DNA from: Balanoglossus misakiensis
Lineage: Eukaryota; Animalia; Hemichordata
DNA length: 64,000 nt
NCBI GenBank assembly: GCA_040954595.2
Contig: CM082588.2
Span: 1,867,027 to 1,931,026 of the forward strand
Reading direction: 5' to 3'
The notes under the pieces were generated by a model. It worked only from the letters and a program-made list of their open reading frames with translations, was not told where the DNA came from and searched no databases. The stretch's first letter is position 1. Each line of letters starts with the position of its first letter. This document shows, in pieces, positions 1 through 64,000 of this stretch. The translations under genes were made by a program, and so were the position numbers.

Positions 1-105
1 ACAAGAAACCATGCCATGCGAGTTTACAGCCTGAACAAATCACCAGTTACAGCCTCAGTGTACTACTGGTTGTCCAGTTTTCTAATAAACAGCCTCCAGC
101 AACAC

Positions 106-410
106 AGAGGGAAACCCTTACAGCCTAAGGAGCCCTAATTCAAAGAGGGAAACCCTTACAGCCTAAGGGGCCCTAATTCAAAGAGGGAAACCCTTTCAGC
201 CTAAGGGGCCTTAATTCAAAGAGGGAAACCCTTTCAGCCTAAGGGGCATTAATTCAAAGAGGGAAACCCTTTCAGCCTAAGGGGCATTAATTCAAAGAGG
301 GAAACCCTTTCAGCCTAAGGGGCCTTAATTCAAAGAGGGAAACCCTTTCAGCCTAAGGGGCATTAATTCAAAGAGGGAAACCCTTTCAGCCTAAGGGGCC
401 TTAATTCAAA
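106..410. repeat. Tandem minisatellite, 8 copies of a 38-bp unit (AGAGGGAAACCCTTTCAGCCTAAGGGGCCTTAATTCAA)
   Basis: Units start at 106, 144, 182, 220, 258, 296, 334 and 372 and differ by only a few substitutions. There are no unique spacers. Each unit has an internal AGGG-AAA-CCCT inverted repeat. Confidence 0.95.
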
Positions 411-1219
411 GTACAGTTTTCAGCCAATCACTTCACAGCCTGGGGTCGCCTTAACTATAATATACGCTCAAAAAGCAAAACAAAAGTGAACAGTATTTTT
501 TTTACAAATGCGTAGCATTCACAAGAACAACTGTATATCAAAAATGTAGAAATTCACAATTATAAAACACTGTCCAATATATAAATCTGATGTACAAACC
601 AAACATCAAAGTATCAATGTGATTAAATATTTGTATCCCCACTAGGTACAATATTGTTTACTTCAATAATAAATAATCATTTGAAAAATAGTGTAAATTT
701 TTAATAATCAATATATGTAATGTTTTTTTAAAAATTAATGACTGAATTTATCACCATTTCCAGGCTCACTGGACTGGTTTAGTTGTGTTAATTTTGACAA
801 AAATGGTTGGATACACTGTAGGTATGTGTTGTCTGTGTAAATGTTCAGAAAGCACACTGCTAAAACGTAAACAGTGATAGCCTCATCAGCGTACAATGAC
901 TTCGTAAAACTTCAGTTCTGAAGCAAAAAACACAACAATCTTCACAAAAACACATTTGAACACAAAAATACTCACAGCTGAGTAAAACGACACACGGTTT
1001 GAATTTGGTGTACAAAAGATTACATCACCAGTTGGCGTGTGGCATGTAATATATAAGGTGTTTTTTTTCTTGATACAAGACATTGGTATGCCTTTCTTTC
1101 AAACCATTTGTTTTCATATGCATCAATGTCGGAAAATGCACGTAACGGAGATAATAGTGATAAACAGACCGTAGTGTCACGATGTCTTCTTGTGCTGGTG
1201 TTGGTCATGCAGTTGTCTT

Positions 1220-4200
1220 TTATGAAACCTGTGTGTTGTTGAGACGGTAGTAGACTCCTTCCTTGGCGATCAGATCGTCGTGTTTGCCCTTCTCAACGAC
1301 CTTGCCATGTTGAATCACGAAGATCACATCAGCGTCCTGTATTGTGGACAGTCTGTGGGCGATGACAATACAGGTACGACCCTCACTGGCTTTATCCAAA
1401 GCCTCCTGCACCACCTGTTACAGCAGAAAGGAAAACATAGCCAAAACATGACCAGGATTTTTCCACAAAATGATTCTATGGAAAATAGAGCTCTTTCATT
1501 GTATAATTTTACACACATGTACCAGTGATTTGCACAAGGCATATGTACTGGCAATAGTAATTTTCACATGAAATAAATAAAAATATTTGATCAACAGTCT
1601 GACAACCATTAAATTAACAGACACAACTGACAAGGAATCACTGACAAGTGTGGAGCTGTCAGAAGCACCTGACCTGTCAACTTTGACCTCTTACCTTCTC
1701 ACTTTCTGTATCGAGAGCAGAAGTGGCCTCATCCAGGAGGAGAATCTTGGGGTTTCTGACAAGAGCACGGGCAATAGCCACTCTCTGCTTCTGACCTCCA
1801 GACAGTTGGGTGCCCTTATCTCCGACTTTGGTTTCGTAACCCTGGAGACAAAACAAACACAAGCATGTTTATTATAAGGTGTTTGTGTTTTAATAAAAGA
1901 ATCATGAGTATGCACACTGCATGTGTTTAACCAGAAACCACATGGTTCTCCCCTTACACATAGACAGGCTATACAAATATCCTCCCTGTCATATGTCCAA
2001 CATGTAAATATGGCATGGGAGCATAATACGCAAGTTCATGTACTTTATAAAAGGCCTAAGGCTGTGCAGATGAAGTGCAAAGGAATCAAAGGAGGGAGGA
2101 AAATGACTAAGGCAGGAGAGATCCATATTTCTTGATAATTATACTCACTAATGGCAGAGTATTGATGAAGTTGTGTATATTGGCGTTTTTGGCAGCCTCG
2201 ATGACTTCATCCATAGACACATCCCTGGAGTTGTCACCATACGCAATATTCTCAGCAATAGTGCAGTCGAACAAGATGGGTTCCTGTGACACAATACCGA
2301 TCTGTTTCCTCAGCCACTGGATGTTCAGTTCTGTCAAATCATGGCCGTCCAAGGTCTGCAAGAACAAAAGTGGGCAATCACTGGAAATGCTGAACAATGA
2401 TCATTGTAATGTACACGTAATTGAATTAAGAGTTACACGTAAAGTGCTGATGTCTGATGGTGGGGTACCCCCATTGTTTTTTTCCCTAGGGTCAATGTCT
2501 GTGATGCACCAAAGTAAAGCTACATACCACCTGTCCAGCAAGGGGATCATAGAATCTCTCTGTCAACTGAATGGCAGTACTCTTGCCACAACCGCTGCTG
2601 CCGACCAGAGCCACTCTCTGTCCCGGGTTGACTTTGAGTGCCAGACTTCTCAGCACTGGCATGTCTGGTCTGGTCGGGTAACGGAACTTCACGGTGTGGA
2701 ACTCTACCATGGAGTTGCACTCGTCCTGAAACCAAGTTTCCATGCAGATTATAAGATATGCAGTACGGAAAACGTGTTCTTGGTAACATATAGGCTCATC
2801 TTTCACCCTAGTGATGATAATGAACTTGCTATGTATGTCGAGATTGGGTGTTCATAATCTTTCAATAGCAACCTAGGCATGCAATGAACCCTTTGGAACC
2901 GCCTGAAAATTCCAGTTTCCCAGATATATACTTACAGGTGTGATTCCATCAGTATTGCTGCTGTCTATTTCCGGTTTCCTATCCAGCAGTTGAAAGATGT
3001 TGTTGGAAGCAACCTTGGCCTTGGCAGCATCTGGAGCGAAGGCACTGGCCTGACCCAAAGCCATGGCACCAAAGGCTATAGCTGAGAACACTCTGTGCAA
3101 CAGTAGGGGTAAAAACAAAAACATTGGAAGGGTTAAGTACTAGCTTTTGGTGTAAAAATTGAACAAGTCTACATGTGGATTTATACTAGCATGTCCTGTT
3201 TTATACCACACACTCTTAAGCACCCATCTGTTAAAATTATAATTCGTAATAAGCCACACTGTTGAGAATGGTGAATCTTTGATACTCACAAGAAGACATC
3301 CTCAAAGGTCATTTCGCCCAACTCTATCATCCAGGCACCAAATCTGAACGCCACGGCGTGGACCAGGAAGACCACACCCTGAGCGAATCCAGACGCCAGA
3401 CCGAATACATGGGCTTTCTTCAAGGCGTCTTTGTGTGGAGCGTGCAGCAGGTCGTGGTAGAGCTGATAGAAAGTCTTCTCTCGGGTCAGTGATGCTACTG
3501 TTCTCATATTCTCAATAGATTCCGAGGCAACCTGTGGAGGAGGAGGATGATAATGATGATGATGAAAATAAATTTCTTTGGACACTGATTTCATAAGGAT
3601 TCCTTGGAACTATTAAGCGATTAAATACCTTGCCAGCATCTTCTAGAGCATCTTGGTCCGAGGTAGCATACCCAGCCAACATTTTCATCTGAAGAAATCC
3701 ACCGATGGCCATGAACGGTACACAGGCCAACACTACCAAGGTCATCTGCCATCCAAAGTAGAAGGCTATGATGATGCCGGTCCCCATGTTGGCTATGTTC
3801 TGCACAAGTGTGGCGATACGGATTCCTGCAGCCTGGGAAATAGAGACAAAGAATCCAAGATATTAATTTTCCACTCAAATTAAATTTCTCATAATTTGAA
3901 CAGCTGATAAGTGTGCACTTATCAAGTCCAAGGTGATTTCAAACTCAATATCAATGGAGTTGGACCAAACCATGGTGATAAAATTTCAACTCATATTCAT
4001 GTGTTATTCTGAGAACTCATGATGCTATCAACACCAATGATACACTCACCCCTTGAACCATGGACGCATCAGAAGCAAGTCGAGTGGTCAATGCACCAGT
4101 ACTGTTCTTCTTGTCATCAAACCAGCCAATCTCCTGCAACAACACACATGCAGAGAATCGTTGTCATGCTCACAATACAATGTACTTTCTTGACATATAA

Positions 4201-7200
4201 GCTGTCAATCCAATCCACCTTCCTTTGATTAATACCACTAAACAATATATACATGTACCAACCTGTTTGAGCATTGCTTGGAATGACTGGTATCGCATTC
4301 GGAGTGTTAGTTCCTCTCCTGACTTTCCAAACATGGATGACTGCAAAAAAAAACAACCCAACAGATTACAAAGATGAATCAACTGAGAAGTATCTGAGTA
4401 AGTCACCAATCTCCATGTCACCTCTATGGAGAACAAATAATAAAGTGCAAATTACAATACCTGAAGGACGAATCCCAAGCCAGACACCACACCAAGGGCA
4501 CAGAAAAGTATACAGAATATTGCAACGTCATCCATAATTTCATCCTCTGGTTTGGCAAAAACCTGCAAGAGATAATTTCTTTGATTATAATAAGATAATC
4601 CACAAATGGCATCACAAAAGCATTAAGAGGAGGGAAAATAATCAGTTCCTACATTTATATAGAGCATGTACCCACAATTGTAATCTATAGGCACGTAACA
4701 ACAATATTGCAATAAAATTGCATTGTAACATGCCTGCATACTACACTAGGGGTCACCTCCTCCAAAGAACCCATACTTACAGCTATAATTTTGCTGAAAA
4801 TCACAGCAAATGCAGGTTGTACAGCTCCATTGATAATGGCTGCAAACGTTCCAAGTAAGATGTAGGGCCACTCGGGTGAGTTCATTTTCATGATGCGCGT
4901 GAAACCAACTTCTGGTGCTTTCTCTTCCTCTTCCTACAAGATACAACCACAAGATTATTATAGAATGATTCCCCACCATCATCTATGTGCATTGCTCCCG
5001 TGATTTCTGAAATTTGCTGGGATATGGTGGTCTGTGGCACTGAATATTGTAGGGCTCACCTCTTTCTTGTCAGTGTCGGATTTCCTGGAGTCATGGGACA
5101 ATGCCCGGGATAGCTTCTTCTTCATGGAATCTCTGCCGGACTCGTTGCGTTCAAGAGCCATGCCTGAGATAGGGCGCTTCACGAAATCATCGTCATCTTC
5201 TGAGGAGTTAGAAAAAAAAGTGGAATTGAAATGTACAGCACAAGATTTCTGCATTTTCTACTTTCAAACAAGTCCTCATCTTGACTTTGAGATATGGAGG
5301 ACACACCTACTTATTGAATAAATTATTTCCCTATGTTCTTCTACAAGATCAACAACTAACAAGTTGAACTATATAATATGTAGCTTAAAATGTATTTTTG
5401 TGTGTGTGAAAATGCAACATAAAATATCCATTTACAGACGACACATACATGTAAACCTTTACTGGAAATGAACAGTCAAAGACAAGACAAACATCACAGA
5501 TATAAGATAGCCACATTCTTTTGTAATTATGATTTCATGTCACAAAGAGAAGACAAGGCTTTGATCGGTTTTCTCCACCTCCTTTTTTAACCCTTTCATC
5601 CCCATTTCCCTGCAGAGAGGTCCAACTTTACCATAGAAAACAATGGGTTTGGACCAAACCACGGTGGAGAAAGGGTTAAAGGTTCCAACCATACTCTTGA
5701 AAACAAGAGGGTGAAAGACCATGTTGAGGGGATGATGAAAAGGTGAAAGGAAAGATATAACACACAAAAGAGGAGAGGGGGAAAGACCTAAAAGGATATG
5801 AGATACAGTCTTACTTACTGGTGACATGAATGTGTGCTAGTGTAGTATTGTACTGGACATTATATATAACAGACAACAACCCTTAGAGCTGTACACATAT
5901 TTTCATTGCGTTAATCAACTTACCACCTTCAGGTGTTTCGGCAGCTAATGTAGATAAAGAGTGGGGCATACAAGAAAAGCAATGCAAGAAAAACAGGAAA
6001 GGTTAACGTTAGAATGAGTGCCAGCATTTGTGACATGCCACTTTGACAGCTGCACTGAGCACAAGGTCAGGTTCACCTGGAGGTTTCTGTACTTGAGAGA
6101 TGGCAGGCAGATGATAGTGTCTGTGTGCACACACTGCTTATTAACATTAGTGATTGCTATGTTTACAGGCCTCCCCTTTCAATTTTGCCCCTATTCCTTG
6201 AATAGAAAAGTCCTTCTGCAGCACATGGATCCATGGAGAGAATGCGAACTTGGTGCTTATACACTGTAGTTGTACCATCAATTTATTATCATCACTTTCA
6301 TTTGAACTTAAATTAAAGCAAAACTCTGATGACCAACAGTCCTGCTTTTTTACCAAGCATAGCTGGAAATTTTTTTCCTCAAGTGCAAAAGTTATAATCA
6401 TGTACTACGAAGATGACAAACTTTATTTCTTTCATGACAGCATGATTATGGCAACATTTTTGATCAGTATGAAAACCAAGGACCCAGGCTCTGTTAGACG
6501 GCCATGCAAAGCTCGTTCCTTGACAGAGACAGTTCCAAAAGTCTGTGGATTCTACCATACAATGTTGACTTTGACTCATTACAATAAGGTGTACACAAAG
6601 AAGACGGACATGTACATAACACTGGTGTGTGGTGTATTTGACATGTTTGTAATGGAGTGCTTCCCGGAGGGATTCCAGAGTGTTCTCGATAATTCCATCA
6701 CGAGTTGAACAGATTTGGGCACCATGGTTTGTTTGGTAACAAAAGGTTGTTTGCACATATACCGTTATGCATTAAGTGTGATTTAATTTTTTTATCCGGC
6801 CTCCTCTGACAGACCATAACCATGTTGAACCAGATGAAGAATCAAGTACACACTGACAAACACAAATATTTGATGTCATGTGATTATCATGTGATGGGAC
6901 ATGTGACAAGCCGTGTGACAATATCTTTCTGACAGCAACATCTCTGAGGCTGTAGTCTGGACGGTGCCCACCACTAACATTCTTATCTAGGTGAAGAGAA
7001 TTACACCGTCTCCGGCCCTTGCAACTTACCCATCTTCAACAATTTGCCTGCTAGTGTTGCGTGGTTGATAAGTTATAAGATAAAAAGCGATGTCAGAAGC
7101 ACAAATTATATAAAGCATGACAGCAAAGGCTAGAGAAAGAAAACTAGAAGCAAAGTACTGCATGCAAAATACACAATATGTAACCATAGAAACAGCAAAT

Positions 7201-10200
7201 GGAAAGCAATGACTTGCAAAGCAAAGCAAAGCAAAGCATGCAGCAAAGAAAAGAAGACAGGCAAGCAGTAAGCAGCAGTCTTGTAAGGTTGTTTCTGATT
7301 GGTCAGTTCCATTGTCAATTCACTGACATGATATTCTGTAACCTATGAGGATGGGACTTCCGAGGTGCTGCAGCACTCTTGTCCCAAGACACGCAGATGT
7401 GTAATTGGTAAACAAAGTGAAACTTGATGTGATGACAGAAGGAAAGAAAACAGTACAGTCATCGCCATATTAAGAATTATGAAAATTGTGTTATTTTTAA
7501 AGAGATATGTTTTTCAGAGTACTCTATAGAGAGTGCATTTATAATAGTCCAGTAAAGTTTGCCATTGTGACCTTTTATACCATAGTGTGTATGCTAAGTC
7601 ATAATTTTGCAATCTATTTTACATTCCCACCTGAAACATGCCACAATTTCACCCTATAGGGTCAGATGTAGCAAGTTCTATAGGATGAACATGTCAGATT
7701 CTACAGGACCACACAGCTGGCTCAATAAAATCAGACTCAGTATGCCTACTAGTACTATAGGATTAGCACAACAGGAAAGAAGAGAAAGAATACTATCTAG
7801 AGCAAGTTGAAGAGGATTTCTGCGTTATTTTCTGAGTTACTTTTGTAACCCAATTCTTCTGTTTGATACGAACCTTCATCGCTGCTGTCTTCGTCTTTCT
7901 GTTTGGTTTGCATCATGACCAGTTGGTAATACACTCCCTCCGAGGACATGAGTGCGTCATGGTTACCTTCTTCCACAATCTCGCCGTTCTGGACAGCACA
8001 GATCTTGTCCGCATTTCTGATGGTCGACAGTCGGTGGGCAATCACAAGTGTTGTTCTTCCCACACTTGCCTGTCAAAAGTCATGTGGAGATAGATTGTAG
8101 GGTTGAGCAGATCATCACTAGTCTGTCCGGCCCGCCTGTCAATATTTCTTTGATTAGTCCGTTGTTTCTATCAGGGTTGTTATAGCCAAATTACTAGCCT
8201 CTGTGTTTGTCCATCCATCCATCCAACCAAGCAACCCTTCATAATCCCTATCACCAACCCAACCCAACCCAACCCACCCATCATTAACCCAGTACATTGG
8301 GCAGGGTACACCACCCTTGCCTACCACAGAGCTAAGCCAACTAACCTTGTCCAAGGCAGCCTGCACAGTAGATTCACTCTCAGTATCCAACGCAGATGTA
8401 GCCTCGTCCAGTAACAGCACCTTAGGATCTCTGACCAAGGCCCTGGCAATGGCCACTCTCTGCTTCTGGCCGCCAGATAGCTGGGCACCTCGCTCTCCAA
8501 CCAGAGTCTCATACGCCTGTGTCATAACACACAAGAAGACATCATCAACTTCTCTGATCTTGGAGGTGAAAAGTATCCATACTGATACAATACAAAGATC
8601 TGTTCCAACAAGTTTTTTTATAGGTGTGAATGGGTTTGAAAGATGTATATAACACAGAAACAAATGGAGTGTTTGTGATCAGACTTACGTCAGGTAGCCC
8701 TGAGATGAAATCATGACAGTTGGCTTCTTTGCAAGCTTGCTCAATCTCTGCCTGGGTTACATCTGCTCTTCCATATCGGATATTGTCAGCAATAGTTGTT
8801 CCGAACAAAATGGGTTCTTGACTCACAACACCGATATGCTCACGCAGCCAGCTGATGTTCATGTCTCTGACATCTTTGCCGTCAATTCGGACCTGAAACA
8901 TCAAACATTGTCTGGATTACTGGTTTGTGATGGTGATTGTACTGTACAGTTATTCACGACTGTTGTGGCTTCCACCCCCAGTTCTGTCTTTAGAGGTCCA
9001 ACCTTACCATAGAAAACAATGGGTTTGGACTGAACCATGGCGGTGAAAGGGGTACTGGACAAGTTTGTTACTCACACTTCCATCAGCAACGTCGTAAAAT
9101 CTCTGAATCAACTGCACCGCAGTACTCTTTCCGCAACCACTAGAGCCAACCAAGGCAACCGTCTGACCCACTTTCACGGTCAAGTTCATACCCTGCAGTA
9201 CCTGTTATACAAGCCAGATAAGCCAAAGTGTGTTTAGTACATGTTGATATAATTTTTACACATCTCAGTTCAAGTTAACCTTTGACATTCAAATACAGAT
9301 AGATTGCCTCATTTATGAGACTTTGAAAGACATTTTTACCTTCACAGTTTCTCGGGATGGGTACTGGAAATGGACATTTTCGAATTCTATATTTCCTTCG
9401 ATTTCTGGCTTCTCGCCCTCAGTGCTGCTACTGTCAATTGGTGGTTCCTATGGAAACGTACAGAAAAACACAGGGTTTTCATTGTGGTATAACTGAACGT
9501 AATCTGTTACGATATAATCATTATGTGAGAGATATAATGAGACTTTTTCGATGTCCAGTCATCCTGCAAAGAGGACAGAGACAAGGATGAGACTTACACG
9601 ATCAATGATCTCCCAAATATGGGCAGCAGCACCTCGAGCAGTTGCGATGTCACCGATAGAGGGCGATGCATTTCCCAGTGAGAACGCGCCGATCAAGACA
9701 GCAAAGAATACCTGGAATTGAGCCAATAAAAAACATCGCATGTAGAAGCCAAGTAAATATATAGGATGTATACTGTGTAAATGTTTGTGAAACTTTCTTG
9801 TCACATTAGTTCCTGTTGTAAAGTCAAGTCTTCCGCTCCAAAGCATCATGAACGCGCCCCCTAGTGTCTGAAATTGCTTGCAGGAATTGATTTTGTTTCA
9901 CGGCTGACTTCAATTGTTCTGTGATCCAGTTCAATGACCCATTCGTGAAGTACACACTCACCGTCAGCATACTGCCCACTGTGTAATCATCACCGGGCTC
10001 AAGGATAAGTGTGGTACCATACCTGAAAGGAAGACAGTTTCAGTAAAATCCAGAGCCGTTCACATTACCCTAAAAAGTAAAAGTGGGATTAAATGGGACA
10101 TGTTTGCTTCAAATAATGACAAAAAGGGCAGTCTATAAGCACAATAAACTCACCAGAATCCCAAGGCGTAGGTACAGAACACAAGTAGGAAGGTGACGCC

Positions 10201-12908
10201 CATGCCAGCACCTTGAACCAACCCCTTCTTGACACCAACTTTCTTTGCCGACAGTAGATTTACACGGTACCTGTTGAAAACAACATGCATGCTCATTTAA
10301 TTATCGTCTACTTTCTAGAGTTTTAAGAAAATATGCAAACTTAACCTGTGCCACCTCAGAAATGACAGTTGGAAACATAATTTTGATCTGATCTGATCTG
10401 TACTGTACCTTTCAGTTTCTTTGTGTTCTCCACCAAAGGCAGCCACTGTTCTGATAGCTGACAAGACTTCCTCCGCAACGGCCCCAGCCTTGGCGTATGA
10501 ATCTAACTCTGTTGTTGTCATGGTGGTCACCATCTGGAGTTAGGAGACAGCAATATCAAACAAGTCCGGTTAGATTCTGAATGCAATGTATATCACCAAT
10601 TTTATATCTGTTATATGAAACTTTGTACTGCATGCCATAAACTAAAAGAGCCAACAGAAATGTCAGGAATGAGATTCTTTTTCATTTTCCATGGAGATTG
10701 TTCACCTTACAAAACCAAACCAAACCAAACAGACTGTTCTTTACCTTGGTCATAATAAATGCAGCTACAGCCAAGAGTGGACTGACAGCCAGGATGACAA
10801 GGGTCAATTCCCAGCCATAGATGAATCCCACCACAAAGCCAGCTATGAAAGCTGTGAAGTACTGCACAAAGTTGCCAAACTTGTCCCCTATGCCTGATTT
10901 GATCTTGTTGATGTCTCTGTGAATGTGAGAAGGGTTTTGTGGGTGTTAGTTATTGAAGAAGTGTTTTGTATCCTGCAGTACCTGTCTTTAAATATTCTTT
11001 ATTTATCAAAATAATTGAGTTAAAATTCTTCAAGAGCAGTTTGCCCTCTAACAAACATAATTTTTAAAAGCTTTAATCAATTTGAGGATTTCTAGTAATA
11101 GTCATGGTCAGCCCTATACTTTTGCATGTACTGTGGAAAAATTTCTAGAGTCACCAGTGAGTTTGTTGAGTCAGTGGTGTGTCATATAGGCTTAGAGGAC
11201 ACACTTGTCAAGAGGAGACTTACTCTGAGAGTCGCGATGTCAGTTCTCCACTGGGGTTGGTATCAAACCAGCCAATGTTCTGTCGCATGATAGCCTGGAA
11301 AAACCTGGTGCGAACAGAGAAGCCCTGTCTTTCTGCTGTTATCGTCAGACAGGTGACCTGACAGTAGGCAGCCACGAACACGCCACAACCAATGGCCACA
11401 AAGTACAGGGAATACCGGTTCATGTCTTTCAGAAAAATCTCCATCTGCTCACTGCAAGGGAAACGTCAGAATTCAAGACAGGTATGTTGGAAACTCATAC
11501 GAGAAATCTTATAGCAGGTGAGATATTAATTCCAACTGTATATAGCCTGCCCTGCAGTTTCAAGCTAGCCTTGTGTTGCATTCAAATCACTTTGCTATTG
11601 ACTTGACATTATAGCCACAGCATTGAAATCGTCTTTCAAATATTCTGCATACATACTCATAATAGTCTTCCAGCATGCTTTGATTAAACTGTGTCAGATT
11701 TACAGTGGGATCACCGCCAGATGTCACCAGAGAATCAGTCATACTGCCAAACACGATGATCATGAGGGGAAAAGCTGAGCCATGCACCATAGCCGCCACG
11801 AGGCCACAGATCACCAGGGCTATGTCTGTGCAGTCAGAGAATCGGTACTGCGAAGAAAAAAATATAAACAACTCATCATCTTGCTTTGGCCAAACTCCAT
11901 TGTTCTCAATGGTGCAATCGTTACTTCGTCACTTTTTACCTTAGTTTCAAACTAAAGAAGAAATGTGACAAACTTAAGATTGGTAATGAAAATTATCAGT
12001 CTAAAGTTAACAAGAGACTGCAATACTGTGCCTCCTGAATGGGAAAATTCAGAAGTTTCAATTATCTTAAAATGGGACGGCAATTGCCAGTACATAGAGG
12101 CTGAACTTACAAGGCTTCCAAATGACACCATCTTGACCTGTGTTTCTTCCTCTTTCCTGCAACAGCAAAATGGAATGATAATCATTTGCATTACCTTCTA
12201 TGGTAAAGGGGGACCTCTAGATAAGAAACTGGAGTGAAAGGGTTAAGGCAGGTACCAGTGGCAGTAGCAAGACTGCATGTGTCCACCTGCATATGGCTGT
12301 TACCAGTATAATTATAAAGAAATGATTATGCTGCAAAAACAGAAGAGACTACATGCATGGATGACAGATTTCAAATTCACTGCACATACTTTTTATCATC
12401 GTCGTCTCCTTTATCATCAGCCTCAGTCGCCTCCTCACCGACATTCCCATTTTCCACAACATGGTTGGACTTATCCGGAATGCCATTCCCATTGATTGCC
12501 GTCACTTCCAACACAGCCGGTTCATATTTCTTGTTAGGTGAACTCTGGTCACCAGCGATTGAGTTATAACTTGGAGGGGCTGCTTTCTCATCAAGACCTG
12601 GTACATATACAACACAGTTTATTAATTCTTGATTCAGGAATGAATGACTTTGGCTGCTGGAGTGGGGAATATATATTTTTTATGATTAAATTAAAACAAT
12701 TATGTACTGGATCAGGGCAGCTTAGTTCAGTTTGGTGCCAAAAAAAATAACTGTGCTGACTCAGGATGGAGAACAGAAATGAGAAGGTACCTGGGTCTTC
12801 CTGAGGTATGTAGCCTGATGTAGCAGGTGACAAGATGGAGTATGGAGAAACAAGAAAAAACTGTCATGATGAAGTAATGCGCCAAAAGAAAAACATACAA
12901 AATGCCAA

Positions 12909-12963
<55 letters not shown>

Positions 12964-15230
12964 ATATGGCTGATGATAAAATAAAGAAGAGGGTACCTGG
13001 ATCATCTTTGGGTGAATAGCCTGGTATGGTTTAAAAAAAATTATTTCATGGTGTGGAAAAATGAAAAAAAAAGAACATTACATTTACAGTCATGATAGAG
13101 TGAAAGTGAATGACAAGAATAAGAATTCTGCAAAAATAACAGAAAGCAGCATGTTTTCTCTGCAAAGACAGATCTGATATGACATTGAAACCCTTTGACA
13201 ACTCAGTCTTGTAGAGAAGACAGGGTTACATGCAACTGACAAAACTGTTGCCCAGCTAATTAATCACAAGTGCCTTTGTGCTCCACAGGGAAAAATTAAT
13301 CTAGTGAAAATATTAACTTCATCAAACCAGAGTGAGATACATGTCTAAGTGTAGGTGGTGAAATTGGCTGATTGGTGTTATCACTTTGAAACAAAAGCTT
13401 CAACATCACAACAATATGCAGTTTAAACAATGGTGGAATATAAAAGATGGGTAACAAATAATAATTTATACATGTTATATAATATTTTGCATATCAAGAA
13501 AATTTAATAAAAACATTATCCATAAATAAACATATTTATTCAATGTAAGATTTATAAACTCCAAAGCCCAACTAGCAGTGCCTTTATGGATACTCTCAGT
13601 GAAATTAACATAATGGTTCCACCCAATTTTGAATTTCAGCAAAGGTTAGGTTTAATAGTTCTTCAATGGAAATGTCAAAGTTGAATGACTTTGCCCCTAA
13701 ACATATCAATTCACCATTCATTGTTGTTGTCATGGATACACTTGAGTACTTCCAATAACATAAGGCTTTGAGTAAATCTTTGTTCACACTGAATAATTTA
13801 ATTTAAGTGAAGTGGACAGGTATAATATACGGTAGGTATTAGATGAGCATTTGAAAATAAAAAACCCCAGTGGCATATGGTAACATTTTGCCACCAAGGA
13901 AAAGAAGTCTGACCCAGTCACCCCTATTTTATGCACATCTTAGTCCATTCTTGCCATTGATAACAATAGGGCTGAATCAAAATGACACCGTGAAGGGGTG
14001 ACAGGATCTTGAAAGTCAGCACAAGAGATAACAGAGAGGAATCCATAAAGGTCTGTGCTAGTCAGGCTTCCCCCAATTCGCCAGTTAATAACAGTTTGAG
14101 AGCCAATCACATTTACAGTACAGTAAATACAGAATGTGGCAATGTGTAGTCCGTCACAACGTACGCATGAAATTTTATGCAACACCTTATCACAAATTTC
14201 AAATCAAGGACATGTCTACCTTGACAGATGGAGGAAAACAAGTTCAGATGGCTAATAGTTGTGAAATGATAGCAAATTTTGATGTTTTCTATGAATGTAA
14301 GAGAAATCACACTCCAAATGATGTAAAAGGCCAACTACATACACAAAGAAGGCTGATGTTGGACGGTGCCTGGCTGGCATGAGTTGTTGTGGTCAATATT
14401 AAAACAAAGTGTTATAATTAATTCTGAATTACTTTAAATACAGTTTCATCAGTGTCTTAGTATGTTAGAGGGAATAAAGGATTTAAGTCAGAACATCATA
14501 AGCATTGAGGAACTGTCACTCATGCATCAATTGTTAGTAAATGATAATGCTGGTCCCAACGTCGTTTATACTTCCATACATGACACATACCGGGTACTGT
14601 ACTGGTGCATGTACAGTGTACATACATGTACATACATACATGCACACACACACACACACAGATACATTTAGACACACACACACTTTATGCGTACATGCAA
14701 TTACATGTATTCCGTCCATCCTTACAGGAATAGGGGAAGTTAATCTAATTCTAAGGCTAAATTTGCATTAAAAAAACCTTGTGTAATACATCGATTTGAC
14801 AATCAAGCAGAAAAGACCATATCAATGTCAAAAGATGGCAACTTCATGCCTTTGTTGGATTCTTAGAGATCTCTAAAGGAAAGTTGTTAGTAAGCATATC
14901 TTGAAGTCAGTCATCATATTGCACCATACATTTAACATCCCCTGACCTTCAGAAAACCCTCCACACTTTTCACTTCTATTCACCCCAACAACTCATGCTC
15001 AGCCAGCACTTAAAAGAAAAAAGCTGTGTCGTTAATCGGAATGACTACAAGAGAGAAAAAACACCACTCAGATGTGTGTACTCATTTCTGTGTAAAGGTT
15101 GGTCCTCACCAAACTGCTCAACTGGTGTCATGCTACCCGAAGCACGGGCCATCCCTGTATGACTACTGGTGGTCTTACCCGTGTTGCTACCATCATCCAC
15201 CATAGCAACAGCATCCCCGTTAGATGCCAT
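1220..15230 (-). CDS. ABCB1: ABCB1/P-glycoprotein (MDR)-type full ABC transporter, multi-exon
   Basis: Two TMD-NBD halves with Walker A (GSSGCGKST twice), LSGGQKQR signature, [11 protein letters not shown] Walker B and AHRLSTI H-loop. GT-AG exons: 15110-15230 (ATG), 12390-12597, 12111-12156, 11657-11847, 11224-11451, 10745-10916, 10409-10533, 10154-10270, 9962-10022, 9598-9711, 9340-9447, 9076-9201, 8689-8892, 8346-8516, 7874-8069, 5060-5199, 4781-4933, 4461-4562, 4263-4340, 4050-4133, 3629-3832, 3290-3531, 2936-3092, 2528-2725, 2149-2355, 1695-1841, 1220-1414 (TAA). The first coding exon is less certain. ABCB1 versus ABCB4/5-like orthology cannot be resolved without a tree. Confidence 0.93.
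5587..5679. mobile_element. Short non-autonomous MITE with piggyBac-like ends (TTAA-CCCTTTC...GAAAGGG-TTAA)
   Basis: Terminal inverted repeats flanked by TTAA on both sides. The internal motif GGTCCAAC..TACCATAGAAAACAATGGGTTTGGAC recurs near 8995-9052 and 41793-41849, inverted near 12190-12246, and as fragments near 3952 and 11885. Confidence 0.65.
5819..7050 (-). other. Candidate ABCB1 linker microexons: 7030-7050 (21 nt), 6077-6091 (15 nt), 5924-5944 (21 nt), 5819-5836 (18 nt)
   Basis: Each is bounded by AG and GT (three donors are GTAAGT), is a multiple of 3 nt and is stop-free in the phase-1 frame of the flanking exons. Peptides: AGKLLKM, VQKPP, AAETPEG, AHIHVT. Confidence 0.6.
12791..13020 (-). 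other. Two tandem-duplicated 24-nt ABCB1 N-terminal microexons (12997-13020 and 12791-12814)
   Basis: cag|GCTATTCACCCAAAGATGATCCAG|gtaccc and cag|GCTACATACCTCAGGAAGACCCAG|gtacct. Both are phase 1-1 and encode GYSPKDDP and GYIPQEDP. Confidence 0.7.
12908..12965. repeat. (AAAT)n microsatellite
   Basis: About 14 perfect AAAT units lying between the two 24-nt microexons. Confidence 0.95.
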
Positions 15231-18200
15231 TGTTGCAATTTTACCCCTTTCACTTCAGATCTACTTTACGTGTATTGAATCTTGTGGATCTTGTGAATCA
15301 ATGGTCTGTGCTCTTGTGAAAAGTTTCCTGAAGCAAAAAAAATCATAGAAAGACAAGAAAGATTAATCATTAAGAAAGTGCAAACTTTAAAGCACAACGC
15401 TGAGAAGATGCCACTGTTTTTTTTTCTCTCCTGAACTTGATGTACAATGATTTTTTTTCACATTGCACTATTGCCAGCTTTAATGAGGCTTTTACAGTTA
15501 TGAAAATATTAAAATTACACTAAAAACTTAACAAATTAAACATTCTAATTAAGGCAGACATAACTGAAATGAAGTACATGTATGTGTATATTACTAATTC
15601 ACTCATCAATATTAGCTTGCCATAATAGGATATGGTTATAGCAGTACAGGATGATATTTGCTTGGGATTATGCTAATCAAAGTAGCGCATGAATCAATAA
15701 TGACACATGTGTCATGAAATAACACTTACAATCTTGTATAACACACCAATAATATCATTGCAATCATTAAAGACAGGATGTGTGCACTATTTCAACTTGA
15801 AAATTCATTCTTGTCAGTCTCTAATCTACCTCAGCAAGGCTGCTCAAAGTAGACAGCTTTTTCTGAGGGAGCAGTCAAGATGGGTTTCATAATCGGTATT
15901 TGCAAGATGTATCTTATCACTCCCTGTTGCCTTGGGGGTAGAGTACATAACACTGTCTACATTTCTTATCAAGTACACAGTTATATGTATATGCCAGCTC
16001 TAACACTAATTTCTAGAAATTTCCAACACCAATTTTTAGAAATGAAATCACATTTACAGGACACATGAATTGATGATTGTATAATTTCAAAACCAGAAAT
16101 GGCAGTAGAATAGTACATATTGAACCTGTAACTCAAACAGACATTTCCATCTCACTAGAAAGATTTTTAATCTCTCATGAAGGAAAGTCACATTCTGGCA
16201 ATAATGGTTCCAATAAAAACACGAAGCAATTAGTTTTTTTGTACCCGACTCATCAAAATCAACATTTATGTAGTAACTGCTACCACCACATTTAAGCCAT
16301 CGAGAACAGACCCTCAAAAAAAATGTTAAACTCTGATCAATATGATGGTCAAATACAAGTGACAAGTTCATCTAAAGAACATCTTTACCTGTTTGTTGAA
16401 ATACCTTCAATGATTCAAGACAGAACCAATTCACTGAGACCTGTGAGGAATGCACACTTGCAGCCACCTCAAGACGTCTTGACAGTGTCTTAAAAAATTT
16501 CCCTCCAAAGTGCAGACAATCAGGGTTATCAGTCAAACATTAACCTGACTGCGACCAATGCATGAAATAGGACAGCTGATATATAACATCAAGTGCATGC
16601 ACATGCGCAAGGCAAGACAATGACGTCACATAGTTACTCCAAACCAACATGCCATATTGCGTAATGTTGCAAACATTACTAAGGCCATATCTCAGCAGCA
16701 AATCAATAACTCTGTTTGTCCGAGCTATTCAATTCTATTTACTCAGTCAATAATCCGTGGTCCATTTTTATTGAATAATGCAAAACTATATCTTATTAAT
16801 CACTGTCTGTGATGAAACAATAGAAACAGCATGTTCAACATTGATTTCTTTGCTGTGACAATGGCAATTATGCACAACACTTTCACATATTCTCCGTGTA
16901 CACTTGTCATTTCCCGAGTACGTGTATGCGCAGTACAAAAATTAGAGGAGAGGTAAATGTATATCTTTAAGACGCATGTGAAACAGATACAGTTCAGTGA
17001 TACAGTTTTGAAGTGGTTGTTTCTACAGCAACAGCAGAGTTACTAAAGCCAGTGCAAAATGAGGTCAGCATCATATTTACGGCCATAAACGTCCGGATAA
17101 GGAAAAAGTATAAGTACATGCATTGATGTACGATCTGTCTTTTCAACAAGAAAAATAAGACTTTTTAATAGGATGATACCGTCTTGTAAGACAGTTTGGG
17201 TGCAGCTATTCTGGGGCAGTTACACTCAGGCTGTAGATGCTGACCATTCTGTGTGTGCTGAGATTAGTCACTCATGACGTAGGTTCACTTTAGGTCTCCT
17301 TGACTCTGTGCATGCGCAGCCTGTACAGATTTCTGTGTCAACACAAGCATTCATCACCCTCTCATTCACCCATCTGACACATGGAACATTAAACTTGCAC
17401 TCAGTGTGTTGGTGAAAGTTCACCAGTCAAACAAAGCAAAGCAGAGTCATGGTATTAAAATCACTGGGGCGTGTAAACTATGAATTCAGAGTGCTAAACA
17501 ACTTTATTATACAAATTATTTATATATATTCATGTACGTATAATAAGCAGTGATTATTAGGGATAATTCATAAATATGACTGTTATTCTTCCAGTGTCAA
17601 CACTGCACTGTACCTGTACATCATCCTGTCACAAGGGATGCAAGAAGTCAACAGTTATTAATAAATATCGGTGGTTATTAATATTGCACTGGTCCCACAT
17701 AGTTCTGTTGACACAGCATATTTTATAGGTTACAAAAGCAGCCATTTATCTCACTTCCTCACCTTTTATTCCCACCACAGTAAATAACAATGTCACTCAG
17801 TGATTCTAACACAAGTACGCAATGATGCAAAAATGTGCTGAATCATCAGCACAACTCTGCTTGTCCTCTCAACCTGCTTGAAACCAAACGCAGTGGACAC
17901 ACTGGCCCAAATCTAACCTACAAAGAGGATTTAAGATGTATGCATGGCTAGGTCCCTCATGAAGCGTCTTGCACAATAGTGACAAGGGGAGTCACCTTGC
18001 CAAATAATCTAGACAGCTACAGCCCTCGAGTGGCCAACGGACACCTGTATTGGCCTAATCAAATGGTAAGAGCCTATGATTTATAGTATATCGCTGCACT
18101 ACACACTTCTGTTACCTCCACTGACCCGTCCACACCGACACACAATGCCAACGAAAGGAAAAATCAGGGTACTAACTCGCAAGGGTCAGACAGACACTAG

Positions 18201-20924
18201 CTGTTGTCCACCTGAGTTATAAACCAAAGCCTCAGCGGTCAAAATACTTTTTCTCGTTCAATATAAACAGCAACTTTTTCGGAAGTACACTATGTCATGT
18301 TAAAGGTATGTCAAGTAGCCATCTTATTGTGGCAATAAATATTATCTTTATAGCACCATCATGTGATTAGAATGAGGGCAGGTCGACCAGGGCACACTTT
18401 GACATCATTCACCATTTGCACTTTGGATATATTCTTCCACTGGAAGAGTTCACATGCCATGAAAGTACAGCTGCACCAATCGGAAGTGCATGGATCTGTT
18501 CACCCAAAGATGGAAGCACTTCACAGACAGGAAGTCTACAGATTTGTGCCAATCTGATCAGATTAAAATATTAATCTGTGCATTAACAGAACTTAAGTTT
18601 TTACATGAAAATGCTCTCAGATACAAAATGGTTGTCTGCACAACCTTCTAGAAGTAAATTGACTCCAAAAGTCACCAAAAGTTGGCCAAGGTTTCTATAC
18701 TCAGTGATGTAGCTATGTTTTGTAACAAGCAGGCAAGAGGAACTAACAGCCATTCAAGGCATGGGTTGGCATTCTTCAAAGTGTAAAAACGATTTAGTGA
18801 AAGAGATGATGTCATTAATAATTGTGAGTTGGGGGGAGAGATTTCTACGGGTACTTCGGACAAGCTGGTACATTATATACGTGGCGTGCAATATTTGAGA
18901 TGATGGATGGAAGGGACTGACTATTATTGTCAGGTAGACAATGATCACTGACGTCACAGCGGCCATTTTATCATTAGTGGAAACCTGTTGAGTGAGACTG
19001 CATGCCCAACCTGTGTAACCCGATCCAACATGCATTGAGGTGTCGCATGGCATGTCCTTCAGCGGGACGTCGGTCGGCAAACAGTGAATGAATCTTAAAG
19101 ACTCCGAGATGACGTAATGTGCCAAATACTGCATGAGTCATTGTTTGAGTTTGCTTAGCACCAAGTCTACACTCAGGTTATCAAAGTTTTACTTTTCTTT
19201 CTGAATTACCTTTGGTGACAGAATTTCACATAAGATTTAACATGTGGACTACCATACCGGTACATTCAGAATGTACTGGTGGGGTGTCAATGCCAGCCAT
19301 TCTGTCTGGCCAGAAATGCCTGGATTGTCTGCCTTTGATCAATGAATATCACTCAGCAACTCAACTTTCTATTGACCAAGAAATCATGTAATAAAATTTC
19401 AGTACTATCCCATGGCTCTTCCTTTGTGTGTAGAAGTCGTTATAATTTATTGGCATGCACATACAGTTGTTTGATGACCTACAGCAGACAACTCTCCCAA
19501 AAGCAGTTAACTACAGTACGTCCTGATACATTTTCTCATAATCTATGTAATTAGTTATCTACATGTGTGTGCCAAGGGAATTCCTACCTGGTGGGATAAA
19601 TTTTCTGGGACTTGTAATGATGGCTCTGTGACTCCATCGAGAAGCAAATCTAACTGGCAGAGTTACCCACCCATGGATCAAACAGATAGATTAATTCTGG
19701 GCTATGCATGCTATGTGGAATCTCTTGAAGAATGATCTGCGGACCGTACAAGTAACTAACAGTACAAAGGTCATTATGACAGTGCACTTGGTTACGTAAT
19801 GCTGTTCCGCTGTCTGAAAAGGACTTTTGTTATAAAATCAAACATCCGGACAATGAACCGACTGTAACAGATAACCGCTCATCGCAGCCACAAATAATAG
19901 AGATACATGAAAATATGTGGTACTTTTCCTCCCGTTGAAAGTCACAAATATCATGCATAAATTTTGTCCTGAAAATCCCCATGACAAAATGGGAAAAAGA
20001 TGTCACCTACTTTTTCTATGGTTCTTTCTCCTCCATGTATAGTGATTTGTATGTGTACCAAATATTACCATGTCATGTGCTTATATAGCATACCAAGAAA
20101 CGACAGTACTTTTTTTTCCTACACTACTTCAGTCTTATCACTGATAGGACAGCTATAATGCAAATTGAAAATGAGGTCATTCACCCATCATCCTCTGTGT
20201 ACAACATGCAAATTTCATCCAAATAGATGATGTCATCCTACTGCCAAGTTGCTCAGCTGCCAGAGATGATGTCATTGTCAGCTATGATTGCGTTGTTGAA
20301 CTCCATATATGGTAAAATTTGGACAAAAACTTAGTAGTTACACATGGTAATGCTTAGAAGAGATCTATAGTGAGCTCAAATTCTATTTTAAGCTCCCAAG
20401 GACGCATGCAAAGAGTCAATCCACGACATCATGTCTGATCACTATCTGACCGCAAGCAAAATTGTCACCAAATTTGGTTGCAAACTGAGCAAGTAACGAA
20501 GTACATGTAATGTATTAAACATTCAGAGACATCTCGTACATGGTCTGAAGTTTACAAAGTTATGATTTTGGTGTGGTCTGACAAAATGGGCCACTGGTAA
20601 CAAAACTAGAGCAGGCCAATTGTGCCATGGTTCATTGACATAAATTAAGGCCACTGTCACACCACCTTCTCAGCGCATAGGTAAGGTACTACGTAGTATA
20701 AATAGTATATTCGTCTCAGAAACGATGTATGGAATTCCTGTTGCTGAATAACATCCCATTGCCATGGAATTTCCATGGAGACCAATGTAGTACAGATATC
20801 TCTGAAAGAATTCTACGGTACCTGTCCCCATGCTTACACATTGATTCAAAAGTTACCTTGGCTGTTTATGAAGACGTGACAGACCTTGAGTTTCTGCTGA
20901 AATCTTCATACAGCCTCAGGTAGC

Positions 20925-21042
20925 TTAAATCATTGGCGTCGGAATCACATAGACTGTGATCGCTTGATTCAACCTGTAAATATTTACAGGTTGAATCAAA
21001 TAGCTATCACAATCACTGTGATTCTGACGCCTATGGTTTTAA
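20925..21042. repeat. Palindromic foldback/MITE-like element
   Basis: Perfect 36-bp palindrome TTGATTCAACCTGTAAAT|ATTTACAGGTTGAATCAA at 20964-20999, nested inside imperfect ~25-bp terminal inverted repeats (20925-20949 and 21017-21042). Confidence 0.8.
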
Positions 21043-22383
21043 ATTATACAGGACAAAATGCTGCAAACTTTATACCACAATGCCTGATGAAATATCTTTT
21101 AATTTTGAATATTTGAGTGTTTATCTAGCTGGCATATATTCTCTTCATGGAGGAGAGTACATTCATGATTTGCTTTCAATATATGCAGCTCTTGGTATCG
21201 GGCAAGGGAGACAGGTGATCAATAGTAAATCATGTGAACAAATATTACCATGATAGTATAATTTATGCAGCCATTTGTATATTTCAACGAGCTCATCATG
21301 TTCATATCGGAAGTGATCAGAAGTGACAATTTCAGAAATATTTAAGTACATAAGGAACGCAATATGCCAGCAAAAATATGTGGGTTTGTGGAGCTTCTCT
21401 AAGAGAATCTATCCTTCCCACGTTGATTGAGTGTGCGGTCGACATACTATACACAGTACATGTACATGTATTCACCTTTCGTGTGATGTCGGTTATTGTA
21501 ATGCGCGCGTTCCTTACCTTTTTTGCTGAATTTTCAGACTTTCTTGGCGTAACCATCAATCTTAACGTTTAAGGAAGTGTCACATATATTGAGAAATTGT
21601 TTTGGTCGTACACTGCACCTGGAAAAACGTCACGATGACCCAGAATCGACAGTGCAACAATACAGTGTACGTCGTCGGCTGTTGCTCTGTGTTGAAAGTG
21701 TCAGACGACGTAATTCTTAAGTATCACGTGACCGCTACAAGGGGTCATGCGACCTTTTTCTGAGCTAGGCCAAAGACCTTTTTGTCCTGTCGAAATATAA
21801 ACATTTCACATACTTATTGGCCAACATACGCACCCAAATCAAATGCAGGTGACTCATACAACGGTAATAGTATACGTTTATCGCAGGCAGTTGAGACACA
21901 TGCCTAAAAAGCGATGTGAATCAAACTGAAATTAATTTTCAGCAGGTTGCTTTATACATAATACATAATACATAATACATAATAGAGGGCGCAATGATCG
22001 TGTTTAGTCGTCTTCCTCTTGGTATTTATTCAATTTTATTCCAATTCAGTACATGTCATGGGGAATCTTCCTCTTGGGTGTGTTGTTATCGATGTTAATC
22101 GTTAAAATAAAATGTTTAACCCCAATTCATTCTGGTTGTGTTTCCCAACCAAGACAAACTTTCGCCCAAAAGATGTAGAAATAAGTAACAGCTCACAACT
22201 CACTTTTAAAACTAAACTGTCGAGAATTGTTCAGAGACAACTGAACAGAGAGAGACATTGTATTAGCATTCCTCAACAACACTGATTGATATACGCTGAC
22301 ATTTAATATTATTCAACGATTAACGTTATACGCTGCTATCAATCGATCATAATATCTTGGAGCCAACCACCAGAAAATAGTGC

Positions 22384-25300
22384 TCAATCCTTTTCCGCTT
22401 CTATTTCAACAAATCCGTTATTGGCGACACCGCCTTTCTTATCCATTTCGACATCTACTTCACAGCTGCTAACCATACCATTCTTGTCGTCAACCACACC
22501 GCCATCCTGATCGCCTTTCTTATTTTTCTTGCGTTTTCTACGAATGAACGACAACACCATATTTAGGAGTATAATTCAGCTTCAATTCAACGATTTGGTT
22601 CGGCTATTACTTCACAAAATGATATCACACGTAGTCTTTAGAAAGAGCCCTCTGGTGTTAGAATACAAGCAACCTACTTTCCAAAGGATTCTCCTTCTTC
22701 CAACGTCTCTGGCAGTTTCTTGTTCAGTGTTTCTGGGAGCAGTAATGTCAACAGGCCGGCTATGACAGCCGTGGTGCCGAATACGACCAGTGGCAAGGGC
22801 TCCCAAAGCAGGCCAAGTAGAAGCATTTGTGGGGCGAGGATTCCTCCAATACGAGCACACATCGAGGAAATGCCCATACCGATATTCCTTTACCAGTTGG
22901 GAAAGAAATGGAGGGAAGATGTAAGCGAATTTGGCAACTTTGAGTGCTAATATCGAACGGATTTGAATATGTCGTCACAGGAGATCCTGAGTTTCCTACC
23001 TGACGGGTGTTGGATAGAGCTCAGCGGAGAATACATAAACGATGGCAAAGGATGCCGAGACCGCGAACTTTCCGATCATTGAGAGAGTGACGCCGACCCA
23101 TTCTAAGCTAGTGTCGCCTGTGAAGAGGGATACATGATTGAACAATTATCCATGTATTCCTTGGTGCACAGTCCCTCTATTACATGGGAACTGTGCTTGG
23201 TGATAAAACAAGGGTATGGTGGCAGTGGTGGTGTCCAGAAATAAACGAAATTTTCAGGGAACTTACATGGCGGAACAAAGACAGTCGAGATGCAGGCTAT
23301 TCCCCCAACAAGAAGAGTGAGACTCAGAGACCAGCGACGTCCAAGCCGAGTGTCCAGTATAAAAATCGACATGATGTATGCTGGAATTTCTACGGCTGCA
23401 GAGATAAACGCTGCCAGGAAGTCATTGCCGCCTAAGTTGGACGTGTTTAGTGACAGACCATAATACACAAAGCTGCACGTAAACCTGTGCGAGATATTGA
23501 AGAAGAGAGAGGGAAAGAGAGAATGAAAGAAAGACCTATGGTAGTATTTCGGCGAATGTCCAAAAATATCTACACACATTTTCACTGTACATACACAAGA
23601 CCAAAAACAACGCTGTCCAATTATATTATATCCTGCAGAGTTTACTATAAAAGAAATGAAACTGACCAGTTATAAAATAGATTAAAGGACTTTGCTCTCA
23701 TGTTCGGTAGGCGGAACAGATCAATGACACCGTTACTCTTTGCTGTCTCGTGTTCTCCTGCGACCTTCTCTTCTTTCTGGAAGAAACACGAAGTCACCGT
23801 CAGACAGACAGTAGAAAAAGCGAAATCCTTAACACTTGGCTTGGCTGCATCATTCTGTTCCCCTTTGAAGTATCATCCAGTTTTACCGGGGGCTGTCATA
23901 CCTGTTGTGCGCGAAGTTCTTCATAAACCTCTTCCGGTACGGTGACCTTGTTGAACTTTTCGCATTCTCTGATGATTTTCTCGGCTTTCTCAATTTTGCC
24001 GGTCGAGATCAGCCATCTTGGAGACTCTGGCAGAATACTTAATCACCCAAAAAGCACAACAACAAAATAATTAACGGTGAAATGACAATAAAAACGTGAT
24101 ATTTGGAAGCGGTTTATCCATATCTTGCAATCAGCCTTCAACTTGCTAGTCTGCCAAGACACGCATGGACAATAATGAAGTTGACGAACGTCCATTGCAC
24201 AAAATTGGCCAAAGGACTCTTAGACACCAGGAAACTTACAATATGTAAAGTAGGAAGATGACATTGGGAACTGTGATGACGAGTTGGAGCTGCCACCAAT
24301 AGCGTATGAAGTAAGCCAGCACAGATATCAACATGTAACCAAAGCTGAAGAAAAACTCAATGGCAATACCGGCCAGGGTTCTTTTCGATGGTCCAACTAA
24401 CTCAGTTGCTGAAATCAACAGATAATACACGTGATCATCGTCATCATCATAGTCCTCAAGCTTTAAGACACACATAGATGTTACCCCGGGTAATGGTTTA
24501 CAACTCACCAAGAACGAACGCGACGAGAAACATTCCATTTGCTGACAAGCCAACAAAGAAACGGAAGATGACGAAAGCAATATAATTTGGCGAAAAGGCA
24601 ACCGCTGTTCCGAAGGTGACCATTACAACGACCGTGATCATCAAAGTTGGAAGTCTGCCAATCCTGTTTGATGAAAAGGAACAAAAAGAGGTTGATGTGT
24701 TTTTCTGTTTATTAGTTTCAGAAAATACGGATGCGTTTACTCGCCAACTCTGTTCGAGAAGAGGGTCAACAGAACTTGACTGCACGACTGCCAATATAGA
24801 CGCATTCTAAGTCATCATTGCCCGAGACTTTGAAACAAAACACTTACATGTCAGACAAGGCGCCAAATAACACAGCTCCAACCAGAACTCCACACATATA
24901 GAGCGATGAGGATAGGGCACCGAGATAATAATCATCACAGACCAAATTGTACTAAATGGAGAAACAATTATGATCATGATAAAGAGAAACGAACGAGAGA
25001 CAGAAAGAGTGAAAGAGAGAGAGAGAGAGAGAAAGAGAGACAGACAGACAGAGAGAGACGGATAGAGGGGGACAGAGACAGAGCACAATCGTTGTAAATT
25101 GCACGTGGATGACGTAACACGACATGAAAACATGAAGCATCCTTCCCAGTAAAACATCTACGTGTTTGTACAGCTCAGTCAGGTTTTGTCAAATCGTTCG
25201 TTGCCTGGCTGCCGCGGCTGCATGATGATAATCTTCGTGATTACTTATAAGCAACAACAACAGGCAACAGAACAGTTCGACTTCCGTCAAAAATTCAAAT

Positions 25301-25992
25301 AAATGAAGGTCATCGACTTATAAGGGAAAAGATTTGCCATAATTTCATAAACGGTGATCTTTGATCTGTCCGACTGGGATAAAACGTTCGTTTGGCATCG
25401 GGCGCGAGTGATACCGCAAATCTTTGTTACGTCACATTTGGAAACCGCCATTTTGGAAACAAATGTCATTTTGATTTTGGTAAGTTAAATGTCAATGCCA
25501 GTTGAAAAGTCAAAACAGGCAAAAAATGTTTGGAAATTCTGCTACCGATATTTTTTTGGTTACCTCTTGAAACGCAGTGCTTTTGTACACGGACCGATCG
25601 TATTCCCACCCTTCGTTGCAGGCCATGGTTTTATTTTCATACGGCGTCATATCGATGCCGGGGGAGTACGTCAGTCCCGTGGTGTTGTATCGCTCGCAGT
25701 TGCTGTACACCGATGTCACCCCGCATCTGCCGTCATCTTCCACGTACGGAATGGTGTAGTTCTTCCACGTCTCCAAACACAGCTCCTCGGTGACCTCGGG
25801 ACCGCAGTAAGTCTCCTCGTACTGGTCAACGCCCGAAGCATAGCACCAGTAGTCAGTTTCGGCCACTAGGAACACCTGTGAGAACATATGCATGGCTGGA
25901 GCGATGGCCAGGAGACAGATCAACAGGTAGCATCGTATCTGGTAGCGTCCGAACTCACCAAGGTGTTGTAATACATCGTCGAACTGGACCAT
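22384..25992 (-). CDS. SLC22-family organic cation/anion transporter (MFS), paralogue A, 10 exons
   Basis: Motifs: [18 protein letters not shown], Cys-rich loop ending [73 protein letters not shown]. Exons 25564-25992, 24848-24951, 24509-24663, 24240-24408, 23902-24037, 23667-23776, 23267-23484, 23000-23117, 22678-22887, 22384-22537. Confidence 0.93.
24985..25083. repeat. GA-rich low-complexity/microsatellite tract in an SLC22 intron
   Basis: (GA)n and GACA runs; forms the pyrimidine tract on the minus strand upstream of exon 2. Confidence 0.8.
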
Positions 25993-27924
25993 TTTTTCAG
26001 AGACAGTGATGACCAACCTTAAACCGTGTCTTTCTGTGACGTATCTGGATTAACTGAGCCTTTCTAGCAATCTTGTATATGGAATCTATCGGTCAAAGGT
26101 CATGGCATTGATAAAATAATTACATTGAGATAGATGAAACAGAACAAATAGATATCAGATAATATCTTGAGAGTTCGTTTCTTTGAATAAAGACGGTATT
26201 TGGTATCGTGTTTTGATGTATTTGGCCAATAGAGTGATATTCACTCACACATTAAACAGTATGAACACCGTTGTTCCATCTGACTGAATGCTCCCCGCTA
26301 TTTTTACCAGAGAACTTTTATGAGAATGAATACTAAAATGTAACTGTAAACAGTGGATTTAAAATGAGAAACCATTTCAGTGAAAGAGCAATAAATGAAG
26401 CAAACAATGTTAGAATTCTAGACGAAAATACATTTACGGAAATAGTTTCGGACTTGTTCCGCGTCTGCCCTTGCCTACTTGCGCTGTGCTAATGAAAAAC
26501 AGCAGGTATGCTGCAGCCAGTTTACGCAGATTCTTGGGGCTTCAAGCCAAAATGGCCACCACATAACGGTGTCCTTTTGGTGACAATTTCAGGAAGAGGG
26601 TATTTGAGGATTCAGCAAACGAGCATAGATCCCTTTTCCCCTCATAGTGTCATGATCATCAGGGCATTTGCTGTGTTCGCAGGTGTCTTTAACGTTCGAA
26701 ATTTCCTTCTTTACATGTCGCGCGATGTTCGTCGGAGCGCCTCGTTCGCGACTTTCATGACTTGATCATCCTATCTGAGAAGTAAGTTACGCATCTCACA
26801 TTGGAACATTACACATTCAGCAGGATGGTGTCTTGAACGAGGATAGTACCAGAAATGGAACGTCTCCATGGACACGCGAAGAACTTCTCGTGTAAATATT
26901 GATGCAACGGTTTTGTCGATGTTTGATCTTCCTGCCTCTCAATGGACAGAATCACAGTGTTTATAACTGTCGTTCATTTCGTCATGCTTCACTCTGTTGA
27001 AAATTGGAACTTTTTCACCGTCGTTTTAGCGTCAGTCATGCACTCAATGTGGAGCGTTTGGCAAGATTACCAGGAATATATTTCGATGTCAACTCTCATT
27101 GAAAACATAGGCCTACACTTCCCGGCGCAGAACAACCAAGGCGATGATGTGAACATTCACAGATATCAACAAGTTCAATACCTGTAATGCAAATATTCAG
27201 GCCGATAACCGGACATATATATGTTTGAAAGAGAGTGCCTCGTCTTATGCCAATATGGCGGCACACTTCCCACAAACATTTCCATGGTGACTAAATTTGC
27301 ATAGGTGATGACTGCAATGACCGAAGAGTGTTTATTGGCCCTGCCGGAGCCTAATGAAAGTAATGTTGTAGATAGGACATTCAGGGATTATTATAACAGC
27401 GTCTGACCCAAAACAAGACCCACAAGAAACAACCATGTTGACACGACTTCAACTGTGGACTGGAACGCCGAGTAAGCCTAAGCCCCAACACTTGCTGAGA
27501 ACGAACACGCAGCACCGAAGGCTGACACAGAGAAAACAAGGATCACTTGTTTGGAAAAAAGCAGACCCAACAATCAACAAACACGTAGAGAAGTTTGTAT
27601 CAAGTTTTCAGCCAAAACTTGCTTGAAGTTGTTTTGAGTATTAAAACTGACTAATGTGACCGATTGAATGATGTTTCCCCAGTGGCTCTATGTTAAACAC
27701 CAGAAAAGGTTGTAAAACAAAAAAATGCCAAAATACATTATATTCAAAATATCTAGGTTCTATAATACGAATGCCGTAATAAAATTCCCAATTGGGGTTG
27801 CGGCGTGTATGGACATGTTAGTACACCCCTGGAAGCGAGCAAGTGAAAACCCGTTGTGGTTTCTATTACGGTATATGGTTTGGATTGCAAAAGTGTGGTC
27901 TGCGCGTTTAACTTTCAGGTCAAA

Positions 27925-30901
27925 ATGCTGCATTTCGATGATGTTTTAAAGTATGTACTAGGGGAGTTTGGGACATACCAGAAGCGTTGTATATCATTAG
28001 TGTCTCTGACTGCCGTTGCAGCTGGCGCGAGTGCGTACACGTTGGTTTTCATTTTGGCGCATACGGCTTCTTGGTGCCAGCTGCCGGAGCCGAGTCAAGC
28101 CTGGTGCGAAGGGATGCCTCGGGATGAGTGTGCGGAGATGGCGAAGAATCTAAGCATACCGAAGCAGATGGTCTTTGATGGTTGTGACATGGTTGAGGCG
28201 TACAGTCAATGTCACCGTTACGATGTGACGTTGGAGAACGTATCTTCTTTGAGTGTGATTGGCGACAATGCGACTCGGATTAAATGCGACCATGGTTACG
28301 AGTATGACACGTCGCAATACACATCAACCATTCCACAGAAGGTAGGATTATCATTAATTCCATATGGTACACAAACTTTGCAAATGACACATGGTGGGAT
28401 GAGACTTCAACGCCTTGGTCGTTTTACATTATTGGCAGTAATACTACCTTGCATTTTTCCAGCATAAGATTTTGTAAACTATTGGCTTGTCTCGTAAAGC
28501 CAGGACTTTCAGACCACACCCGTTCTTTTACAGTTCGACTTGGTTTGTGAAGACAGTTATCTCGTATCCCTTTCTCTATCAATAGCCATGGTTGGGCTAT
28601 TCTGTGGCGGTATCATATTTGGACACATCACGGACAGGTATGAAAGAGGCTTTCTCCATGATCATTCAACAGTGTTTCACTGAACATTCGTTAACTGAAA
28701 CTCCCACACATATCTCAATGTCTGTACATGTGATTCTTCTACATTGTAGGTTTGGTCGCAGAACGGGCATCGTCCTTTCTGGTGTTGCCATGTCAGTTTT
28801 TGGAACCGTCTGCGCATTCTCCGTGAACTTCTTAATGTTTTGTGTTTTTCGATTTCTGTGGAGCGCAGGATCCTTCGGTGTTTGGATTGGCGGATTTGTT
28901 TATAGTAAGTGTTCAATTAAAATAATAATTTAATGGTTTGGGACTACCATTTATCTGAAAATCTGTCCCCGATGCCTCAATCTCATCTACCCCTTTTTAT
29001 TTTATTTCCCAGATACGGAAATTGTTGGCCCATCAAAACGAGTGTTCGTCGCGATGATCAACTCGGCCTTATTCGGTGTAGGGTACCTATTGATTGCATT
29101 GGTTGCATACTTCGTTCGTGAGTGGTGGCATCTGAATTTGATAGCATCGGTTCCCTGCGCTCTGTTCGTCATATATCTATGGTGAGAATACTAAACCCTT
29201 TTAGCCGTCGGCCCAACTCTGTGCATTTATTGTATATTTGTAGATATTTTGAAGTGTACTTTTGACTACATTCTACAGGCTTGTCCCAGAATCACCAAGA
29301 TGGCTTCTTGCAGTTGGAAAAACAGAAGAAGCAGAGAGAGTCATCAGACTTTTTGGACGTGAAAACAATGTCAGTGTTCCAGAGAACTTGAACGACGAAT
29401 CGTGGAATCCGAACAGAAAGGTAAATCGCCTTGTGTATAAAACCTTGTCATGACACACTGTCTCAATGCGCTTAGCAGAAGAAGAGTCTGCCTGTCTGTA
29501 TACATAACCACTTAGTTATGTGCATCTTTATATATCTCTGGTACATCTCTTCTTTGTAGGACTCTCGCAAAGACGACGACGACGATGACAAACAGTACGG
29601 CTTCCTTGATTTGATAAAATCTGCAACCATGGCAAGAAGGACTCTCCTGTTATGTTTCAATTGGTGGGTTAACGCATACTCATTGTTTTTACAAATATCG
29701 ATACTGGGTGCCTGGTGAGAGAATTAGACTACAGCTGCAGTTCCAGGAATAACGATGCACACCTGTCGTGTTTACTGGGTTGAAAGGTAGCCACATCTGA
29801 ACACCACAAGGGGAATCAAACACATCCTTTCTTCTTTCCACAGGTTGGTAAACACGTCAGTGTATACTGGTATAAGCTTCAATACATCCAACCTTGGTGG
29901 AAATGATTACATTAATGCTGCTATATCTGCCGCCGTCGAGATCCCTGGCGCTTTCCTGACTGTTTTCGTCGTCGAACAGAAAATCCTAGGACGACGTCTG
30001 TCCATTTTCTTCTCCATGATGATTGGTGCCGCTGCGTGCTTTGCCTCACCCTTTATACCGACATGTGAGACTAACTCATTAACAAGCTAAATGTCATAAT
30101 AAAATCAACTACCTTGTTTTTCTTTAAACATTTCAATCATATCATCTTTTTGTTTCAGGATAAGGGCGGTGAAGGTCGTTTTCTTTGGGTTATGATCTAT
30201 ATTGATGAGTTGACGAGTGTATACTATTAAGCACTGAACTATTCTGATAGTTGAAAGGATTATTTATTTCGTTCATTTTTATCAGGTGGAGACCTTGTCT
30301 GGATTAATATTGCAGTGGTCATGTTCGGGAAAATGTGCCTTGTCCTGTCATTCAATACGGTGTATGTTTATTCAGCAGAATTATTCCCTACTCCATTCAG
30401 GTGAGAATTATTGGACGCATTCTTTTATCAACCACTAAAACTGCCACCTCACGACCACCCCACCCCACACCTCACTATCTACTATATAAAACCCCACACC
30501 CTATCACCCACAGGTCCACTGCCGTCGGCGTGTGTGCAACTGTAGGCTTCATAGGAAGTATCGTGGCGCCACAGATGTTGCTACTGCAGGAAATATGGCC
30601 GCCCCTCACTCTGGTCATTTTTGGTTCTTTGTCCGCCATGGCGGCGATTCTGATTCTGCCCTTGCCGGAGACGCGCGGAGAAAATCTTCCAGAGACTCTG
30701 ACAGAATGCCAATTCATAAAAAGGTTTGGTGTTCTGCCATTTTTTGCATTATTTTCATGTTTTTCTTTTAAACTTACTTGTCTATTTACTCGGACATACA
30801 GATTAATGATTTTCTCTTTTTACAGAAAGGGCAGTGACATGGGGACGCAAACTGAAGAAATTGAAATCGTTTCTACAAACTCTTTGCAGGAGTGTGCGTG
30901 A
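27925..30901 (+). CDS. SLC22-family organic cation/anion transporter, paralogue B, 10 exons
   Basis: Motifs: [84 protein letters not shown]. Exons 27925-28341, 28534-28637, 28750-28904, 29013-29181, 29279-29420, 29560-29663, 29844-30064, 30286-30400, 30514-30723, 30826-30901. Confidence 0.93.
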
Positions 30902-31626
30902 ACCTATTTACGACAAACCAGAACTTCCTGGAAGTACCTTGCTGACGTACAATTCACAATTCCTGATCAATAAAAAGGCTTATTTAACCTTAATATGTTT
31001 CGAGAAAAATTACAGAAAATTTTACTTACAGAAATGGGGGCTGCAGTCCAGTAGAAAAGACACCTCCAATTTTCGTCGTCACTTTCCACCTCCGATTGTC
31101 TGTGTATACATTATCCGAATGAGGCCACCAGAATCTTGAAATATCCAGTCCATATCGTCACAGTCATGACCTCCACTTTCATTTGCTTGTCGGAAATTGC
31201 TTTGGGTAGTGAATACGTCGTTGCCGTCACTACTTTCAGCCACGATGTTTGCACGTCAAAGACTGAGTCTCGAATGATGGAAACGTGGTACCTCACTGAC
31301 CATCTGACAAATGAACTGGCTGACAACTATCCAATCGAAATGGATCATTCACCAGGTGCATTTTGTGAAGCTTGTGATTGGTTGATGTGATTGAGAAGTT
31401 GTTTAGCATACGAAGATCACAGATGTTGTCATACCACTATCTTGTTTTAGGGAGGACTATGTTTGGCCGTTCTGTGTGCTGACATCATTTGCAAAGCGAT
31501 GTTCTCCATGACAGTTACGCCAAACATGACACAAAATTAACGTTCACCATCAATACACCAACAAAGACCTAATTTTACAATACTAGCAGTAATCGGTTTT
31601 AATCCGTACTTAGCAGAAAAGGACAG

Positions 31627-31627
<1 letters not shown>

Positions 31628-31668
<41 letters not shown>
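31628..31668. repeat. (CT)n microsatellite
   Basis: About 20 CT units between the 3' ends of SLC22-B and the XPNPEP2-like gene. Confidence 0.9.
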
Positions 31669-31671
<3 letters not shown>

Positions 31672-32002
31672 CACAAGGCTTATCAATGCTTATTCAGACA
31701 TAAAGCTATATCAAAATTGCTGAAGTGAAATAATCAAGAACTTCTTTGTATCAAAATACTGTTTTACAGTAGGAAGTGTTCTTGCCAGTCACAATGAAAA
31801 TAAAAGTGTGAAAAGACCACTATATACTATGACCGCGTATACTAGTATTCGCTAAGCTTAAACTACAAAATCTGACTACCAGTAAATTTCAGGGAATGTT
31901 TTTTTTTTATATTTACACCTATTATGAATCTGGCAGCATGTGTAGGATCATCATCATCATCATCGTCGTCATCCGTCATCGCCGTCGTCATCACCAGCAC
32001 CA

Positions 32003-35000
32003 TCATTTCAAAATGGCGGCACACAGTGAAAGCGCTACCACCAGGAGTGTGTTGGCAAGGATTCCAGACGCACCGCAGACTCCTTTCGTGTAAATTTGCT
32101 TGGTGTTCTCTATCATCCAATCATAGGCCGGTTTATTTTTGGTAAACAGTCTGTCGCCAACCACTTTTCTGATGTCCTGGTTGTATCTGTTCATCCAATC
32201 AATCTGAGAGAAAGACACGAATATGCTTCAATGCAGGAAATCATCTTAAGATTGATAACGAGGTTCTTGGTAAAAATCTAATAATTACCTGGTCTGGTGT
32301 TAACATTTCGAAGTTAATCAGGTTGTATTGGAAAGGTACAAACGCCACTTCTTTAAACGTCATCCACGTTTGATTTGCATAATTTTCCTGCAAATGAAAA
32401 ACCATGTATGATTTATTTCAACAATTGAGTGACAGAATTCTCAGCTGCATAAAACTCACATTTCTAATCACAAGCATAAAGGATTAAACTGTAGCCCTTA
32501 CATATGTTCGTCTCTGTTTCACCGTCACAGCAGTTCCCAGACGAACGCCAAAATTGTTTTCCTCATAGTAACCAGGTTCTGAAAAACAAAAAATAAATTG
32601 TTCAACGTTCAGAGCAGAAAACGCCAAGACTGACAATAGGCTTTGTGCAAACTTATGTAAGGAAGCGGAAGTGGACCTACCATTCGAAAGAAACATTCCT
32701 TCGTGCAAGGGTTCTTCCCATGCTGCTTGGGTCTTTCCGAAACGTTCAGGTCCTGGGGGAAATATTTGAAGTAGAAAAAATGAAATGTGTCATTTCAATC
32801 AGTCAATGTTCCTTTGATTATGAGACATCTACATTTCTACGTTCTTCTGTGTTTGTTTGCAGCACTACAACAGGCTTACCTTCACTGACAGAGAGACCGG
32901 CCCCTATACCATGGCCGTTACCATGACCATAGTCCCAGCCATGTTCCCAGAGGTATCTCCTAGCATGGGCGTCTAAGGCGCTACCTGCAGGGGAATATTT
33001 TATGAGTTAGAATCCAGTGTTCTTGTGAGAATAGAGAGAATAGGTTGAACTCAACGACGTTCTCGTAACACTCACCGTACGTTCTTTCTGGGAAAACCGT
33101 CAACGATAAATCTATCGCTCCTTTCAAAACACGGGTATATGCTTCCTATAATTAAAATAGAAAAACATGATAATGAACACGCGACTTTCCTATATAGATA
33201 GGTGTTTCGAGTTTGATTTACACCCACAGCACATACGTAGCGTATTCTTTACAAAATCATAAATCCGTGTGTATGGTTCCTTTTGCAGGTAGGTTAGGTG
33301 TGTATAACATTACCTTATGATACCATTCTGGTGTTCCAAAGTGAAATGTTCTCGCTGTGTCCGTTGTTGCTCCACACCTTAGCCAGACAAAACAAGGAAT
33401 CTGTGTTAAAAGCATGTTACAAGTATTCGACATTACCGTGGTCATAGCCACCTGTCCGAGGGATGGTACTCTGCCTGAGCATAGAGAGTCATCATCAATT
33501 TTACGATAACTGCAGAGATCAAAAAGTGCAATGTACTATGAAACTTACTTGTAATGGCCGCCCGAGTCTAAGATGTACATGTCTGTGTTCGTGATTGGAA
33601 GGTTGGTGTCATCAACAGCGCTGTAAAATGAATGAAACATTTTCATATAATATATTTCTAGTCATTTGAGTGTTACTATGTTCGTAGCATCCCAAGGTAA
33701 AGATCTAGAGATCTGGTAAGATTTTGTCATCAGGTATTTGTGTAATATTCCACACTTACTCGTAGTGTATGACAGCTCCGTTTAATCCAAATGCCGATAT
33801 AGGTGAAAAGCTCTCCGTGATGAAGTCCGGTTGTTGCCTGGATAAGTAAAGAACATTGTTAAATTATAAATCATTTCTGCTTTGGCAAAATTCAGTGGGT
33901 GCATACAGGGCACAATCTCTAATTCAAATCATTACAAGAAGATGATGGTATGAGACACACATTCCTTTGAATATGAAATACATACATCCTAAATTCGTAT
34001 GCTTTTTCTTCACATATCATTTCACTGAGTAAATTGATGTCACCCTTCGCCCTTGGAACCTGGGCAAGAAAAAAGAAAACAAAACATGTACATTTTATCG
34101 CGTATTATACATGACGTCAGCAGATATTTCTAATCAAATGCAGACAAAATGCCTTTCGTTCATGTCAAAGAGAATTTATAAAAACTGATATGTGGCACTG
34201 GGATTACCTGGTCTTCCAACCAATGGGAAAACTCGACTAGGGCAACGGAGTCTTGGATCTGCAAACAAGGAACACAATTATTCGATTAACATGGTGAATT
34301 TGATCTTTGTCCTGTCTGAGTAAATACTTCTTAATACCAACGAATTACAACAAGACTTCATAAAATATTTTGTGACTTACATTGCCTTCTTTCATTGCAC
34401 TTATCTCCGAAGGGTTCTTGATGGATTTCATCAAGCTGAGTGGCGACTGTTTCATCATGCGCTTTTTCTGAAAAGAGGAAATTAATAAATTACATGAGTG
34501 AGTGAGGAGTGACCATCCAGACGTCGCCTTCGATATCGAGTTTTGGTTTTCAAGAAAGTGACTACTGACTTCACTGTTTGTTTTCACACTAACCTCTGGT
34601 ATGGTCGAATAGATAGCATAGCTGGCGTCCTCGCTGAACCAAATCCGTTGTATTGACGTCATGCTTGCGTATTTACCAAGCTCATTGTGAAACTGTTCGT
34701 AGTCGAAGTGTTTGACGCAGTACTGGGTTTGATACGTGACGTCACAATTCAGCTCGTTGTCGTCTCTGTCCAGATTCAGATGGTCGCGTATCTCTCGTTC
34801 CTGTACCTTCTCGCTTTGTATGAACACACTGTCGATAAAGAGAAAATCGATTCCATTCACATTTTTGGAAACCTAACATTGCCCCTTTTCTCGAGAGAAG
34901 TAGCCAAAAGTTACCACTTTTGGTTCTTGGTCGCATAAACTGCTTCACATCACAGGTGGAACCCCGCAACGTACTATATACTTATCAATTCTCACGACTT

Positions 35001-37513
35001 CAAATAGGTTTTACTACCTAGGTGAATGTAAAAAATCTCAAGAAAATGGCGGATAAAAGTTCAATACGTACATGGACTCCACAAATGTTATGATGGTATA
35101 TGTCGAGTATAGTGGGTTGTATGGGATATCAATACCACGCAAGTTGTACAGCCCTGAAAAAAGAACAGACAGAATAAGGTGTACAAGTCTCCAAGATTGA
35201 AAATCACGTTGAATTCACGAAATGTTACACAGAGATTTACAATGTATTGAGAACGCACACTTACATGCACTTTCGTCCAGAGAGTGTACAACAAGCATGT
35301 CAGCCAGGTATTTTCTCATTTCTTTACGAATTTCCACGATCTTGTTGGGCCAAGTCATACCTGTGGATAGAAATGCGTGTGAAAATTGATGAACCATTTC
35401 GACGAATAACTGTGAGTTGACCGGCCAATTTAGTGATTACATTGAGATGATCGCCATGAAGCACCAAGACGTCAAAGTCGACCAAAAAAGCAAAAGCTCT
35501 AAGCTGCTGAAACAGCTTCCCTACTGTCTATTGTGTACGCAAGAAACTTTGCGTGCACGTCACCCACCTGCCCATGATTCCTCAAGGATGAACAGTCGTT
35601 CTTCATCCGGGCACACCGGCCTGGTGTTCCAAATTCTGTCCACGAGGTTGTCGTCATATTCATACATACGAAGGTCCTTGTAGGAATGGGAGAATGTCCG
35701 CGAGTAATATTCATATTGTTCTGTAGTAAAAACGACATCACAAATAAAAGTTACTTAAATAACTTCTGGGGAATCTACCATCTTGCGGATGGATGGACGT
35801 AGAATGTACGGATCGATCGATATCATGTATCATCTAGGATATACACTTACTGGAAGACAGTAGCTTGGGGTCAAAGGCCACGTCGGACTGCGTCGGCAAC
35901 ACCTTCTCTAGCCATTCCCAGGGCTCAGCAACTCCATAGTCACCTATGTTGAAGGAAATGGAACACTACCTGAGTAAATGGGAGATTCTTTGTCCATAAG
36001 GGGTTATTTCTGATAGTGAGGATGGTTTTCGTTCGTGACATCTCCATGCACCAACATGGCAAAGCCTTTTCCGCGTTTCTACGACCCAGGTGACTTGTCG
36101 CGTAATATGCAAATACACTGCACACATTATCTTTCGTGACCTTTGAACTGGGTTATACTCACTTGCCCTCATCAGCATCCAGTTGCAGTCCAATTGACGC
36201 TCTGCTTGGATGTAGTAACGAGAGTCAGTCCACAAAGCCGATGCATTATGCGTTACGATAGCTAGACCTGCAAGACAAAGTCAATACCAGTATGATCTCA
36301 TGCATTTAACAAGTGTCTGTGATTCTAAACTCAGAATATTAATTTTTGAATTACCTGACGAACCGTCGAAACCAGTCATCCAATGTCTTCGCTTATCGCA
36401 ATTAGCAACAAATGTACTCTGTAGGACGGACAAAAAGAGAAAGTTAATAAGTTTTTGCGTTACAAAGACACATACAGGCTAATGTAGTACAAAGCAAAAC
36501 AAAAATCCTGGCACCACGACTCAAATTCACAATGGAGAGCAAAACTTGTAGACTAACCTGATGAGCATCGCCTGAAGGTATGATGTAAGCTCTGACGAAG
36601 CGTCCACTCCCAGAAATTGCTCTCATCTCATCACGGAGTGCTTCTATTCTCTCCGTCGTCAAGGTAACAGTGGGTGGATAGTACTGATAGAAAGCACATA
36701 AAAGTCTTGTCAATTTCTCTCTCTCATCTCTCTCCCCCCTCTCTTTTCTCTCGCTCTTCCCTCTCGTTCTCTCTCGTTCAATCTCCCCTCTCCCTCTCTC
36801 CTTACCCTCTCCCTTTCTCTATCTAGACATATACCGATATCACTCTGTGCTTACCGGGTTGTTAAGGTTCGAGCAATCCCTGACGTCACTGCTTAGAATC
36901 GCAGCGCCACTGCTTCCAGCAGTTTTGAGATTGAGAAAACCATATCTGTTGTAAGTGTTCCCATCGATGAACTTCCCAAGTTCACGTGGAGTGTAACTTC
37001 TCACGACGTTGACTGCAGAAAGAGCAACAGAATTCAGATCGACGTTTTCCCTAGATAGCATGTGACAGCTCTCTGCCTGATGTCTAAGGTAATTTCTCGA
37101 AAAATGGCACCTGGCACAACCACATATACAATTGCAAAGGATGTTTCACAACGCGACGAACAATGCAAGGCGTGGGCGACAGGTGTGTATGTACCTACGC
37201 AGGTACTAGTATTACGGTGGCTCTATTTTTGTCATATGCTTCGGTTGTAATTCATGTTTCCTGAATCGTACAAGCTACCATTTCGTTCAATCACAAATTC
37301 ACATGATTTCTCGAATGACTGAATCAATATGCTGCCAATGTGTTTTGGCCGGGAATGATGGCCATAGGTATTATAACGGTAAATAATAAACCGGAATATT
37401 AACCCCGTGAGCAACGACATGGCAGCTGTAGGCTACTATTTATAGTATTGCTGGTATGACTTACTTGTGAACACGAATGTTAGTAACCAGAAGAAAAGTA
37501 GGCGCCCCATCAT
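32003..37513 (-). CDS. XPNPEP2: Membrane-bound Xaa-Pro aminopeptidase (M24B), XPNPEP2-like, multi-exon
   Basis: Signal-peptide exon 37465-37513 ([16 protein letters not shown]) splices in frame to 36855-37012 (..[11 protein letters not shown]). Then [61 protein letters not shown]-like, [10 protein letters not shown] and [14 protein letters not shown]. The last exon ends in a hydrophobic GPI-type tail ([26 protein letters not shown]). Not all internal exon borders were traced. Confidence 0.88.
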
Positions 37514-38652
37514 CCAGAAATGCTTTCCGTCGATCCAGTCAGCACAGGATCTTCCCCAGATCGGGACAGAGAACACACACAGGTCAAAGAAATGGCGCCC
37601 AGTTGATTTGGATCAAATCTTGTCAACTGAGAGCACTACGTCACTTCCATGTAACTGGCAGGAATGTGGTTAATATTTGATAGTTCTGAAGTGTGGGCAC
37701 TTGGTTTATCATTAACCAGGTGCAAACGCACAATACTAGACCAATACAGTGAGGTTATTCTCCGGTCACACTCAAACATGGCTGGGTGTGGAGAAGCAAA
37801 GAATCCATAGTTTCACAGTGTCCAAAATGTTCTGAACTTCGAGAATGTAAAAATAGATAGAGAACATACAGAACGCCATGTCTTATAAACTAATCTCATT
37901 TATTGCCCTTCAAGCCATTCTGTGAAGACACCCTTAACCAATTATACCCCAAAACACTCCAGGTAAATTAATGCATTGAATGCTACAAAGAAAATAACAC
38001 TTCTTAAAATAAATAAAACTTCAAACATTCCTGAAAGTATCATAGAACGACCTGATCTCGATTTCAAGACAAATGTGTCTAATTACTCATGATTTGTGTT
38101 GTATTGCATAGCCGGGTACAAAATTACCGCTCAACAGAATCAATTTCTTGCACTGGCCAATAATCATTATTCCATTATTTAATTTTGTGATGCTGTAGTA
38201 CTATCCTTAAAACAATTAAGTAGTACATGTATAAATATTCAAGCAGTCAATAGGAATATCTGCAATTTGTACTCTATACAAGTGAGAAAACAAAGTACAT
38301 GTATCACAAATCATCATAGAGGTAGTTTGACATGTCCAGTGAAAACACAAAAAAAAAACATCTATTAAAGAACTATTGGTTAAGATGAATAAAACACAGG
38401 AAAGCGATGAAAATAAAATCTACTTCACCCTCTGACAACTAAAAGCAAGTACCTCATACCAAAGTGCCAGTCCAGGTACCTTCCAAGTATTCTGTTCAAA
38501 CCGGTATACACAGTCCAACCCACAACATGCCATAAACATGCGTTTTCCAAGTAAGAAAACGACATGGCCAGTCACCCAAGCTCCCATCTACTGGGACATA
38601 GCATGTGTCGCAAACATCATAAACGGGAAACAAGTCCATCATGAGAGTCTCT

Positions 38653-41600
38653 CTACATGGGTTTTTGTTTCCAACTGTTTCCTCGCTTTGATTTCTTGGA
38701 GGGGACAATCTTGGCTTTTCCTCGTCCAATTTTGACAGGTTTACCTGGCAGGAAGTGAACAAATATAACAGGTTACTTTCCAGTAATTCAAAGGTTGTTT
38801 GCACAAGTGTATCTACATGTATATCGCATGAACTTGACTGGTTTTCTGACGTTGGTTGTATGTTTTCTTCACTCACCTGTTGACAGCGGCATCTGCTGAC
38901 CACTGTACATCAGCATCAGGTCAGGTGACCCTTCCGTCTGTTCGGTCAAGGTCACCACCACAGTGTCGTTTCGGATGACGAAATCCATCGCTGATCCCAG
39001 ATAGTTGATCCCTGTTATGTTAAATCCGGTAGTGGCTGGTGGAAGCACCGGATTGATGGTCAGACTGTCCTGATACAGCCGGAGTCCTCCGTAACCGAAT
39101 AAAACAGCTTGAAGGAAACCTCCCATTCCAGTACAGAAGTTGATAGCCCCGGTACCATCGGAAACTTCTGTCCAAACCTATGAATAACATGACAAACATT
39201 TACCGCAATGATCAGGGAAAAAATTTCATGACAAGCAGCAGAAATACATGCATCTGAGATACACACACCTACAGGTCAAATAAACCAAGATGTTACCATT
39301 AAATGTCCAAAGCTTATTATCCACTTACTTTGAATGGCTCTTGTATGTTAGCAAAGCTGCGGTTGAAGAGGGAGTTGGCTCTGTCAATTTCTCCCAGCTC
39401 TAACCACCCAATGGAGAACATTCCCCAGGTCATGGCTGGACCGTGGCCGTCGGTGTATTTCTCGTAGTAGACAAGGTCATTCCTGCGAACTTGTTCACTC
39501 ATGTTTATCATGAGGGGGAAGCCCAGTAATATCACATCAGCTTGTTTCACGATAGTACCTGCAATATTTTGAATTATGCATGATGAATGAGCCTGTCATG
39601 ACGTTTAATGATAAAACAAGTGAGACCTTATCACAGCTTACAGAAGACGACCACTCACCATTTGTGTAGCTGTCATACTCGGGATGATACTGTTTGTCCG
39701 TGTCAAAGGGAATGTACATGTTATCAGCAATATTCTTCCATTCTGGGGGTACACTGGCGTTGATGAATTGCGCAGCGTAGTAGGGTAAATTCAGACTGAT
39801 CTGAGCCACTATGTTGGTGTACACTGAATTGTTGACATTCTGGTGATACTCGTCCGGTCCCATTACGTCTGTTAGGATGAAACATATACACAGCTGTATG
39901 AGTTGTAAGATTATTGCAAGTTGTCATGGGTACATGTACCTGGCACATTTAATTTTCAGTTCAGGTTTTATGAAGACATCATTGTATGCATCAAACTTTT
40001 TGGGAAGGAATTTCAAGACAAACACATCTGACTAAATGACATGAGATTAGGTGAAATCTCTTTTGGTGTGAATTACATCTAACCACAGTAACACAGCCAG
40101 TGATAACCTCTGTCCACACACGGGCTTACCATGTATGACATATTTATTTTTACTCGCATCCCACTTCGCTCGGCATTTCCAAAAATCGGCGATACTTCTG
40201 ACGGTATCAAAGCCTTGCTTCGCAGTTATGAAATCAAGATCCTCTGTGGCAGCTATGTACTGCTGAATGGCAAAAGCAATATCTCCTGTAATATGCTGTT
40301 CGTAGTCCCTTGTATCTGGCGCCGGATCCACCTCCAGCCCTGGAGGAGAGAAACAATCACCAAACATACATGTTTGTTGGAAAGTGGATATCTCCAGTAA
40401 GTCTTACCATTTAGCACATAGAGTTTCCTGCTCTGATCAAACTCAACTCTGTTGGCCCAAAACTTTGCGACATCGGTCAGTAACTCAAATCCCCGATGCC
40501 TGAGCAGAAAATCTCTGTCCCAAGTTGTGGAAAGATATTGCTGAAAGGCGTACGCTATATCTCCTGAAATGTGGACTTCGTTTTTGGAATAGATTGGACC
40601 AGGACAAACTTCTAAACCTGAAGAGATAAGAGTGGTTTCCAAATCTTAAGCTGAATTTTGAACAGACACGAGTCTGAATGATGGATGGTTCCAATATTTC
40701 AGTTTTAAATTTATGATGGAGAGAGTGAGAAAGAGTGATAGATGTCAACATGACAGGAAATGTAGCAGGCCTGTTTACACATGCAATTTGCATATGTCAT
40801 CCATGCAGTCACTGTGGATGTAAAGGGAGTGACTTTGACAGAGCAGGAAGTTGCATTCCAGTAAATATAAAGTTGAATGCTTCATTAAATTTTACAATTT
40901 TAACTGATGAACGCTTGAATGAAATACCTGTATAGGCACTCTCCCATGGGAACTTGGCACCAGTGCAGCCAAAATCCTTAGCATTGACTTTGGCAGCGTC
41001 AAGATGCAATGTCCGGTACAACAGCATCTCTTTGGCAAGCGACGGATAAAACATCAGCATGGTCGGGTACATCCAAGTCTCCATGTCCCAGAACACGTGA
41101 CCTTGATAATCAGCTCCCAGGGCACCCTGAGCCAGCCCACCAGGACTCAGACCAAAAAACGGAAACTTGAATTCGGGATCGGTCAGCAATGGTGGCAGGG
41201 AGCTGAGGATGTAATACATGCTGCCGTAAATGGCCTTGCTCAGGTAGAGGTCGCCCTCGAGGTCGATTTTACCACGATTCCACTTGTACTCCCATGAGTT
41301 GACATGGCTCTGATAGAGCTTATCATCGTCAAGTGCCATCTGCATTCCCAGCTTGTAAAAGAGTGATGCCTGATTGTCATCCAGGGCCATTGAAGTCAGG
41401 AACGTCCACTGCTGTTTTGAGCTGGATCCGGGTAATGTGATTTTGTCTGGCAAATCCGTCCAATAGACAAACACTACCGGCTTGCCCGAACTGGATGTCT
41501 CAGGTGTTTTGATTGGCCCAGACATTGACCAGACTCCTTCTTTCACTGGATTCACTTTAAAATCAATATCATTGCTCGCTGGACCAAGGTTCATTTTTAA

Positions 41601-42625
41601 ATCAACTGTCACAGGATCTGTAGATTGGCTTTTGCGGGTGATGATGATGTCATTGACAAGAAGACGTGTGTAGTACTGGTGGGCGTAGACACGTTGCTGT
41701 ATACTAACAGTTGGAGTGTCAATGTTGTAAAAAAATACACCTGGGAAAAAAGTACAAAACATATTAATACTGAAGCATTATACACGAAAAGAGGCCCAAC
41801 CTTTATAGAAACAATGGATTTGGACTGGTCCATAGTGGTGAAAGGTTAAGACAAAGGTTAAGACTACTATAGGAGTTTACCTTTGCCAACGTCCAGCGCA
41901 AATGATTCATTCTTATCTGCAGTTTTGCCAGCCACCCCTCTCAGAGATAAAGTGATTGCACCAGTGGAGGGGATCCTTGCACGGTGGCTGTGTTCCTCGC
42001 GACCATTGTAGACACCGTTCATGTACACCGTATTACTGTACACAACTGAAGATAAGTAACCATTGCCTACCGAGGCCATGTATCTGGAGTTACTTGGCAA
42101 TCTGCATCGAAGAAATTAATTCATTTGAGCTCACATGAACAATAAAACATTGACGTTTGTAAGTTCATTGCAAACCAGGCACTTGTTTTGAATTTCCAGT
42201 AGCTTGTACTGAAAGCAGTGTTTATACTGGGGCTCTGCTACAAGTCCGCCAATCATTATTTCACCAAGAAAGGGTAAATTGTTTATCTCAGTAATATTTT
42301 AAACTTACTTATCTGATCGGAAGACAGTCGGTTCTGAAGACAGGTCCTTTATGTCTTCCTTGAAAAGAAGCTTTGGGTTTTTCATGACTGGTTCTCCTTT
42401 TAACAAGATACCAAAGTCAGCATTTTGAAACTCCACATCCAAAGGCGCCTGTTTATTCATCAAGTGGTCCTTATGAACGTCCTCTTTGTCTTGATGAAGA
42501 ACTTCATTATTCAGTTTGCTAGGAAACCTGACTTTGTCTTGTTTGGATTGAATGAGAGCACCATTGAGGTTTGTTATGAGAAATGCTGCCCCTACCAGTA
42601 GTACAGATGCCCTTGATGTCATCAT
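38653..42625 (-). CDS. PGGHG: GH65 protein-glucosylgalactosylhydroxylysine glucosidase / acid trehalase-like (PGGHG/ATHL1-like) with N-terminal signal peptide
   Basis: Motifs: ASVGNGYL, FGLSPGGL, YQGHVFWDMETWMYP, AKFPWESAYTG, VMGPDEY, VKQADVILLGFPL, GPAMTWGM, GMGGFLQAVLFGYGGLR. Exons 42309-42625, 41881-42101, 40928-41740, [40408-40617 or 40130-40339], 39659-39868, 39329-39558, 38877-39177, 38653-38744. Confidence 0.9.
40130..40617 (-). other. Duplicated, probably mutually exclusive 210-nt exon pair (40408-40617 and 40130-40339) of the GH65 gene
   Basis: Identical length and phase (1-1), canonical AG and GTAAG ends, homologous peptides (GLEVCPGPIYSKNEVHISGDIAYAFQQY.. vs GLEVDPAPDTRDYEQHITGDIAFAIQQY..), separated by only 68 nt. 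Confidence 0.85.
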
Positions 42626-42649
42626 TCTGCAGTCAAGAAAATAAAGGTT

Positions 42650-42715
42650 ATCATCACCACCAACACTACCACCATCATCACAACCACCACCACCATCGTC
42701 GTCGATCATCATCAT

Positions 42716-42784
<69 letters not shown>

Positions 42785-42787
42785 CAC
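42650..42787. repeat. (CAT)n/(CAC)n microsatellite just upstream of the first coding exon of the GH65 gene
   Basis: Long CAT run; it produces the artefactual poly-Met in ORF 42305..42913. Confidence 0.9.
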
Positions 42788-44689
42788 ATAATTGATCATA
42801 CGAAAATAACTCACACTTTTACACGTTTGTCCGGCTGACCAATCAGACCATGAAATGAAGGCTGGCGATAGTATGCAAGTAACTGTAAGGTTTCTGCTGT
42901 CTGCGCACCACAAGGTGACACCACACCTCCGAAATCGTCTCTGTTACAGTTCCACGAATATATATTGTATATTTACTCTTCGCAGCGGCTTCGATATCAA
43001 TATTTTCTCTGTAGAGAGCGACCCTGAACTAAGTCACATGCCCGTCACACTCGCCCGCATCATTCAAGAGTAGAGAACTTCTAAACAACCACATTGAGCA
43101 CCCCTAGCTTTGTTTGATTTCAAATATTTATATTTTATCTAAAAACATGATAAAAAGCAGTGGTATTTCATACTTTCTGACAGTGAAGCAATAATCACAA
43201 ACAGATAATGTATATGTTCGTGCACAAACATTTTTTCTCTCACACAGTCTTTCCTGTGGTTCTCTCTCGATCATGATATCATCTGGAGAAATGTACATGA
43301 AAGAAACATCATGTCTACTGTGTTACGCAGTCCCACGGATCGGTGGGCGGGGCACAGTGGGCGTTGCCTGCTGGTCTGCTGCAACTGAACACATCAGTAC
43401 GTGTGGAAATCCTGTCTAAACATTTCACTTGATGTAACTTTCATTATTGTCTGAAACCTTGGCAACAGTGGCGCACTGCCCTTGACATTCCTTGGACCTA
43501 TCCGCGTCGGTAACGAAGCTAATATCAAATTGAACAGTTTATGTATAGGAACACTATAAATAATAGTAATAATAATAATCTAAAATATAAATAAGCGGAG
43601 TTTCTTTCAATAAACGCAAAAATACTGCGATTGATTTGCTTGATATTTTCTTAATAGTGAACGAGCCTGTATTCCGTCATCCGTACATGTACTGGGTAGC
43701 TATAATACATGTAATTCATCGCTCGTAGTAGGTCATCGTTTAGTGAATGTAATTTGTAATGGATTGTTAATGTTATTGTGCCGCCCAGGGGGATGTCTTT
43801 GTGATACAAACCAGGGTCACAGCGAAACGGTGCGCGACAGAGGCTACCTGTTTTCCATATAACGGTGTCCTGTTTGTTTACAATCTTTGAATGGATCCAC
43901 GAAGGTGTAAATTTGTGAACATGGAATGACAGGAGATGTGATTAATGTTCTGCCGCTGAAAGCGTCGCATGTTTGAGAGAATATTTAGGCGAATCGCGAG
44001 AAATTTAAAGTGGAAGGTGGTTGGTTAAGATTTCATCGAGTGGAATACGCCCAGTCGCACAAAATAATCGGACAGCAGACGACACACGAGTGTCAGTTCC
44101 GTTCGATCCGTCGACGCGTTGCTGTTTTACGATGTACGACGCGACGGTATATTTACGACACTCTACCTGTGATCAATGTGCTTAATTAATATGCTACACT
44201 GATCGTGTTCAGTTACCATTCAACAGGTGGGTAACCTCACTTCAATATTCCCTAAATCCGCTGGCGAGCGAGCCCCCTTGTTGATTGTCACATTTCGCGA
44301 TGAAATATACATGTACACGTTTATTGGTGATCATGATGAAACTTGTATGCCATTGGAAATTTACAACATTCCATCAACACAGTTACATTACATACGTTTT
44401 TATATCCAGACACTTGAGAAGATAAGTACTCGAGTATAATAATGTCGGTTGCCATGATTACCTAACGACAGCGCTAACATTGTCTGTCGCCATGGATACC
44501 TGATGACAACAACGCTCTCAACCAATGAAAACCCACTTCAGCAGAGTTCACTATAGCTCTGCTCTCAGCAGCAAATTTAGGGATTCACAATGATTGTTAA
44601 GGGGTAATGACTTTAAAAACACGTCCATGTCACTTTTTTTATATTAAACTTTAATTATCTGTAGACAGTGAAGCTATAATTGTTTGAAC

Positions 44690-47600
44690 ATGGGATCATC
44701 TCCATCAAAGAAATCAGACAGGAAAAGTATCATCAGTTCTGAGTCAGAAAACAAAGGCAACAAGCAGCATAATCTGCCGGATTTTGTCTTTGAAATGTTG
44801 AAGCAATGTCTGTACAGCTTACCATTGCCACCTGGAAGAGGTGTCAACGATAAAACGTGTGAAAGAATTGCAAGGCATGTTGAGAAAGTGGATGTTATGG
44901 AACCCAGGGATGTCCTAAAGAAAGGTCAGTGGTTGTTTTTGGCCTTTGGGGGGATTAGGCAAGACTTGAACCTGCAAGGTTTGTACAGGCCTAGTTTTGC
45001 ATGATCTGTATTAAGAAGTCTTGCTTCTTTTCTACAAGAATATGCAGTTGACAGACCCAAAGGAGAGAAATAAAATGAAAGAATGACATCTTATGTCTGA
45101 CCCTCATTTTCATGCATCTTGGATCTCTTCAGGTGATGCCGCTAAAGGCATTTACATTGTTGTGAGCGGTACAGCTGAAGTGGTATCAGAGAGAGGAAAT
45201 GATGTCATAGCAACCATTTCTGAAGGGGAATACTTTGGTGACATTTCAGTTTTATTTGACAGACCGTGTACTGCCAGAGTGAGAATACCATACAAGTGAG
45301 TGAGGAAAAGTTATGGACAAAGGGGACTATTCAAATCTAACCAAAAACACAAACTCCGCTTGTCCAGCCAAACCCAGATATCAAACAGTCAGGTGTATAC
45401 CCCCTGACCTGTGCATGAGCAAACCTTTTGAATACGTCTGAATGGTTATGTCAGACATGTTTTCAGACAATTTATATGCTCTTCTACAGCATCTCAATTG
45501 ATCAAACAAATACTGTTGTAAACATCGATTTTTTAATACATTTTTGCATTCAACGTGCTAAGTAAATAAGTACTGCGAAACATTTCTTTCTCAGTGAAGC
45601 TCATTGAGTTTTAACAATCCTGTGTATATTTGGATGCAGGGCTATATTGCTTCTTCTGCCAGTGGGGAAAGCAAAGGAGATCTTACACAGAGTGGAGATT
45701 GATATCAAAGATTACTATGTCCTCAGGAGGTACCTGGATACAGACGGCTCGTTGGAGCAGAATGCCTTGCAAAAGGAAATCACATTGGATGCTTTCAAAC
45801 AGGTATTGACATTTGTGAATTGATGACAATGGTTAGGCACTGGCATGGTGACGAGAAATTGTAAACAGACACAGTATATTATATGGACCCTTTGATATAT
45901 GTATCTCTGTTCATAGGTTCCAATGTTTGGAAACTGGAAAACACAGTCTTTGGAATTCATGGCATCTCAGCTACAGAAAACCCAGCAACCAATCACTGTG
46001 TACCCAGCCGAGTCTTGTCTACTTATACAATATGATCCATCTCAGGAAATATGTATTCTACTCAGAGGAAAGTAAGTACCCCTCCCAACTCTCTTCACGA
46101 CAACCAGTACATCTCTGACCAAATACATAACCTATAAGTTTGGTTATTACCCATGATGGTTTGTAGCTATAGGGCCATATACTGTGAAACAGTGATTTTT
46201 GATAGTATATAATGTTATTTTCTTTTCTTTAAATCTTTTGCAAACAAATGGTTTAGATTAGAAGTTCTTGATCACCGTAGAAAGATCATGGTCATTGAAG
46301 CTAAGAAAGTGCCATTATGTTTAGGTGAAGAAGGTGAGTATATGCTTACAGTCTTTGACACCCTCCCCCACCCCCCTGCTAATCTTGGATTACCACCATG
46401 GTTTTCTAACAAATTCCAATTCAATGTTTCATTTCATGTAGCGAATGATGTGTTTATTATTATGATTGAATTCAGGAATGTTTACTGGTAGAGACAGACC
46501 TGTTAGTTTCCGTGCAATAACAGTATGCCATGTGATCAGACTTGAGAAATCAATTATCCACGATACCGTCCAGGAGGTGAGACTAGCATTTATTTTGTTT
46601 TTAACAGACCAGACAGCAATGTATTACCTGGTACTTCCAAAAAATATGGAGAATAAAACTCCCACTTAACAGATTTTCTCCGATGTGATCGCAAATGTTA
46701 ATTGGAAATCTTAACCTTGTTTTGTGACATCCTTCTTTTTGTCAGTTCAAGCAAGATGCCGGAATGTACTATTCCAGATCCTTAGACTACTGGATGAAAA
46801 TTGACAAGTGGAAAGCAAGGAAAGTGTACCAAACATATGAAGCAGAGTTACAGCTAGAAGTAAGTACTTCGATGAAAGCAGATTTGTAATTGGATGACAA
46901 AGTGACTCATAATGCTGAGCAGCAGGGCATGGCCAATCAACAGGTGGTTTGCATCAGTGTTAGGACATTTTTTTTTCTTTTCGTGCAGCGATTAATTGTG
47001 AATATCTTCTCTATGTTCATTGTCCAGGTCATAATGCAGAAATTATGGAACAGTCTGATTTTCAGTGAAGTATCTGTGGGGTTTATCCACTCTATCGCAA
47101 TGGCTTCCACGGCCTATGAACACGTGAAGGATGAAGTTGTACTCACAGAAACAGACTACAGTAAGTCAAATGTCTACAAACATTTTGATGCTGACAAGAG
47201 AATGCATACTTGTCGCTGAAGTTTATGTTTGAACATATTTCTTTCTGCATTATGCTTGCATCTGAGTACATGTTGTAACCATTTACCTGTTTGCCATTCT
47301 ATCTTTAAGCTTATGTCTGCAGTTCTCTAGATAGCAGTAGAAAAGTAGACAAGAAATGGAATGTAGACTCCAGACAGGCAGTAGAGCTATTTGAGAGTAA
47401 GCTATAGATAGCACCCTGCAATAGCAGTGTGAGATAGCACCCTGGGATAGCACCTTGAGATAGCACCCTGGGTTAACACTTTGAGATAGCATTTGGTGGT
47501 TATAGCAATATGAGATAACCAAGATGGGTTTTCACACTGATGAGGTGTAGTGTGAGATAGCACTCTGAGATAATGGGAGAGCGTCCATCACTGTTGAAGT

Positions 47601-48394
47601 CTTGCATGAGTTTCTTTTCCTAATTATTGCAGTTCAAAATTGCTTTCAGCAGTATAGGACAGAAAGTTTGAGACTATCATTTTGGAGTCTCATGCATGCT
47701 TTTAATTTCTTTAAATTCAGATATCTGCACTGAGTTCTCTAAGCACATGATGCATTTCCCATGATGCACTGTTTTCTGATCACAGCATGCAACAATGTAA
47801 GCAGTTTTGTTTACTTGCTTTGGTAACAAATTGATGATCTAAACTACTAACATGCCTTTGAGTGAAGTTTTAAAGTTTAAAGTTAGCATTTTTAGGTCAC
47901 GGTAGTTTTTTTACAAAAATGTTACTTTTTCCAACCACCAGAAAATCAGCAACTCTTTCTACTGCTGGATGGCGAAGTGACATTTGTGTCAGGAAACAAG
48001 AAAGTCTTAGACTTGAAACCTGGTGATGTATTCTGTAAGTAATATATTCTTTCAGCATTTCAGAGTCTAGTTTAGGCATCCCCTAGGACATCAGAGTTTA
48101 CAGTTGTGTCAATCAGTTTGAGAATTTGACGGTTTTTCTTTTCATCCAGGGAATTCCTCCTGGTTACCAGCAACAGGTAAAATCAAGGCTTCACAAACAT
48201 CCCTGTTGGTGAGATTCACAGCAGCTGCTATACGAGACTCTCTGAAGGCCTATCCAGACTCTGTGCTGATACTGCCACAGAAACCATCAGAGATGATTGC
48301 GGGTGATGCCGAGACACAAAATGGTGTCGATGAGGATGTTACCGGGGAAACAAGGCCTGGGAGTTCCAGAGATGAAAGTAATGCCGATAAATAG
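44690..48394 (+). CDS. Cyclic-nucleotide-binding-domain protein with 2-3 tandem cNMP-like domains and an N-terminal myristoylation motif, multi-exon
   Basis: Starts MGSSPSKK. First CNB domain: LKKGDAAKGIYIVVSGTAEV..ISEGEYFGDISVLFDRPCTARVR. Second: VPMFGNW..ICILLRGK..LGEEGMFTGRDRPVSFRAITVCHVIRL. A third, degenerate domain follows. Approximate exons 44690-44924, 45133-45295, 45640-45802, 45917-46072, 46257-46334, 46476-46577, 46746-46859, 47028-47160, 47942-48034, 48150-48394. Confidence 0.78.
47390..47575. repeat. Degenerate intronic minisatellite (~13-bp GAGATAGCACCCT units)
   Basis: Multiple GATAGCAC(C/T) repeats with irregular spacing. Confidence 0.7.
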
Positions 48395-49201
48395 GACAAG
48401 GAATATGCCACAATGAAGGATACGACTGTCGATGGATGAGGGATTAGATCTCAGGATTAATGGATGAGAGTATGAGCAATTATAAATGTATTAGAAAAGC
48501 AAGTTAATATTTATTTCATAATACAAAGAATAAAATATGAAATAAGTACATTTATATGCTTAAAATAAACTATAAAGTCTCTCTATGTGATTATATATTG
48601 ATTACTGTTCAAGGTCGATACTTTCCAATGTGTTCTACTTATTATCCAGTACAGTAGTTTGGAATGAGTAATATAAGAAAATGTCAAAGCAATTCTGCAG
48701 TATTGTTTTGGAAATAATGCTATTGTTACAACAAAAATTTGTAGGCATTTCTTGAAATATTTATATGGCAGTGTTGTTTATTCTGTGTAACTTGCAATAA
48801 ATTGTTATCGAATTAACGTTGACACTTTCAGTGTTTGTTTATATAATGCTAGTGACCAACTGCATTCTGACAGTACAGATGATAAGCAGTTGTGTATTTT
48901 TCATACTCTGCACCCATCAAAAAAAAGAGAAATAGTGTATAGAAAGAGCAATAAAATCTTAATTTTCAAGTGAGATAATAACATGATAAGCAAGCAAATG
49001 AGGACTGGGGAACGTGGAGCTTTGATAGCCTCTAACATTTTAAAGACATGAAAGGCCTCAAATAGAAGTAAACTGAACTGTGAAGGTATACTGCGATATT
49101 TGCTGACAAACAACAGATGTATATGAAACATAGTAAAACTGATGATGTTTATCAGATTTCCATCTTAGTGAGTGGAAAAACTTCTTTTTAAAAAACCCAG
49201 C

Positions 49202-50685
49202 TTAACGCTTTCTCTTCTGAGAGCCTTTCATTCTGCTGGATCTGTACGAGAGATCATTAGTCTCAGTGCTATTGTCAAACTCGTATTCAGATTCAGACTC
49301 AGACTCAGACTGGAATTTCACTTTGGCCTGTATATTCTTCCTCGACAGACGTTTCTGGGGACTTGACGACGCGAATCGTGGGCTGGCTTGAGGCAGGTGT
49401 TTGGGGTTTGACGTCAAACTCTCAAGTCGCTCCTCCATCTTTGCCATTTTATCCGACATTTCAATAAACGAGGCTTGAAGCTAGAGACAGACAAAGTACA
49501 GACGAAGATATCACTTTGCGTCTGTACAGATGCATGACAGTAAAATGGAATTTTTTGTAAAAACTATACACACTCCCAGGGCCCATGTAGTTTCTATAAA
49601 AAAGAGCCTACCTTGTAAATGCATGTTTGTAGAGTTCTGGCAGATGGGATTTCTAAAATGTTGTCTCGGACAGTGCCTGACTCTTCACAGCTGCCAATTT
49701 GGTAACTGAAATTCAAACCAACAAAGGTGGTTAATATAACAGCATACAAGCAGTGAGGAGTCTCCATTAAAACTTACTTTTCTCATACCCCCCCCCCCCC
49801 CCACCATTTCATTTGCAGTAAATAGGATGAAGGAACAAGATATTGCAGGATTGGCACTCACCATGTGATGTTATTGACATCAAATGAAAAGTAGTCACGG
49901 AGATGGTCAAATCCCCTGTTGGTGCTCTTGTACTGTTTACCAATAGTTGTCTTACACTTCTTGCACTTCAAGTTACGAAAGGAGCTGTGATGAAAATGTA
50001 GAGTGTAGATTAGACCACGTACATTGTATCACATTATGAACAGCAACTGATTGATTATTCTGATGCAGGTATCATTTCCCAGAAAGAAGCAATGCTATCT
50101 AAAGTACTACTTCTTACCATCCTTCATCCATGCCACATTCAGAATGCATTGTCTTCTTATCAATCAACACAAACTCTGTAATGCCTGAAAATCCAAAGAA
50201 ATAACGAGGATAACTCACTGCCTCTGTTTAACAAAGAGTACACGCCCACCCCGAGAAACTTACATGACTTACCAGTCCCTACTATACTAGTTGCTGCTGG
50301 CTGGGCCATATGTCTAGGTTTTGTCTAGTTATTAGCGCTGAACATCAACCATATATCTTTGCTGCCCGGCAACATGGGCCAAACCTCGAGCTACGGTATC
50401 ATTGCATCTGGATTAGCAGATAGTAGTGGACGCATCATGACACTGAGTTTGCCCAGTGTGGATTACATGTGTACAGTTTGAAATGTATATTCACTCAGTG
50501 CACTTACTGTTGACGGTGAACACCTTGAGAATGTCGTCAGTGCCAATGCATTGGTTAGAATCACTTATAACGGAACTGCAAGCAGCACACTGGATAACAT
50601 ACGGTGTCTCCACAATCTCTTCGTTCTCCATATCAACAGAGTCAAGTGAATCAGTTTTCTGAAAATTTGACATTGCCGCCGCCAT
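49202..50685 (-). CDS. Mis18 (Yippee/Mis18-domain) centromere-licensing protein, MIS18A/OIP5-like, 5 exons
   Basis: PYVIQCAACSSVISDS ... FRNLKCKKCKTTIGKQY (two CxxC motifs) ... HLRDYFSFD ... YQIGS, then a coiled-coil-like segment (EMSDKMAKMEERLESL). Approximate exons 50508-50685, 50118-50184, 49862-49985, 49613-49706, 49202-49480. Confidence 0.85.
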
Positions 50686-51125
50686 ATTTGAATTTTGACG
50701 AAATGACTCATGGGTAAATAAAGTCAAATAATTTATCGGGGAATCTAGCTACAACATTCATTATTGCGCTAAGATGAGCTAGTTTATCATATCTAGTCTA
50801 TCATTTTCATTTTTAGTAGAGGTGAAAAGTGCATGTATTATTTTAAGCGAAAATTATGCCACTGAGCCCGTTGACCCTATGAAAGGTCAACAGGCAAAGG
50901 TCAGAGAAGGTCACCAGTAACGTGTGTCAGCTGTGGTCACATAACGACGGCTTCTGGGGCCGACGCCGGGCCGGTAGCCGTGTCGTCGATCGTTTGTACT
51001 TTGAAGATTATTCCGGTAAACAATCATTGATCCCAACGTGGTGTTGCCTTATTAAATTCCACCTAGGAAGTGGTGCGATCTCCGTGGCTTGTACACGTAC
51101 GTACAGGTCAGCGGCCGCGTACACC
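50686..51125. promoter_or_regulatory. Bidirectional promoter region of Mis18/MTRES1 with clustered AGGTCA half-sites
   Basis: The divergent ATGs are only ~440 bp apart. TGACCC at 50872-50877 and AGGTCA at 50884-50889, 50898-50903 and 50908-50913. A YY1-like AAATATGGCGGC overlaps the Mis18 ATG. The region is locally CpG-rich. Confidence 0.6.
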
Positions 51126-52137
51126 ATGTCATTGTATAGGTCCAGATTACGAGTTCTCGTCTCGATCCGACGAACAATTTTTGTTGATCGCATCATATGT
51201 TGTCCAACGGGAACAGCCATTGATAGACTCAATGCAACCATCCACAGTCGCAACTTTTGCAAGGAACTGATTTTTCCCAGAAGCCGAACGTTCCCTCGAA
51301 AAGACAACATTGTCAAAGATGAAGGGTTCATCTCTTCCTCCCATATCGCCAGGGATTTCTGGCAACAGGTGAGATGGTTTGCCTCCAAAAGTAAAGGCGA
51401 GACCAGAAAGGGGACTGTCAAATCTTACAAAGATCTGGTAGATTATGACAGTGATGATGATTACTTGGAAAAAGTTAAAGATGAAGATAATATCGAAGAT
51501 GACGTCGATTCCGAGTCAGAAGAAGATGATGATGATAATGAAAGTGGAGAACAGAAGAGTTGGAAGGATGTGACGTACACCCTCGCCGGTTTTCGTGCAG
51601 ACAAAGTCATCGCTGCAGGCTTGGGGATATCAAGGAAGTGAGTGAGAGCTCTTTAATACACACATGATTTAAAATATAAACGTCATTTGAAAGCAGATAA
51701 GAATACACAAGTGCACATCGTGTAACTTTGCCCCAAATTTCCAGTTGTTTAGTGACTTCATGTACACCTGATCTGTTTTTTCCCCAGACAAGTGGAAGAT
51801 GCATTTCTTTCTGGCAAATTACGCTTCAATGGAGAAATATTAACAAAGAAAAGCAAAAAGGTAAGTGCACTCACCACTGCATGTAAACTACATGATCCTA
51901 ACAACGTTTGTGGTATTTTCAGTCTTTTTCTTTTCTTACTTCATATTTTCTTTCTAATCTTTACAGATTGATGTAGGTGACACTTTAGATCTCGTCAAAT
52001 CGAGCAAAGGTGACATGATTGACGTCATGAGGGTCACTTTGAAGAAAATCGATGATGAGAAGACCAGGAAAGACAAATTTGTTGCAGTGTTGAGACGCTG
52101 GAAACATCTCTCAATTCCAAATCCAAAGAAAAGATGA
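51126..52137 (+). CDS. MTRES1: Mitochondrial transcription rescue factor 1 (C6orf203-like, S4-like RNA-binding domain), 3 exons
   Basis: Arg-rich presequence-like N-terminus and an acidic stretch, then FRADKVIAAGLGISR-QVEDAFLSGKLRFNGEILTKKSKKIDVGDTLDL..VAVLRRWKHL. Exons 51126-51637, 51788-51860, 51967-52137. Confidence 0.87.
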
Positions 52138-52459
52138 TGGTGAAGACGACATCGATTGCATAATAAATGCTCTTTGACGAAACAGTTTTTTGATGACTCA
52201 ATGATTTGCATCTGGTGTGAGATGCCAGCCTGATACCAAATCGATGAAACTTGATACAGATAATGATCACATAAGAAGAGCCAATTTTATCTGATTTACG
52301 GGTATAAACTAGCCTGAAGACTCAACTTGAACCCTGCCCCATCCCAATAAATTCACATATTTACAGTTTTTACAAAACACCAGAACATGTTCAATGCAGC
52401 TCAGGTCAACTCTGCTTCTCAGTATATATCTTGACATACATGATGCATAGTCACCATCA

Positions 52460-53981
52460 TCAGTTACGGAAGTACAAGAATCCTGGTCGCTGTACTAAAC
52501 CATGCAAGAAGTAAACCTCACTGAACAACTCGCATGTTTTGCTCTTAGAATGTATCTCGCTCTCCACATTGAAACTCAAGCACGCAGTGTGTGAAAGACA
52601 CGCGTGAGCACACGCGATGAATGATGATGTCTCGGTCACGTGAATAGGTGGACCAGGTGCTGCCATCCCCTCAGCCTCCAATGAAAAGTACGCGGATTTG
52701 TAGGTAGGTGTTCTTGTTATAGAGACAGTTGGGATATCTGTTATGAAATGAATGATAAATAATCTTCTTTTTGAATGATCTTAGTATCACCAAGTGACCT
52801 AAATATGGATAGTGTTAATACATGTAATCAATAGCAACATTTTGTAATCGAAAAGAAGACAGTGTTCTTCTATTACCTGTCGAAGTCGACAGCCTTGTTG
52901 AAGAAGGTGCCGTTGTTGTCTTATGTGTGCCCGGTGGCAATGTTGTTGGGATTGAAGTTTGTGGCATCGTTGTCACGCTTGTGGCTGACGGTGTTGGTGG
53001 CATTGCTCTTGATGTGGTCGTAGTTGGTGGTACTGTTGTCACACTTGTGGTCGGTGTTACTCTTGTCATGGTTTTTGGCCCAGTTTTTACTGTTGTCACA
53101 GTTATCGCTGATGTCACTGGTGGCGAAATCGTCGTTGTTATCGTTGGTCGTTCAGGTGTCGGGGGTTCGCCTGCAGATAATGACAAATGTTCAGCAGATA
53201 GTTACACAAAGTTTGACCGATGTCACGTTGTATTCGAGTGATGTGGTCAAATCAAACCCTGGTGACGTCACGAGGATCAAAATGTATATTCTCGTCACGT
53301 CACGTCACTCTCAGTGGAATAGAAGTTGTACTTACTTGCAGAGCTGCCCGATTTGCAAATGAAACGCCGTGCAATCACGCAATCGCTGTCGTAATAAAGA
53401 CAGGAGTATGTCATGTGTACACAGTTGGAAAATTCTCCACCATTTGGTTCGCCGAATGCGGTTAGCGATGGCGGGCTATACCATGGTAGAAAAACAACAT
53501 TGTCCCCTTCCACAGTCTTGTATACACCTTCCTCGTATTGGTCTGTGATTCCCAACCACATGCTGGAATGGATTATTATGATTCAGGGGACAGCAGCGTG
53601 TTTTAAAGGAGAACAAGAAAGTTTAGCGGATACATAGTACTAACCCTTTAATGGCATTTCAACCATCGACTTGAACTGAATAACATCCTTGAAAATATGT
53701 CATGGTCGGAAGAGAACTGTTTGTTTCAGTGATTGATTTGCAACCAACAGTTTCATGCCCATTTTAGAGACTTTGGATCATTTGGAATAAAACCTACCTG
53801 CTGCTGTCGCCAAAATAACCAGCCGCAAAAGATGAAACTGACGTGCATTCTTCAGCGTCGTCGATGGTTACAAGTCGACCAAAGTTCTCGCTTTGGCAGT
53901 AAGCGTCGGCATCGTTCCATTTCTTGAAAGACTTGACAAACGTGTAGCAAAATCCGCCATCTTCCATTTGCTCGTACTCCA
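52460..53981 (-). CDS. C-type lectin domain + Thr-rich mucin stalk + PAN/Apple-domain protein (5' end unresolved)
   Basis: CTLD: FCYTFVKSFKKWNDADAYCQ..RLVTID / WLGITDQYEEGVY..GEPNGGEFSNCV..DSDC..FICK. Thr/Pro-rich exon ~52876-53171. Final exon IACAHACLSHTACLSFN..TCELF..PGFLYF is PAN-like. I could not identify the start or signal exon. Confidence 0.78.
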
Positions 53982-56792
53982 CTTAAAAAGAAAGAGAGAG
54001 AGAGAGTGATTGGTTGATTGATTGATTGATTTGACTATGGACGTCACCCTCGAGATTACCAAGTGTATGTCACGCAAAACTAACCTTCAAATGGAGGCTG
54101 AGAGTCACATGCACGCAGCAATAACACGATCATGAATACAGTCACGCATATTCCAGAATATCCCGACCTTAAAACCATAATTTTCGCGTCACTTGTCGCC
54201 CACACTCTAAACAGTCGTGCAGAAGTGAATGAATTGATGCAACTTCACATGCAAGCGTTATAGGCGTGCAGGTCTATCTTTCCCGCGGGAGATTCGACGC
54301 CTACAAAATATGCCATTCAGGGGGGGGGGGATACAACGCTATTACGAGGTTCCCATTAAAACGATTGAGCTGATGGTTATTATCCCCAATCCAAAATATG
54401 AATATCTTACATTAGCGACGTTGATATCAATACATTTCGCGGAACAGAGTTAGACAATGACATAAAAGGTACATGATGTAATCAACTTACTTAAAAGAAA
54501 TGTTTTGCATTACTCGAATACTCTGATCTCTTTGTCGCGTTTCACTCCTAAGCAAGCCTAGACATCCGTTCGAGCAATTCTGCCGTAAGTCATCCAACAA
54601 AGACTTTCTCTGCAAAAACAGATTCGATTTTCCCACAACACTTAATCTTTTGAAATGTTTGTACGAGCAAACACAATTGTAACTTCAGCCGTATCTATGG
54701 CAGCAACACACAGCATGTTTGGAAGTAAACTTTGCCAGAAGCTACTGTAGTTCCATAAATATCAAACATCAGAAGCCAAGCAACAGATACCAACGAGAGA
54801 AATTACATTCCCATCAGGCTGAACATGCTGAACTAGAATTCATTTGTCTCCATTGATAGAAAAAGCCAACATCTTTCAGTTCTTAGTAAAATGCAAGGTT
54901 ATGGGAGGGCTACATCGGGTATCAGGACGGTTATATTTTCCCACCTACCGGTGGAACTTCACAGAAAGTTTCACATTTGTCTTTGAACCATTCAGAGAAT
55001 AGTTTTGCACTGTGACCAGACTGAGAGATTGGAAATTCAGTCGAGTGCGGGCGCCCAACATTCTGCGACCCGAGCAAGTTGTGGAGGTCGGGCAGTGCCC
55101 GCACACGACTGTCGTGCCCTATTTATAGGAGGGTTGAACACATTTAGTGCACGTCCACGTCAAGCCTGATATAGCGGGATGATTTATCTGCGAAACACGA
55201 TACAATATTTAAAAAAATATAGATGCAATGAACTCTCAATAAAACGTTAAACGGACGCGAAACGTTTGATAAAAGTTCGCATGACTCTAACACCAATTGC
55301 CTTCCCTGTACTATAAATACCATGCAATCATGTCTAAGAACAAGAAACGATCAACCAAATTCACCCTTGACACGAATCAGTTTTGCTGAAACCATCCAAT
55401 GCACTTATCTGCACACAGTTTTATGGATCTCCAGTTACAGCCTCGTCAAAACTAATGGGGAGGTTATGAGAGGGCGGTCGTTTATCAGTCTTTTATGCGA
55501 AGCAAACGAACGTAAAGTTCAAAATACAGCTTATCGGGCTAAAAGAGCGTCGTTCACTCTGAATAGCCAGTGTCAAATAACAGTGTCTTTGAGAGGCTCG
55601 AAGACTGGGGAACCAAGTCGCCCAAATTATCATGCATGGCCGAGACATGAAACGAATAAAAGACAATTACAATAGATATAAACCACTACTGTTATAAAGA
55701 TTGACCCAAAGTGACCAAATGATGTTGCTTTTATAACACACACACAGACACCATCTGTCTTCTGGTGACCTCATGGCCGAGGAAAGTGCTTGGCTGTTGA
55801 CTTCCTTATCTAATTTGATTACCATTAATTCACGCAATCTGACAGCTGGCGATTGCTTTTGAATAGTTTACAGTTGTTTGGAAGAGTATGCAATGGGTGT
55901 GGGTGACGTAACGCCGAATGCATAATTATGGTGATGTTTTAAACAACTGCTCTCAAAATAATTTGTCGGCTGAAGATAGTTAATTGTATTAAGGATAGGG
56001 TTTCCTCTTTGTTGTGCTTATATGGCTTCGGACACACGACATGCAACACTTGTCAGATACATTTGTCGTTTGTGTTTGGGGTTGTTTCTCGCGGATACAA
56101 TTACAGCGAGTCATCGGATCAGCATCAGGGTCGACCAATATCAAGTTTTATATCATTTAATACTACAGTAATTAGCGGTTTATTGCAAAATCCACTTTAA
56201 ATAGCTGGTCGATTGCAGCCATTGTCACATGTACGTTCATCTCTCCGCGCTGTGACATTTAACCCCACAGGGAGGGCCGCGCGATGCCAGCGCGCGACTG
56301 ATTCATATGGATTGCGTTAATTTGAACCGTACCATTATCAGACCCAGTGCGAAAGCAAACCACGGAACGTTGCGGGTTTAACAAGAAACGGTAAAATACG
56401 AAATCAACAGTTCGCCAGGCTGCTAAAGAGTTCGCGAAAATTTAACACCCGTACTAATCATTTCTATAACGTCAGCCACAATTGAGATTCCAACATCGGA
56501 CCAGAATAATCACCGCAGATTTGTGGATATGCACAATCGTCGAGCAGTGATCGGCCTATTCATTGTGTGAAGCACACAAAACCATTCGAAGTGTGCTTTG
56601 CATATGAATACTGCAAGGCTCTGGGTCAAACAGTGGACAATAATTATAGGTAATACACAAAAGCAGCTGTATACTGGCGTATGACGATCCAACATGGGCG
56701 TAGATGAGTGACTGGCGATCGTAAACACCCTCCAAAAAGACAACTCGCATGGGGATATGTACGAGAGACTTCAACTTGCGGTAACGTCCATT

Positions 56793-58733
56793 ATGGTACG
56801 AAATGTGTTGCTTAGGTTTTGTATATTCTGGAGCGCTTTGACGATCTCGCTGGTGACGGCCAACAGACCCGAGTATGTGGTGGAGCCGAACAGTACAGTG
56901 GTGACAGAAGGGCGGACAGCCATATTGGCCTGCTCGGTGGCCAATCTGGGCAACAGGTACTTTATAATGTGGTTGAAGGATGGTGTATCGATAACGTTCA
57001 ACGCCACTGTTTATAATGAACGACTGACAAACCTTTTTGGAGTTGTCGAACCGTCGAGATATAGCATTGTGGGAGACACCTGGATCGGAGAGTTCAATTT
57101 GCAAATAAGGCACACAGCCGGAGCAGACGCTGGTGACTATGCTTGTAATATATATGAAGGGCCACCCTTTTTTGGCCAGATTGCGTCGTCATCGAAGGCA
57201 ACACTAACGATCGAAACCTTCCCAGCTGGAGACTTCCCGAAGTGTTTTCCGTCAGAACTAAATGACTTTTATATAGAAGGGGACACGGTCAATGTAGATT
57301 GCATATTCAGGGACGCGGACCACATACCCGAGTTGCAATGGTTTAAATCAGGGATGTTGGTGAATGGCGAACGTTTATACAACAACTCTCCGTCATACTT
57401 GACGTACCGATGGCAGTTGCATGCCGACGACGACGGCAAAAACGTCACGTGTGTCGCCAACCACACTTTGTCATGTAACGTTGGACCGGTGGAAGTTTAT
57501 TTTAAGCCGCGGCCGTCAATGGTCATCACGACCGTTGACGTCTTTGTTGGCGAAGCCGCCGTTTTTATGGTTCGCTCCAATTCAAATCCATCCCCTTCTT
57601 TGTACGTGTGGTCGCTGAATGGCATGAACATCGACGACGGCCTGTCTTTGGGATTTGCCGTCAGCGGACCGAACTTGACGATTCTGAGCGCCCAGTACTC
57701 GGATAACGGTTCCACGGTGACGTGTGTGGTCGCCAACATCGCCGGGAATTCGACTGCGAGCGCAACCCTGATCGTTCGGCCCCTCCCCACAACCGTTCAC
57801 ACCAGTGAGCTCACCAGTGCAACGACAACAAAATCTCGAACGACAGACACCGAGGAGACATCTGCGGGCAGCACGGCTTCGTTCGCATCGAGCCCGAGGA
57901 AGGAAGAATTCCCCGTTCTGGTGATCGGGGTAACCGCAGGAGGAGCAATAATATTTTGCATCGCAGTCTTGGTGGCTGTTTCTGTTTTTGTTTCTTCGTG
58001 CAGGGACAAAAGGAGAAGGGATGATGCCCGCAACAAGCATGAAGCCGCATCGGGACACTTCCAGGCCAACTTATTCATTCAGGACGGAGATGTTCACGTG
58101 CGTGCGCAGCTGCCTCCGATACAGCCAGCAAATCAAAACGCCCTGTCAGACAGCAACAGCGGGAAAGTATACTACGGATCAAATCGAAGGGTCCACGTTC
58201 GGAACATCTTTTCCCAAGAAAACGACGACCGCGGCGAGTCGCCGACGGACGACAGACAGAACGAGGACAACGAGCAACGAGACAGCGAAAGAGATGTCGG
58301 CGGTGGCGGCGACGACATAGAGGGGGTCGTCATCGCCAATCCAAGTTTTACGGAGAACAACACGGGCCCAGACCCGGACATCATTCAAGACACACAGGAC
58401 AAGTCGGAGACGGAGACGAGCAGCGAAAGTGACATCAAGCGACGGTCACAGTCGTCGGCCGTTGAGGACGCCCTGGCGGGGATCATCCCCGACTTTCATT
58501 TCATATCCGACGAGAGTACCACGGACGACGGACAGTCGGACTACGATCACAACTTCAGTGATCTGGGAATAGACGGCCTCGACATGCCGATGTACACAAA
58601 TCATCCACTACCCATGGAAGAAAACCCAAACAACACAAACTGCAACAATATAGAACTGGAAAACGGGGACAGTAATGCGGATGACACAGATTCCAGTAAT
58701 CTCGCAGGAATAAAGCTTATGTATGTAGACTGA
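56793..58733 (+). CDS. Intronless type I membrane Ig-superfamily receptor (3 Ig domains, Kirrel/CADM-like), long acidic Tyr-containing tail
   Basis: Signal peptide MVRNVLLRFCIFWSALTISLVTA. V-type Ig domain (ILACSV..WLKDG..FNLQI..DAGDYAC), two further Ig domains, Thr-rich stalk, TM (VLVIGVTAGGAIIFCIAVLVAVSVFV) and ~240-aa tail. An upstream in-frame ATG at 56757 is an alternative start. Confidence 0.87.
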   Translation: MVRNVLLRFCIFWSALTISLVTANRPEYVVEPNSTVVTEGRTAILACSVANLGNRYFIMWLKDGVSITFNATVYNERLTNLFGVVEPSRYSIVGDTWIGEFNLQIRHTAGADAGDYACNIYEGPPFFGQIASSSKATLTIETFPAGDFPKCFPSELNDFYIEGDTVNVDCIFRDADHIPELQWFKSGMLVNGERLYNNSPSYLTYRWQLHADDDGKNVTCVANHTLSCNVGPVEVYFKPRPSMVITTVDVFVGEAAVFMVRSNSNPSPSLYVWSLNGMNIDDGLSLGFAVSGPNLTILSAQYSDNGSTVTCVVANIAGNSTASATLIVRPLPTTVHTSELTSATTTKSRTTDTEETSAGSTASFASSPRKEEFPVLVIGVTAGGAIIFCIAVLVAVSVFVSSCRDKRRRDDARNKHEAASGHFQANLFIQDGDVHVRAQLPPIQPANQNALSDSNSGKVYYGSNRRVHVRNIFSQENDDRGESPTDDRQNEDNEQRDSERDVGGGGDDIEGVVIANPSFTENNTGPDPDIIQDTQDKSETETSSESDIKRRSQSSAVEDALAGIIPDFHFISDESTTDDGQSDYDHNFSDLGIDGLDMPMYTNHPLPMEENPNNTNCNNIELENGDSNADDTDSSNLAGIKLMYVD

Positions 58734-61126
58734 CAGGTGCACGTGCATACACCAATTTCGTCAGGAGAACAAGCATGTATGCCGAGACCGGTCACTGGAA
58801 GTGTAACACGCACCTCCTCGAAAACACTTTTCTGGTTTTAGAATATAAAAGCAAGGATGACCTACCCTACATACATCGTCACCGCGGCTTAGTGCGCTTT
58901 GAATTCGTCTCTAGGCGTGTAACTGACGCTTGAGTGGGGCTCTGACGCTCTTCGAGAAGTCTTGACCCAGCACTGTTCATGCATGGCTGCAGCACGGGCC
59001 ATCTCTTTTCTCCATTCATCGAGCCTATCACGGTCATGACCCCGTCACATGATGAAACGCTCGGTTGTGTATTCAAATCAACGCGTGTTTTACTGCTTTC
59101 TTATAAATTCATTCTATACGTGTAAGGAAATATCCATGTGTTCACCGAGAACCATTAGTAACCATTTGCAATTTTGTCTATAATCTAAAACTTTGAAAAG
59201 CTTCCGTGCAAGTTGATCCTGGTAGCGCAGAGCATGCGCACCATTGACGCGATCAACAGGTGTTTACAACAGCTCCGACCGGTGAAACTCCGCAATAGTG
59301 TATGATCTTCAGTCCATATTTCTCACATCCGCTTTTATTACAGAATCACACTTAATATTAATGTTTATCAATCAAATTCACAACGTTCTAATACTGTACA
59401 CAACCATTTACGGCTATCATGTCGGTATACGCATGCGTAATGCATGAGACATAGCTTTGTAGCTATACTTCACCGACGACATATTGACAGAACTAATGGA
59501 ATCAACGCTCAATTAGACCGGGTGTTTGTTGAATGTCTCAACAAGAACTCAAGAAGACCCAACTCTACGTAGATTGCTTTGTTACCTTGGCGCGAATTCA
59601 ATATTTACCCTTCGTTCTGTCCCCAAAGTGTGTATGCGCATAAATTGACCAATTTCCTTCTATTTTTATTCGAAATATTAAAGTCTGTAAATTTACAGTA
59701 TTTTTATGGAAACTGTACAGTTTACCTTATACGAAGCTGTAACTTTCTTGAAAACAATTTGGTATCGATAACATTGTCATTTTGTATTTGTATATTTGAT
59801 ACTGGCACGACATTATGGATTATATTAGTGACCTATTTTTATATATCTGGCGCACTTGCACAGTCTCGTTCGGATAACGACTGTTTTGAAATACAGAAGT
59901 GATACTCTTGATAGACAATCTTGAATTCTGGGTCACATTTTGATATTTATATATTTTGTATAGTTTTATCATATGTGGACTTTGTGTGACAATCGTCATT
60001 TCAGAGGTAATATTAAAATTTATTTTTAACCACTCAACTTATTTAAGACGGGGTTTCAGTCCATTTAAAACAGGATGCAAGTTTCGGTCTGGACGTTTCA
60101 GATAATATTTTGTGCTGACATACATAACACTTGTAGAAATGCTTCCTCGACAAAGCTTTACAACCCAATCAAGTCAGTAATAGCCATGCGCAAAGGCAGA
60201 ATAATCAAGAAACACCCTGTTGACTATTTATAGATCAAAGCACTTCTAACACATGCAGTTTACATGGGCGAAGGTACCAGCAAAGCATTGCCCCTAAAAT
60301 GACCTCGAAAGTGCGCTTACATTGTTGTATGTCCTATCTCGAGAACTGCCAAACATGACACAAAATCAAACACCAGACCCCCTAGCTAAAAACAAAACCC
60401 AGACGACATCTGCCATCTTCTGTCCCCGGTGTAGGGTTATCGCAAAGCCTCGTGTCTTTTTATGCTATTCAGATTTTGTGTACAGACTGGTATTTTATTT
60501 TTCTCTTTATCTATGTCTGTTTATACAGCGTAGCTGGCTCTCCCGTGATAAGAAACGATTTCCTCCTTCTCTGTTCATATTCCTGATCCCGTTATTATTT
60601 CGGACCTGGTTCCTGTGCACGCTTCCTTCATTGATCTGCTCTGACACTTTCAACTATCTGCAGCGATGCGACCTTGTGGTTCGAATTTGCTGCGGAGTGA
60701 TTTATAATTATGACTCATGGGATCAACGCCCATAATGACCGTGCCGAGATCAACCAATTGCACTGAGATAATATTTAATATCATATTCATTAGTGATTAA
60801 TGTGTCTGTTGAACAATATGTAATGCTCAATGGATCTGACCCATGACACAGCAGAACGCAACTCAGTCAATCGGGAGACGGCGGTGGTGACTCATATGAA
60901 CTGAGGATATATAATCCGACCAAAGCATCGTGAAACCGTATCGCTGAACATTGTGGGTATAGATCCTTCGTGAGAAAAAAATCACGCTAATCAAAATTTA
61001 TTTAAAATATAAATAGCTCGTAAATGTTAATGGTCTTAGTAATCAACTGCATCAGACATTCTTTTTTTTATTTGATGTTTGAGATCTCTAGGAATTACGA
61101 GCACGGTTCCACAAGAAGAAACGACG

Positions 61127-62404
61127 ATGGCGCGACACGAGTGGCTTCGACTGACCGTAGTTTTCAGCGCTTTGACGTTCTCGCTGGTGACGGCCGACAG
61201 ACCCGAGTTTGTGACGGAGCCGAACAGCACAGTGGTGACGGAAGGGCGGACAGCCATATTGGCCTGCTCGGTGGCCAATCTGGGCAACAGGTACTTTATA
61301 CAGTGGGTGAAGGATGGTGTATCTATAACATCCAACAACTCTGTTATTGTTTATCGACTGACAAATGAATTAGGAGTTGTCGAACCGTCGAGATACAGCA
61401 TTGTGGGGGACACCTGGATCGGAGACTTCAGTTTACAAATTAAGCACACCACCGGAGCGGACGCTGGTGACTATGCTTGTATTATATACGAAACAAGTCC
61501 CTATCCTGGCCAGCTTTCGTCATCACCAAAGGCAACACTGACGATTGATACCTCCCCAACCGGACTCTACCCGAAATGTTTTTCGTCAACTTTAGATGAT
61601 TATTTTCTAGAAGGGGACACGGTCGACATAAACTGCATATCCAGGGACTCTCACTCCAAAACCAAGTTGGATATGTTCAAATCCGGAACACTGCTGAAAA
61701 GCAAACGATTATACACCTCCCTGCCTGACATTGTGTACCGGTGGAATGTGTCCGACGCTGACGATGGCACGACAATTACGTGCAATGGGAACGGAAACCA
61801 AACGTGCAATTTCGGACCGGCGAAAGTGTATGTCAATCCGCGGCCATCAATGGTTTCCGTGGATGTCGTTGTCCTTGCCGGCGAAGCGGCCGTATTTCTG
61901 GTTCAGTCTCACTCGAACTCACTCCCTTCAACGTATAGCTGGTGGCTGAACGGCGTGAAAGTTGACGCCAGTTTGTCGCCGAGGTTTTCCGTCAACGGAC
62001 CGAACTTGACGATCCGAGGCACGCAGCTAAGCGACGACGGCTCCATGGTGACGTGCGCGGTGGCGAATGTCGCCGGCAGTTCGACCGTCAGTGCAATCTT
62101 GCGTGTGCGGCCTGTCGCGATGACAACCGAAATGAGCTGGCTCAACCCACCAACACTGGGCCCGTCTGCCGACAGCAAGATTTCAGTACCGGGGATGCAC
62201 CACAAGGATAAGCACGCGCTGCTGATTGGAGTAACCAGCGGAGGCGCCATTTTGTTTTTCGCCGCCGTTGTTTTCGCCGTTTCTGCGTTCGTCTGTTCTT
62301 GTTGGGACAAAAAGAGGGGGAAAGCCCGAAATAATGGAAGAATTCGGCACGCCATCTGGTGTTCGAAAAACACCACCAAGCATAACTTGCCCACACGTGT
62401 ATAA
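61127..62404 (+). CDS. Intronless 3-Ig-domain receptor paralogue with a short tail ending in -TRV
   Basis: Signal peptide MARHEWLRLTVVFSALTFSLVTA. Ig domains are colinear with the 56793 gene. TM LLIGVTSGGAILFFAAVVFAVSAFV and a ~35-aa basic tail. Confidence 0.87.
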   Translation: MARHEWLRLTVVFSALTFSLVTADRPEFVTEPNSTVVTEGRTAILACSVANLGNRYFIQWVKDGVSITSNNSVIVYRLTNELGVVEPSRYSIVGDTWIGDFSLQIKHTTGADAGDYACIIYETSPYPGQLSSSPKATLTIDTSPTGLYPKCFSSTLDDYFLEGDTVDINCISRDSHSKTKLDMFKSGTLLKSKRLYTSLPDIVYRWNVSDADDGTTITCNGNGNQTCNFGPAKVYVNPRPSMVSVDVVVLAGEAAVFLVQSHSNSLPSTYSWWLNGVKVDASLSPRFSVNGPNLTIRGTQLSDDGSMVTCAVANVAGSSTVSAILRVRPVAMTTEMSWLNPPTLGPSADSKISVPGMHHKDKHALLIGVTSGGAILFFAAVVFAVSAFVCSCWDKKRGKARNNGRIRHAIWCSKNTTKHNLPTRV

Positions 62405-64000
62405 ATGCAGAATATAATGATTATTTCACGTATGGTTATAAAAAGTTTTAACCAGTCTTGCCCCTGACTTATCATATATCAGAACTTTAATAGCAGAATA
62501 TTCGGTAGGCCTAGGCCTAAATGTGGTTTCTTTACCAAGTTAGCAAATATCTGTGCGTTTCTTTTTCTGTTCTATTTTTAAAGTAGTAACGGCCTGTGAG
62601 TCGATCTGACCAACGGATCTCATTTCAACCATCCACAAGGTTTTCAGATCGTTAATCAAACTCTACGTAACCCTATCCATCATCAAAACATTTATTACCA
62701 CTTTAAAGTCCACTTTGTGATGTCTTTATAACATCAATCCAAATTTCATATTCCTGAATTACATTTCTTTTCACATATTTAGCAGCTCTCAAAGTTACTG
62801 GTTTTCTGCTTTGAACTGTCAGCAAATTTCCTTAGTGCAATACTAGTGTAACTCATACAATCGGCATGGTTGAAACACTGATACTGGTTCTTCTCAAGTA
62901 TCTAGATTCTAAGGTTGCTATTGACCACAAATTGTCGACAGATGAGTAGACAGACCAGGGGCGCCATCAGTGGTTGGTGGCGTTCTTGGTTGTGTTCACG
63001 TTTCCGAGTCGCCGCCTACCTTTGATCGCGCCCTCAATCAGTAAGAACAAAGTTCACTTTCGTGTTTAGGTTAAATTTGAATTAGTGATTTCCTGATAGG
63101 GCTGTGAGGTCATTGCTTCCCCAGGAACACTATCAGGGGAAACATGATGAATCAACAGTTTTCGTAATCTTGTCCGTTTTTGTTGATGATATGTCGCACA
63201 GCTATGCCCGTTGTTGGGCTGATGACTCCTCGATTTTGTTGAATGTGTATATCTTGTTGGTAGAAAAAAGTATAAACATCCCTGCACAGAGGAAACCAGG
63301 CATGATAAGCCCAGTTCCTGTTTGCCGGAAAGGTTGAAATAGATGTGGATATACATAATCGTGCAGTGGGCTGGTTCCTGACCGATTTCATTTTCCATTT
63401 TAGGACCACACATTGGGTATTCCTAACACATGGGATATGTTTCTGTGGTTGATAAGAGTTATGTTTATCGGCCAATTTTTTTTACAATGAACGACGCCCT
63501 TGTATTTCCAGCTGCATCACCCTCCAGACGACAAAACAATCACCTCACTAAAGGTAGAACCGGAGAAAACAAGAGATTTTTGATAATGACAAATATGCAT
63601 CCACCTCTCTCGTAGAAGTTCTGGAAGAGGCGGCGCGATTCAGAGACAACAGAGGAGGGCGTCCTTTCAGTTCCTATTAACAACATTCGTCGGCAAAATA
63701 TTACATTCCAATGGCTTCAGTTTGTGTATACGCTAGTTAAGACCAGTTTATATTACTGTGCGCACTGGATTTGCGTTACAACAAAAACACAGACGACATG
63801 TAAACATTTCCTCGGAAATCAATCCGCCCTCGTCGTAAAACGACCCAGTTAATTGACAAGCCGATTTCCCTAAGCGGTTAATTGCTCATCAAACGGACCT
63901 TATTTTATGAGATAATATCCGGCCAGCAATCTGGCTAATCAATACTCATCAACTAATTGCCGTCAAAACACGGTCGCATGAAACCCCCATTGCCTTTAAT

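Follow-up and report, generated by a model that had tools for sequence, protein, structure and literature searches.

The window, that is, the whole 64,000-nucleotide stretch of Balanoglossus misakiensis DNA that was analyzed, carried a PGGHG-like GH65 gene on its minus strand (Table 1). The nearest relatives of its exon 3, among 90 hits from 1906 candidates, were PGGHG-like proteins of Ptychodera flava (79%) and Glandiceps talaboti (75 and 74%). Pfam matches above the cutoff were identified for PF03632 in exon 3, in both alternative exons A and B, and in the exon that follows them, and for PF03633 in exon 7; the two alternative exons covered the same part of PF03632 (positions 108-167 and 108-169). 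The adjacent multi-exon gene at ~32200-37600 on the minus strand displayed a Creatinase_N_2 match and 21 introns of 85-452 nt, and by its motifs we take it to be Xaa-Pro aminopeptidase-like. Further along the window, two long stop-free frames with immunoglobulin domains lay close together on the plus strand (56712-58733, 673 aa, and 61076-62404, 442 aa), and ABC transporter exons together with a weak MFS transporter match were located at 3515-3862 and 8157-8678 (both minus strand) and at 30308-30898 (plus strand).

Table 1. Coding exons and selected features of the GH65 gene, in window positions.
Feature	Position	Strand	Content
Coding exon 1, ATG at 42625	42309..42626	-	Hydrophobic N-terminal segment, then low-confidence linker
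Coding exon 2	41881..42101	-	N-terminal beta-sandwich begins
Coding exon 3, common to both isoforms	40928..41740	-	Asp398 (human Asp301); Trp445 and Glu446 in the +1 subsite
Alternative exon A, 210 nt, phase 1-1	40408..40617	-	Second half of loop 3, two barrel helices, beta-hairpin; PGGHG-like loop
Exon A residue 9 codon, Tyr (human PGGHG Tyr364)	40589..40591	-	Gap-free alignment
Spacer intron between A and B, 68 nt	40340..40407	-	Two branch-like sites, 10 and 51 nt from the donor
Alternative exon B, 210 nt, phase 1-1	40130..40339	-	Same structural unit as exon A; W-E-T-type loop
Exon B residue 9 codon, Thr (CsKP Thr417, FjGH65A Thr407)	40311..40313	-	Alignment
Shared exon with catalytic acid Glu527 (PDE motif; human Glu430)	39659..39868	-	
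Shared exon with KQAD motif	39329..39558	-	
Shared exon with general base Glu671 (human Glu574) and GH65 C-domain	38877..39177	-	
Last coding exon, stop codon 38655-38653	38653..38744	-	

Alignment placed the catalytic residues Asp398, Glu527, and Glu671 at the positions of Asp301, Glu430, and Glu574, the residues compared for human PGGHG (PMC10077716), and all three were encoded by shared exons. The general base also occupied the position of Glu616 in FjGH65A, and the presence of both the catalytic acid and the general base indicated that the worm enzyme is a hydrolase and not a phosphorylase. The gene grouped with other ambulacrarian copies (SH-aLRT 94), the fork with respect to the vertebrate PGGHG clade being open in the same tree, and enteropneusts carried several GH65 paralogs. 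The protein differed from the vertebrate form at its hydrophobic N-terminus (window 42625-42550, minus strand), a feature of six out of six invertebrate homologs checked that was absent from the toad homolog. This segment is likely a signal peptide or anchor, and secretion or a lysosomal location is likely for the protein, in contrast to the vertebrate form; the linker behind it had a pLDDT of <50 in models of the Ptychodera proteins. A GAT trinucleotide run was also observed at ~42700-42790, just upstream of coding exon 1, with a frame that stays open into this exon.

The central feature of the gene was the tandem exon pair A and B, for which the positions, lengths, phases, and translations agreed with the original prediction of two homologous 210-nt phase 1-1 exons separated by 68 nt. 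The two could be aligned gap-free with 113/210 identical nucleotides and 30/69 identical amino acids, an identity that was reached in 0 of 100,000 shuffles (maximum 14). Both exons were intact, as had been claimed, with open frames, AG acceptors behind pyrimidine tracts, and the donors GTAAGA and GTAAGC, their strength being judged by consensus reading. A third copy was not detected by tblastn within the window, where the best other match had an E value of 0.15. Third-position GC content (GC3) was 0.43 in both alternative exons versus 0.55-0.61 in four shared exons. The reading frame encoded 797 aa with either exon, 867 aa with both, and 727 aa with neither, without an internal stop in any of these forms. 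A frameshift or stop codon as the guard of exclusivity was thereby ruled out, as both the A-B join and the double skip stay in frame.

Orthologs of the pair were identified in further enteropneusts. In P. flava, the automated RefSeq models X1 (XP_070568257.1) and X2 (XP_070568258.1) carry consecutive accessions, have 803 aa each, and differ at 40 positions that all fall within 460-528, corresponding to the alternative exon segment. X1 was of the B type (59/69 identical to B of the window) and X2 of the A type (54/69 identical to A), such that RefSeq models represent separate one-exon isoforms for the Ptychodera ortholog. When the swapped segment was left out, the window protein was sister to its Ptychodera counterpart (82%, SH-aLRT 99), as expected of an acorn worm that is probably a ptychoderid. 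A Saccoglossus model contained A and then B in the same order, joined in frame. Taken at face value, the join speaks against strict exclusion. Little weight was given to it because the model is partial, lacking the N-terminal half and ending in sequence assigned to a different Pfam family (PF12537). Glandiceps instead had an A-type gene and a B-type gene on different contigs, each model with one copy of the exon and each gene with one member per cluster; outside the segment these paralogs were 88% identical and sisters (SH-aLRT 96), suggesting that a gene duplication may have let each paralog keep one exon.

The four species with both classes belong to three families, and identity was 45-59/69 within a class compared with 26-33/69 between classes. 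A tree of the 69 segment columns recovered an A clade of the four species (99/94) and a B clade of the four species (99/99), with the bootstrap unsettled; A and B as each other's closest relatives gave an AU p value of 0.403. Schizocardium is presumably a spengelid, as is Glandiceps. The pair would be more than 370 million years old, with the ancestor of Ptychodera and Schizocardium dated to >370 million years ago (PMC11175523).

Outside this gene, a swap of the exon was not found in 25 cluster-mate pairs of annotated proteins (6 + 19) covering echinoderms, amphioxus, bivalves, Priapulus, and other enteropneust paralogs. Among other deuterostomes, the pair was seen in Ptychodera and Saccoglossus and not in echinoderms and amphioxus at the level of protein isoforms. 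A HMMER search of 1.84 billion representatives identified one close B-type match, the Saccoglossus model (E 2.8e-42), followed by a match at 1e-13, and no close B-type sequence outside enteropneusts; of the five multi-stretch matches besides Saccoglossus, three were inspected and none of these was an exon duplication. A metagenome scan with exon B returned 14 loci, none of which was a close relative or had two copies. Neither the vertebrate proteins retrieved nor the papers searched contained a duplicate of this exon or a swapped isoform, and a literature search of titles and abstract openings, mostly from journals without subscription, found no report on a GH65 or PGGHG exon switch. The Ptychodera isoform pair is already present as an automated annotation, and the A/B exon pair is a new case of a known phenomenon. 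Two Priapulus caudatus models of 784 aa, P0056 (X2) and P0153 (X1), differed by three residues that were all inside the swapped segment (alignment columns 456-470), and may reflect either a recent duplication of this exon that arose independently in a priapulid or an artefact of the assembly. Five mollusc and coral models of 1146-1979 aa (P0007, P0008, P0009, P0016, and P0018) contained two distant copies of the segment with different loops, a layout pointing to tandem GH65 domains or to fused neighboring genes.

The two exons are very probably spliced in a mutually exclusive manner, and the spacer between them was shorter than all of the 28 other introns measured (minimum 85 nt). These comprised 7 introns of the GH65 gene and 21 of the adjacent aminopeptidase gene; the latter were delimited by visual inspection and verified by their GT-AG ends and by a 653-codon open frame. 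With such a short spacer, the splice donor of A may sterically interfere with the branch point of B and so keep the exons from being joined. In humans, the steric limit is reported as <50 nt from donor to branch point, a distance that 9% of clusters fit (PMC5740500); a simple pattern search placed one branch-like site 10 nt and another 51 nt from the A donor, the second just outside this human limit. Steric interference is therefore a borderline case by distance and the most likely guard of exclusivity. Whole-region duplex energies, calculated without a shuffle control, and ten short inverted repeats were uninformative as to RNA pairing or a docker-selector structure. The fold would form a second barrier, as two barrel helices would be gained on inclusion of both exons and lost on skipping of both; the original prediction of duplicated helices was in line with models of the Ptychodera proteins, which put two long helices in the segment.

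AlphaFold models of the two Ptychodera isoforms, built from 48-row alignments, formed complete GH65 barrels (pLDDT 88.0 and 87.7) in which the segment comprised the short loop 3 helix, two long helices, and a hairpin ending just before the catalytic PDE motif. The top structural matches of both models were all GH65 proteins, and the best match of both was human PGGHG (EC 3.2.1.107; PDB 9SD4-9SD8), with which the catalytic Asp, Glu, and Glu equivalents are common. Model A matched it with a Z of 56.9 and an rmsd of 1.6 over 680 residues at 41% identity, and model B with a target-normalized TM of 0.97 at 40% identity. Since model B was only 27% identical to FjGH65A, B as a bacterial kojibiose hydrolase by descent was rejected.

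Ten positions of the segment had fixed differences between A and B in the four species. Five of these were among the 13 loop residues 3-15, a range chosen from the original hypothesis, versus five among the 54 residues 16-69 (Fisher p 0.019), in keeping with the proposed conserved core and divergent loop. Across the four species, 13/13 of these loop residues were invariant in B and 10/13 in A. Loop 3 is a recognized specificity loop (PMC11442529), and in bacterial structures Trp391, Glu392, and a Thr form hydrogen bonds with the +1 glucose of kojibiose (PMC8626586; PMC8537180). At exon residue 9 (position 460), B aligned with this Thr, namely CsKP Thr417 and FjGH65A Thr407 (chain index 404, offset 3), and A with human PGGHG Tyr364. 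Together with Trp445 and Glu446 of the shared exon 3, B completed the W-E-T motif of kojibiose hydrolase (EC 3.2.1.216) in four of four species, while A gave W-E-Y, with Tyr as in human PGGHG. Next to the Tyr/Thr position were the fixed changes C/D, G/A, S/R, and N/Y. The human loop 3 type (Cys359, Tyr364) was thus found in isoform A only, B having Asp and Thr, and the earlier likening of exon A to vertebrate PGGHG was borne out, with Cys and Tyr364 equivalents in its loop; Tyr364 as a PGGHG marker comes from alignment and is not a published definition.

The W-E-T motif was shared between isoform B and both FjGH65A (7FE3) and CsKP (3WIQ), and the hydrolase-type general base with FjGH65A. These two enzymes are bacterial and only 22-30% identical to the worm models, and CsKP, in which loop 3 is longer, is a phosphorylase. 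Among 97 distinct segments of homologs, residue 9 was Tyr in 38, Cys in 21, Thr in 20, Val in 9, and another residue in 9. With Thr in 20 of 97 segments of uncharacterized homologs, this residue is no proven marker in animals, and the residue 9 classes usually occur in separate genes and here in one. The Thr-Arg pair of exon B was also present at the corresponding loop position of P0035, P0037, P0039, P0053, P0059, and P0082, which include other enteropneust paralogs and a springtail protein. Three such rows (Orchesella, Ptychodera_p3, and Saccoglossus_p3) did not group with B on the segment tree, suggesting convergence.

The best explanation, which is held with moderate confidence, is that mutually exclusive exons yield two 797-aa enzymes with the same catalytic residues and a different loop 3, A with a PGGHG-like preference and B with a kojibiose-type preference for Glc-alpha-1,2-Glc. 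In this mechanism, Tyr versus Thr and the neighboring fixed changes would reshape the +1/+2 site. Isoform A is predicted to release glucose from Glc-alpha-1,2-Gal-hydroxylysine of collagen, and isoform B would be a kojibiose-type alpha-1,2-glucosidase, working like kojibiose hydrolase at most and not being a member by descent. The original prediction of one gene encoding two specificities through splicing was supported for the either-or use, by the Ptychodera X1/X2 models, and for the swapped loop 3 with its +1-subsite residue; the trehalase switch that it also considered is unlikely because Trp-Glu is common to both isoforms and is the pattern of kojibiose- and nigerose-type enzymes (PMC11442529).

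That the isoforms differ in specificity at all is probable. It is rather unlikely that mutually exclusive splicing yields two isoforms that cleave the same alpha-1,2-glucosides and are distinguished by rate, stability, pH or salt optimum, access to protein-bound substrate, or tissue of use. The common catalytic residues and Trp-Glu pair are consistent with such an arrangement, as are the five of ten fixed A/B differences that lie outside the loop. Trp and Glu are described as the stronger determinants, CsKP Thr417 mutants retained >14% activity, and engineered motif swaps are reported not to have switched GH65 specificity (PMC11442529). Furthermore, kojibiose is also a substrate of PGGHG, with about five-fold lower activity (PMC11012932), and the title of PDB 9SD6 describes PGGHG crystallized with kojibiose. 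However, the fixed differences are concentrated in the loop, the loop of B does not vary among the four species, and the change falls on a known +1 contact (PMC8626586). Given the modest effects of the Thr417 mutants and swaps and the cleavage of kojibiose by PGGHG, the direction of the prediction is reasonable, and the difference may be one of degree and not one between two separate enzymes.

An improbable variant keeps the exclusive splicing and the difference in specificity and has B acting mainly on another glucoside such as nigerose, alpha-1,2-branched glucans, glucosylglycerol, or another glycoconjugate. Nigerose phosphorylases and dextran debranching enzymes keep Trp-Glu (PMC11442529), the rest of the B loop is unlike the FjGH65A loop and one residue shorter, and close B-type loops were confined to enteropneusts in the HMMER search; against this, all three W-E-T positions match two solved kojibiose-binding enzymes. 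The absence of a working either-or switch, with both exons co-included or one a silent relic, would fit the in-frame Saccoglossus model and the stop-free co-inclusion, but is very improbable given that intact copies of both classes are conserved in three families, that the equal-length single-exon Ptychodera isoforms both fold as complete barrels, and that each Glandiceps paralog model has a single copy.

The reading of a PGGHG-like A and a kojibiose-type B has a wider form that is tentative and somewhat doubtful. According to it, alternative splicing of one GH65 gene would have let acorn worms alternate for >370 million years between a glucosidase for collagen glycans and a dedicated alpha-1,2-glucosidase of the kojibiose type, Glandiceps would have split the two into separate genes, the natural exchange of loop 3 would bring about the switch that was not obtained with engineered swaps, and the Tyr/Thr position would sort the many uncharacterized invertebrate PGGHG-like paralogs into functional classes. 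If true, a kojibiose-type activity, so far described as the main activity only in bacteria, would occur in an animal, and the blanket PGGHG label on invertebrate GH65 proteins would come into question. The determinants of GH65 specificity are only partly understood (PMC11442529), and isoforms identical outside 69 residues offer a clean, naturally selected test of loop 3 as the setter of acceptor preference.

Mutually exclusive homologous exons near functional sites of enzymes are described for PKM1/PKM2, PFKP, Drosophila CRMP, and CG42249 (PMC7954323). As in the worm pair, the exons in these cases are tandem and of equal length, and they preserve the fold while altering residues close to a functional site. 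In contrast, these examples change allostery, oligomerization, zinc binding, or catalytic residues, whereas the worm isoforms share their catalytic residues and swap an acceptor subsite between motifs of separate enzymes. The separation of splice isoforms after gene duplication is reported for CALU, U2AF1, and MARVELD3 (PMC4494069), where sister paralogs each have one ancestral exon class as in the Glandiceps pair; these known cases are from vertebrates, and the Glandiceps pair would extend the separation of splice isoforms into paralogs to an invertebrate.
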